Origin: Schmidtea polychroa
Lineage: Eukaryota
Length of the DNA stretch: 64,000 bases
Assembly (NCBI GenBank): GCA_044892525.1
Contig: CM097887.1
Coordinates: 97,132,397 to 97,196,396 of the forward strand
Direction: 5' to 3'
Shown: piece after piece, positions 1-64,000 of the stretch
Numbering within the stretch: the first letter of the stretch is position 1
Layout of the letters: every line of letters begins with the position of its first letter
Position numbers and translations under genes: made by a program
Notes under the pieces: generated by a model
Databases searched by the model: none
What the model was told of the DNA's origin: nothing
Seen by the model: the letters and a program-made list of their open reading frames with translations, nothing else

Positions 1-213
1 ACCCTTAAATTAAATATGTTTTTTGGTTCTGAAAAAATCGTAAATTATAAAAAATTAATTTAACCAAAATATATAATAAATTTTTAATAATTAAAATATA
101 AAGTTAACATAATCAAATTAACTAAAAACAATAAACATTCTTAAATTAAAGGTGAAAGTTTAATTATAATTATAAAATTGTATTTTATTCATATTTTATT
201 TTATACCATCTAG

Positions 214-845
214 ACTAGTTCTCTTGAATGCTTTAAAATTATTGGCATCTCTTTATTTCCGCGATAATAAAGAAACTGCAGGGAACATCATTGAAGAATG
301 GCTTATCTGGGCTGGTCGAGCTGTAAGTAATTTATAAACAATTTTCGACAAATATTTATTTTATGCAATATTATAAGTTATGCGTTGTTTGTTGTCCAGT
401 GCTTGTTTTATGCATGTATATTAATATGTCTGTCAATAATAATTTTACAGATCGATAATTTAGTATTTCATGTTAATTAAATTTATAAATTTATTAGCTT
501 AGTAAATATGAAAAGGATATAAAATGGATATCATATGAAAGTTCACTTACACAAAGTGATCTCTATACATCTAGTCTAAATGATAAATCACAAACGTTTT
601 GGTATCGAACACCAAGTCCGAGTAAACGGTCAACATCTAACCTATCGAGCCAGAAAGCTCTACAAAAATCTTCGTTTTTATTGTTAGATTCCTCATCCTC
701 TACTAATTCAAATGTAGATAGTTCATCAAATTTACTCAGGTTATCAGAATATTCGAGGAATTCCAATTTGCCGATTAAATCCAAGTTACCGATGCATTTA
801 TCTCCATATTTATATAAAACTCCTATTACAATCATTGAATCAAAG
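214..845 (+). CDS. Internal exons of an unidentified spliced host gene (partial; 5' end lies left of the window)
   Basis: Frame-consistent GT-AG exons 214-322, 451-462 (12-nt micro-exon) and 498-845, with 128-nt and 35-nt introns. Translation: LVLLNALKLLASLYFRDNKETAGNIIEEWLIWAGRA/IDNL/LSKYEKDIKWISYESS...TPITIIESK, with a Ser-rich C-terminal part. Family not recognised. Confidence 0.6.
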
Positions 846-982
846 GTTTGTTTTTGTTTTTATATAAATAAAATTAATAAATTACAATAGTTTTACTGAC
901 GGTTATTTTGTTAACTTACTTTATAAATTTATTTAAAATTCATTTCTATCTTTGAAAAGTTTTTATATGTAAATAAAATATA

Positions 983-1527
983 CAGTGGAATCTGGTTATC
1001 GTTGCCTCGTTTGCCTCAATACATTTTGGTCATGTTAGCCCGCGGCCTCTGTTAAACGAAGTAAAGCTAACCGATATACCAAACTCCATAAATATAAATT
1101 AAGCATGTCATTTTCCTGCGTACTGTTTTCAATGAGATAACCGAGTAATATCCTGTATGCATGATACATATAATAACGATTAGCTGAAACAATGCTTTCT
1201 TTTATAGCCATGAACTGTATAGAATTTTAATAAAACCGGTACATTAAACTATAGAGACAAACCGCAGTATTTGGTACAAAATAAATAAGTTTTTTCCTCA
1301 TTGATATCTAAAATAGTAATTTTTCTCATTGAAATTATACTTTCGTTTTTGATATACCATACTAAGTATCACTTGCCCATGCTGAGTGACCACCTTAACC
1401 GAACTTTGCCTATGTTAGGCGACTTTTCTAGATATGGGAAAAACCTATTTGTTCGATACTTGAATGATTTTGTCACGTTAAATGGCTGCCAGGTCTAAGC
1501 GGTGGCCCAGTTAACCGAATTTCACTG
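983..1527. mobile_element. pogo/Tigger-type (Tc1/mariner superfamily) MITE
   Basis: TA|CAGTGGAATCTGGTTATC ... GTTAACCGAATTTCACTG|TA: imperfect ~18-bp TIRs starting CAGTG, TA target duplication, no coding capacity. Confidence 0.7.
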
Positions 1528-4500
1528 TATTAAATTTTGTGTGTGGAGGACAATCATGTCCTAAGGATCGACAAAGTTTTGTTGATAAAAGACAACCGAG
1601 TGCGCGCATATTCCCTAGCGAATCATGGGGGTGTTAGTATAGGGATCCCAGACATCCGAACCAATGTGTAATGTAGTATGTGTGCAACAATCTAACGGTG
1701 CCTAGACAATCACTGCAAACAATGTTTAGTAGTATCTATTTCTGGTAGTAGAGACGAAAAATTCCAAATTTCCGCACTAATCTGATGATCGGTCAACATC
1801 TGTATAACTAGGACAGCTTCTTTTGTCGCTCGCGGTCAACCAGCCATTTGTTTGTTGGTTAGTGATTACTTTTAAAAAATAATTGAAAAAACTGGTTAAA
1901 ATAAATTGGAGCGTTAAACTAGACGATTACCATAGTAAACTCTCAGTAAAAAATAAATTAATTATTAGTTTTATATTATTAAAAGTTAATTTTGAAATTA
2001 TTTTGAAATTCTATTAGAATAATAAAACAAAACAAAATACAACAGTCCAAAACCTGTTCATCCAAAACCATAAATCTAGATGCAACATTATCTAAGACAG
2101 GGTTCTCGGATTCTAATAATCAGTAGTGAAGATGTACCAGAAAATATAAGAGTCTCATTTCTAATCTTTGAATATTTTTGCAAATTCGACTCTTGGTTAA
2201 AATTAATTAGTAGTTAAAATGGTATTTTTAGCTATTAAACTTAAACTATATTTTCTTATAAGTTTTTTGGATGGAACTTACAGATTTTTCTCGAATAAGA
2301 TGTTATATTGGGTTGGAATAGTCGAGACTGATAATGACGTGTTCTTTTATAAAAAAATGATGCCAGTTCATTAAAGATCGGAATTGGAACCATTAGAGAA
2401 CTCTTTTCACAATTTCCTTTGGCATTTCTTTTTGGCATCATTTCATTGTACTCAGTAGTCGATTCTTTCTTAATTTGATTCAATGCCATACTAGCTATTT
2501 GATATTTCTAATTTTTATGAGGATAAAATTGCGGGGCTGTAAAATATAATCTAAAGTATAATTTCGAATTACTTATTTTAATTTTGATTTTTCTTGAAAA
2601 TCTTCATTGGTTTCACCCTTAAATTTGTTTTTTAGTAATGACTAAATATTTATTAAATTGCTAGTTTCCTAAGAAATATGGTGTCCAAAATTCTTTTCGG
2701 TAATATTTGCTGCTGCGCTCTTGCTGCTATTTGTGTTATTCATTGTATTGCTTTATTATAAAAATTTTCATGCCTAAATGCAATTTTAACTGGCGTCTTA
2801 TGAAAGAAATTTAATATTAACCTATATATATTTCAGAAATAGACTTTATTAAATCTGTCAAAAATTCATGTAACGTTTGATGTTGTCTTGCATGTTGTGA
2901 AAATATATTAAAGTTCATGTTGCATGTATCGTTTTGACATTGCGACCTAGAAAGCTACTATTCGGTTATTTGATATTAAATATTTTTAGGCGAAATATGA
3001 ATCTGAAAAAGGCAACGTCTATGACAACATTGACAGATGTTAAAAACAAAGTAGGTTATTTTCATAATACATAGGTGAATAATTTGCCAGACAGTTTTGT
3101 TATCTTATTTATAAAGTATTTAACATAATAATAAAATAATGAAATAAAATCCTGAAGCAAATAAAACCATTGAAAGTTCATTTTTATTATTAGCCTTTTC
3201 AGCCCGAAAACCGTATATTTCCATAAACATTTTTTTGATTAATTGATGAAGACCGTTTATTCGAGTTTATTGTATTTAGACACCGAACACAATATGCTAC
3301 TGTTTAATGCATAAAATATGTTTATTATAACCAATGATTAAGTTTAAACCTCCACATATCTCAAATTTAATAATACATTTGTCAGTCTATTTGTTAAGTC
3401 TTTGTAAGGCTCATCTTTGTATAATTCCCTGTTTTGAAATTTATCTCTGTAAACGTAATTACTAATAAAAAATTAACGGAGGACGAGACATCATTGAGTC
3501 TTTGTTTTCCATACAGTGCAATGCATATCTCCCGGAAAATGTCTCAGTGAGTTTTTGTATGTAAAAGATGCTATCAAGACTGACTTAACTACGAGAATCA
3601 TCGACTCTCACTAACACTGTGCACTGGTCATTCACTTTATAGCCCTGAATTGGGTCTAAGCGTATTTCCTTGTTTAATCAATTGAAGGAACATTTGTGAA
3701 AGCAGAATTGAGTCTAACAAGGATCTCATAAGACTAGTGCAAGATTTCCTCAATGAAAAGAATGATATTTTCCTCGAAAATGGTCTCTTTTTACTGCTAA
3801 ATTGGTGGTTGAAGTGTCTGAAAGCAGAAGGTCGTTACATAGAAAATGAATCTGCGTTTATTTATATAGTTCATTTGTTGTAAATAAAAATTTTCATTAC
3901 AGTACAATCTAAGGACATTTTGTACACACCACATAATTAATAATAAAATAAAACACGAATATATTTCAATGATTATTAAGTTAACGGTTTTCCCGTTCGT
4001 CCTGAGTTAACTCGTCCAATATAAATAAATGGCCGTAACAGTTTTAAAACTATCGGAGTTGAATATTAATATCGTGTAAATAAGAGTAAGGTTTAGGGCA
4101 TTCTAAAGCTAATGTATTCAATTCAACTGTAAGGATTTTATGATCAGCAATCGCTGTCAGTGGATTGTTCAACTGTTGATAAACTGGAAGAGTATGTTGT
4201 AAAGCTGTAAATTTGATAAATAGCCTCTTAGATAAACTTGTTGCAAGAGTGCTAGGGAATTGAAATAAAATGTCTTCAAATACTAATTATTTTTATAATA
4301 ATAGTATTTTGATGAATAGTTATCCTCATACCTTAATTCAACCCTTAATTATTCATATAAGATTTGTTCTGTAGAAATTAAAGTTATTAAATATTTCAAA
4401 ATATCTGTGATTATGAAAAGTCAAAATTTTTTATTAGAATTTATATTTTTGTGTAAAAATCGACTGCTTTAAAATTTTACAAATAATAAAGATTGTCTTA

Positions 4501-5649
4501 ATTATTTTGAAGAATTTTATTTTTAATTATTTTGAATTAAATTAAATTAATTTAATCTATTTATTTGTAGATATAGATAGATCCTTGTGCAAGCGTATAT
4601 TGTATGATACGTCGATTTTCTTCAAAAATTTCGTAACAATAAATTTTAAGTTGAATTCATTTTTTAATAAAATTTTATATTACAATTTTATTATATAAAT
4701 ATTTTGTGGCAATTATTATGTTCTACCTTTTTCGTTTTTTTCCAAATAAATTACCGTATTTTCCCGCGCATATTCCGCAGGTGGGTATAATCTGCAAATT
4801 TTAATCAAATCAGACATATTTGTTAGGTGCCCATAGGTGGATTCCAAAGGCGATTAGTTGATAAAACTATTGATGACGAGGGTAAGACAATAATAAAAAC
4901 TTTTTTATGACACAAAAAAATAAAATAATCAAAGGTAACGAAAATTTTCTATTATAATGAAATCTTAAAATTAATTTTTATTACCATCTTTGCATAGTTG
5001 TAGCTTTTTTCATAAGATGTTAACGCTATACACAAGGATGCAATCAAATGATCATTTGTTAAAAAGTGAACGGTGTTTCTTTATTTCGAATTGTATGCGT
5101 GTATCAATACCAAGATCCCGATATTTATTAAATTAAATCGGGTTTAAACTCTAAACAGTGAAATAAAACTGCGGTCGATGCTATGGTCACCTATATTATA
5201 ATCCGCACCTGCATGTAAGGTTCATAAAGTATGATATAGCCCGCTGATTATATGCGGTAATAGTTTTCTTCTGTGTCGTTTGGTTTAGCTTAGCAGTGCC
5301 CAACGTGCGGCACTTTTGAATTTTACAAAAGAAATGTATGTAACTAATAAAATATAAAATACTAAAACTGCTCATAAAGTTTATATGCAATTTTACAATT
5401 TAATTTTTTTATTTTACACAAGTACCACTCGTATATACATTTACATGAGTCCATTATACATATTTTAGCGACTATTTTTTTCTTATGCTCAACTTTTTGC
5501 ATTTTGCATATATATTATATACTGTATTTTTCATTTTCATAATGAAACTAAATTTTTAAATGTATTTGAATTTCTTATGCTTTCCTACATAAAATTGATC
5601 ATGCGGCCCATGTGCTGCAATAGGTTAAACACCCACGGTTTCGCTAATA

Positions 5650-6608
5650 CACCTAACCGCGAAATATAACATTATCTATAATCTAAAAAAAAAAATCAAT
5701 AAATATATATTATAGGAACACACAAACTTACCTGTGTGTAGAAATTTAATGCCGCGAAATTTAACATATTTATTATAGGAATCTAAAAAGTGAGAGAAAA
5801 TAATTAAGTATACAAGCACAGCACACATAATGAAAAATACATACAAAATTAAGTAAAGTGTTTTTCATGCGAAATTCAGATTGATTAACATATAATTAAC
5901 ATATCAATATTTTAAAATTATTTAAAAAATTATGTACAAAAAAACTTTTGAATCAGATTCCGACTGCTTTACGTTGAGCTTTAGGGAAAAAGAAGTAAAT
6001 ACATCGTAAGATTTAATTATAAAATAATTTAGAATATAAAATTTCTTTAGATTTACAGATATTGAAGAAGATCCTTCGACATCTTTGAATTTGCAGGAAA
6101 AACATCGCAAATCGTAAATTTTAATAAATTAAATCATAGAATTACAGAAATAGACAAAATTCGAAAGAAGATTACAAAAACTTAAAATATATTTTATCCA
6201 TTCTTTACTAAATGTCTTTAAAAAATAAATGTTTAGTGATTACTTTACATATTTATAATTATAAAAATATCTAACTTACATTTTTACGAAATAAATCCAA
6301 ATAAATCCAAATAAAATACCATAAAATTCCTAAAACACCTGAAATTTAATTATCAATGTTATATATTATCAATATTATAAAGGCTGACTAACAGTAATAT
6401 TTAAGAACTTGAATAATGATCTCATAATTATATAAAATCAAAATTCAAGTCCTAAAAATTACTTCAATGCAAAAACTTACCTTTAAACGATTTTTGGAAA
6501 ATTGAATAAATGAAATTAAGTTAACATTGTCATATAATTGGTGACTCACCTCAGGTGGTGTGCACACCAACTTATATTATAGACAATGTTAACTTTCGCG
6601 GTTAGGTG
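5650..6608. mobile_element. TA-flanked non-autonomous TIR element (Tc1/mariner-like) with internal TIR-like repeats
   Basis: 33-bp TIRs CACCTAACCGCGAAATATAACATTATCTATAAT (5650-5682) and the inverted copy at 6576-6608 (3 mismatches); TA on both sides; partial TIR copies at 5752-5767 and 6518-6536. Confidence 0.75.
5932..6211 (+). CDS. Possible 66-aa spliced ORF inside the TIR element
   Basis: Exons 5932-6005, 6051-6113 and 6148-6211 joined by 45-nt and 34-nt GT-AG introns keep the frame: MYKKTFESDSDCFTLSFREKEVNTSFTDIEEDPSTSLNLQEKHRKSNRQNSKEDYKNLKYILSILY*. Confidence 0.35.
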
Positions 6609-8910
6609 TACTAATTGCTTATATTTGTAGTGATCGTGAAATTGGTACATACTTTTATCCTGTATAAATTTTAAAAAGTTAATTTTAAAGCACTTTGTTT
6701 TGTTTTAAATTAATAATTTGTAAACAAATATCGAATTTATTTAGCTTCTTCGCGACTATGGAAGACGTGTCCTTACGTTAAATCTTGATCGTTTACGTAA
6801 ACGAATATTATTTAAATTTTCACATGCAAACTTTTAATTTGGAAAATATTTTTGTTCTTTAATTTTATTACTAACACCCCTGGATAAACGTCATCTGCTA
6901 AAAAAAAGGTCATGATCCTGGAAGAGTTAAAATTATGTATGGAAACTGCGTTTAGCCAATGTATTTGGTTATTCATTCAATAAAGTTGAGTTCAATTAAA
7001 ATATTCAATTTAATAAATGTATTAAAAAAATTGACGTAGGTAATGAGATGACCCTTGTGTTGGGAAACTGTTGATATATTTTTTAAAATGTATTTTTTAG
7101 TGTGATATTGCGTGGTTGAGTGATTTTAATAAACATTTTAATAATCACTGCTTAATTCATCGGTAAATAATTCCGTGCGTGTCACTCTAATTAAAGGTGA
7201 AAGAATGATTTTTAAACACTAAGGTTAATATTTTTAATAGTTGTCAGCTAACAGTGTTCAATATTTAATATTTTAGTTAAAGTTTGTGAGCATTTTATTG
7301 AGAAAGGATGAAATAATCAACAAATAATATTTTCTAATAAACACAATCAAAACATATGACTAATTACCAAATTTTTAAGCTACTATTTTCCAATGATTGA
7401 GTTACAGGTCCCATAAATATGATCCGCAAACAGTGTGAGCGAAATCTATTAAAACTTTACCTAAATGCTTCAAATACCAACCTATGTAAAGAGTTCCAGG
7501 AATATTAACCAGCAAAATTAAAACTTTAATTAATAAATTCGATTTGACATTTAGACGTTAATTTTCTTTTCTCTTTGAATCGAATGACATGAGTATACCT
7601 GAGCTAAATAACGCAATTTCCACGAATGGAAAATTCCATAATAAATTCCTTTTGTGCTTCGTACGATCTTTGAGTTTGAGCGCGTGTGTGTGTGTAGACT
7701 GAATTTATCGAGTTTTTTCTGTGTCTGTGTCTGCAGATGTGTGTTATGAGTGTGTAAATTTGATTTCATTGTGTGATTCTTGTGTAATTCGTCAATTAAT
7801 AACAGAAACTTTAGTGAATAATGAGAAGATAAAAAAATGAGGTGTAATATGAAATATTCTTTTAGTGATCCAATAATTGACTCGTTGAACAAAGATAATA
7901 TTATTCTGAATTCACCGAGAAAGAGAGTGAGAAGCGGTCGGCGAATTGTTTCGATTCACAATGGACAAGTTAAATCTAGTGAACACAAATCTAAGAGTCT
8001 TATAGTAATTATATGTCATATAAAGTGAAGCTACAGCTATACTATAAAATTTAAATAGACAAAAAACGATTAAAAGTGGAATATTATGCTTTTTAGTCAA
8101 TACAGTTGTTAAAATGAATCTAAAAAGGATAAAAATTTTCCCGAAGAGCTTCAACCGTACGCATTTTCAGAGTGATACACAATGCTAACGTGCCTTCGAT
8201 ACAAGCATACCTTAGATGAAATATGATTCGACCTATCAAACCAAGTAACCTATCTTTCAAAAAATTAGTTTTATTTACATTTCAAAGACTTAAGGGGTGG
8301 TATTACAAGTTATTTAAATTCTTGAGTAAGGAAAATTCAGTGAATAATCAGAGTGATTTAGTTGGTTTTGCTTAAATCTTCTTTTCTACATATTTAACTC
8401 ATTTCCATTTACAATTTTTTCATCTTCATTTCTTTCCGGCCATAGATAATACACTGTTTTTCTATAAAACTGTTACTTTTATTAAAATTTGGGAGATCCG
8501 ATTGAACTGGTTGAACTAAATTAATAATATTTTGAACTTGAGAAATTTCATTTAATTTTAGCTTTCATCTGAAGAATCCATAGATTTATATATTATATAA
8601 TATCTAGCCTATTGGTGATGCATTTAACATTTAAATATTCGATACTGCCTTTTCAAGTGTACTTCTAAAAATGCACGAACAGAACAAAACTTATTCAATT
8701 AAGTACAAATACTCAAACGAATTCAATTTATTTCAATATTCTTTATGATATTTTTATCTTTTTAAATAATAAAACTAAGAAAATCTACAAAATAATGTAT
8801 TGAAACATGTCTATTCGCAAAACAACTAAAATGCGACTCAAGCGTATACACTCGTTGAAATTCCCTCTTTGAGTACTGGCAAGAATGTATATATGTATTT
8901 GGTCTCAGAT

Positions 8911-11900
8911 CTACAACTGTTGAATACAAAGATGGGGCATAGTTTTATATACGATTAATTTAAACAACCATTTTGGACAGAAAGATATTATTTCCTGTCC
9001 CGAGAGTAAATCCGCGAAAACTTTATCACAATCACTGATATTATCCGTATTGAAATACTGTTTGATTATCGGTTTTAAAAGGTGATTTGTTACAATAGAT
9101 TGTACGTTGATTTGTTTGTCAAGTAACTTTGACAAAAACTTTGGGTCTGATATGGGATAGTTTTGTTTTAATTGTTTTGACGATTGAGGAAATGATTTCT
9201 TGTTTGATTTATTAGTAGGAGATATATTTGAATCCAACGTCATTTTTGAATTACAATACGTTTTTAACACTTCAATATATCTGTGGCGTAAAGAATACAC
9301 AAGACTGGCATCTTCAAGTTGTTTACTCTCTGAAAAATAAAACATAAATTCATTTCGATATTTCAAGCCAAATATTTCTTAATTAAATTCTGTTTTAAAA
9401 TTAAATAAAAATAACATTAGAAAAATGTCACGAGCCAGATTTAACTTTATTCATAAGATGTTTCAAAAATATATTATTTAAACAAAAATAATATTCCAAT
9501 ATGATATATTTGGAGAATTTAACTAAATATAAATTATTCCATACAATGTAATTAAACAATTTCAACATGCCACAAGCATACGAATATATAAAAATATTCT
9601 TAAAGCTGAAATGTTGCCATTAATTTGAATACCCCTGTAACAAGATAATTGATGGATTTATAATCAAATTTTCTATCCATCAGTTCTGGAAATCCGTTAG
9701 ATACGACTAATCGGCGGAATAATAATTATTTATCCCATGTAATNNNNNNNNNNNNNNNNNNNNNNNNNNNNNNNNNNNNNNNNNNNNNNNNNNNNNNNNN
9801 NNNNNNNNNNNNNNNNNNNNNNNNNNNNNNNNNNNNNNNNNNNNNNNNNNNNNNNNNNNNNNNNNNNNNNNNNNNNNNNNNNAAATATTAAAATAATTAA
9901 ATACCTTCTGAATCAATCTCTACTTTAAGTAGAGTAACAGCCAATATTCCGTTAACAATTTCTTTATCATTATTATGCAAAAATGTTAATTGAGTAGACA
10001 ATTCCTGAGTTTGGACAGACCACGAAGAAAAAATTGATCGAGACAAAAAAGATTTTGTCAAAATACATCCATTATCAAGGATAATAGCCCCTCTTGTGGA
10101 ATCCTGCAACGTTTTTGAAGTTGTCAGATAGTCACTGAATAATCTTAAATATATGCGAAATTTCAATAATATAATGATAGGCAATAAAAGAAATGAAAAT
10201 ACAATTTATTAGTTACTTATTATTTGTAATAAAATATATTTTTAAAATAATCGGTTTAATTTTAATACAAAAATAAAAAAATTGTATATTTTTTTGTCGA
10301 AGATTCCGATAAATATGGAAAAGGGTTGCGGATTTTATCAAACGTTTTAACGATGGAAGTTCGTGAGGTTTCGTAGATATTCATAATTGCAAGTTAATAA
10401 CATTAATAACGTTGTCAGGGACACTTTGGGCACCAAAAGGAAACGATAATCAATGTTGCATAATTATACGCTGTCTCTCAAGGAATTAGTCTACCCTGGT
10501 TCGATTTATAGATATAGTAAGTGTTAAGAAGCGATCCGTTTTTGTAATAATATTGCATTTCATTCAAGTTTAAATAGCGACACTTTTACTTTAATGATGT
10601 ACTTTGGTATAGAGTGGAGGAGATTCCACAATTTTGTTAACTTTGAGATACGTCTGATCAATGCGACATTCGTTATGCCAATCATATTACCGTCGTTATT
10701 CATATGTTTATCCAATTAAACGGTGTGGTCTATGATGTCAACTTTTTTGACCAATGTGGAAGTTTGTGGTCACCAAGCATAATAGTGACATACAGAGAAT
10801 GAAAAGGATTCAAAGATATTTTATTTTAATATAACACAGTATTGAGTAATTTTGTTAAAGAAAATAAGTATTCACCACTAGATATGTTTACAGGTAGATG
10901 TTTAAAAAAATGAAATCTTTAAAGAAAAACGGTCGAATTAGTTTTAATAATGAGTGACTAGGCAACTTTCGAACGTTACTGAATTTTTAAACTTATATTT
11001 TTCGTTTCACACATCACCAGTTCCAAAATACAGTATCGGAATATTAGAATAGGCAGCAAGATGTTTAAATGTTAAAATTTTAAATAATAAAAAAGTGAAA
11101 TATTAGGTTTAAAACGGAAAATTTTGCCTTTTCCAGTAGAGGATCTTTCAGTAAAATTAATTATCTTTCGCTTATTTAAATTTTTGAATATTATACATGA
11201 AAACTGTCCATAACTAAGTTGCAAGCGCTAATAAAAACACAAGAATTCGTAAAGTTTGTCTCACTCTTAGTTCGTAAATAAAATTAATTTAATTAAATAA
11301 TTTAATTCAATTTTTAATATACTTCACTTTTTTATTAAATAGAGAATTTAATATATTCATCATTTAACATCAGAAAAGCTAAGGGATAATCAATTAAAAA
11401 TTTAAAAATTTAAAAATTATTAAAAATTGTTTTAATCATTTCAAATCATTTCAATCCATAATATTTCCAAATTACCAAAATTTCTTTTTCAGCACCAATA
11501 TTTACTGCAGATTAAAATATTATTGTAATTTTACGTTGCAAAAGAAATTCATAACAATCATTAAGTAATTAAATTTGATTTTGAAAATTATTTCGTCAGA
11601 AAAGAACAAATTATTTTTAGACGATTTTGTGAATATCTATTACATAATTAAATTTATAATTAAATGCAAAGAATCTCAAATATTTGAAGAAAACGAAAAT
11701 AAATAAACTACCTCAATGCTGCTCGAAGCGTTATAAACTCCAGTCCATTTAAAACCAAAATGAGTGTTTGGTCTCTTTTTGATAAAGTATTGAAACCAAT
11801 AATTTTTTCAGCGAATTGTTTCACCACTTTCAAGGATTCATGAAGTTCATTCGTCACATACGATAAAATATCATCAGATTTAATTTTCTTTTGAAATCTT

Positions 11901-12488
11901 TCAATTGAATGCAATTCTTTAAGGGTTAACTATTTTGTTATTTTTAAATTTAAGCGACATTTCCCAGTTTATTACCTTTTCTAAGCCCCTTGGTTCCGAA
12001 ATTTCAACTGCTGCTTTTATGGTGGAAAGCAAATTGACAACTGTATAAACCGATTGGGCACCACTGTTTTTCATTTTCACTTTTGAAGACAGTCTCCCTC
12101 GCCGACCTTTCAGACTTTCTTTTCTGACAACTAATTATGCATCACAAATAAATTATCAATAGGACATATTAATATATATATATATATATTTCAAATTTTG
12201 GGAATTTTATCAAATGTTGTTTAGATGTAAAAAAAGATTTGTTTATCCTTATAAATCTGGGAAAACATTATACAGTAAGGATTTATTAAACATTTGTCCA
12301 TCAATAAACATTAGAGGATTTAAATAATTCTTAGGAGGATACAGTAAAATTTCAATTATCTGTTGGATACACATTTACATTTAGAACAAAAATGGACAAA
12401 AGTTAAAATAAAAGAATTATATATTGGGAAAACTTTGAATTTAAAAAAGTATTTAGAAAAATATTTTCTTTTTACAAAAACTTTTGTT

Positions 12489-12574
<86 letters not shown>

Positions 12575-13197
12575 TATTTTGCTGCAATAAAATTTATTTC
12601 GGTACATTTCACTTATTGTTTTTTTCATTAAAAATTTCATTTTATCATAGAATTTCAAAATTTTTTGATTGCACTCTGGACCGCCGTAAAATAATTTGAA
12701 ATTCCCCGATTTACACTGTAGATTGATTCCGTAGAAAACCATGTAAATCGAAATTAGTATTTTGTATGAAAATCGTGTAAATTGAAACAATTTTATAAAA
12801 TTCTTAATTTAACACTAGAACTACCAGACCAATCAAAATGACTGGTTTTACTTTTTATCATTAATTCATCATCAATTTTTTATTTTTTTTATGAATTATA
12901 TTATGACTTTTCTAGTGATACATATATGTTTATTATAATGAATTTTATTTTGCGTTTGCTTAATTATAGAAAGTTTTTTTTATTTCGGCTACTAGTTCTA
13001 CTGTTAATATATGATACTGATATTTTTTTAAATGTAGATATTCAAAATATTTTGTTGTAAAGATGAATTCACATTTTGATCTGTTTTATATTTATATTTT
13101 ACATTGTATATGATGATGTGGTTTAATATATCTTCATGATTAATAGAGGAAGATATAGATTCAATAAAATTCTTCAAATAATAAAAATAGCAACAAT

Positions 13198-13266
<69 letters not shown>

Positions 13267-16200
13267 TATGAGGAAGTTTTATGATGAAGAAATTTTTAAA
13301 TTGAAAATTTTAAAAATTAAATTTTAGAATATTTACTGATATTTACTGAAATAAAATTTATGGAAACAAAAACTGATTTTAATGTTTTACAGGATGAACA
13401 GCCTAATATGGTGGCAGCGGTAAACACTGACGCAATCACCGAAAGATTGCTACCAAAGGTATTCTGCCAAGGTGACGACTTGGAAAAGTTCATTAAAAGA
13501 TGCGAAATTTATTTCGACGCCAAGGGAATCACGCAGAAGAAAGATCAGGAAAGATTAACATATTGCATGATTGATGAGGATCTCCTGGAAGTGTACACTG
13601 AAAAAAGCCGAAGGATTCCAGGCTAGGTTGCGATTGGCATTCGATCGCGAAAGAGATGTTTTAAAGGATCTACAAAACTTGTTGAATTACAAGCGGAAGG
13701 GTGAAGAAATAGAAACGTATTTTAAAAAGGTGGAGGACCTTGTTGATAGGTTGTTTGAAAATAAAGAATTTACCAAAGAGAAATCAACAGCAAGGATGTT
13801 AATAGTATGTGCGGAGAATAAAGAAGTGGAGAAAGAAGTGATACTGCGGAAGATAAAAAGCACAGAAGAAATAAAGGAAACACTAATTCTGATGGACAAA
13901 GTAGACAAGCAAAGAGATCAGATAAACAGTATGAAAAGTTACGCCAGAGTGGTCTATCAGGAACCACAGAGAAGAGTACAATACAAGAAGAAAGAACAGA
14001 GAGAAGAAAGTATCCGAAGAGAAATGCCAGAATGCTGGTTATGCCACAAAATAGGACACACGAAAATTGATTGTCCAATAAAAGGTAAAATAGAATGCTG
14101 GACATGTCATAGAAGCGGACATATAAGTAGAAACTGTCCAGATAAAAAAGCTCCAAGATGTTTTGGGTGTGGGAAAGAAGGTCATATAAGAAGATTGTGT
14201 CAGGAAATACGTTGTGAAAGATGTAGCAGAAATGGTCATAGATCCGAGGATTGTTATACAAAGGTGAGGTACGGGAGAGCGACGGAGAGACAAAGATTCA
14301 CGGGAAACAGATACAGTCGGATAAATGGTATCGAGGAAGAAGAAGAAAGGGAATCGTGTGTAGAGACAAATGAAGATAATTTTAGGAAGACGTACCCAAA
14401 CAACAGGGCTCCCACCAGTAGAGGAGTTGGTTGGAGCCATATTCTAACAGAAAATTTGATGGGATATCCTCAAGGGGCAGAAAAGTGGGAGAATGTTGGA
14501 AGGGTAAGCGAGAAAGTATACAGGTTCCTAAAGAGAGAAATGTTTGAAGAGGAAGTGGAAAGAATTGGAACCATTGAAACGGAGCAGGTTGTTGAAATTT
14601 TGTATAACAAAATGCAAGGAAGGCCTAGTATAACAGTAAGGATGAATGGGGAAAATTTCGACTGTTTATTAGACACGGGTGCAAGAATCAATGTAATGAG
14701 TGTGAACTGTTTTAACAAGCTACGAGGACAACAATTGACGAAAAGTGACGATAAGTTACGATGCGCAAACGAGAGTACGATCGAGACAATAGGAAAAACG
14801 AAGGTGCAAGTAACCATTGGAAATGTTTCGAAGGAAGTTATATTCATTGTGGCGGAGAAAGTGACACCAGATGTGATTGGAGGAATCGAATTACAAGAAA
14901 CATTTGGATTTAGACTGTTAAAAATTAAAGATATCGAGGATAGTGAAAAAGACAAGAACTATATTTGTAACATTGAAGCAAAATTTGGCAGAAAAATAAA
15001 GGATGAAGAACGATTGATACGAGCGTTGGAACAGTTAAAGATCAATGAAGATAGCAAATTAAAGGAAATTATAACAAACAGTGGAAACGTGTTTATGGCA
15101 GATAAATGGGATGTGGGTCGCACACATTTGGTAAAACACAAGATAGTTACAAGAGGTGAGCCGATAAACATAAAACCATATCGCCAACCACTAAATTTGG
15201 AATCAAAGATTGAAGAAGCAATACAAAATTTGTACGAAAATGGAATTATACGGAAATGTAACTCTCCATGGAATACACCGCTAATATGTGTATGGAAAAA
15301 AGAGAAAAAGGATATTAGACTATGCTTGGACTTTAGACAGCTGAACGCGGTAACAGAGAGGCAGGCATTTCCAATGCCAAACATAGACGAGATGTTGGAT
15401 TTGTTAGGAGGATCCGTCTTTTTCAGCTCAATCGATCTAGGTAATGCATATTACCAAGTGGAACTAGAAGAAGAATCACAGGAGAAAACAGCTTTCTCAA
15501 CAAAGAACGGACAATATTGTTTCAACAGAATGCTGTTTGGAATTGCTGCAGAACCAGGTACGTTCCAAGAAATGATGACAAAATTATTAGGCAAAATAAA
15601 GGGAGCAATGGTGTATTTGGACGACATCTTGATTTATTCAAGCAGTAAAGAGAAACACTATACAATACTCGGAGAAGTGTTAAAGCGATTGAGGAAGCAG
15701 GCATAAGGATTAATCCAAAAAAATGCCACATAATAAAGGAAGAAATCAGATTCTTAGGACACATAATCAGCAAGGAAGGAGTACAGACAGATCCATCTAA
15801 AATTCAGTCCATACAGAACTTTGGGAAGCCTAATTGCGTAAAGAAACTCCGAAGCCTTTTAGGTATTTGCAATTATTATAGAAGATTCATCAGTGATTAT
15901 GCAAAGAAGGCAAGGATGTTAGAACAATTATGTAGCGGACCAAGTAACAAAAAATTAGAATGGAGTGAAGGAACGAATAGCGTGTTTGAGGGATTGAAAT
16001 TTGCACTCACGACGGCGCCAATCTTATGTTTTCCGGATCTGAAAAAGGAGTTCATTTTAGATACCGACGCTAGTTTCGATACCATTGGAGCAGTACTTTC
16101 ACAAAGAGATAAAGATGGAAAGGAAAGAGTAATTGCGTATGGATCACACTCGATGACGAGCCACGAGAAAGGATATTGTATTACAAGAAAGGAACTATTG

Positions 16201-19200
16201 GCGGTATATTATTTTTGCATTCATTTTAAGCACTATCTCTACGGAAGAAGATTCACGCTCAGGACAGACCACAAGGCAATCACGTTTATGATGACAACCA
16301 AGAAGCCGATTACTTCACAATTCCAAACATGGATCAATTATTTGAGCAGTTTAGATATAAGAGTAGAATACAGAAAGGGTATTAATCACCAAAATGCAGA
16401 CATGGTGTCGAGAACTAAATGTGACACGTGTGTTCAATGTCAAATGGCCCACGAAGAAGCTAAGAAAGGAAAGATAAAAACAAGATTACTAGACTCGATC
16501 AGAGAAGAAGGAAGAAGCAACATCCAACATGGAATTGTAGAAGAAGTACGAAAGAAAACGATGATACCTGAAAATGAGTGACAAGAAGCTATAAAGGAAA
16601 TACATAGACTATTGTGTCATGCTGGCGTCGAGAAGATAGCCGATTATATGAAAGATAGATATGTTGGAAATCACCTGTGGAGTCAGATTCAGGAAATTGT
16701 TCGAAGTTGTGAGATTTGTCAAAAAACCAAGGCTTTAACAAATACAACGAAAGAACCAGTAAAAAAACAAGATTCGAAGGAAATGTTCGAAATTATATTC
16801 GTGGATATATGTGGACCGTTGACAGAAACAAAAGGACGTAAGAAGTATATATTGGGCATAATAGATCAGTATAGTAAGTATCAAGTCTTGACAGCGATAA
16901 CAAAACAAGACGAAGAAACAATAAAGAAAAAAATAATATAATAACATTGTGAAATAATAGTGAAATATATATTTGTCTTTATTTCTTTCCAGACTAGAAT
17001 ATTATTTTGATTTATATTGTTTTAATTGATAGAAATAATTTTAATGTCTCGATTGTCTTTGATCGTTTCGGAAGTCAACTCCCAGCAGTATATTAAATTT
17101 TTTGATATCACAATTATTATAACAAAGTTTAAAATATCTGTTGTCTACATTTTCTCACAATAACAGAATTTAAATTTATTTCTGTATCTGAAATTTAATC
17201 CTCTCAGTTTTCAGTACAATTTCCTAATCTTACTGGACTTAAATTTCTTTTTATCTAGATAAAATTCTTTCTTTTCTTTCTATCTTTGCGACATATTCGA
17301 AAATAATTTAGTGATTATTATCTGTGTTAATTATTCATTTTCTCCAATCCTTTAAAACGAATATTTATTATTACTTTTTTCCTTTCCTACACATCGATTT
17401 TTTAATTTTTAGTAATGATAACTTGTAGTAAAATCTTTGGTTCTTTTCACCATTGTTTTTTTACATCTTCGATTTCTTTTATCTTTACTTCAAACTATAA
17501 ATCAATCTTTTCATTTATTTCAAACGAATTTTTGACACAGCCTTTATACAACAATTTATAAATGTTTTAAAGCTTTATAGGATTTTATGTATTCTAATTT
17601 TGTCGAAATAATTTTTAATTGTTATTTTTCTTTCCTCTATTCCAGGGATGAGCTAGTGTGGCTCTTTGATGAGGTGTGTGGCACTCATTGAGATCTGATT
17701 TTATAGTAAATATTGAATATGACAATATGTTGTGGCTTTTTGTAATACAGGGAAAACCTGTATTTGACTCTCAAGGACCTCATGCGTGCCCACCCCTGCT
17801 CTATTCGTTGGATTTAGAGAATAATTTTCACACAAAGCAATTTGACCACTATGTAGTCCCTTGAATACATTTAGCGGAAATGTTTAAATTCGTTATAGTT
17901 ATATTTTAATATTAAAACTTTTTAAAATCTTCACGATATTATATTTTAAATTTATTTTCTATTAACAAACATTTGTTTTAATCTCAGACAAAATCAACTT
18001 AAAAAACAACTTACTTTCTTTCACCATTCCTACTTTGATACATTTGACATATCTGCAGAATTGACATCTGTTGCGATTCTGCTTGTCAATGACACAGTTC
18101 TGATTGTGCAGACATACATAAGTTGCGCTTGCATTTTTTTGTATTGTCCTCTATTAAGTTTTTTTATTATAGTGGGAAATTAAATAAATATTAAAAATAA
18201 AATTGATACAAAAATACTTTTATATTATTAATATTTTAATTGTTTGAATTTGGTTTTGGAAAATTATTCATTAGATGTTTCTATTAAAACAACATTCATT
18301 TCCCATTGCTCATATTTAAACTAATTCATATTTAAGCTACATCCAATGATTATAAGTCTTTATTTTACATCATCCTTAAAAGTGAATTTATTATTCCAAT
18401 CTTCCAACTATATTTAATATAAATAAAGAAAATATCAAAACACATTAAATTTTATACGAATATTATATTAGTCTGTAAGTCTTGCACAATCATTTGCATT
18501 TACAAGATTTGGCACCATTAAGCTACCTTTTGTTCAGATCAACGGATCCTTTTTATAGGGAAGAAAAAGTATTGGAAAGTTTTAAAAATGATATTATTTC
18601 TCTGTTCTAAAGTAAAAATCGTAAGAAATAGGAATTCACTATTTTAAAGATATACATAAAATTTGTGTGACACNNNNNNNNNNNNNNNNNNNNNNNNNNN
18701 NNNNNNNNNNNNNNNNNNNNNNNNNNNNNNNNNNNNNNNNNNNNNNNNNNNNNNNNNNNNNNNNNNNNNNNNNNNNNNNNNNNNNNNNNNNNNNNNNNNN
18801 NNNNNNNNNNNNNNNNNNNNNNNNNNNNNNNNNNNNNNNNNNNNNNNNNNNNNNNNNNNNNNNNNNNNNNNNNNNNNNNNNNNNNNNNNNNNNNNNNNNN
18901 NNNNNNNNNNNNNNNNNNNNNNNNNNNNNNNNNNNNAAATTAAAAATTGATTTATTAAGGGGGGAAAAGGTATGTGGCAATGTCAAATGACGAGAGAAAT
19001 AAGAATAAAACATTATAAAAATCTGTGGGGATCCCCAGAAAAAGATATTCAATAAATACAAATAATACAATAAATACCAAAAAAAACTTAAAGAAACCCA
19101 AGCGATAAATGACAAAAATAATGAGATAAGTCTTTCTTAAAATTAAATTAGCTGAATAGAGATCTTGGACAAAAGGTCACCTGCTCAATTGTTTTGACTT

Positions 19201-22200
19201 GAGAGATGTTGTAGTCTTATTTAATTATTTCGTTTTTGAACATTTTTAGGAGAAAAAATTATAAAAAAAGCCGGAACACTGGTGGCCATTGGTAAGATGG
19301 TTTAATATAATATTTGAAATAGAGTAATTCAAAGAATATTCAAGGAGAATAGAGTGAAGTTAGTTAGTGAATCAAGTCAATTAAATATGTACCAGAAAAG
19401 GCGGTTTTCCTTTGGAAATACTTACTTTATCATTTTCTATTTGAAGTGCAGATAAAAGTAAAATTTATTTTTGACAAAATTGTTAAAAAATTATTGTGAA
19501 ATTAAACAAAATGTATAATGTTGGATCTTATTGTTTTAATTTAATTTTTATTTTTAATTCAATAATATTACTTTAAAAAATCCTTTGCACCCTTCACAAG
19601 ATTTAACTCCATAATGCTGACAAGATGCAGAATCTCCACAGACTAAACACAATTGGTCGTCATTCATATCTTCGTTGTCACTGATGATCATAGTTTCAAT
19701 TTTATTTTCACTATTATTCTGGGATGATGTCGAAGATAACTGTGACAATTCCGGTGAAAACTTTGTCGTACCAATTTCATGATTTTGTGATATAATATTT
19801 TCATTTGGATTCATGGCAATTGTGTTATTCAGAATATTAAAGGCATTATAGTTTGTGAAATCCGTTTGCGCTTGTTGATATGTAACTGCATTATCGAAAA
19901 TACTGTCGGTTTTAATGAAAATCGGAACGCAATCTCGTTCAATGCTCTGACTGTCTTGGATAAGAATTTGCGTTCCAATAATTGGAATTTCATTTAAATT
20001 TTGAAAATTGACATTATTTTCAATTCCTTTGCTGAAAAAAATTTCCGAAAATAAAACAATTCTCAAAATGTAAAACTCTAGTTTAATATAAATAGATAAC
20101 AGAAAATATTTACAGTGGCGTAGCTAGAAATTTTATGCCCCCTATACTGCATACACAAGTGAAATAGGTGCGGACCACCATAGCGCCGCAGGTAAAAAAT
20201 TTCTTGGCCCCCTTTGGAAGCACAATTGAATTAGACCAGGGTTTCCCAAACTTTTCCTGCGACGGAACACTTCGTAACTCTCGAAAATTTGATGAAACAC
20301 CTTGTTTATTTTGTACAGTATGAGACCAGTGGCGTAGGCCTACCCAAGATTTTTTAAGGGGGAGGGGAGAGTGTTAATTGAAAGAAGGGCTTATAGTTAC
20401 ATAGGAGTTTTGCGCCGCAGGCAAAACATTTTTTTGGGTCCTCTTTGGAAAGATGATTTAATTAAAAAATTAGAGCTCAATATACAATATAACAGTATAA
20501 ATCGTTATAAAATGATAGTAATGTATCAGGGACAAATGTGTATAGCTGACAAGCGAAACAATTTTTTCGACCCCTATATGAATGGGCAATTTACTTAGAT
20601 AACCAAAGTTGCTTGCTTATACAGTATATTATTAGCGAGGGAGAGGCAGAGGGGATTGCATAAATAGGTAAAATGCAGGTAAATAATGTACTTAATGTAA
20701 TAAGTAAACAAAACAGTATAGCTTTATTACATAAAACCACAAATCGATCATTTGGAGGTCCCTGCTGACTGGTGCCGACCGTGCCGTTGTTTGGCATTTT
20801 TTTCTGAAGAAAATAAGGGAAATTTGGAAAAAAGGCCCCCTGTCTTGTGGGTCCCTATGCATTGCTTACTCTTGCTATATGGTAGCTACACCACTGAATA
20901 TTTATTTATCAATACAAAATGTGAAATTTTCCTTTTTTTGAAATTGTTGATTTCTTTACTTTTTTTTACTTTTCTGTTACTAATTTCTTCAACTTATATG
21001 TTTTTATTGAGAAAGTTTTAAACAATAATCAAATTAATAAAAAATTATTTATAAAGTGAAAATTTGTTTAAATTTTTAAATATGATATAATGGAGTAAAT
21101 TGAATATTACTATAAATTAGCAATTATATACGACTATCTGTATGGTTTAGTGAGGAAGAAAATACGAAATTTGTTTAAACGAATTGAAATTTTTAATAAA
21201 ATAATCAAAATCTTATTAATAATAATCCTTAACTTTCACAAAGAATATAATTAATAATTAAAATCATTCGAATATTTTTAAATATTAAATTATAAAACCC
21301 CAAATAAAACCTATAAAAATTGTTATAATAAATTTATTTACCGGTCGAATATTTTAACAAATATTTAAAAGTAATTCCTATAACTAGAAAGTAGGCAATT
21401 ATTTAGTAAGTAGTTCTCGTTTATTTATAGTCAGACATTGCATGTAAAAAGTTTTTTTTCCAAAAAAGTATCTAATCCTGCGCAAATATGAAAAGGTAAA
21501 CCCATTTTATGGATAATTATTCAATTGCGCAAATTCGTTAATACAATTTTAATTGAATAAATTCAAATTACGATTTTTTTCCCTCCAATTTTTTATTTGA
21601 TTGATTCAGTAAGAAAAAAGTTATTAAAAATTAATTATTAAATTTAAATTCCATGCAGGCAATTTTCAGCTGGACATGGAAAACTATCTAGTCCAAAAAT
21701 GATAACGAATCACTTATGACATTTAACCAGTTTTGCCCACAATTAAATAAAATTCTAGAAAGATATACATTTCTAGTGGGTTGTTGTAGATTTTTGTTTA
21801 AATATTGACAAATCAGATTTATTTATTCCTTCAAAATTTCAAGGAGATCGCATCGGTCTTGCATTTTCATGGCAGTTGATAAGTACATTTTTGTAATGCT
21901 AGCACACAGACAAGAAATACAGTTCATGATTCACGGACCTGCAACAGGATTTTACTTTAAAATTAATATCAGAAAATGGCAATTTTTTAGACATAGGTTC
22001 TATCAGGTCATCTAAATTTATACTTTGATCTTTTAATTTGTACAAATTTGATGGTTCCCTGTAAGACATAACTCTATTCTTGTATATAATTATTATTTAA
22101 CTTTATTTATACATTATGCTCGCGATCATATAGTCCTAAAATAAATATTATTTTTAATTGAAAAATTTTAATTTCTTGAAATCAAGCACAAATTCAGAAA

Positions 22201-25200
22201 AGAGCGCCTAATTCATAATAGGAGCAGTTTTTTTTGTTTTAACTGTTGTCAATTTCTATAAATTTTGGCATAAAAGGAGACTATGTGGTAGGAGGAATAT
22301 TTTAAATAAAATGTTCATGTCACCAAACGACAGAAAGCCAAATCAACAGACATTTATCAGGATATATCAAAATGGAACTTATTGAGATTAATAAGGAAAT
22401 GAAAATTAAATAATTGCTTTTTTGAAAATCATAATATATTGTAGAATAAATTTTTTAAAAACAAAATATACCAATAAAAACATCATTTTTTTAATCAACG
22501 AATTCTTGTTATAATAATTTGTTATAATCCTTTTCCTCATAAATTTTCCTTAACCCCTTGCGGTCCTACGTCGAGTCTGACTAGACATCGATTTTTTCCA
22601 CGCAGATGCTATGTCGAGTCTAACTCGACACTCCAATAATTAGTCATTGGAAGGTTCAGATTTCGTTGCATGTGCGATAAAAAATGGGAAAAAGCCAATG
22701 GATCATAAGAAATCGATAATGTTGAGTCTCGTTGGTAATTTCAGAGCACCCAGTAAAAAGTCAGGACGAACTCAGAAAGTCACATTTCATATATGCACAT
22801 CCTTTAGGAAAGAATAAAGATTGCATTGTTTGTTCCAAAAGGAACATCCCAGGTGGAAGAAGGGAGACAACGTACATATGCAACACATGTGATAGAAAGC
22901 CTGGTCTCCATTTAGGAGAGTGTTTTGAACGCTATCATACCCTTGGGCAATTCAAAAAATAATTTAAATGATTATTTATATTGTATGATTGTCAAAAAAA
23001 TAAAATTTTAATACCAAAAAATACCTTTTATTAAAAAGACCAAATTTAGTTCAAGAAATCATATATACAAAAAATTGTGGACCTGGTGGGTAACTTCTTT
23101 TTACGGATCGCAAAGGGTTAAATTTAATAAATAACATATAAACTAGTTCTCTCGACCATAAAGATAAAATGCTTCGCTCTAACCAACCTTTTACTTTTCT
23201 TCATTTTTATTTCTTTCCAAACTAACAAATAAATAAAATAGTGATCTATGTCTAAAAATAAATGAAAATAAATTAACGGTGAAAAAAAAGATTTACTGAT
23301 ACAAGGCTGGCCGTTTTTTTATGATTAAATTATTTGTTTTAATATTTTTAATATTTCTATTCTTAGTCAATTTTGGACATTTTTTTCCCAGTGCAACAAG
23401 CTAACTCACTAATTATTATTATTTTCTTCATTGATCCCTTAGTAAATTTAGTAATTGTGATAGATTCACACTTATTGAAGTTTTTTCCCATTTTTGTATA
23501 CGTCATCCGGAAACCTTCAAACTTAGTCTTTAAATAAATAAATATTTATCATTAAAAAATGTTAAAAATTTAAAAAAATAGCTAAATTCCTCAAAATAAA
23601 TTAATTATTTTAAAAGTTTTAAATTAATAAAGTAATTAAAAAAATGTTTCAAAAACTTTATTATTCTAAAATAAGCCTAGAAAAATTAATTTGCTCGAGT
23701 TATTTTTGGATACGTACTAATGAAATAAATATTCACATAATTATTCTAAAAATTTAACAATTATACAAATAGATGTGAAATTATTTTTTGTAACAAATGT
23801 ACAGATTGCCATTGGAAATAAAATGATTTACAATTCATTTCCCAAAATGAATAATCAACACGCAATTTGTGATAATATGGTCACATTTTTTGCTTTAGAA
23901 TTTTTGTTGGGAATTAAAAATGATCTAAATGTAAACTGGTGGAATTGTTGGCAACAATGGATTTATGTGTTGCAGAAAATTGAAATCAAAATAATGTTTA
24001 ATATTTAATATTCAAATAAAATTTATTTATTTACTTGTTTATTTATTTGTTTATTCTCATTATGATTATACATTAAAAATTAAAATTTCGACACTGCCTT
24101 TATCAAGTGTCATAATGAAACTAAATTGAAATTATTTATTTAGGTAAAATATAATTTTATATTTAATATCAAATTTTTTCACAGATTTCCTCTGGAACTT
24201 CTAATTCTGCAGATCAATTTTAAAAGATTTTTGGAGCATTTTTTACCACAAATAAAAAAGAGGTTCAGGTCCAGAAGTTACCGTTAAACTTACACTTAAT
24301 TATTTGTGTAAAAATATTACCTAGAATTATATTTTTATTAAATTAAATTAAATATTATTCAAAATAGTAATCAGATTTGGGGCAAAACTAATTTCAATGT
24401 CGTTTACAAAAATTTAAACACATAATTTAGATAAATTTTCTTTAATTTTGTATATAACAATATTTATACAGATGGTTTAGTGTAGGATTAAAATTTTATT
24501 TATTTATAGAAATCTTTATTACATTTATATGTGAAACTTATAAACAAGAAGTCAATAAAAATATATAGATAAAAATGATTAAAATTCATAATTATACAAC
24601 CATTATAAATTANNNNNNNNNNNNNNNNNNNNNNNNNNNNNNNNNNNNNNNNNNNNNNNNNNNNNNNNNNNNNNNNNNNNNNNNNNNNNNNNNNNNNNNN
24701 NNNNNNNNNNNNNNNNNNNNNNNNNNNNNNNNNNNNNNNNNNNNNNNNNNNNNNNNNNNNNNNNNNNNNNNNNNNNNNNNNNNNNNNNNNNNNNNNNNNN
24801 NNNNNNNNNNNNNNNNNNNNNNNNNNNNNNNNNNNNNNNNNNNNNNNNNNNNNNNNNNNNNNNNNNNNNNNNNNNNNNNNNNNNNNNNNNNNNNNNNNNN
24901 NNNNNNNNNNNNNNNNNNNNNNNNNNNNNNNNNNNNNNNNNNNNNNNNNNNNNNNGGAATGGATTTGATATCAAATTGTATTGCATATTGTTAATTGGAA
25001 TAATGTTTGAAGAGTTGTTTGAATTAACTGGTAATAACTGAGAATATGAATAATTGTTGATCAGTTCGTTTTGAGTTATTTGACTTTTTTCCAAAAGACT
25101 ATCAAAACTGGCTTTATCAATAATAACATATGACAAATTTGGGTTCATATTTTCATTGACAATTGAGCACTGATACTTTTGATCGTTCTTATCATACATA

Positions 25201-28200
25201 TTTGAATCTAGATTTAGTTCGGAATGGATATCAGTTTTTGTGTCAATTCTTTGTAAATTATTTTGAAGAGATTTTTCACTGACATGTGGAGAGTGAGGTA
25301 AGTCTTTTAACTGATTTTGTTGATTATCATGATATAACGAATTTGGTGTTTTGTTGAATAAGGAAAACCTAGAGGTTTCCTTTGTTGGAACATCTGATAA
25401 TGAAGGAGAAAGGAGAAATGTTTCATTTGATAGACCGAATTCAGCTGACAAGGAATCGGTTGTCACTATTGAATTCAATTCATAATCACTTGATAAGATG
25501 GACTGACTGAGGCTATTTGAATTGGAAAATATCCATTCGTTCTCACTTTCAGTCTGTATTATATGCATAAAGTTAATATGAAATTTTATTTTATAGAAAA
25601 AACATAATGTAACTCTATCTATCTATTTATTATAATTTAATTAACATTTCCTGATATTTTATTGCCATTTCGCAATTGTAATGTTCATGTAAGACTTAGA
25701 AATGTAGAATTAAATTTAAGTTTTATATTTCTTAGTCGTAAATTGTCAATAAAGATATCTCACATTTAATCAAAGACTGAAAAATGCCATTACTCTGTAA
25801 ATTTTCGACCATTATTTTTTCTTATGATAGGACTTTAAAAAAACCTTCCTAAAATATGCAAGATTTTCAAATTGAAAATATACAGATAACATATTTTATA
25901 CTAATTCCATAAAATAAAATGTTTTGCATGTAAAAGAAAAGTTAAAATATTTAAAGTCTAATTAATTTAATTTAATTGTAATAAATTTAAAATATTTATT
26001 GATCTTTAAAGTAATTATTAAAGATTAAATTTCTATTATTGAAACTTTAAAATACCTTTTACACTAACGTTTCTCAACCAGGGTCTACATGGCCATTTTA
26101 AAGAAATTAAGTAACCCTCCAAAATTGATATTGAATTACATTGTAATGCTGCGTATTATTTTTTATAACAATAAAATGATAATTTAAGCCTTTTGCTGCA
26201 AATAATGTATTTAATGAAAATATTTTCGACTATAAGATAGTCCTTTGACAAGGACTATCTTATAGTCGAAAAATCTTTTCATTAAATACATTATTTGCAG
26301 CAAAAGGATTAAATTATTATTTTATTGTTTTAAATAATAAATGCTGCTACAAAGAAATCATCATTTTATATTTTTTATAACATTNNNNNNNNNNNNNNNN
26401 NNNNNNNNNNNNNNNNNNNNNNNNNNNNNNNNNNNNNNNNNNNNNNNNNNNNNNNNNNNNNNNNNNNNNNNNNNNNNNNNNNNNNNNNNNNNNNNNNNNN
26501 NNNNNNNNNNNNNNNNNNNNNNNNNNNNNNNNNNNNNNNNNNNNNNNNNNNNNNNNNNNNNNNNNNNNNNNNNNNNNNNNNNNNCTTGGTAGCAGCATTA
26601 ATTAAATTTTAAAACAATAAAATGATAATTTAAGCCTTTTGCTGCGAATAATATATTTATGACGAATGAAAAAAATTTCGATTATATGATATCCCGTTTC
26701 AATAAAATCCCGAAACAATTTTACTGGAAACTCGATTGAGCTCAATAAATTTCTGTCACAACCACATATTATTAAAACAATATAAAAAATACCATTTTTG
26801 AACCAATACATACATGTATATATACATATGTGGAAATAAATATTGGCGTTAAATTATTTAAAAAATAATAAAATCAATACAAAATAAAATCTCTTTTGTA
26901 AAATTTAATTACAAAAAGAATATTTAACTTCAATCGATTAAATTCGATAAAAAATAAATAAATAAAATTATAAGAACTTTTTTCAATTTTCAACACTGAT
27001 TTCTTTGCAATTGCCATTGTATTTATTTAAAAGCTTGACTATGAATCAGTAAAGATATAAAAAAAATACATCGATATATATAGTCAAAAATTTTCTAATA
27101 AATATAATATCAAATAAATAAGAAACATAAAAAGAAAAACATTTGGTAAAGGAACAAAGAATTAAAAAATATTTTATTCGAGATTTTGATTCAGAACGTT
27201 TGGAATATTTTCATCACAATTTATTTTATTAAACTGATTTGATTCAATTGTCTATAAGTTTAAAATATTTAGTTGTCTTTTCCTGATAAATACAACTTAG
27301 CAATGTTCCGTTTTAGCTTAAACGTGAATTCTACCCTTTCAATTCTTTTTTTTATTTCTGCCAGAGGATTGTCAATAACTCCATAATATGTATATACATA
27401 TAAATTCATATATCTGTCAAAAATAGTGGTCGGTGTAAAGCTTTCGTTGAGTTACTGTTTTATCTTGTGTTATCTGGCTATTTTAAAGTCGAAACAACCA
27501 GATAGTTTAATTCCGATTTTTTTTAATAATTAAAGGATTCTGGGCTTCGTTAGTTCAACTCCAACTTCAATATTTAGATCAAATTTTTGTAATGTTTTAC
27601 TTACACAATTAAATTTATCTCAAACATCGAACCNNNNNNNNNNNNNNNNNNNNNNNNNNNNNNNNNNNNNNNNNNNNNNNNNNNNNNNNNNNNNNNNNNN
27701 NNNNNNNNNNNNNNNNNNNNNNNNNNNNNNNNNNNNNNNNNNNNNNNNNNNNNNNNNNNNNNNNNNNNNNNNNNNNNNNNNNNNNNNNNNNNNNNNNNNN
27801 NNNNNNNNNNNNNNNNNNNNNNNNNNNNNATGACTCATTCAAGGTCAAATATATAAACAGCCTGGAGTTCCTGTATGGTATTTCCCACAACCTTCACCTT
27901 TGAAGTAGTAAAATATGATTAAAATTTATTTTTTAGTTATTTTGTTATTTTATATTTTATATTTTGTATTCTGCTGAACAAATTTTTGTGTCGAATGACA
28001 GGGGGAAATGTCCGGGAGGAAATGTTTAGGGTGGAAAAGGTATGGGGGAAATATCCAGTTGAGAAAGGCTGTGGGGGTGTCCATGGGGAAAGACAGGGTG
28101 AAAATGTCCAGGGGAGAAAGGCTGTGGGGGATGTCCAGGGCGGGATTATCCTGTTCCCATTATAACAATGTTTTTTGATGACCGTTACAAAACTGTATAT

Positions 28201-30011
28201 CTTTGCAAAGTCAAACCCTCTTTTCATCTAGATGAATGATGTGATGCTAAGCAATGTAGATCATCATTTTTGCAGTGTCGTTCCACTCTTTTTAGAATGA
28301 AGGTTTATGTGGTAAAATATTGAATTAAAATTTAGCTTGTTTAAATAATATATATTTAAAAATAGATTTGTCAAGTTACGCTTTTCTCTTATTTAATTTA
28401 TTACTCTTTCCAATGTTTATATCATGATTCGATTCAGCAAAATGCGCGTATTCCGAGTGGTAGATATCGAGAACAAACATTTAGAACAAGAACAAATAAA
28501 TTTCATTAAATCAAGTCCATTTCAAGATCGACTTTTCCGAAAATTCGCGAAAACGAGAAAAGCTTTGAACACCTTTTATTACACGCAAAGGTTTGTTAGT
28601 TATGAAAGGGGATATTGTCTTAATCACATTTTTTTACTTTGGAATAGTTTCGTATCCTTTGTTAGTGACAAACAATTTGGGGAAGACAAAAATTGATGCG
28701 AAATGTGATATATTTTATTTGTCAGATATATTTGCAAAATTTAATTAATTAAACAAACAGTTATAGAGGGAAAATTGTAATCTCAAAACGTGTAAAAAGT
28801 CATTTGTGTTTTTATTGGAAAGCTCATTTTTTTTAAATTAATACTGGACGTCGTGAAATATAAAGTACTTTTTCAATGCTCTGGTAGATGGCAAGTTTAT
28901 ATTTAATTTCATTTTCCACATGTTATCTCTTTGAATCTGGATGAAGCCGAGTTATTTATTTCTTCTTAAAAGCTCGTAACTTTCTTGATAACTTTCTTGT
29001 CTATAGAGATGATATTCATTTGTAGCTGACTATATTGCAACCAGACATTAATAAACTTGCTAGTTTGCATTAGGAAAAAAGATTGCAGTAAACCCTTTTG
29101 GTTTATTATACAGTTTGGTTTAAAAAATATTATAGTTCATAAGTAAAATACTTTGTAAGTATAAAGTGATGATTTCTTGGTAGCAGCATTTATTATTTAA
29201 AACCATAAAATGATAATTTAAGCCTTTTGCTGCAAATAATGTATTTAATGAAAATATTTTCGACTATAAGATAGCTCTTGTCAATCTCCTTGACAAGGAC
29301 TATCTTATAGTCGAAAATATTTTCATTAAATACATTATTTGCAGCAAAAGGCTTAAATTATCATTTTATTGTTTTAATATACTTTGTAATTTTAAAATAT
29401 AGGGTGTATTCATTAATAAGTACTTTATATTAATTTTTCTCTCGAGAAACTACACGAAGAGGGGCCACAAAAAAATATTAAATTCAACAAAGGCCCAAAA
29501 AGGTTGAGAAACACTGCTTTATATTATTATCTAATTTATTAATTTAGATCCTATTTTAATTAATTACATATTAATAAATTTATAATTTTCTGAAATATTT
29601 TTAAAAATTAATAAAAATAAAATGAAATGTTTATTTAATTAATAATAAAAATCATTCGAAATTTATTAAATTACATCAAAGTGCAATAACGAATTCTAAT
29701 AGAAAATTCCCAGACAGACATGTGCAATTAATATTTAAATACAAATTCAGACAAAATGTTTTTTTTCTAAGTTGCAATTTTCTCCTAAAATGTAGAATGG
29801 AAATAATATATTGCATTATTCGATTTTAAATAAAATTATCGATTGGATTCACAAAATTAAAAAAAAGTGAACCATAGATTTATACATAAAAATTAATAAA
29901 TTATTAAATATTTAATTAGTAATTAAAACAAAAAATAATAAAAAAATAATTTACCTGTATTTCGAAATTATTGAGAAATGAATCGTAATCTTGATCATCG
30001 CATTCGAGCAT
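8911..30011 (-). CDS. NR4A: Nuclear receptor, NR4A (NGFI-B/Nurr1/HR38) subfamily, divergent; multi-exon gene
   Basis: Phase-consistent exons: 30011-29955 (putative first exon), 25553-~24956 (runs into N gap), 20031-19572, 18150-18015, 12130-11976, 11929-11712, 10143-9905, 9377-8911. DBD: [73 protein letters not shown]4A-diagnostic extension [20 protein letters not shown] motifs FAEKIIGF..L...DQ, LEFITLR, ILDNG, FLSKLL. Confidence 0.92.
12493..12574. repeat. (TA)n microsatellite
   Basis: Direct reading. Confidence 0.97.
12813..13003. mobile_element. TTAA-flanked MITE (piggyBac-like), copy 1
   Basis: TTAA|CACTAGAACTA ... TAGTTCTACTG|TTAA; near-identical copy at 37734-37950. Confidence 0.7.
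13201..13266. repeat. (AAT)n microsatellite, inside the putative gypsy 5' LTR
   Basis: Direct reading. Confidence 0.97.
13408..16941 (+). pseudogene. gag-pol polyprotein of the gypsy element, disrupted
   Basis: ORFs 13360-13626, 13571-15706, 15916-16581 and 16612-16941 link up through single-base indels (e.g. [15 protein letters not shown] at ~15692) and one in-frame stop. Confidence 0.9.
17040..17560 (-). mobile_element. Highly degenerate L1/Tx1-like LINE ORF2 fragment
   Basis: Broken frames include [14 protein letters not shown] and [13 protein letters not shown], resembling the GEKxTK(F/Y)F motif between EN and RT in L1/Tx1 elements; many stops. Confidence 0.3.
17643..17798. mobile_element. 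hAT (Buster/Charlie-type) MITE
   Basis: CAGGGATGAGC ... GCCCACCCCTG termini; identical 8-bp TSD CTCTATTC (nnnTAnnn). Confidence 0.85.
18965..19363 (+). repeat. Dispersed repeat, possibly the 3' end of a decayed Tx1/L1-like LINE; second copy inverted at 43216-43570
   Basis: About 75% identity by eye between the two copies; residual peptide similarity ([17 protein letters not shown] vs RQIRMQLYKVIGRSPEK). Confidence 0.5.
19572..20031 (-). CDS. NR4A: NR4A-like exon: end of the A/B region plus first zinc finger (P-box CEGCKG)
   Basis: ORF 19554-20066; GT donor immediately after GFFK; tttcag acceptor. Confidence 0.9.
20113..20896. mobile_element. Composite hAT-like non-autonomous element
   Basis: TIR CAGTGGCGTAGCTA / TAGCTACACCACTG; identical 8-bp TSD AATATTTA; extra hAT-like left ends inside at 20237 (CAGGGTTTCCCAAAC) and 20327 (CAGTGGCGTAGG). 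Confidence 0.8.
22554..23117 (+). mobile_element. Internally deleted piggyBac derivative keeping the transposase C-terminal Cys-rich domain
   Basis: TTAA|CCCCTTGCGGTCC ... GGATCGCAAAGGG|TTAA; ORF 22732-22962 has [40 protein letters not shown], typical of PGBD-type transposase C-termini. Confidence 0.88.
24956..25553 (-). CDS. Long Ser/Asn-rich exon, probable N-terminal A/B region of the NR4A-like gene (3' end in assembly gap)
   Basis: Open frame of ~200 codons in very AT-rich DNA, same strand and upstream of the DBD exon; a phase-0 CAG acceptor matches the donor at 29955. Confidence 0.65.
26167..26363. repeat. Foldback (hairpin) element family A, copy 1
   Basis: ~80-bp near-perfect inverted arms centred on GATAGTCCTTTGACAAGGACTATC; partial copy at 26585-26700, full copy at 29167-29376. 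Confidence 0.85.
27990..28158 (+). repeat. G-rich imperfect repeat (GGGGAAA.GTCC / AAAGGCTGTGGGGG units), probable transposon subterminal repeat
   Basis: Many GGGG/GGGGG tracts on one strand in an otherwise very AT-rich region. Confidence 0.6.
29167..29376. repeat. Foldback (hairpin) element family A, copy 2
   Basis: ~85-bp arms with loop TCTCC; shares the arm sequence and the GATTTCTTGGTAGCAGCAT tail with copy 1. Confidence 0.85.
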
Positions 30012-31143
30012 GTTTTAACTATGAATTTATGACAATTTGTAAATCCTTTCACAAATTCATTGAATTCTTGTAAGATGATAAAATAGGTGATTTGTGTTTG
30101 AATGGATGATGCAAAATTGTTTGTAAGTACAAGTATTTAAAAAAAATGATTTGATTGATTTAATCGGGATTTTTCTGCAAGTAAGTGCTTATTGGATGCC
30201 GTTTTTTCACCTCACATGACTGATTTGCACACTGGAAAATTATTGAAAATATCTGAAATTTTCTATTGAAAATTATCTAACAAAAATCATTAAAAGAATA
30301 AATTCAAGTGTAAAATCCGAAAATTAAGTAAAAAATAAAATTCAGTTTTTTTTTGACATGTGATTTTATTTTAATTTTTTTAAAAGAGTTTTGATTGAAG
30401 ATGAGTTGATAAAAAAAATATAATTAATAAAACAAAAAAATATCAAATATTCAAAATCTCTTTTTAATGTTTTTTTCTTCTTTTCATTATTTCTTGAGTC
30501 TAAAAATAATAATTATTATAATAATTTTTTCCTTGTGAATTGAATATTAGCACGTAGATAATTTGTTTGAATTAACTGTATTGTGTAATATCATAGTTTT
30601 AATTATTTAATGGAGACAGAGGGATTTTTATTTGAGATGATTTCTAGGATAGAGATTATTTTCTAATTAAAAATTTTGATTTTTTTTGTATTAAATAAAA
30701 GTCATAACAATGGTTACCATAATTTGAATACTTAGCACTACGTTTATTTCACTGTTTAATTTGCAACAATCTCAACCCTCATCAAACATTCAAACCACTA
30801 AACCAGGGCTGGGGAAAGTGGACCTTTTAAATATTTCTAAATATTTTTTTTCTTATATTAAAAGGACTTTAAAAAGTTCACTTTATCTTAAATAAGTTTT
30901 AAATGTAAATAAATGTGATAAAAACATTATAGTGGATGAATTCACCGAAAAAAACAGTTTATGTAAATTGTAAATTTATGACAAATATATCATTATTATG
31001 TTTTAATAATTAAAAATTTATTTAATAAATTTTTATTTTAGAGAAAACATTATTCATTATTATTTGAATTCTACTCCGCAATGTCGAAAAATATTAAACG
31101 ATAAGTGAAGGATGAAAACATAGTTTTTAAGGATGAATGATAA

Positions 31144-31950
31144 TTGCAGTGTTTCCTCATCAAAAGTATTGATAATATGTATTGTTTGTTCTATCGGGTA
31201 TCAACCGTAATTGTGAAAAACTATGATGCCTCACTGTATTCCAAAACACATATTCATTACAAACATGTTAAACTCGAAGAAGAAACAGAAAGCCTCGTTA
31301 AAGGAGAAAACAGTTTCCAAAGAATGGTAGTAAAACTAGTATTTTATAAAGATTTGAGTTTTTTGAAGCAAGTTATATAGTATAATATATACTTAGCAAA
31401 CATAGAAAACCCTACAGTGATTTAGAAAATTTAAAGGTTTTCGGAATACTAACGGTTCGTGTACATCAACAGAATTTATGTTCAAAGTATACAATCATAA
31501 ATAACACTTTGCAGGGAGGAATTAATATATTTTTTTTATATTTGAGGTAACACTGCAAGTCACAGGCCATCATTGCGAGATTTGCCATCATATTATGATA
31601 CAATTCTCAATCTTCACCTGCCATATCATACAAAGATTCGTTGGTTATTTCAAGGACAAATTTAAGAAAAGATCATTCTATTAAGAACTCAAATAATTAG
31701 CATTTGTAATAATAGACAACTTGTTTGTGATTTAGAAAATGCAGAATTTGTAAGGCACGTTTTTAGTGATATAATGCTGAAGCAAACTTTCCTCAACCTT
31801 GAATTACAAAGTGAATCCAAATCAGTGTATCAAAAGTTTCAGAAAACTGTCAGAAAAAACCTCGAATTTTTCAAAGTTGGTTTGAATCAAGAAATGTTCA
31901 ATGAAGAACATTGTCTTTTCTTATCTGGCATAATTAGTAATGAACATTAA
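31144..31950 (+). pseudogene. Degenerate hAT (Buster/SPIN-like) transposase remnant
   Basis: LPYHTKIRWLFQG matches the Buster/SPIN xPYHTEVRWLSRG motif, followed by DI...LNLELQS; a BED-like relic lies upstream; hAT-like end CAGGGCTGGGGAAA at ~30806 after CACTAAAC. Confidence 0.6.
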
Positions 31951-32475
31951 TCAAAAGAAGCCCTAATTATCTATATATCAGTATACATACTCTAATTGAG
32001 ACATATAATGAAATATTCCAAGACTCTAAATCAATGGATTAAGTCATGACGTTACGTCAACTTGTTGAAATTTCAAAGATTCCAAATTATCTACTAATGG
32101 ATTTAATAGAGCTCTCAAACGATGATATTATAATTTCTTTTTTTAATTTGAAAAGAGATTCTATGAATATTTCGGAAAATGCAGTATAGTATCCTAATCT
32201 TCGTGAACAAGAACACAAAATGCTCTTATGTTTTGATTCTACTTATTTCTCTATATTTGCATTTTCTTTTTTAACACAGATTAAAACTTCTTTAAGATTG
32301 CAAATAACATATATACATTTGGAACCTCAATTAAATTAGACATTTCTACAATTTGGAGTTTTGACTTTTAAATTTTCACCACCTCTGCACTACACCATAA
32401 TCATCACAAGTGACACTGGCATTGTGCGGTCTCCGCGGGAATTCGAAAATAATGTTGATTACCCCCGTGGACGTG

Positions 32476-32476
32476 A

Positions 32477-32557
<81 letters not shown>
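32476..32557. repeat. (ATT)n microsatellite
   Basis: Direct reading. Confidence 0.97.
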
Positions 32558-32559
<2 letters not shown>

Positions 32560-33205
32560 ATGAAAATAAGACAGTCCGAAAATTCGTGAGTATCAAAAAA
32601 ACATCGATATATTACTGATTTATAGTCTTCAAACTCTCCTTTTAATAAATTCAATGCAAAAAATAATCAGTGGNNNNNNNNNNNNNNNNNNNNNNNNNNN
32701 NNNNNNNNNNNNNNNNNNNNNNNNNNNNNNNNNNNNNNNNNNNNNNNNNNNNNNNNNNNNNNNNNNNNNNNNNNNNNNNNNNNNNNNNNNNNNNNNNNNN
32801 NNNNNNNNNNNNNNNNNNNNNNNNNNNNNNNNNNNNNNNNNNNNNNNNNNNNNNNNNNNNNNNNNNNNNNNNNNNNNNNNNNNNNNNNNNNNNNNNNNNN
32901 NNNNNNNNNNNNNNNNNNNNNNNNNNNTAATGCTCATTTATTGAATGTTAGCGAAAATGTGATTGACCGATTCAGTATGAATGCAAAATCAACCTGACCA
33001 TATCTCAAATATCAAATAAGTGCATCAGCAAACATAAATATTTATCACAATTGTTTATTTTCATTAAACGTGCTTAACACAAATGAGTGATATTTTATGG
33101 TGAGAATAATTTAATTGGGAATAAATCATTTATTTAAAACAAATATTAAAAATAATTTCATGTGTAAAAATAGTGAATCATCGATTTCTAATAAATATTT
33201 TCTAA

Positions 33206-34131
33206 TCATTTTGTTATATTAATCTTGTAAGCTTTTGTCCAAATATCTGTTAGGCAAATAGAGGAATGGAATCTAAAAAATATTATCAATGGTAAGAGGG
33301 TGTGAGTTATAATGCTCCATGGGGTTTTCTGGTAATATTTAGTAAATATCAAATGTTCATCCGCCCGTTTGGCCTCAAAGATGCTCACAGTCCATAGTGC
33401 CAGATTGGTAACAATTAAAAATGTTACAAGAGATCTTCCAGGCTTGACTCTCACATCGTGGAAACTCTGAGCACATTTTCGTGAACTTTCCAAAACAAAC
33501 AAAACCTGCAATAATGACTGAATAATTTCTGTCATTGATTTGCACAAGAACAAAATGATCGGTAACGAATATTTACTTTTGTCCAATTTATTTGATGAAT
33601 CAATTGTGGAAATAAATAAAAACAAATTGTACGCAAAAACTCCAGCAAGTCCAACTAACAGCAGGTTATCATCCAAAGCCTCTTCTTCTGATAGTTGACA
33701 AAAACGAAGTACTCTCATTTTAATGAAAGCGCAAACCAGAGCAATTGAACTCGAAACCAGAAGAATTATTTCTGATACTTGGTAAACCATAACTGCCAAA
33801 GTTTGTGTTTTGTCATTTTTTTTAAATAAAAGAAAAATAGCCAGTCCAACAAGCGTAACCATAAAAAATAGTAGGCCTACAAAGAGACCTTTGTGTGACC
33901 TATGACATTCAGAATATTTGATATTTTTTACCACGACTTGAGTTTGTAATTTATCGGTAGAATGCTTTTCATCGTGTTCATTACCAACCCTTTGAAGCAT
34001 TTTGTAAAAAATAGCTGCACTAATCAAACTATACTCGATAGCACAGGGAAACAGATACGGTGATACTGAATAGGACAATTGGTCTGTGCAAGTTTTGTTT
34101 TCATGAAGTATGGTAGTATTTCCATGAATAT
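33206..34131 (-). CDS. OTOP: Otopetrin last exon (C-terminal membrane domain)
   Basis: Part of ORF 33206-34273, starting after the acceptor ttctag at 34132-34133. Confidence 0.92.
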
Positions 34132-37100
34132 CTAGAAGACGAAAATTTAATGAAAAATTTGTTAACAATATTATAAAAATTTTTAAAAATGTTATTACCG
34201 AAAAAATATCACAGATATTCAAAACATTAAATAATTTTTTTACAAAATAAAAAGTTTGAAACACAACTGTCATTTATGCAATTATTTTTCAAATAATAAA
34301 TGTTTTAAATCCTATTTAACTAATAAAAATAACGAAAGGAAAATAAATTTTTAAATAAATATAAAATTAAAATTATGTTTTTACTCATTCAAACTTCTTC
34401 AGATAATTGTAATCGATTTGAATCTGATTTCTTACATGGCACATATGAAAGCGAAATAAGCTCAGAACTAATCTCCCATTAGAAATTATAGTGAATATTA
34501 CAACGAAATCAATATTAAATTAAACTCAAAAATATGAATTAATATGAATATGAAGTAAATATTTTTGCCGTTTGTTTAACCCTTTCCAGCCCAAATTTTT
34601 TCAAAACAAAAAAAAAATATATGCAGTAAGTAGGTACCAAAACTACTTATTTTATCATAAAAATATTTTACTTCATTTTTTTTGTTGCCCCCTGTGTCAA
34701 CTGTTAAAAACATATCTTACTATAGTTCTCACTAGTTACTGCCAACCGTTTTGGTAGTAGAGAGAAAAAAACTGAGTTTTTAACTAATGATTCCATTTGG
34801 AATCACTGGGCTGGAAAGGGTTAATTTTGAATTTTGTATTAAATAAATTTTTTTTAATAATAATTGTAAAGTGAATAACTGTAGGTTTACGGAATACAAA
34901 CGTGTTTAGTAATATAATATTATTGTATATTCTAAACACAGAAAATGTACAGTAAGGATCAATTAACATGCGTTGAGGCACAAATCTTTAACTTTTTATG
35001 GTTTCTTGTGTGGATTTTAGCCTTATTAAAACCAAAATAATTTCCTAAAAATCATGGTCTCAAAACGATTCTATTTTAACATGTTGACGACCATTTAAGC
35101 TATTGTCCCACAAAACAAAAATGAAAATATTCGCATTTTTGTCAAAGTGTTAAACAATATGGTTACAGGGGTTCAGATTTATGTTTATTGGCGATGGTGG
35201 CCGTCTACTATCTGTCTCCGTCGTCTATAAAATGTCAAACACTATGATTTTCAAAATCAATCTTAATTAATTTTATTTTAAAGTTTTACCTATGTAGCAG
35301 CAAGTAGAATTTCTGAAATAAATATAGGAATCATTTCTCCATATTTGTTAGTTTTTTAATTTCTATGCATAGAAGGACGATTTATAATTGTATAATGTTG
35401 GAAAAGTTGGTTTTTTGGTTTTTTGAACTGTGTCTCTCTGAGTTAAACTGAAGTATTGATAAAGACCTCGAAAGAAGAATGAAATGAAATTTCAAGACAA
35501 CATATTATAAAATATATTTTTTAAGATCAAACCGATTTTTCTTAAGTTAAAATATCGTATGCACGAGTAAATCTTGCCTCTATCATGTATGAATTAGGAA
35601 AGCCCTATAATAATGGTTCAACAGTTTCTTACATGCATGGATTGTTTTGATAAAATTCTACATATATATAAAATCCTCTAAATTTTTTCTGTGATTGCAA
35701 ATATGTTCGAGAATTATTTCTTGTATATCGAATTCATTTTTCGAAATTTTTGGCTGCTAGTGGTCTTTAATTTGATTATATTTATTGTATTAACAAACAG
35801 TTCTGCGTGACTATTGGTTCAATAGTTGTAGTGTGTTCGGGATTAAGATTTAATTTTTTTAGTTAAATACAGATTTGGACTCTAAAAGGTTAATATAGTT
35901 TTGTAAAACTAAAAACATGATAACCTCCGGTTTTATAGTGGGTAGTTGTGTAACGTTTACTATCTTTTTATAAGATGTTTATGTGAATTTTAAATTTAAT
36001 TTTCCACTCTTTTTTGTGAATAATTTTAATAATGTTAATATAATAATAATCTAAACCAGGGGTGGGCAAATATTTTTAAGCGCAGGCCAAAATGATATTT
36101 TCAAAATGTCTCCCGGGCCGGAGAACTATACCGCGTACGCACATGCGAATGTTTTGGGTGGAGTTTTTTTCCTGCCCAATAAATTGTCTTAATTGGGTGT
36201 ACATACGAGACTCAAGCGTTAGACGTGCGAGGTTGGTGTGCACAACCAATTATAGATGCGTCACTAACGTATCATAATGTATTTCTGATGTAGTTACTTT
36301 AATGAAATTATGTTTAATTTATGTTTAACAATTACGGCTGTTCGTAATTATAATACTGTCTATTATTTATATTTTTCATTATTTATCTGTACACTATGCA
36401 CACTAATATTGTTGATTTCTCCAAAATCGCATCAAAGAGATTTAAAAAATTCCATGCGGGATTTTCAACGGGCCGGCTTTTGCCGACCCCTGATCTAAAC
36501 TATGAAACTGTGTATATGTTTGTGGGTGTGTTTGCAATTAAAATTCAAAGTGAGTGATTAGCACTGAAATGTTTAGTTAGTGTTTATTTTTCTATTTTTC
36601 TAGTTTTTTTTGTTAAAAATTAAAATGGAGGAAGATGGTGATTTAAATATATTTCATTATTTTAACTATAAAACCCATATGTTTGTGAGTGAGTGGGTAT
36701 GTTTGCCACATTTACCTGTTTGCACAACCCAAACCGCTACAACTAGAACGTGATGCCAAAGCCGCAAACTAAGACATTTTTTCATAAATCTATACCTATA
36801 AAAAGGTAAATCATTCATTTATTCATTCATCTATCACGATATTTCCTAAACCGTGTAGCACGTCTCTACCATGGTGTGAGGTCATTCTGGTTGCTGTTCT
36901 CAACTGTGTGGTTTTCAACTTTCTCGTTAATAATAGTATAAATAATGGTAGTAATAAAATTATAAATAATCAGTATTATATAGAAAATTGTTATCTTATT
37001 ATTGAGATAAAAGAAAAAAATTTTAAAACGAAGAATTAACAGCAGTCTTCAGCAGTTCATATCATTGAATTTAACAGAGTTCATTTTATCCTAATTAACC

Positions 37101-40100
37101 AATTCTAAGAATTTCATTCTTTCTGAATAATTACTTCTAATTATTCCAACTGAGAAATGCCATGATTTTTCTTTCAAATTAGAGGTTAAAAATCCCCTCG
37201 AAGACACTTGTTATCTCAAGGAATCCAAATCATTCAGAGTAACGGTTAAATTTTCTATTGTTGTTCGAATATATTTTTATTTTAAAGTAACATTACTATC
37301 TTCTATATTTTTGAATTTCAATTTAATATTTGTTTGTAAAATACAGATTTTTCTAAGACCGTCCCGAAACAATATTTTTACTGAAGATTCGGCTGTACAC
37401 TACAAATCTCTTATAGACATATTATACAAAATATGACAGACAACTAATATCTAGGTGCATACACTCAAATACGATACTTTCTAAAAGAAGAATACCTAAC
37501 GAATAAGTACCACTTAACTAATACTGACTATAGACAAACATTACAGTATGATAGTGGCAGACCTTGATAAATGATTATTTTACTGAAAAGATATTGATAA
37601 AGAAGTTAAAATATTTGTAGTTATTTGTTTCCTGTTTGTCAAATGGTTTAACACAGCAAGACCTCTCTTGGAAACATTTCTTTTCAAAGAAATTCTTTGA
37701 TAGCATGTATTGGGAATCGTTGCATATTCCTAACACTAGAACTACCAGACCAATCAAAATGACTGGTTTTACATTTTATCATTAATTCATCATCAATTTT
37801 TATTTTTTTTATGAATTATATTATGACTTTTCTAGTGATACATATATGTTTATTATAATGAATTTTATTTTGCGTTTGCTTAATTATAGAAAGTTTTTTT
37901 TATTTTGGATACTTTTACCAACACCAGTCAAACTTTTGGTAGTTCTAGTGTTAATATATGATACTGATTTTTTTTTAAAAACTAGATATTCAAAATATTG
38001 TTGTAAATATAAACTGAAAATAAAAAGTAGTACTAAATATATAATAATTTAGTTTCTTTTAGAAATAATATTCGAATATTAAATTATAAATATCAAACCA
38101 ATTATAAATTATTTATATTTAATTGTTTTATTATGATTAATTTACTAGATTTCAAATGGTCGTATGATTGACCTTTAATAAAGCTTTTGTTTATATTATA
38201 AATAAATTTTAGTAAATAAGTTGTTTTAGCTAAATAATTTTAGTTTTCTACAGTTAGATACCGTTATAACTTGAGATGGTTTTTTTTCTTACTGTAGTAT
38301 TTTAATATTTCTTTGAAATATTATATAAATATATTAATATTAATTTAATCTGTTAACTGTTTATTTCTCATACATGCGTCATCGGGTGGAACTAATTAAG
38401 CACACAGAAACTAATTTCAAAAAAACTAATCCATTAACAGTTTGAAAAATCAAACATTCTTCAGATTTATATTTAAAATATATAGTTGGTAATAAAAATA
38501 GTTACGTTTCAAATATTATTATTGAGGATGTCTAAATTATTAAATTGATTAAAACTTTTAGAAAATAAACAAAATATATAAGAGAACAATTTTATTAATT
38601 ATTGAAAGCGAAGCTTGGGGAAGGAACTTAGAAACAATGGGAAAATAAGAAAAGGAACAGATAATCGAAGAAATAATTAATATGTTGAAAGAAGTTATGT
38701 TTTGATTAACTTCAAAAACTTTAATTATGAAAAGAAAAACAACAATTGATAAAATGCTAGACCTTTGAAGTCTTCATCGTCACCAAATAAAATCTGATAA
38801 TTATTTAGAAGAGTTATTATTGTTATGATATGAATAACATAACGAACATAAAATTTCATTNNNNNNNNNNNNNNNNNNNNNNNNNNNNNNNNNNNNNNNN
38901 NNNNNNNNNNNNNNNNNNNNNNNNNNNNNNNNNNNNNNNNNNNNNNNNNNNNNNNNNNNNNNNNNNNNNNNNNNNNNNNNNNNNNNNNNNNNNNNNNNNN
39001 NNNNNNNNNNNNNNNTCTAGCGAAGCCACTTTGTACAATGCATCAAATCACTTAAGGGGTTAAAGAAGATAATAATTCTTTAAAACTATTTTTTTGAACA
39101 TTTCTTTTGAAGTGTGGAGATGAAAACATGTTAGAGATTAGCAAAGGTAAGTATAATGAATTTTTACAGCTGTTTTGCTAACCAATAAGTCGAAAGGTAC
39201 AACGAAATGAATTTATAAAATTTCAGTTTAATAGCAGTGGTGAAGTTTACTTAGATAACATATATGATTATTGGAAAATACATAGAAATAGATGTCTGCG
39301 TTTTTAATCTTAATCTGACATTTTATGTATTGTTTTGTTCATTGTTATAAATTATTACAACAATAGAATTACAACCCGTTGTGTAAAATTATGAATTAAA
39401 TACCCAGTTATGTTAAAGAATAATATGAAATATATTTATATTATTTGTTTCATTTGTGAGGTTTTAAAAAAATATTCTTGTTTTAGTTTTCTNNNNNNNN
39501 NNNNNNNNNNNNNNNNNNNNNNNNNNNNNNNNNNNNNNNNNNNNNNNNNNNNNNNNNNNNNNNNNNNNNNNNNNNNNNNNNNNNNNNNNNNNNNNNNNNN
39601 NNNNNNNNNNNNNNNNNNNNNNNNNNNNNNNNNNNNNNNNNNNNNNNNNNNNNNNNNNNNNNNNNNAGTTTCTTCACTGCACAAAATTAAAGTACAATAT
39701 CTTAATAGTATCTTTGCGGCTGTATATTTAGTGTATGTTTTGGGTTTAGGACTATTTATTTGCAACCAAGATAGTCTGAAAAGAAAAAAAAGATAAAGAA
39801 AGTCGAAAATAAAAATAGATCATTGGTAAAAAAATGGGTACTGTAACATTTTCCGAATATCATTTTCTAGAAATCTTTTACATACGACTCATATTTATGC
39901 ATTTTAGTTTTATGTATGAAATAGCGACGAACTTAAAATTCCTAAAATTGAAAATATTAAAATATCATTTGTCTTACCGATTTGCGAAATGGATTTGTGA
40001 TCCAGCAATTCGTGATTTATTTCATAGACAACTGTTTTGAACCACTGGCAAATATTGGAAATAGTTAAGTGATACAAAATAAACCGTATGACTGCTTTGT

Positions 40101-43100
40101 GCTTGAGGAAAATTGCCTACAAAAATATAAATATGATAATAACTTTAAAATGTCCTGAAATTACATTATAGAATTTACATTATAATATCTCATGTAAAGG
40201 TTTTAGAAGTAACTTAAAACATGCACTGTGTTAGCAAATCTTGTAAACGTTCAACGAGTCACCCGGGACCCATAACCCAACTAAATGTGTTAAGTAATTT
40301 CAAGAAGATAAATACAACTGTTTATAATTAAAAAGCATATTATAATCCAATATGATAATCTTCTCATAAATTATATACTATAGACAAAAAATATCTACAA
40401 ACCCTAGCAATCCAGAAGTTCTGAATTGGGATCGTGATTGAGCCTTTCTTGAATTAGAAATCTCGAGAAATAATGTTCGATTAAATAATAATATAAAAAA
40501 ATTTAATATAAAAAAAATTTAATATAAGAAAAATTTAGACTGGCAGTATCTAATGACATTTAATTTTCGTCATTCTATTATTATATTCCAATTTACATAT
40601 TATTTGTTTATAATTATAATAAAAGTCTAACAATTTGTTATAAGAAGTTATTTCTAACTTAAAATTGGAATTTAATAACAAATTTTTTTAATAAAATTTT
40701 AATAAAATTTTTAATAAAAGCCTGAAATGAACAATCAGAATCATAAAAATACAAAAATTATACTGATTACAGCACAGATTTTAGCTTAAGTTCCGACAAA
40801 AATAAGGCTTTATGTACCTACTGTAATAAAGCATCACAAACAACAGAATTGTATCATCTTTTAGCAGCAAAACATGGAATCAAAAGAATTTTGTCAGACA
40901 TTTGCAATCGTTCATTAATTCAAAAATCAGGCCTAACAAGTGAAAAATATATACCTACTTTAGAAGAAATTAAAGAACTTCTGAACCACTTTTTATAGCA
41001 GCATTTCCAACTGTTTTTATTGTAATAAGTGGAGAAATTTCACTATTTACATAAGATTTTTGAGAATATAAATTGAAATATTATAGTATTATAAGAACAT
41101 TTTTTTCAAACTTCACCACTGATTTCGTTTCCATTGTATTTATTAAAAAGCTTGTAGACTATGACTCAGTAAATATATCAAAAACATCGATAGATTTACT
41201 GATTCATAGTCTTCAGCTTTTTAATAAATAAAATATTATAATTTTGTATATACATTTTTAGCGATAATTTTCTTTTATTTATTTTGCCGATGAAGTGCTA
41301 CATTTTTCTTATATTAGGTGCAGAACTGTAGTAAAGATATTTCAGCTAATAAAACAAAATTGCCCACAGAAATGACTGCTAAAGCAACTGAACTGCAAAT
41401 TATTGCAAAGATTTTTTTCCTGTATTATTGAGTGATAATGAATCACTTAAAAATTCATTTATAATATTCATATTTTCATTAGTTTGATTTTTATTCTTAA
41501 TATATTACATGTTCTAAACCGAAAGAAATTATAGGAATTATGTCTACACCGAATGAACTGGTGTGACATCAAGATGACATTGAAAGGGAAAATATTAGTA
41601 ATTTTGTAAAACTGAATATCGCATCTATGTTATAAATATTGATGAAAATATTTTAGTTGACAATATTGTATTTTGTTACAAAATTGCCATTTTAACTAAT
41701 AAAATCAGTTTTTTTTGTTTTAATTTACAATTCAACTAGAAAAATGTTTATTTGATTAACTTAAACTTGAGTGAAATATTTCTAAGAATATGTGATATTT
41801 ATTTAAAAATCAGTGTATACGCTAGTATAGATTTTGTTTTCCTTTTTTATATATAATTTTCGGTGATCAAATAGATATAATTAAGAAATGTTTAAGGATG
41901 GAATTATTAAATAAGTGATTTTATAAGAGATAAGGCGATGGAGATATCATTAGGCTGAGGGAAAAGATTTTTTTACTACCATCTTTCGGAGGTTATTAAT
42001 TTGTTGCTTTTAATCATTATGATAAAAGATTTTTACATTTACAAAAGCTTTATTTTGTAATGGAATCAAAATGGACATACAGATAGGATGTGTAGAAAGA
42101 AATTAAACTGCAATAGCTCAATTTATTATTAGAAGAAGTATAAATGTATTATGTAGAAGTATAAAGATATAAAACTTCTGAATATCAACTTTTCATTAAT
42201 AAAAATATTTTCTATACCTTGTCATTAATTTCCACGGTAATGTTTTGGATGTCTTTGACCTACTCTCATTTGACAACAAATGTATTTATTTCTTACATGA
42301 TGTTACATAAATTTATTATAGTATTTTTAGTACCATTTAAAATAGTTCAAAATGAATTTTAATTATTAAATTCCTCTTACTTCATTAATCTACTGTTCCA
42401 TTATTTTTTTAGGTTTCTTCCGAGGTTTGTTTTAATCAGATAAATAGCCAAGCTAATTTTACTTTTAAAACTAAAATCTTTTTATTAAATTTTATGTATA
42501 AATATTATTTTAACAAAAAATAATAAGGTTATTTTATTTTTAATGTTAACCTTTTCATTATTAATTATCACAATAATATAATTATGATTTTTATCTCATT
42601 TTCACATAGAAAATAAAATCTTGTGGTCTTCTGATGGATATTATGAATATTAAAAAATAAATAATCTCACCACTCAATTGACATTTATAAATGTATGGTA
42701 AATATTTTTTTACATTTGTTTATTTCATTACATTTTGTGGGAACGCGATATTCAAAGTAAAAACAATAGTATAGTTTATATACAAAAATTAGTATACATT
42801 TGAATTAATTGACAGGTTTTTTAAATAATTTTGTTTTATTTACATTGGTATGATTTAGTATTTTATAGTCGGCGATGAGCTGAAAGATTTTAACAAGCGG
42901 CATGTGTAAGGTAATCTTCACTTAATTACTTTAAAAGATTTGAAATAAAAGTAACTTTTCATGAATGATGTAGCTCCATAATTAAGTTCAAACCTATCTT
43001 TAATAAGTTTGGGTTATTCAAAAAAGTTTCTAAGTCGGTACCACACTCTGACTTCGCGTGCTCTTTAAGTTAAATTAAAGCAATGACACCCAGCGCAATA

Positions 43101-46100
43101 AATTTTGTCTAATTTCATCACAATTTCTAACAATATTGTCAGGAATACTTTTACTTTCATGTGATAAGGTAGATATTTTTGCTGCTACATATTTAATTAA
43201 TTTTATGTACAAACTCTAACTTCACTATTTTCTTCTTGACTATTCTTTGGATAACTCTATTTCACATTTTATATTCCACCATCTTACCAATAGCCAACAA
43301 TGTCCCTGTTTTTATACAACTTTCTATCCTAAATATGTTCAAAAACAAAATAATTAAATTAGACTACATTATCTTTCAAGTCAACGCAATTAAGTAAGCA
43401 ACATTTTTGTTATGTTCATTTCTTTATGCTACATTTCTTTATGTCCAGAAACTCTGTTCAGCTAATTTAATATTTTTGCCTTTTTAATAGTTTTTCTGGA
43501 GACCTTCCAATGACTTTATATAATTGCATTCGTATTTGTCTCATTATTTCGCATCCACATCTAACTGTTCTCTTATTATAGGTAAATTTTTAATTTTTCC
43601 ATTTTTTAATTAATTTTTGTATTTTATTTATTAATTTTGAATTTTTATAAATTTTCCCATTTTTAATCGATTTGCATTATATTAAATTTCCTTTTTATTA
43701 CTCTAAACCATGGGTTCTTAACCTTTTCAAACTTATGGACCCCATAAATATATAATTGGTACCGACGGACCCCTTAAATGTTAAAAAATTAATAAATTGA
43801 TAGTAAGACAAATGCATTTTTTAATAATTATTTAAAAATCTGTTTATTCAGCTTCAAACAAAAATAATAAAAGTTTTTTGTAAATAGTGCCGCGGACCAC
43901 TTGGAACCTGTTCGCGGACCCCCTGGGGGTGCATGGACCCCAGGTTAAGAACCACTGCTCTAAACAAACTTTAACACTTTTAAGAATGTCCAAAAAAGGT
44001 TACAGAGAGTGAACTCATTTAAAAGTTTTATTAGTGCAATACAGTGGCATTTTTGTGGTTTGTGATGCAAGCTCTGCGAATTATTAATGTATTATATTTG
44101 TATATTATTAATTGTATAAAAAGATTTTATGTGTAATAAATTATAAAATAATTGATTAACACAAAATTGTGCAAATTATAATTATTAAAATAATTATTAT
44201 AATCATTATAATTATTAAAAATAATTATTAAAAAAAATAAAAATTTTAAGTGGCTACAAAAATCAAATTTTTAAAATTCTAGAAAATAATTTTTTCCTAA
44301 ATAAAGACCTAGCTAGGTTATTTTTTTGTACCAGAAATGTTAATTTTTTTATTTTATTTATATTTTTTTCAATAAATAATTATAAATATTGGTTGTCGAT
44401 ATTTTTTTTAGAAATTTTTATTTAAATCCTATTTTAATTTTACTTTTATTTTAATCCTATATTCTTTACACTTTTGTGTTATTAACCCATTTTCCATGTT
44501 ATTTCTTTTGGAATTGCATGTCAATTCTGTCACTTATATTTTTAAAACTTTTTCTAATATAATAAGCAGCATATATAATACATTTCTACGCGTGAGAAAT
44601 GCATAGCAATAAAACGATTTAGTAATTCTTCCTGGTGTAATAATGCAGTTGGAGGAGTTAACTCGGCGCAAACGGAAAAAGTATTAATGAAAATATTCAC
44701 TACAAAGAACTTCCTTTGTTAAATTTATTTAAAATTTTTAAAACAAAATAAAAAATAGCATACTCTGTGATATTTGAATATAAAAAAGGTTTGAATAAAA
44801 ATGTATGCTAGATGCAAACACTGCTTTGGAGTCCAGAGTTGATTGTGGCAAAAACTATTTTGGAGCCTAACTTGATCAGCAATTTTAAAGCCATCATGAA
44901 CCATAACTCCAAAACCAAATCCTTAAATAAAATTTATCATTAAAGGCATATTGCTAATTTTGACAATAAAAGTGAGTCACTTTAAAAGCATAAGAAATTT
45001 CAAATTAATTACAAAATATTTGCTTTGATATCAATTTTAAATTCTTTTAATAACTTTTTCTAAATATATTCCTCGTATAGTTAGTATCCCAATAATTTAA
45101 AACATCAAGTTATCTGGTTTTGAGAAATTACAATCAAGGAATAATTGGACTGGTTATTAGAATTAAAGGCGATGTCAAAAAATACTTTATTTTATGAAGG
45201 AACTCTTTTTATTCTCAGTGTTATCCTTGAAAATGTTCTCAGGCACGCTGTTTCCTATATTGAGCACGCAAAGCGTATGACATTTGTTGCATTGCATATA
45301 GCTTACCCTCTTAAACACTAATGAGGAATCTTAACGGATTTAAAGGTCTAATGTAATTTTTAATTGAAATCATGGTTATTATATAATAATAATTAATTGT
45401 TTTAAAAGTTAATACCGTATTTTCATTATAATACTGCGCGATATGCACGATTTTATCTTTTGTGAAATTTTTACAATTTCAATGGGCATTGTCGATTTTT
45501 TTTATGTAACGCTCGTTTATATTAATTTTGTTTTGAATCATTCTTTATTTTGTGCTCAATAGTATTTATCTTGTTTTGTTTTACAGGATTTGTTACAGGA
45601 GGTTTGTATTTAGTACCTATTCAAATCGTTGATTAAGAACACAAAACACACAAACAAAAAAATTTTTATTTCTTTTTATTCATGTCATCATATTCTGTCA
45701 CTTGGTCTCTATATGGGCTGTATGTCAGTGTACGTGCTGTAGTCGATTAGTTTTACACGAAGGACAACTTTCAGCGTGGTTTTGTCGTCAAATACGGTTT
45801 TTTACGGTTTAGATATTTTTAAACAATTTTATTTAATTAAAATTCTTTTAATTTAAAAGAATTTAATAAACCAAATTTTTCTAATATTTTAAAACCTAAT
45901 TTTAAAAAACTTACCAACAGCTCCCAGCCTCAAGTAAAGATTTATTCCATTAGTTTCTTTTATAACGTAATAATTATTAAATTGTTGAGATGTAAATAAT
46001 TTGTTTTCTGAGTGACTTGATTTGTCATCGATATTAAAAGCATTTGACAAGTTATTAATTTGCAAAGTATTTGTTGACAAATGATTAGTGTTATCATTTG

Positions 46101-49100
46101 AAATATTTTCCAACTCTATATCTTCAGTATTTTGATGAGATAGCTTGAATGTAACCTAAAATATTTTCAATATTTTTAACTTTTATCTTTGAATTTTACC
46201 TTTTGTGAATCCGTATCTACAAGCTCGCGAGTAATTTCATCTTGACACAGGTTGTCTTCTTTATGAAAAAAATACAAAAATAAATATAATAATTATGTCT
46301 ATTTTCTTGTTTAAAAATAACATTTTTAGATATTTTAATATTTTGAATATATAATAATTCGGCTATGTAGTTTAAAAAGGATGTCGTTTTGCATTTAGCG
46401 TCTCCTGAAACGTTAGTACAGTTAATTTGGTGAATCTTTAATCACTCATATTTTGTTGATAAACCACTAAATTCACCTTTTTAATATTTCCGAAAATACA
46501 CATTTATACACATTTAGTAAAATCTTTAATACTATTAGCTATTAACCTATTAACCAGATTTTTATTTATGTAACACGAGTTTTAGGTATAGCCCCTTTCA
46601 AATGTTTACAATCGCTTGAAATAATGCATGAAAAAGAAAAGAGCCTTGAAACTTGCAAAGCGATTCATAAATGGTTTGAAATATGAATATTTTATTTAAT
46701 AAATTTTTCTTCGCATATTAGCAAATGGCCTAAGGTATTATATATTATATAAATATTTGGTTATCTATTGTTACATTTAGTAAATTAAGATGATTTTGTA
46801 TGTAGATCATTACTTTTGTTCATTTCTCTAAGTTAAGTGGTATAAAGCATTGTATAAAGAAGCTCGGGAAACACTGGTTTAAGATGAATAAAATATTCAG
46901 GCGTCCATAGTCCAAGTCTTCTTTACATCGTTCTTTTTCTATTCATCGCCATTCTGTTATAATATATAAAAAATATTTTTTCAAAAACCATTATTGACAC
47001 AGAAGTCTTTAGAGTGCAAAAATGACGGTATATATTACTAGAATGAAGAGAAGTTGTTTCATATTATATCTTATTCTATCATATTATATACTTTTTAAAT
47101 AAATAATTATTTCTAATAAAAATTATAAATCTTTAAGAGGTAGTACCAAAAAGTTTAGTTACAGGGTTATGCATTTCTATATACCCATTTATGCATTTTT
47201 ATATACCTATATATGCAATTTTATATATGAGTGTTTAAATTTAATAAATTAAAATTTCTTAAATTTTGTAAATATAGTCCAAAAGGAGATAAATTAAATT
47301 TTAAAATAAAAACAAATCAGAAGTGAAATATATCTTTTTTTATTTCATTCTAAAAATATAAGCAATTAATTCCGGTTAATTATTTTTACATAAATCGAAT
47401 TTTATGATTAAAAAATAAAACCTATGAACAGTCCGTTATTTTAATAAAAAATAAAATCATAATTTATTGTTAAAATTTAATAATATTATTATTATATGTT
47501 AAATAAAGTCGCAATAAAAAGTCTAAAGTCTCTAAGGAGCGTATGACCCTCGTTGGGACCTAAATTCTTTATCCATATAAATCCTTTTCCATCAAAACAT
47601 AAGTTTTAGTTTATAGTAAAACTGATTTTAATATAATAATTTATAATTTTAATAAATGCAACTTAAAATATATTTTAATTCCAAATAGTTGACTTGGGTT
47701 TAAAACAAATTATTTCTAGTTTTATTTTGTTTTTATTATTCTTCTGGCATTTTAAAGTAAATTTAACTACAGACATTTTTTTTAATTAGAATTTTTAATT
47801 AAAATATAAAGTGTTGTCAAATAGAAATATGAATATTTCTGCATATATATAAAGGCCTGGATTTAGTTTATCTATTATTAATTTTTGAAAATTTAATATT
47901 AATAAATTATATAATTAAAATTTAAAAAATAAAAACTAAAACATCGTGTTTAAAATTATATCCTAATATTTGGATATTTTTAACATTTTTGTATCATTCA
48001 TCTCATTTGGTTGACTTTTTATTGTGATGCTATTATACTTATATTTTACTATTGTTTGCTTAGAAGGGGCTTATTACAATGAGGCCTTCCATTAAATATT
48101 TAACATTATACACGTACCCCTGTAACATATATTATTCTTTTATATAAACTATGTTGCTTCTTTGGTAGCTGTTAAGCTTTTAAAGTTTAGCTTTTAACTT
48201 TAGCTTCATTATTTACATGTTTTAGTCATTCACTTCGAAATAAGGTTAAAGAAATGTTTAAAATTGTAAATAATCACTTAGAATTTTGTGACATATGATA
48301 ACATAAATCTGTAATGTTAACAAATCTTACAATTAAAAATCAAATGACTTAAATAAAATTAAATAATTTAAATAATTTCCAGGATTGTAAAGCCAATTTA
48401 ATATGACAATATATTTTTTTGTCTTTTTTTTCATTTTGAATTTTAATTATTTTAATTTTTTTTAAACTTAAAACAAAAAGCTCCGGCACCATTTTTTTTC
48501 TATTTTTTTGCAATTTTAACAAATGCAAAATACGGCACTGAAAATTTGTGTCAAATATAATAATTATAGTCGAAAACTGAATGAATATAAATGAATTTCT
48601 TAGTTTAATTTGAAAATAATTTGATATTTATTGAAATTATTGAAATTTTTTAAAGATTAATGATTATGAAACGGGTTAACTTGGCAAATATAAATATAAA
48701 TTACACAAAAATGTAAAGTAAGATTTTTTTAATTTTTATAACAATGATAAAAAATGACTGAAATGAATATCCAGAAAATGACAATAATAGTTTTATGAAT
48801 TAGTGATCTGATTTTTTATTTTTTATTTTTTATTTGAATCTAAAACATTTTATTTTTATTTATTGTTCAAATATAAATATTTCTTTTTCTAATAACAAAA
48901 ATAGTATCTAAAATGTAAGGCTTATTAATAAAGATCCAATAAAAGAAAGATAAAATTTAATTTGTCTTTTACTTATATAAATTTGTACATTTTATAATAT
49001 AACAATAATTTTATTACAAGGGTGTGGGACCATAACCGATGTCATAAACATATAAACATTCGATGACCTATGACTTATTAATAACTCTTTGTGCAAATTC

Positions 49101-49880
49101 CAACTGTTACTCTTAAAAGTATACATACCTGCATATTTGGTTTAAATTGGTACTTTCAAAAATAATAAATATATAAACTTTTTCACTTTTATTTTCATTT
49201 TAGATCATATATACACGCATCTCTCAATATATTGTCCTATATAACTCAGCAGCTATGGTTATCATCATTTCTTTTCATATTCATATTAGTTGTCAAAACT
49301 AAATATCTCAATTTTTTATTTATTTTTATTAATAATATTTTATTTCAGAAGAAGTTATTCAGTCAATGTTAAATAATGTGTAATTTTAATAAAATTTCAA
49401 AATTTCATAATGTAATTAAATATTTTCTTACTTTTATTATTTTTCTTCAAATAACAATCGTGTATATAAACATATCCCTGCAAGAAAAAAACGCTGGCAA
49501 TCGCTGTGACGTACTGAATAATTAAAAAAGCCTGTGGTTAAACAAATAAATATAATTTAATTGGAATTTAAATATAATGTTTTTACTTCTAAATAATATG
49601 CATGTTCTGTTTCTTTTTCCGAAATCGTTACAAATGAATCTGATAATGGAATAACAATTCCAAAGAACAACTGGCTCATGGCAAATAGAAGAGTGCATGA
49701 CACAGCAATTGAGCTTCTTTAATGAAAAAAAAATAAATATTTATGATAAATATTTCAAAAATATTAAAATAAATTTTGTTTACCGAGGATTATTAATTGC
49801 GAAATCTGCGAAGGCCACACTATGTCTTCTAAAAATAAAAGAAAAATCATTTAAATTTTTTTTAGAAATAATTACCTCAT
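33206..49880 (-). CDS. OTOP: Otopetrin-family proton channel, complete 9-exon model (~600 aa)
   Basis: Exons 49880-49876, 49828-49784, 49716-49587, 49531-49432, 46258-46200, 46155-45915, 44921-44764, 40116-39978 and 34131-33206 sum to 1803 nt with all phases matching. Motifs LYLRLGAVGFGFG, IQTFFIFK, RFILYHLTISNICQW..VVYE, PYLFPCAIEYSL, PGRSLVTFLIVTNLALW, IFFRFHS. Confidence 0.92.
34580..34820. mobile_element. piggyBac MITE
   Basis: TTAA|CCCTTTCCAGCCC ... GGGCTGGAAAGGG|TTAA, perfect 13-bp TIR. Confidence 0.9.
36057..36492. mobile_element. hAT (Buster/Charlie-type) MITE
   Basis: CAGGGGTGGGCAAA ... TTTGCCGACCCCTG; identical 8-bp TSD ATCTAAAC. Confidence 0.9.
37734..37950. mobile_element. TTAA-type MITE, copy 2
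   Basis: CACTAGAACTACCA ... TGGTAGTTCTAGTG|TTAA; near-identical to 12813-13003. Confidence 0.75.
40762..40998 (+). pseudogene. BED zinc-finger relic (hAT transposase N-terminus-like)
   Basis: Open frame without a start codon: FSLSSDKNKALCTYCNKASQTTELYHLLAAKHGI, resembling the BED pattern (KAxCxxC...TTxLxxHLxxxH). Confidence 0.45.
41116..41230. repeat. Foldback element family B
   Basis: ~42-bp arms (TATTTATTAAAAAGCT..GACTATGA.TCAGTAAAT) around the loop AAAAACATC; truncated copies at 26993-27085 and 32590-32673. Confidence 0.75.
43709..43957. mobile_element. hAT (Buster/Charlie-type) MITE
   Basis: CATGGGTTCTTAACCT ... AGGTTAAGAACCACTG; identical 8-bp TSD CTCTAAAC. Confidence 0.88.
45120..45349 (+). 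pseudogene. H4: Histone H4 pseudogene in an otopetrin intron
   Basis: LRNYNQGII...KGDVKK / YEGTLFILSVILENVLRHAVSYIEHAKRMTFVALHIAYPLKH** aligns to H4 LRDNIQGIT...RGGVKR / [42 protein letters not shown]; frameshifts and stops. Confidence 0.85.
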
Positions 49881-50050
49881 TCAAATGAAAATAAAATAAA
49901 TGTAAATTCGCACAATTTGTTCAACTATTAATACAAATTGTGTGCTGTCGAAATTAAAATTGACTTTTCAAACCTGATTATTTGTTGATGTTTTGTTATT
50001 GAATCAATTGTATTAATATATTAAATTTTTTATACTGGAATTTTATTATT

Positions 50051-50053
<3 letters not shown>

Positions 50054-50129
<76 letters not shown>
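50054..50129. repeat. (AAT)n microsatellite just upstream of the otopetrin start codon
   Basis: Direct reading. Confidence 0.97.
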
Positions 50130-53100
50130 TTTATTTTATAATTTAAATATTAAGTTTTAATTCATAAATTTAAGCGTAATATAAATTTCAGTAAATTTGA
50201 AAGTTTTTTATTCTTATAAAAAGATAATTTAAAAACTCAAAACGTCAATATTATTTAATAAAATTGAATACCTGTCCTTCCTAGAATATGGTTGATCTAA
50301 AATCTTGTCTTTTGAAAATTCCTTTTCATCCATGGTTAAAGTTTAAAATCGTTTAGCTAACAAATATCTTAGTTGGAATTGTAAAATTTTCATGTTTTTA
50401 AACCTTTATAAACATGTCAGTGTGTTTGAACAAATTTGTTATTTGAACTCATTTTTAACGAACAATTTTCCAATAAATGTCATTTTATGAGAATATTAAG
50501 TCGCACATATTTTGTTATAATTTTTGCAAACTGACAATCATAATTTAGTTTATAACATTTAGGTGGACATTTTTACAAAGTCGCCATTTTCAATTAGAAT
50601 TTTAATTTTTAAATTGCAAATTTAAGTTTACTTTGCATTTCTTATACAGAATATGATATTTGTTTTAATCTGAATTTTATTACAAGAGTAAAAAGCAAAA
50701 TTTTAATATTTGTCTTAATTTTTTAAAAGTTATTTCGATTTACAAATAACGGTAATTTTTTAGGGTGCTAAAAGATTACAAAACTTCAAATAATTTAATT
50801 TCATAAGTCATCTAACATAATATTATTTTAATTTAGCAATTTCTACCTTGCTGAATGTTGAAAAAGCTATTGTTACAAAATTATATCAAAATATTATTTG
50901 GTCGAAACTTCCAAAGGTCCGATATTAAACTTGATGGAAATGCATTTGGACATTTTTAAAAAANNNNNNNNNNNNNNNNNNNNNNNNNNNNNNNNNNNNN
51001 NNNNNNNNNNNNNNNNNNNNNNNNNNNNNNNNNNNNNNNNNNNNNNNNNNNNNNNNNNNNNNNNNNNNNNNNNNNNNNNNNNNNNNNNNNNNNNNNNNNN
51101 NNNNNGTAAATAAAAAATGTTTATTTCAATAAATATCTTTTGTGATGAAATTAAAATGGTGTAAAATATTTTGATTTTGAAACTGTGCTCTGAGTATTAT
51201 ACAATTTATTATCAAAATTTGGGTTATTTGTCTTGAAAATTATTTTTATTTTCTAAAACTTCACATTGAAAATTGCAAGTGTGTAAATTAAATTTTAAAA
51301 GTACTTGTATTATATAATTAACAATTCTTTTGTATGCCGGACAACTGGAAAAGATGCGTAAAAAACTTTCAATTGTCAAGCATAAATTTTGGTTTGTAAT
51401 TATTAGAATATAAATTAATTTTAAGTGAATCAGGTTAATTAGAGGCAGTTAATTACTTTTGTTGTTTTTCATTAATTTACTAGTATGTAATTATTATTAA
51501 TTTTCCGATTGTTATTTTTGTTTGGAATATTAGGGGAACAATGAGAAATATTTATAAATGAACGAACCCCCTCAAAAGATTTTAAAATGAATGACACGGT
51601 TCGCATATTTATTCGGTCATTAAAACTGTAGCAAATATTTATACGGAAAAGCGATGATGAAGTAATTAAATGAAAATTAATTTAACTTAATTTAATAAAT
51701 TTATTGGTGTACTAATTAGTAAAATTATAATCCGATGCAAATCCATCTCTTAAAATATTTTGTTTAAATATAATCTTAAATTTTGCAATTCTTTCCAAAA
51801 TTTTCATTTTGTTTTAATAGTATTTATTTTTATTTAATTATTTAACTCTAGAACGATTTAGCAATTGTTGATCATGACATTGTTATAATGATCACTTTAT
51901 CAAACCGCATTCCTTGCACCAGACTGTTCATGAGAAACTTTTCACAACTATTTTTTTTCAAAGAATAATAAATAAATAGTGAAAAAATTATTAAATTATA
52001 TAAAACTGAATGAGAATATTGTAAATTTCTATAGTTTTCCAAAACTATGTATTTTAAGGCAGAGTTTTTCAAAATTGTCCATACGTTTGGGAACTGACAT
52101 TGATTTATCCAGTAATTGAAATATTCATAGCATAGTTCGTCCTCTTATACGTGTTCTTGGACATCTTATTATCAGAGAAGTCCTCCCTTTCTAGGGAGTC
52201 TTCTTTGATAAAATGGAAAGATAGATATTTTATAATACATATAAAGAGTCACTATCAGTAAATATTAAAAAATGATTATAAACTTCCAATTTTATTAGCA
52301 TTACCCTTTCCCGAAAAAACAGGAAGACAAGTAATAGGAAGACGATCTATCCATTATTGTGAAACTATGATTGTCATTTGAAACGTCCATGCATTGATGT
52401 ATATAGGGTATTTGATTGTAATGTGGGCACTGCAAGTAAATTGGACACTCCAATGACTTAAAAAGTTAGTGTGATAACGTTCAAGAAATTGTGTTTGTAA
52501 CTTATAGCAATGTTGTTTTGGAGCAAAATGTGATCATTAGATATGGGATTTTATTTGATATTAACGGTTGACAGATTTTGCGCCGAAAGGATTTTTTTTG
52601 GATGTGTCTTGTAACCTCGAGTAAAGCAACACGTAACTTGTAAGTGTTTTGAATGTAATTACAACGATTTGCCAGATTGTTGACGTTGATAATGAAGTGA
52701 GCAATATTTGGGGTCAGGCATATGTTATTTTTTTAATTGTAACTTGGACACCGATATTTGTTGTTAAGGTGGACAGTGTCAAAGTTAGCTGTATATGATT
52801 AGATCACTGGTATGGATATGTCATTAAACAATAATTTAACAATAATTTAATGCTAATAGGCCGTACATGATAGATTATATGACAAGCATAATGTAGTTTA
52901 TCAGTAATAATGTCAAGTACCAAATTTTTCTGTTTTGTGCCAGCTGCAACAAACGTGAATGGACTCGGAACATGCAAAATATAATATCAATGAGGTGAAA
53001 GGTCCTGTTACTGAAGTCACAAGAATTGTTGATAATTGATCATAAACCATTATGAATTAAAATTGCAATCTCATTTTTATCAGGCTATCTTGAAAAACTC

Positions 53101-53634
53101 TGGTTTTTTAATGACGAATTTGAAACAACAAGCTTTCTTCAATACTGCGATTTTTCGTTTTACTTCCATTTGCAACATTCAAATTATTCACTACACTTTA
53201 ATTTCTCAAGTGTTGCAAAGCCATATTTTTCAGCTTTTAGTTGTAGATGTAGATTAATCTTAGAATCATGAAGAAAGTTAATAATATCTTTAGACATTGT
53301 AATACAAATAAAAATACATTCTGTCATTATCTGGGTACGACATTTTCAAATGACCTTCGTATTTATAAAATATAATGTCGAATAAATGTTGATCATGAAT
53401 CAAAATAAGAATAAGCAAACGCGATCCAGAAGCAATACCTTATTAATAATACAAAATCATGTCTCAACTCAACTCAATATATATTTTACATTATTTCCAA
53501 ATTGAATCTGCTATGAGTAGACAATTTCCACACATATTCACGTGGCGTTCATTTGTTATTTTGATTTATGGTGATGGAACCGAATTTATTTTCCATTTGT
53601 CCTGTAATTCTGACTTTATGTCATGTTGCCAGAA

Positions 53635-53637
<3 letters not shown>

Positions 53638-53697
<60 letters not shown>
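53638..53697. repeat. (TA)n(TG)n compound microsatellite
   Basis: Direct reading. Confidence 0.97.
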
Positions 53698-54532
53698 CTT
53701 ATATCAACATTTTTCAACCGCTGGTTCGCGAGCTAATATTGGGTCGCGAAAAAAATAAAAGTGGTCCACGTACAAAGAAAAGATAGATTTTTGGTCCGCC
53801 TTACGTTTTGGGTTGAGTAACACTGCGTTAGATAATTTAAAGACGGGCAAATTGGAAATATGTCCATAACATAAGAGGTCGAGTATTTATCTCTGTTTAA
53901 TGGGATACTATTATGTAATAATTAATGTGCAATATGAGATATGATTCAGATATACAGTAATATACACAGTGTAGAACTGGGTTGGTCGAATTAAAGGCTA
54001 TGGGGCCGGCGATATCTGAACTATCAAATCATCATATATTTTTTCTGATTTAAAAAAAATAATACAATATATTAGATATGGCAATATTATACACTAAACA
54101 GTAAATGTCTGGAAAACAGTTTAGAAGAGCTAAATTACTATTGAAATAGCACTAACGGCTACAGTGTCAAATTTAATGGAAAAATTAAATGATTCAATGA
54201 AAAGATAGGACCACTTAAAAATCTATGCAAGATATATAGTATATAGTAAAATCTTATTTTACACGGTCTTTTTTTACACGATTTTGAAATAACACGGTTC
54301 GTCAAGAATATTTATTTTGCATATAAATTTGTTTTAACATTCTACACAAGTATTTTGTGTACGTAGTTTTTCTAAATTGAAAAGTATAAAAAATAGACTC
54401 TTCGTTGTCACGAGGTAATTTGCAGATTTTGATGCTTATAATGATAGAGAAGGATATTTTAGTCAACTGACATACCTACAAAATGATAGATAAAATAAGT
54501 TAAATGCTTTGGAGTAGGTAGAAGTGAGCCCA

Positions 54533-54975
54533 CGATGACTCATCGTTAAGGTCAACTTAAGGTCAAATTTTAAGGTCAATGTCATTTTCAGGTCAATTTA
54601 AGGTCAATTTAGGCCATTTTAAGGTCAAATTCTGAGGTCAAAGTCGATTTTAGGCCATTTTAAGGTCAAATCTTGAGGGCAAAGTCGATTTTAGGCTATT
54701 TTAAGGTCAACTTTTGAGGCCAAAGTCTAATTTTTCCAAATTTAAGGTCAAATTTTAAGGTCATAGAAAATTTTAAGGTCAACCCCCTACCCCCTACCCC
54801 TAATTTTAAGGTCATAGAAAATTTTAAGGTCAACCCCCTACCCCCTACCCCTATTTTTAAGGTCATAGAAAATTTTAAGGTCAACCCCCCTACCCCCTAC
54901 CCCTAATTTTAGGGTCATAGAAAATTTTAAGGTCAACCCCGCCTACCCATAATTTAAAGGTCAAATTGAGGTCAA
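54533..54975 (+). repeat. Array of ~19 (TTA)AGGTCA motifs in nested ~41-bp and ~51-bp tandem units, preceded by the palindrome CGATGACTCATCG
   Basis: Counted by eye. The 51-bp unit TTTTAAGGTCATAGAAAATTTTAAGGTCAACCCCCTACCCCCTACCCCTAA occurs ~3.5 times (54753-54950). One perfect AAAGGTCA at 54956-54963. Confidence 0.9.
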
Positions 54976-55056
54976 AAATTAAAAATTTTCTAAGTCCATT
55001 TAACGAATTACTTTATAGGAAATTTTCAAAGTCAAAACACGTTTTAATACTACGTT

Positions 55057-55140
55057 TGCAAATGTCTTTGTTACTCATGCATATGCATTGCAAATGTCTT
55101 TGTTACTTATGCATTTGTATTGCATATGTCTTTGTATTAC
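55057..55140 (+). repeat. 32-bp tandem repeat x2.6
   Basis: Unit TGCAAATGTCTTTGTTACT(C/T)ATGCAT(A/T)TG(C/T)AT. Confidence 0.8.
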
Positions 55141-55686
55141 ACACCTTAAGGATAGAAAAATATTTCTAAGCGAGATCTAAAGTGAATGTGTGTAAAGGGC
55201 AATAAATAAGGGTAAAATCAAAATTTTTTAAGAAAATACATGTAATTTGATTAAAATTTATGAAAACTATATATATATATTTGTTTTATTTTAGGCAGAT
55301 AATCTATGTGTGTCTGTATATGAAAACATTGATAAGGAGCAATAAATAAGGGACGGTTTTACTCACACACAAGTTTTATATCAATCGAAAGTCTACTATA
55401 TATAATACATAATTGAATCGAATCAAAATAAGGGCAAAATCAAAAATGGTAAAATAAAATGTTCATTATCAGACATTTTAAAAAATATATTTTATTTATT
55501 TATTTTAAATAAAAATATGTAATTATGATCATAGTTAATTTAAGCACATATTTATTTCACTTTTCACAAAATAATTTTAAAATACCACAACGTAATATAT
55601 TTTCTATCTTAATTTTAATTGGCTGGAGAATAAAGTATGCTTTTCATTATAAACATTTTCATTATTACGAAATAACTTTACAGATA

Positions 55687-55962
55687 ATGATCACAGACAT
55701 CGATTACGAAAATGGTATTTTCATTATTTTTTAATTCATTTTAATATATATATATATATTTTCTAGATAGCGATTGTGTCATAATTGAAGAACATTTTGT
55801 TACTTCGATACCTGCAAAAGAATATGGACGAAAAAGTTAAATAATAATAATTCATTGTTTATTCTTAATTGTCTTTTCCAGGAAATTTTAATGAGGATTC
55901 AGTTGCTGATTCTGTTGCTTATGCTGCTGGAACTATTGAATATTTCGCAAAGAAGATAAAAT
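55687..55962 (+). CDS. Small spliced orphan ORF (acidic, SIM-like motif); last exon uncertain
   Basis: Exons 55687-55714, 55767-55835 and 55882-55962 with 52-nt and 46-nt GT-AG introns stay in frame: MITDIDYENDSDCVIIEEHFVTSIPAKEYGRKRNFNEDSVADSVAYAAGTIEYFAKKIK; strong gtaagt donor at 55963. Confidence 0.5.
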
Positions 55963-56240
55963 GTAAGTAAATTACAAAATTTAACTTAGATTTCTAGTTC
56001 TATAGTTTTTTGTTTATGAAAATTTAAATAAGTAAAAAATGATATTTAATCAGATGTTAATATTTAGATGAATTTATTTAAATAAATTTCTTAAAATTAA
56101 TGAAAATTAGTAATATATAAATTATTAATTAAAATTAGTACAATGTTCAAATTTTAACTGAAATTATTTTTTAGACAATATTAATATAGTTATTGTTAGT
56201 TTATTTTAACTATATTACGATGATAAACTTTAATTTTATT

Positions 56241-56616
56241 CAGTACTCGAAGTGAGGCGGGATAGCCGGGATATTATCCCGGCATTGATTATGTAGGCGG
56301 AATTGCATCCCGGCACTTCATTTCATATAATCTATAGGTTTATCCCGGTACTTATTTCATTTTATAGGCACACAAATACTGCAATTAAGGTCACACATAG
56401 TACATCCATATATGTATGTATATATATATTCTTTATTCTCTATTCTCTATTCAATTAAGAATTTCCCAAGCAGCAGTAATGGATAGGTAGGTATTTGTTG
56501 GACACCCCCCAAAGTTTTGCAACACCCCCAACTGAAAATTTCTGCATAAAAGCCTGGAATCCCGGGTGCCACAGCATGCCTATCCCGGCACATATTTTGT
56601 TCCACTTCGAGCACTG
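56241..56616. mobile_element. 8-bp-TSD DNA transposon MITE (hAT- or P-like)
   Basis: CAGTACTCGAAGTG ... CACTTCGAGCACTG; TSD ATTTTATT on both sides; repeated TCCCGG subterminal motifs; an empty-site paralog lies at ~57015. Confidence 0.88.
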
Positions 56617-57858
56617 ATTTTATTATAAAAGTATAAATAAAACTTCATTTCAAAATCGAATTTTTATTTGCAATATTATTTTTACATTAATCAACTAAGA
56701 TGAGACTAATTTAAAATTTGATTGCATCACGAAACTTCTAGTATTTCATGTAAGTGAAATTAAAAGTATATATGGATTGTTAAATAATTAACATATTAAA
56801 ATAATATCTTTGTTTAAGAAAATTTAAAGTAGTAAAAAAAATGATATTTAATCAGATGTTTATTGGTAAATATTTAGATGAATTCATTTAAATAAATTTC
56901 TTAAAATTATTGAGAATTAGTAATATATTAAATAAAATTAGTACAAAGTTCAAATTTTAAATGAAATTTATTAGACAATATTTTTTTTTAACTATATTAA
57001 GACGATCAACATGAAATTTATTATAAAAAATGATGAAAGTATAAATGAAACTTCATTTCAAAAATATGAATTGTGATAAAAAAAATTGAACAATTTTGAA
57101 ATAACTAAGGGCATTCAATAATATTGTAACTCATTAAATAAAGTTTACATAGTAAGCTAAATGCTACCCTTGTCCATTTTTATGGTTTATAGAGGTGAAA
57201 AATAAATTTAGATGCACAATGAAATTTAAAAGTGTAAATCTATAAAAAGTTAAAATTTATAAAAAAAAATTGAAAATTCGAAAAAATTAAAAATTGATGC
57301 ATGTATGTACGTATGGCAAATAAAAAGACTAACACAAATACAATAAAATCAAATCATCGAGGATATCCACTTAATGATTTATTTTATGAATGATTATAAT
57401 TGATTTTATCTTATTTTGAATTTGAATAAATAATTGAATATATCGGGGACAAATTAACTTAATTATAAATTTTAATATATTAATAATTTTGGAATAATAA
57501 TAATTAAGATAAATGATAATCAATAGAGATAAATGAATTACCGATAATATAAATGAAATTCAATATTATAAATAAACCATATAATTAAACCATTTAATGG
57601 TTAAAAATAAATAAAACATAAAATAATAAAATAAATATATTATAAAATTAAATAATTCTTTTTTATATTGCATTTCGCTATATAAACCAAGATCAAAATC
57701 AACCTTTCCGCCCATAAAAAATATAAACTTTTGAGAGATGTTTATTGTTAAATATGTTTAAAAAGAAACATAATAAAGCAATTGTAATTATTTAAGGCAA
57801 TTTATACAAACAATGTTGCACCGCAAAAGAACATGATGGGAAACAATGCCATGATGCA

Positions 57859-60800
57859 ATGGAAAAATACTATTTAAGAAATTATTATAATAAAAAATAT
57901 TATTTATGCCCGTTTTGCGAAGCTCTTTTCACTAAGCCCTATGAAATATTTTATAATGATCACAAAGATCATCTTACATATTTTAAATCGGATAAAAAAG
58001 AATTTTTTAAAAAATTATTTAATAACGGTATAATAGACGTACCTACTAAAAAACAAAAACTTAATGATAACATCATCATTATAGATGAATCTGATGATGA
58101 TGTTATCGTTATAGGTGAATCAGGGAATTTTTTAAATTATCAAATTGGTTGTGGATCAACTAATATGATAGAAGATATTGAAGAATCAGTGGAAGAACCA
58201 GTGGAAGAACCAGTGGAAGAACCAGTGGAAGAACCGGTGGAAGAACCGGTGGAAGAACCAGTGGAAGAACCAGTGGAAGAACCAGTGGAAGAACCGGTGG
58301 AAGAACCAGTGGAAACGGAACAAATAGTAGAAGAGGACAATATATGGGATGATTTCCAGATTGTTAATGAATGGGAACCTACTGAAGAAGTCGAGATTGA
58401 ATCTGACTTGAAAAATTGTCATAAAACAATTAAAATGTCGTTCAAAAACATGAATGAGATAAATCTACACGAAACTTTCTCTGAGAAACTATTATCTACA
58501 ATCAAGGAGATGAAAACTGTGAAAGTTCAATTCGGGATAGAATGTGATTTCGAAAAAGATGGAGAATTCCAATCATCAAGATTTTCTAACAAAGCGGTGA
58601 TGGTAACTGAGAACAATTTTGAAAAGTTTATTGCAGATGGTATTGAAAAGCTGCACGAGAAAATTCATATCAGATCGTCTGATAAGAATAATTGAAATAA
58701 ATTTCAAAATAACTAAGATTTCCGAAATATCCAGATTATCCGGAAGAAATTATATTCCAACTCCGAAAGCCTTAATAAATAAAAATGCATTAATAAATGT
58801 GATCAATGGAGATGATATGTGTTTCATATACAGTGTGCTAGCCAATTTGAAAAAAGATATCATTATGGCTGATAATACAAATGTTGAAAATTATACACAG
58901 TTCTTGTCCGAATTGGTATATAATGAATTAGATATGCCAATGAAATTGAAGGACATTTCAAAATTCGAAAAGCATAACGAAGGAATTGCTATCAATGTCC
59001 TCAGTTACAATCCTAAAAATATGATTGATATCGATAATGTGGATATTATAATGAAACATCCACATATTGATATAATACATCGGACTAAAGTAACTGGGGT
59101 TACACCGATGTATTTACTATTGTTAGAATCGAATGGCCAATACCACTATACTGCAGTTCCAGATTTACAGCGATTAATGAATTGTAGAAAAACTCATAGT
59201 TGCCCAGTCCGTATTCAATGCAGATGGTGCGAGACATGTTTAAATGGTTTTAGAAGAGAAGATGCTTTTGACAGGCATGTAGCTTTATGCAAGAAAAACC
59301 AATTGGGCACAACATTATACACGTTGCCAGAAATCTCAGATTTAAAATTTAATGACTGGTCAAAAATGGTAACTCCGCCTTTTGTTATATATGCTGACTT
59401 CGAAGCTGTTTTACCACTTGATGAAAGACAACACCAAAAACATTTACCTATAGCAGCGGGGCTGTTACTGGTAAATAATTTTACTGGGTCAACGAAATAT
59501 AGTCATTTTATTGGACCAGATTGTGTATACAGATTTCTGATGGATGTAGAAAATATTGTCAACAATATAGTGAAGGTTTATTATAAGACAAGAGGGCATT
59601 GTCAAATGAAATTTTTGACAAATCAGGAAAAGCTGCAATTCCACACAGCAGTCAATTGTTACTTGTGCAAAAAGCCAATGCCAGAGAAAGTGAAAGACCA
59701 TGATCATTTCACTGGCAAATATCTCGGAGCCTCATGCAATGTATGCAATCAACAAAGGAAAATCAGAGAAACATTACCCATCGTATTTCATAATCTGAAA
59801 GGGTATGATCTACATCACATTTTGAAATATGGGCTCAATCAACTTCCTCATTGGAGTCTCAGCTGCATACCAACAAGCACAGAGAAATTTTTAACATTGA
59901 TAGCATGGCTGGGTAAATTTACAATAAGATTTATTGACTCATATCAGTTTGTCAATACTTCATTACATAATGCAGTAAAAACATTGAACGACTTGCCTTT
60001 GACCCGTTCAGTATTCAATACTGCAACCATCATAAACAACAAAGGAATTTTTCCTTATGATTTTGCCACAAGTGAGGAAATATTAGAAACAACATATGAA
60101 TTTCCCGCTATTTGGGAAGGCGTTACAAATGAAGAGTATATAATAGCGCAACAAATATGGCAAGAAACAAGTTGCGAAACTCTAATGGATTATTTACAAA
60201 TTTATTTAAAACTTGATGTGTTTTTACTTGCCGATTTCTTCCAACAATTTCGAGCAAGATCAAAAGCACATAATGGACTCGAGCCACTCAATTTTTTTGG
60301 AATCCCTGGAATGTCTTGGGCATCTGCGCTCATGACCTTAGAAGAACTACTGATGAACTACTGATGGACATGGAGATGTATAATTTCTTCGAGGGTGGGA
60401 TCCGTGGTGGTCTCACATTTGTAAATAAACACTTCGCTGTAACAGATGATGAAACAGAGTTGCTTTATATTGATATAAACAACCTGTACGGGTGGGCGTT
60501 AAGCCAATACTTGCCATGTAGCGATTTTGAGTGGATATATAATGAAGTGGAATTATTATCCATTTTAGTTGACTGTATTAGTTCCAAACTAGAAAATTTA
60601 ACTTATGGATACACATTGGAAGGTGATTTAGTCATCCCGTCTAATATCCACGATCTATTAGACGATTTCCCAGTCGCAGCAGAGAAAATGTGTCCACCAG
60701 ATTCCACTGTACCAAAATTATTATTAACCCATTATGCGAAAACTAATTATGTTATTCATTGGAGACTTTTGAAATTATATATGGCCCTCGGAGTGGAAGT

Positions 60801-61747
60801 CACCAATATACATCGTGCAATAAAATTTACACAAAAGCCGATATTGAAGGATTATATCAACACAAATACCCAACTTCGAGCTGAATCACAAAATAGTTTA
60901 GATAGAGATTTTTATAAACTTTTAAATAATAGTGTTTACGGCAAGACAGTGGAGAATCTGAAGAAAAGAATAAATCTGAGATTGTGCAACAATGCCGAAA
61001 AATTGGTTAAATACACTTCAAAGCCAACATTTAGACGTTCAATTAAAATTGCTGATGATTTAATTGCCCTTTTGCTGAATAGATGTAGTTTGTTTAGATA
61101 GGCCTAGCTACATTGGTCAAACAGTGCTAGACTTATCTAAACTTAGAATGTATGAACTACAGTATATTGAACTGTCAAAATATCGAGCACAGTTCAATTG
61201 CCAAATAAATATCATAGCCGGGGATACAGACTCATTCTTCCTCGAATGTAAATATGTCAAATTGCGATCACAATTACTTCCTGCAATGATTGCTGACGGA
61301 TTGTTAGACACCAGCAACTACGATCCTACAGATCCATTATATTCACGAAATTTGGATTCTGTAATTGGGAAATTCAAGGACGAAAACAAAGGCAAATCAT
61401 ATCAAGAATGGGTATTCCTCAGACCCAAATGCTATAGTTTGCTAACTTGTGATAATGATACTATAAATAAAGCCAAAGGTGTATCATTAAAGGGAACAGA
61501 AATCACACATCAATCGTATGTGGATTGTTATCTTGGAATGCGTATACCGAAGGTGAATCAATCCCGGTTTGGTACACGAAACCATCAATTATTTACATTT
61601 AGAACTAAGAAGGTAGCCCTTACAAATAACGATGATAAAAGGGTTTGGGTTGAAGAGAACAAGAGCTTCGCATATGGGCATTATAATATTTTAGATAATG
61701 AATTAAATAATATTTTGCCTCTTGATGAATCATCTGCAGACGAATGA
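57859..61747 (+). pseudogene. pPolB: Protein-primed family B DNA polymerase (Polinton/adintovirus type) split by three frameshifts
   Basis: ORFs 57859-58695, 58619-60364, 60316-61101 and 61124-61747. Exo I YADFE, Exo II FHNLKGYD, Exo III YLKLDVFLL; pol motifs YIDINNLYG, KLLNNSVYGK, GDTDS, LRPKCYS, KAKGV, DDKR; endonuclease-VII-like insert KDHDHFTGKYLG. Confidence 0.93.
58189..58308 (+). repeat. 12-bp coding minisatellite x10 encoding (VEEP)10
   Basis: GTGGAAGAACC(A/G) x10, in frame within the PolB N-terminal ORF. Confidence 0.97.
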
Positions 61748-62266
61748 TAATGATTAATGGTAATGATTTATCCGTTTTATTTTTAAAAATATTTTTATTT
61801 TTATTTTAGTTTCTGCACAGTTTCTCCAGTTTTGACACAGTTTCTGAACAGTTTTGAAAAGAGATGAGATCGAACCACCAATATAATGATTCATTTGTAA
61901 CTTTTGTAATGGTACTTGTTGTAACCTATTTAATTGTCCTTTTAATGCATATTGGTTCTCATAATTATGTTTATTTTTATTGCGTTGTTTCTCTTTTGAG
62001 TCCTAAATATGTTATTGTGAATGTGTATACGTCCTCTTTAGGATTGCAAATATTGATTGCATTTATTGTTGAGAAACGATTATTATTATTATTATTATTA
62101 TTATTGTTATTATTATTATTTTTATTATTATTATTTTTATTATTAATATTAATAAATTCATGGCTCAAAATATATATATATATATATTTTACATTTATTA
62201 TACATAATTCAGTAACGACTTCGTTTAAATAAAGTAACACAACATTTTTTTTTACAATACATTTAT

Positions 62267-62609
62267 TTAACAAAGATGTTTATACATTAGCCAAGCTAGA
62301 CAATGTTGTCCACAAGTATTTGTTAATGGATGTTGAAACCGAGTTTTATTGTAATCAACTTGACCAATAATTGATAGCTTTTTGATCAATAGGGCTGGAT
62401 AGTAAAATCCCATTGGATCGAAAACATATATTTTATTCTGCTTCACGTAGACTGCAATCCAATGTTCTCCTCCCAGAGTAGACGAATCTGTGTTGACAAT
62501 TATGGCTTGATTCACATCTAAATAGGGGATTTTGTCTAGTGGGTACACTCCAACAAACTCATTAATTATATTTGAGTACCAATTCGATTTATCTGAATAG
62601 AACTAACAT
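62267..62609 (-). CDS. Adenain-like (C5-type) cysteine maturation protease of the Polinton; probable frameshift near its 5' end
   Basis: FVGVYPLDKIP, IVNTD....GEHW, VFDPMG, FQH...TCGQHC provide the His/Asp/Gln/Cys catalytic set. The in-frame ORF lacks an ATG; the nearest ATG (62609) is out of frame. Confidence 0.85.
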
Positions 62610-62673
62610 AATAATTTTATTAGTTTAAAGAAAACTTACTCCATGATAAATGTTTCTAGATTTATTCACACAT

Positions 62674-63894
62674 TTATACCAGCACAGTTCTATTTGCAGT
62701 AATTTGAACTTCATTTTCAAATACTCCATATATAATGACATGTAACGGTTCAGTAATGGCTCTTGCAAACTTTATATCCAGTCGTAAATTCCCGTTTTGT
62801 GGTAATTGACTCTGATTTAAATCAAAATCGGGGGCTAAAACAAATGTAAAAAATGGGTATTTGGTTTTAAATTCTTCAAGAGTTATTCCACAATTTAAGT
62901 TTTTATCTAAATAACCCAAATTTCTAACAATACTCTGCATATATGTAGCACAGTAATTATCACTTTCAAAATCTTGAGTATATGTTTCTCTATAATCAGT
63001 ATTTTTAGACAAAGTCAGTGATGTAACACCAAAGTTTTTGAAAATTGAGCTGGATGTAGTATATGATCCGTTATATTGAGTTTCACTTTGAAATGTTATC
63101 AGGATAAAATTAGGCATTCTTCTGTCACCAAATATTTGTTCTTTATAGAATGATGAAGCACCTTTAGCAATAGCGAATTGTACAATTTCCTTTGTCTTTA
63201 ATGGATAAATTGCATGTTTTGAATTAAGACCCCATTGATGACCAGCTAATACTGACGGGTCTACTCGAACTCTTCTCACCAATAATTTTGCATCAACTAA
63301 TTGACATATTGGTGCACCTGCACTAGTAAGAGATAATGCAGAATCTGATCTTTTCAGTCTAATATGTACATTAACTGCAGGGAGTAAATATTTCGGCTGA
63401 TCCATAAAGTCGAGTTGTAATGATGAGCACATGGTGAATATTTTTGAGCCTTTAACCCACTTTTTTCTTTCATCATCTGATGCTGCATAACCCATAGGAG
63501 TAAGACATGTATTTTTAGTATCGGAATTGTAATTTAAAATAGTTTCTATCAAGGCCTTGTGAATGAATGTATTATTTCCACCCTCAATCTTGATATTATT
63601 AAATCCCAACACTGCATCTTTAAAAAGAGTATGAAACATGAAATTGTTCGGTATTACATCTGCATTGGCATCCAAAACCTTTCTATCTTTATCTACAACC
63701 TTGATCTGAACAGTCAATAATGTATCGTTCAAATCTAAATATTCAGTTTGCGAACCATTAATATAAAACTCGATATCATTTCTACTATCGGTAATTGAAT
63801 TCATAGGAAAAACTTCCTCAAAGGCCCCAAATTCTATTACCGCTTGAGGCGACGGTCTATCAAATATACATAATTCGGATTTACCACAAATCAT
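62674..63894 (-). CDS. Polinton/adintovirus major capsid protein (double jelly roll, 'hexon'), intact 406 aa
   Basis: N-terminal KSELCIFDRPSPQ...IEFYI.GS..EYLDL and C-terminal GNLRLDIKF...IIYGVFENEVQI match the Maverick MCP pattern; lies next to the protease gene. Confidence 0.88.
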   Translation of the reverse strand: MICGKSELCIFDRPSPQAVIEFGAFEEVFPMNSITDSRNDIEFYINGSQTEYLDLNDTLLTVQIKVVDKDRKVLDANADVIPNNFMFHTLFKDAVLGFNNIKIEGGNNTFIHKALIETILNYNSDTKNTCLTPMGYAASDDERKKWVKGSKIFTMCSSLQLDFMDQPKYLLPAVNVHIRLKRSDSALSLTSAGAPICQLVDAKLLVRRVRVDPSVLAGHQWGLNSKHAIYPLKTKEIVQFAIAKGASSFYKEQIFGDRRMPNFILITFQSETQYNGSYTTSSSIFKNFGVTSLTLSKNTDYRETYTQDFESDNYCATYMQSIVRNLGYLDKNLNCGITLEEFKTKYPFFTFVLAPDFDLNQSQLPQNGNLRLDIKFARAITEPLHVIIYGVFENEVQITANRTVLV

Positions 63895-64000
63895 TTTGCA
63901 AATATAGTTCCATGTCCTTTCATTCGTTTGTTTATACGTGATATTCCATGTCTTTTACGTTTTGGAACATAATCTGGGGCTGGCTCTTTTTGAAACATAC
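63891..64000 (-). CDS. 3' end of a basic, core-protein-like ORF overlapping the capsid start codon (partial)
   Basis: ...MFQKEPAPDYVPKRKRHGISRINKRMKGHGTIFAK*; its TGA overlaps the capsid ATG (ATGA at 63894-63891). Confidence 0.6.
   Translation of the reverse strand, partial: MFQKEPAPDYVPKRKRHGISRINKRMKGHGTIFAK

Follow-up and report, generated by a model that had tools for sequence, protein, structure and literature searches.

The Element and Its Ends

At the right edge of a 64,000-nt stretch of the Schmidtea polychroa genome (the window: GCA_044892525.1, CM097887.1, positions 97,132,397 to 97,196,396, forward strand), a run of virus-like genes begins and is cut off by the end of the sequence, which raises the question of what element these genes belong to and how they came to be combined. 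What the window contains is the left portion of a Polinton (Maverick) insertion that is complete in extent but decayed. This 17,049-bp member of what is called family A below begins at 54513 and runs 7,561 bp past the right edge of the window. The remainder was read in the 10 kb directly right of the window (the right flank, given here in its own coordinates). The boundaries are as follows.

54507-54512, no strand: left TSD copy, CTTTGG, with the identical hexamer after the right end (right-flank 7562-7567)
54513-64000, no strand: part of the whole element within the window
54513-55348, plus: left TIR, a type A end starting AGTAG, with internal tandem units, pairing with the right TIR
Right-flank 6847-7561: right TIR, adjoined by the TSD at 7562-7567

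The two TIRs (836 bp left, 715 bp right) are 81% identical and their outer 40 nt are the same; the difference in length sits in the repeat arrays. Polintons are recognized by TIRs of 100-1,500 bp that start with AG and by a TSD of 5-8 bp, and the AGTAG pair and CTTTGG fall within both ranges. Integration with 6-bp TSDs is general to the element, being seen in 50 of the 53 copies that have both ends. An earlier note on this DNA had placed the start at AGTAG (54513), and matches to other copies of the element begin at exactly that base; the inverted right end, the 5-6-bp TSD (CTTTGG or TTTGG), and the integrase and packaging ATPase that it expected further right were likewise found, the last two as an rve integrase and an A32-type ATPase. 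Its description of the host genome as compact was mistaken, the size being 781 Mb; the presence of four large chromosomes, a low GC content, and very short introns would fit a planarian.

Gene Content

The genes are arranged along the element as follows.

55687-55714, 55767-55835, and 55882-55962, plus: three likely leader mini-exons of the polymerase, from frames, phases, and splice dinucleotides
57797-61747, plus: pPolB main exon with an endonuclease-VII-like domain and three frame changes (PF03175, PF02945)
62267-62644, minus: adenain-like protease (PF00770), with a frameshift close to the 5' end in the window copy
62674-63894, minus: intact 406-aa frame for the major capsid protein, a double jelly roll (AlphaFold2 and Foldseek), with TATAAAC 42 nt upstream
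63891-64000, minus, starting at right-flank 253: 3' part of a basic, core-protein-like ORF of 120 aa (ATGA overlap)
Right-flank 246-1313, minus: penton candidate, 355 aa, by position
Right-flank 1259-2416, minus: rve integrase with chromodomain (PF00665, E 1e-7; PF13683; PF00385)
Right-flank 2478-2968, minus: PZ/pX-like ORF, frameshifted in this copy
Right-flank 2978-3616, minus: A32 ATPase, 212 aa (PF04665, above cut-off)
Right-flank 3790-4254, plus: TBP-like gene (PF00352), 154 aa in sister copies and cut short here by a premature stop
Right-flank 4419-6751: accessory ORFs, among them one of 139 aa that is conserved and a two-exon gene with a weak resemblance to Bcl-2 (PF00452, below cut-off)

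The polymerase, protease, and TBP-like gene are broken in this copy. The plus-strand pPolB of the earlier note is nonetheless recognizable: profile searches gave partial PF03175 matches (E 6e-13 and 5e-12) and a PF02945 match slightly short of the cut-off (E 7e-5), and the polymerase of a sister copy aligns at 90-98% identity in four pieces with three frame changes. Exo and Pol motifs were found in the polymerases of all three families. An adintovirus polymerase would be an OTU-fused PolB of the Alpha (pfam03175) or Beta kind; the window polymerase has the partial PF03175 matches only, together with Cys and His motifs, picked out by eye, that are presumably OTU-like.

On the minus strand, the adenain-like protease holds up at the profile level (PF00770, E 5e-7, above cut-off) in spite of its frameshift, and the 406-aa capsid frame is open throughout, as had been claimed. 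An alignment-based AlphaFold2 model of the capsid (pLDDT 91.6), used in place of a single-sequence model that reached a pLDDT of only 32, is a double jelly roll, and Foldseek matched it to an iridovirus major capsid protein (E 2.6e-17) and also to those of PBCV-1, mavirus, and Sputnik. The basic ORF is coupled to the capsid as described, its stop overlapping the capsid start as ATGA, and a Pfam search with it returned no match. For the penton, a single-jelly-roll protein in Polintons that had been predicted to lie to the right, a 355-aa ORF occupies the expected place, an assignment by position that found no match in Pfam or among PDB sequences. The frameshifted ORF beyond the integrase we take to be PZ/pX-like. 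With the right TIR, TSD, integrase, ATPase, and capsid fold all as predicted, the Polinton/adintovirus-like reading stands. The suggestion of an undescribed lineage is upheld in part by the absence of an informative name among the 120 best capsid homologues and the 29-33% identity of the nearest named polymerases; Repbase lay outside this comparison, so a family named there is possible.

Three Families and One Cassette

Counts of ends in the genome gave 89 (exact matches) for family A, to which the window copy belongs, 1,691 for B, and 672 for C, about 2,450 in total. All three carry a common capsid-integrase-ATPase-TBP cassette between different arms. The type of polymerase agreed with the type of end in 35 of 35 polymerase-bearing copies, which were chosen from match lists rather than at random, such that a rare mismatched copy could be missed. 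The polymerase is convergent with the cassette in A and on the same strand in B and C.

Divergence differs sharply between the parts. Between types, the polymerases are only about 56-60% identical, or 55-56% for the amino acids of the comparison that gave synonymous differences of 0.80-0.83, while the capsids are 97-98.5% identical (synonymous 0.17-0.21), the ATPases 96-99%, and the TBP-like proteins 95-96% (synonymous 0.03-0.07). For the protease the synonymous difference is 0.72 for A against B or C and 0.27 for B against C. A jump in divergence marks the borders of the cassette: it falls between capsid and protease for A, and in the comparison of B with C it separates the protease from the polymerase; at the 3' end of the capsid, identity steps from 73-75% to 94-96%. 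In unrooted FastTree phylogenies the polymerase branches are about 0.54 each and the capsid branches about 0.01-0.02. The capsid is under purifying selection between types, as judged from non-synonymous differences of 0.007-0.013.

Origin of the Mosaic

The gap in synonymous divergence, 0.03-0.23 across the cassette versus about 0.8 in the polymerase, indicates a recent exchange of modules. It is probable that a single cassette was spread by recombination across three old backbones, each polymerase likely being tied to its own ends as the origin of replication. The rve integrase would need only the common AGTAG tip and could hence serve all three families, whereas the protein-primed polymerase and terminal protein would read the family-specific end; hybrids would survive only if polymerase and ends matched. 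Copying through a fold-back (panhandle) after a crossover would then equalize the two ends. Four B copies have left and right ends identical at only 28-30 of the first 40 nt, and homogenization of the ends is therefore not always complete. Copies that have these ends but lack genes, or lack the polymerase, would be moved in trans. Either the cassette or the polymerase may have been the part that was exchanged.

The polymerase alone might instead have been replaced on one backbone, the ends and right arms changing later by fast repeat turnover with no lock between polymerase and ends. Swaps of pPolB are documented in the available part of a study of nematode Polintons (PMC10748475), the tandem arrays within the ends are unstable, and the B and C polymerases are inverted relative to loci outside the three families (n = 6, all in the A orientation), as insertions could give. 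Yet the end types have only AGTAG in common while being nearly fixed within each type, and the right arms differ as well, A and C being about 70% identical near the Bcl-2-like gene, for which a search in B found no match. Moreover, the A protease travels with the A polymerase, the three polymerases group in a single clade whose branches are deep and of equal length, and the nematode TIRs, as far as described in the same study, stayed conserved across the swap. Replacement of the polymerase alone is thus considered unlikely.

Slightly less likely again is ectopic recombination or gene conversion among integrated copies of elements that are only self-copying transposons, having no free or packaged stage. 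There are over a thousand copies by end counts, and elements nested in one another and inverted rearrangements were observed in the genome; given the nesting, a purely chromosomal route to chimeras is possible, and the element is known here from its genes and not from particles or episomes. Against this, the members of each type form a uniform family that has spread since the exchange, and purifying selection on the capsid, with structural genes open in most young copies, fits continued packaging.

Very improbable is the absence of any exchange, with one family split three ways, polymerase and arms diverging faster and the GT-AG inserts described below arising by microsatellite decay: saturation at synonymous sites is confined to regions outside the cassette, and three outside loci, compared with these families, show 54-57% identity for the capsid and 46-53% for the polymerase, such that the polymerase does not simply evolve faster and the rate half of the proposal is largely refuted. 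Recombinational spread of one cassette remains the preferred reading.

Likely Introns and a Proposed Late Promoter

Four genes, encoding the polymerase, protease, integrase, and Bcl-2-like protein, likely contain introns, judged from splice signals and frames, and at the level of DNA the support is strong. The leader mini-exons of the polymerase all end in phase 1 and are separated by predicted GT-AG introns of 52 and 46 nt, and a 1.8-kb intron likely runs from the third to the acceptor before 57797. Other A copies keep the leader exons while the TA tract of the first intron differs in length. When the A leader peptides were compared with B and C no convincing match was found, the position of the acceptor ahead of the main exon being the one feature demonstrably common to all three.

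The protease likely has a 37-nt GT-AG intron (62603-62639) following ATG plus two bases. This pattern recurs in 49 of 50 protease-bearing stretches of the genome and in 12 of 32 relatives, and an in-frame ATG is absent from all 50 stretches. In the integrase, a likely 144-nt GT-AG intron (right-flank 1885-2028) splits the catalytic QTDxGKEF motif and was likely gained. Microsatellite decay could be argued from the integrase and Bcl-2-like inserts, which are ATT microsatellites, and from the length of the integrase insert, which is divisible by three in all 21 B copies. It is opposed by the missing protease ATG, by the recurrence of the protease donor and acceptor position with differing interiors in relatives with capsid identities of about 46-58%, and by an integrase insert that breaks the frame in 7 of 46 copies and sits within a motif that all 11 relatives have unbroken. 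Contigs of four sequencing runs (three guessed to be RNA, one unlabelled) cover a B copy; the region of the integrase insert was passed over there as a repeat and the unlabelled run dominated the joints, so the mapping has no bearing on splicing. Transcripts of the four genes would likely require the host spliceosome. A protease intron common to a whole clade, if true, would overturn the usual practice of annotating the core genes of Polintons as intron-free, and would account for such proteases being missed or called broken.

The genes for capsid, core, penton, integrase, PZ, and ATPase each have a (T)ATAAAC box upstream. ATAAAC lies within 70 nt of seven of seven cassette or late starts in all three types, against 37 sites overall in 34 kb on both strands, and stands ahead of the capsid in 15 of 21 relatives; upstream of the polymerase and TBP-like genes it is absent. 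Because these two genes lack a box that the late genes have, the TBP-like protein may switch on the late genes through it, binding being predicted. A TBP proper has two full, pseudo-symmetric repeats that bind a TATA box. The C-terminal repeat of the TBP-like protein matches the TBP profile; the N-terminal half is shortened and gave no HMMER match, yet is conserved among 40 homologues. A search of IMG/VR with its alignment returned a single match, weak and partial. Recent capture of a host TBP was considered and is unlikely, the best match being 51% over 41 aa.

Expression would thus likely be nuclear and proceed in two steps. Adenoviruses combine protein-primed replication from inverted ends, a spliced polymerase leader, maturation by a protease, an early/late programme, and panhandle repair of the ends; to our knowledge they have neither integrase nor TBP. 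These features of their programme can be likened to those of the element, which is known here from genes and not from particles. Tentatively, and with the balance somewhat against it, one lineage of animal Polintons might be true nuclear viruses of an adenovirus-like kind. Their early polymerase would be spliced, their protease gated by splicing, and each polymerase locked to its origin, while a TBP-like switch would act on a late promoter of their own, TATAAAC; three co-resident replicon types would share a capsid cassette through recombination in a free, packaged stage that continues in this host today.

Relation to Known Elements

Comparisons here are with the available parts of each source. 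With vertebrate Mavericks the element shares a length of about 17 kb, AG-starting TIRs, a 6-bp TSD, pPolB, rve integrase, adenain-like protease, A32 ATPase, and double-jelly-roll capsid; those genes are described as intronless, and the genomes there carry 22 copies on average and no more than 38 intact ones, in contrast to the likely introns in four genes, the TBP-like gene, and the about 2,450 ends of three types found here (PMC8097293). Introners have been described in dinoflagellate Polinton-like proviruses (PMC11957031). As with adintoviruses, the host is an animal and adenain, PolB, integrase, FtsK, and hexon occur with a Bcl-2-like accessory gene; in the accessible text of that account, TBP appears as a figure-legend label only, on MELD viruses, and introns or a promoter box are not described (PMC8502044).

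Transfer of virion modules between PolB lineages was proposed for adintoviruses (PMC8502044), and in nematode Polintons a single genome combines almost identical structural genes with differing polymerases, and an HNH/endonuclease domain lies inside a polymerase (PMC10748475). The nematode pPolB1 and pPolB2 are 16% identical and were proposed to come from different phyla, unlike the three sister polymerases here (56-60%), each with its own ends and orientation. Module exchange is hence already known in Polintons, but in the portions of the literature searched, no report was found of exchange in which the ends travel along, of introns in animal Polinton core genes, of a Polinton TBP with its box, or of co-segregation of polymerase and ends. 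This genome bears on extrachromosomal replication, particle formation, and gene expression of animal Polintons: it contains hundreds of young copies, and their three natural polymerase-end combinations on a common capsid background make polymerase-origin specificity, module exchange, and late-gene control directly testable.

In Polisuviricotina, replication and morphogenic modules reassociate, with rare near-identical morphogenic blocks joined to different replicases (bioRxiv 10.64898/2026.10.13.758929). The recent examples in the part of that report available are single contigs, unlike the three multi-copy families with mapped breakpoints and co-segregating ends described here, in which the integrase goes with the capsid block and not with the replicase.

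The Window Element and Its Borders

The genes that an earlier note had read as the left part of a Polinton/adintovirus-like element (54513–64000) were all found where it had placed them, and a genome search with the 221 bases around 54513 fixed the left border, other genome copies aligning from exactly that base. With a 112-sequence alignment as input, the 406-aa ORF gave a confident fold (pLDDT 91.6) whose best structural matches are the double-jelly-roll capsids of iridovirus, PBCV-1, mavirus and Sputnik, as had been expected of it. Of the parts forecast to lie to the right, the adjoining stretch contains an rve integrase with a chromodomain, an A32 packaging ATPase, and the right inverted repeat followed by a second CTTTGG. 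The whole element measures 17,049 bp, and the adjoining stretch also carries:

basic 120-aa ORF
penton candidate, 355 aa
TBP-like gene
weakly Bcl-2-like gene
ORF between the integrase and ATPase genes, which we take to be PZ/pX-like

The element, of a class already known, qualifies as a true Polinton by all the defining features open to testing, the penton remaining a candidate. This copy is decayed: its polymerase has undergone three frame changes, its protease is frameshifted near the start, the PZ-like gene is broken and the TBP-like gene is cut short by a premature stop.

A Large Young Family with Three End Types

The elements form a large young family; a capsid search gave 102 scored matches among 5,007 candidates, all 97–100% identical and without stops. 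The abundance of planarian Polintons is already in print (PMC8532177, bioRxiv 10.64898/2025.12.11.693146). Three co-resident families, A (that of the window copy), B and C, have only AGTAG in common at their ends. Exact ends number 89 for A, 1,691 for B and 672 for C; reversed controls gave 0. The counts refer to ends rather than whole elements, and include those of gene-less B elements and of C pairs spaced only 250–650 bp apart. The copies compared below comprised 30 of the 102 capsid matches and 30 elements (10 C, 14 B, 6 A) from lists of end pairs spaced 12–18 kb apart, a non-random sample because it was picked from matches and, mostly, the first listed end-pair places. A perfect 6-bp target-site duplication (TSD) flanks 50 of the 53 copies having both ends, and all ten core frames tested, at length thresholds of our own setting, are open in 10 of the 53 (6 B, 4 C, 0 A).

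Several derivatives were observed. The closely spaced C-type pairs, of which there are many (e.g., C1:83985–84300), are MITE-like minimal forms. Gene-less elements of 13.5–17.6 kb, B-type at their ends and flanked by TSDs that are mostly perfect, have one common non-coding arm (L115–L118, L123–L124, L129–L132, L147–L152), and in seven further B copies the same arm replaces the polymerase while the capsid cassette is kept. Adjoining or nested Polinton pieces (L043–L044, L053–L054, L077–L078) bear more distant cassettes or polymerases (TBP ~62%, polymerase ~74% to type C), so the genome has further families. Among the metagenomic loci, L169 and L170 show a tandem pair of penton-like genes within a single element.

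Three Backbones, One Cassette

Polymerase type matched end type in all 35 polymerase-bearing copies (13 A, 12 B, 10 C) among the 53; the other 18 (1 A, 16 B, 1 C) lack a polymerase, and 8 of these retain the cassette. In A, as in six outside loci, polymerase and capsid genes face each other; in B and C they share a strand. Between types, the polymerases are 55–56% identical overall and 58–60% in the core, with an uncorrected synonymous difference of 0.80–0.83 (three pairs each), whereas the capsid, core protein, penton candidate, integrase, PZ, ATPase and TBP are 87–98.7% identical, with an uncorrected synonymous difference of 0.03–0.23 (eight pairs each). Nucleotide identity jumps from ~74% to ~95% at the capsid 3′ end. 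The protease, differing at synonymous sites by 0.72 between A and B/C but by 0.27 between B and C, belongs with the A arm in A and is common to B and C. In three outside loci with both genes the capsid is 54–57% and the polymerase 46–53% identical to these families, so unequal rates cannot account for the gap. FastTree was run on 26 of the 120 polymerase homologues listed and on 33 of the 120 for the capsid; in these unrooted trees the A, B and C polymerases formed one clade, a trichotomy with branches of about 0.54, and their capsids fell within about 0.02. The pattern is most simply read as three old lineages having recently exchanged the central block.

In the protein-primed replication of adenovirus and phi29, the end serves as the origin and is recognised by the polymerase together with the terminal protein. 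The match between polymerase and ends fits such a mode, and suggests a functional lock between each polymerase and its own ends.

Module exchange is already known (PMC10748475, PMC8502044, bioRxiv 10.64898/2026.10.13.758929). In the nematode Polintons of the first of these, terminal inverted repeats were conserved across a polymerase swap, whereas here the ends differ with the polymerase. What distinguishes the present elements is the three-way sharing of a cassette, the co-segregation of polymerase and ends, the mapped borders and the likely introns in core genes; our literature search found no paper on three-way cassette sharing or on protease or integrase introns.

Likely Introns in Core Genes

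The 50 stretches of the genome that bear the protease all lack an in-frame ATG for it. In 49 of them, the gene starts with ATG plus two bases, then GTAAG, with an in-frame AG 33–37 nt further. Among 49 metagenomic loci fetched as relatives, several of them near-duplicates, 32 had the protease motif: 12 share this layout, with putative introns of 37–43 nt and different interiors (an in-frame Met also lies upstream in 3 of the 12), 19 simply start with an in-frame ATG, and 1 fits neither group clearly. Within the left arm, three likely mini-exons, a putative leader of the polymerase, all keep phase 1; their splicing to the acceptor before 57797, which B and C have at the same position, would give a cysteine codon where several homologues, by eye, have Cys.

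The integrase carries an insert of 42–177 nt at the Gly of QTDxGKEF. Of 46 copies, 45 have GT-AG at its boundaries and 7 have it out of frame. All 11 relatives compared, after removal of one degenerate row, keep the motif unbroken. Intron gain is likely on this pattern, but the insert is in frame in all 21 B copies, which counts against it. Repeated TTAGGT brackets the insert (L011:1885–2028, in the 10 kb right of the window, and sister copies), as if an AG|GT proto-splice site had been duplicated, and ATT/TA microsatellites of varying length occur within the likely introns. Taken together, the sequences make introns in core genes likely; intact vertebrate Mavericks have been reported without introns (PMC8097293).

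The TBP-Like Gene and an Upstream Box

The TBP-like protein (154 aa) matches TBP in its C-terminal half, has 97 homologues with motifs conserved in both halves (40 of the 97 aligned), and is distant from host TBPs. Of 23 outside loci measuring at least 3.3 kb, 7 carry the TBP-like gene together with a related capsid gene. Several host-type TBP paralogues (L204–L207 and three further places) outscore the element-borne copies. In one copy per type, an ATAAAC stands at most 70 nt upstream of the capsid, core, penton candidate, integrase, PZ, ATPase and a 139-aa ORF, TATAAAT precedes the protease and Bcl-2-like genes, and neither TBP nor the main ORF of the polymerase is preceded by a box. The background is 37 occurrences of ATAAAC in 34 kb, both strands; the motif precedes the capsid in 15 of 21 relatives. 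This arrangement may reflect an early-to-late expression switch. For MELD viruses, TBP is mentioned in figure legends of PMC8502044 and of its preprint; the supplementary maps of both may bear on novelty.

Other Features of the Window

13571–16941 (+), Ty3/gypsy-type LTR retrotransposon coding region with frame breaks; gag zinc knuckles, protease, RT, RNase H and integrase motifs by eye
19554–20123 (−), exon with a nuclear-receptor zinc-finger motif at its end, presumably NR4A-like; 24603–25622 is probably another exon
33206–34273 (−), otopetrin-like host gene exon (Atlas score 0.94, PF03189)

Follow-up and report, generated by a model that had tools for sequence, protein, structure and literature searches.

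The DNA analysed here, a 64-kb stretch of the Schmidtea polychroa genome (the window), contains an AGTAG start, an AP-1 palindrome and a run of nuclear-receptor half-sites that all point the same way. The first-pass annotation read this as a putative viral terminus acting as an origin or enhancer under host nuclear-receptor and AP-1 signalling, and pointed to an NR4A gene nearby. The locus raises two questions: what the array belongs to, and which host factors, if any, it may serve.

AGTAG marks the start of the left terminus at position 54513 of the window. A direct count bore out this start, the TGACTCA palindrome, the approximately 19 same-strand AGGTCA hexamers and the perfect AAAGGTCA at 54956-54963, all as the annotation had described. 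The features concerned, and a further repeat in the inner TIR, are:

54533 to 54545, no strand assigned: AP-1 palindrome CGATGACTCATCG, with the core TGACTCA at 54536-54542, 6 bp ahead of the first half-site.
54549 to 54974, forward strand: half-site array in which AGGTCA occurs 19 times, always pointing inward and in 15 cases as TTAAGGTCA.
54956 to 54963, forward strand: NBRE-type octamer AAAGGTCA, one copy in the left array.
55056 to 55135, forward strand: 32-bp repeat, 2.5 copies, in the inner TIR, containing CTTTGT and ATGCATATGCAT words, which we take to be Sox-like and POU-like.

Spacers between the half-sites of the left TIR are 5, 7, 11 and 12 bp and longer. The remainder of the window contains seven AGGTCA on the forward and six on the reverse strand. 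The suggested comparison with shuffled sequence was run on 54513-54980 (dinucleotide shuffles, n = 1000, both strands) and gave a mean of 0.33 AGGTCA and a maximum of 3, against the 19 observed. Part of the array was built by tandem expansion of a 41-bp unit (x3.8) and a 51-bp unit (x3.7), so the 19 sites do not represent 19 independent origins.

Polintons/Mavericks are recognised by long TIRs starting AG and by a 6-bp target-site duplication (TSD). Both are present here, on an element of 17,049 bp (G000:C3:97186909-97203957). Its parts within the window are:

54507 to 54512, no strand assigned: left TSD copy CTTTGG, 6 bp; the right copy lies directly after the element end at G000:C3:97203957.
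54513 to 55191, forward strand: left TIR (family A), approximately 680 bp, with patchy similarity to the right TIR until about 55348.
57859 to 61747, forward strand: protein-primed type B DNA polymerase (pPolB) region, PF03175 in two ORFs, split into four ORFs here.
62267 to 62602, reverse strand: adenain-type cysteine protease frame, 111 amino acids stop to stop, PF00770 (Peptidase_C5), E 6e-7, above cut-off.
62674 to 63894, reverse strand: double jelly-roll major capsid protein (MCP), 406 amino acids, structure model pLDDT 89.

The two TIRs have AGTAG ends and are identical at 690 of 708 aligned bases. An inverted copy of the array, proposed as a check on the terminus, was found at the right end with 17 sites. 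Foldseek searches with the capsid model returned iridovirus and PBCV-1 capsids (E 1e-16 to 1e-14, TM about 0.6); a PDB sequence search with the capsid profile returned no matches. The integrase comprises an rve domain (E 1e-7; 32.5 bits, cut-off 32.6) and a chromodomain, its frame being interrupted by a microsatellite, and the packaging ATPase was detected as Pox_A32 (E 1e-6). With TIRs, TSD, pPolB, integrase, ATPase, adenain-type protease and double jelly-roll capsid all found, the element is a Polinton/Maverick and the annotated terminus is that of a viral element. Animal Polintons/Mavericks (adintoviruses), as described in the accessible portions of PMC6431247 and PMC8502044, have in common with it a length of 15-25 kb, TIRs, pPolB, rve integrase, A32/FtsK ATPase, adenain and double jelly-roll capsid; Bcl-2 homologues were previously known from adintoviruses (same portions of PMC6431247 and PMC8502044).

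On the reverse strand, L031:6130-6751 contains pieces of a Bcl-2-like gene in which BH1-like and BH2-like words occur. The pieces lie behind CCAAT and TATA-like boxes and are oriented towards the right TIR. Among nine family-A loci checked, the BH1-like frame was present in all nine and the BH2-like frame in seven. The ORF is a weak match, with a Pfam E of 0.002 (below cut-off) and a BCL2A1 E of 0.002 that ranked behind designed PPR repeats. The element also contains a TBP-like gene (L031:3760-4251, forward strand; Pfam TBP, E 2e-13), which a stop breaks in the focal copy and which is open in five other loci read (L032, L035, L041, L046, L047). A MITE-like insert of approximately 375 bp with short inverted ends (by eye) lies inside the element at 56241-56616.

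The family-A terminus pattern gave 87 matches across the genome, 21 of them as inverted pairs under 60 kb. A sample of 31 loci was read, of which one (L017) was dropped as it had no terminus. The array was present in all 30 TIRs examined, with 15-47 sites each and none reversed; these loci were the best DNA matches to the query and include duplicates or overlaps (L004/L007, L013/L020, L005/L027, L009/L010), and are thus neither unbiased nor all independent. Recurrence in other copies, a further check named by the annotation, was thereby confirmed. The AP-1 core stands 5-6 bp ahead of the first half-site in 26 of the 30. Perfect 6-bp TSDs flanked all seven end pairs compared, two of which are one duplicated locus. 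The near identity of the copies and their perfect TSDs suggest recent activity.

The 5' extension of the 708 family-A sites was TTA in 561, TTG in 68, CTG in 37 and TAA in 3. TRAGGTCA fits 679 of the 708 and AAAGGTCA only 3; the latter is a variant of the focal copy (at both ends) and of one other TIR, and not a family-A feature.

Paired TTAAGGTCA matched 1,514 times genome-wide, against 2 for the reversed control. Twenty further pair loci, taken among the first 100 matches listed and away from known family-A termini, were examined and 19 lay at Polinton-type ends (AGTAG-type end by filter in 12 and by eye in 1; blastn match to Polinton-type TIRs in 6). The remaining locus (L381, G000:C1:14.51 Mb) is a small TTAAGGTCA/TGAGGTCA cluster at which no Polinton-type end was recognised. 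Membership of an unrelated satellite or MITE found genome-wide away from Polintons had been named in the annotation as a refuting outcome. It was rejected, since 28 of the 30 family-A TIRs are continuous with the focal interior and 19 of the 20 other pair loci are at Polinton-type ends. The receptor array is genuine and characterises Polinton ends throughout the family.

A search with the ATPase returned at least 150 copies at 97-100% identity, mostly away from family-A termini. These belong to a second end family, B, with 2,507 terminus matches, whose TIR gave no blastn match to the family-A TIR. Family-B TIRs carry TGACTCA followed by inward-pointing arrays of TCAAGGTCA with an 18-bp period plus direct runs; TCAAGGTCA accounts for 212 of 240 sites and AAAGGTCA for 16. 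In many of these TIRs the array begins 500-700 bp inside.

Family C (78 termini) had arrays in all eight TIRs read, two of which are duplicates, and 3-8 tandem composites of AP-1 and half-site in six of the eight. Its arrays begin within about 45-90 bp of the terminus, compared with 36 bp in family A. The TIRs of families C and A are 71% identical over 87 nt and have an 18-nt stretch in common. Some family-C elements (L321+L363+L364, L365+L366) are gene-less palindromes of 14.7-15.4 kb, flanked by 6-bp TSDs and bearing composites of AP-1 and half-site in tandem. Two such bodies were tested against eight focal proteins by tblastn without a match, and they carry 20-36 sites per strand.

Family D is represented by a divergent element (L046, G000:C3:130097830-130111640) that is nested within another of family-A/B-like type. 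Both 1.6-kb TIRs of the family-D element contain a copy of the same gene, and its pPolB and MCP share 54-73% and 64% identity with the focal proteins. Each TIR has at its inner edge, 1.4 kb away from the terminus, a cluster of AP-1 and four half-sites, three of them AAAGGTCA. The cluster points outward along the TIR-borne gene, away from the body, and stands approximately 100 bp ahead of the TATA-like box of that gene. This is the location of a putative promoter and not of an origin. The matching promoter of the focal element contained no AGGTCA.

Family E (117 termini) lacked the array in 11 of 12 TIRs examined, and GGTC-containing words (GGGTCT, ATGGTC) are frequent in its TIRs. The twelfth locus (L324:783-1241) has a cassette of family-C type behind its family-E terminus, either by cassette transfer or as a nested truncated insertion.

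AP-1 stands 3-7 bp ahead of a half-site in all four families A-D. The suggested search in related Mavericks found AP-1 followed by AAGGTCA in three further Polinton-type end families. The only words common to five arrays at three or more copies were AGGTCA and AAGGTC; three of the five regions (C, D and the 38-bp arrays) had been picked because they bear AGGTCA, so the comparison shows that flanks differ and did not find the core blind. Spacers vary across families (0, 5, 7, 11, 12 and 13 bp) and the 5' extension is family-specific, a pattern that would be expected of monomer binding. Comparison with a relative of 75% identity (L377) gave differences at 4 of 48 half-site positions and at 19 of the 77 others (Fisher p 0.03, with an alignment anchored by the repeats). 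Against family C the figures were 1 of 24 and 14 of 54 (p 0.03, with an alignment that is possibly not homologous). Recurrence of AP-1 with half-sites in unrelated or distantly related TIRs favours a function. The arrays of families A, B and C may nevertheless descend from one ancestral unit, given the 18-nt stretch common to A and C; recurrence would then be retention and not independent origin.

Scans of viral_contigs with the ATPase and capsid alignments found no relatives outside this genome. Among the matches listed for a triple AAGGTCA in viral_contigs, none of 80 loci with flanks matched any of eight focal proteins, and most look like coding repeats. In 63 metagenome loci with capsid relatives no cluster of three or more AGGTCA was found; none of these was seen to reach a terminus, and they are silent on TIRs elsewhere.

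Family B provided a comparison of ends with and without the array. The first 100 termini listed included 51 on the plus strand, of which forty were taken by position, with their content unseen. Twelve TIRs held the receptor array, 21 an alternative array, none both and seven neither. Receptor-state TIRs contain 12-24 AGGTCA and alternative-state TIRs 0-3, and TGACTCA is kept in most TIRs of both states. The alternative array (L032:6750-7660, L043:4177-5650, L051) has a 19-bp unit made of TAGAACGATG plus TTACGTAA/TTACGTCA words, and is presumably bZIP-like. Over the 2.3 kb adjoining the TIR in 16 copies, the states differ by 0.85%, against 0.71% and 0.81% within states, with no fixed difference. 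The state label required 4 changes on the body tree compared with 4.5 for shuffles and was not clustered; the tree has only three well-supported branches and is compatible with one origin per state.

Perfect TSDs were found for 25 of 28 family-B end pairs. Fourteen of these elements were alternative at both ends, eight receptor at both ends and three mixed, where 11.8 mixed elements would be expected under independent ends. These counts indicate that family-B ends are mostly homogenised and that whole ends are sometimes exchanged. The mixed insertions (L273/L339, L297/L354, L304/L360) have perfect TSDs, one end in each state and different terminal 28-mers. In 14 of the 25 TSD-verified elements either end holds only 0-3 AGGTCA, and the array is thus not needed for copying or insertion.

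The first 30 bp of family-B ends occur in many combinatorial variants (L035:3247-3380, L032:6750-6870, L051). In the copies read by eye, a variant word is mirrored by an inverted copy approximately 110 bp inside, a possible fold-back at the origin. One locus (L035/L036, G000:C4 7.82-7.83 Mb) is a palindromic derivative with ATPase and TBP genes in both arms, and several close inverted ATPase pairs suggest further derivatives of this kind.

The units of each array consist of a half-site with a consistent 5' extension per family and variable spacing, which would suit receptors of the monomer type only; a fixed DRn dimer code was rejected because the spacers vary. TRAGGTCA is the optimum of thyroid receptors (TR) and AAAGGTCA is the NBRE, the element of NR4A. 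We take TCAAGGTCA of families B and C to be an SF-1/FTZ-F1-type element. Exact sequence matches to monomeric nuclear-receptor elements thus make up 679/708 sites in family A (TRAGGTCA), 212/240 in B (TCAAGGTCA) and 3/4 in D (AAAGGTCA). By this measure the candidate readers are a thyroid-receptor-type protein for family A, an NR5 protein for families B and C, and NR4A for family D. In the host, 53 zf-C4 exon matches were obtained; among the 30 read were EGCKG, ESCKG (NR5), NR4A-like and two-DBD types, and no EACKA. Receptors with two DBDs, a pair of NR4A-like genes, low GC and four large contigs would suit a planarian host. As a monomer, schistosome TR-alpha shifts a half-site probe containing TAAGGTCA (PMC2045677, available part), and schistosome FTZ-F1 binds an SF-1 element (PMC8673669, available part).

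The annotation had also listed ERR and ROR as readers. S. mediterranea has neither, and has three TR, two NR4A, FTZ-F1 and HR39 (PMC11637366; PMC8363021, the latter in its accessible part). ERR and ROR were rejected as readers on the assumption that the host has the same receptor set. The ERR site, or ERRE, is TNAAGGTCA (PMC10484738, accessible part); as S. mediterranea is without ERR, this site possibly has no reader in the present host.

The neighbouring NR4A-like gene was examined in the window:

11919 to 19700, reverse strand: host NR4A-like gene exons, with DBD exons (zf-C4) at 19554-19700 and about 17962-18150 and a GRRGRLSSK exon at 11919-12134.

GRRGRLSSK is presumably an NR4A motif. 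The gene lies approximately 35-45 kb from the array with an otopetrin gene in between, and a Gypsy-type retroelement (gag-protease-RT-RNase H) occupies 13300-17000 in one of its introns. The chance of an element lying within 45 kb is 5-10% for one given gene and approximately 76% for any of 27 receptor genes, estimated for approximately 917 array-bearing termini under uniform placement, with the 12/40 fraction extrapolated and the S. mediterranea number of 27 genes. The annotated gene is real, as its zf-C4 exons show, and its proximity is what chance would give. A special link of the arrays to NR4A was not upheld: AAAGGTCA makes up 3/708 sites in family A and 16/240 in family B, and is a conserved unit only in the family-D cluster (3/4).

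Direct observation established the position and orientation of the array, its recurrence at both ends, the AP-1 plus AAGGTCA core in four families and the exchange against a bZIP-like array. The array is part of the TIRs at both ends and probably serves as an enhancer cassette that responds to host factors and can be exchanged. Its AP-1-led homotypic run of 5'-extended half-sites would be bound by monomeric nuclear receptors of the host, which together with AP-1 would open the element ends in particular cell types or states, or after stress. Early genes close to the TIRs, the Bcl-2-like gene among them, would then be activated, and excision and copying may be licensed too. Whole ends would be exchanged by recombination between elements and subsequently homogenised end to end during protein-primed replication. 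Planarian Polintons acquire H3K4me3 and RNA in the course of differentiation, and their derepression is tissue-specific; the accessible part of the same study ascribes tissue-specific transposon activation to the chromatin of the surrounding region and not to element-borne sites (PMC8532177). Two observations speak against an enhancer cassette. Two gene-less family-C bodies keep large arrays for which transcription of own genes cannot select, so that copying in cis or mere inheritance has to be invoked. Most family-E TIRs examined (11 of 12), as well as family-B TIRs in the alternative state, have spread without the receptor array. The host-control proposal of the first-pass annotation is accordingly kept in part: the terminus was right and control by host factors is plausible, while the required origin and the tie to NR4A were wrong.

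An adenovirus-type origin with required sites was rejected, as the distance of the array from the terminus ranges between 36 bp and 1.4 kb and both ends of 14/25 TSD-verified family-B elements lack it. A milder form, in which the array is an auxiliary enhancer of replication or excision and host receptors with AP-1 open the terminus for the element polymerase or integrase, appears unlikely overall. It would be compatible with the cassette reading, the alternative bZIP-like array doing the same job in other cells. The closeness of the array to the terminus in families A (36 bp) and C (about 45-90 bp) agrees with it, as does the retention of large arrays in gene-less family-C palindromes. The 20-36 sites per strand in the two bodies tested speak for a copying or excision role or for plain inheritance. 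NFI and NFIII sites likewise enhance replication in adenovirus ITRs (PMC5717082, available part). The 14/25 TSD-verified elements without the array at both ends argue against a replication enhancer, as do the arrays 500-700 bp inside many family-B TIRs and the family-D cluster, which is 1.4 kb inside and faces a gene.

That the arrays are a neutral by-product of slippage or unequal exchange in repeat-prone TIRs, matching receptor sites by chance from one ancestral word, is improbable. Tandem units of 18, 38, 41 and 51 bp do expand and contract freely (15-47 sites) and whole element classes lack the array; yet the 7-mer core persists across families while spacers, periods and extensions change, AP-1 precedes it in four settings of which one is a gene promoter, and the alternative array also consists of factor-like words (TTACGTAA, TTACGTCA). 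Rather less probable again is that the repeats are bound by a protein of the element itself (integrase, terminal protein, TBP-like or unknown ORF) and only look like receptor sites. Inward-pointing subterminal repeats are typical of transposase sites in DNA transposons, which counts in its favour together with the frequent GGTC words of family-E TIRs. Nevertheless, GGTC occurs 0-7 times in alternative-state and 12-28 times in receptor-state family-B TIRs whose bodies are 99% alike over 2.3 kb, and no zinc-finger receptor-like ORF was present among the focal ORFs scanned. Feedback on, or co-option by, the neighbouring NR4A gene is very improbable: the distance of 35-45 kb and the single AAAGGTCA per end of the focal copy are set against its rarity in the family (3/708), the intervening otopetrin gene and a proximity expected by chance.

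A likeness to the proposed enhancer cassette is found in the U3 enhancers of retroviruses and LTR retrotransposons (e.g. MMTV), in which variable, recombining repeats of hormone- or tissue-factor sites set the cell type of activation. Here the element is a DNA element with inverted ends, and the half-sites are of the orphan monomer type and not steroid palindromes. Adenovirus ITRs are about 100-150 bp long with single sites at fixed places. The Polinton arrays differ from these in their 15-47 homotypic sites, variable spacing, dispensability and exchangeability. Adenovirus ITRs are likewise terminal repeats of protein-primed linear DNA with host-factor sites (NFI, NFIII/Oct-1, Sp1, ATF) serving replication and transcription (PMC5717082, in the part available). 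The literature searched, which comprised few subscription papers and neither Repbase nor supplements, yielded no description of such half-site arrays in Polintons, nor of composites with AP-1 or of alternative cassettes in their TIRs; adintovirus supplements or Repbase may mention TIR repeats.

For the question of what activates integrated Polintons/Mavericks, and in which cells, the ends described here name candidate host factors. The hundreds of near-identical family-B copies that differ in their cassette form a built-in control, and the two-state slot makes the question of activation testable. Should binding occur, the array-bearing ends, estimated at roughly 900 with 10-40 half-sites each, would constitute a large pool of receptor sites dispersed over the host genome, as possible enhancers or sinks. 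We suggest, tentatively, that Polintons in this genome might partition host cell types by means of exchangeable terminal enhancer cassettes of TR, NR5, NR4A or bZIP type, always with AP-1, swapped by recombination between co-active genomes. Were this so, the family of about 1,250 young copies would be a natural two-allele experiment on the trigger of Polinton activation.
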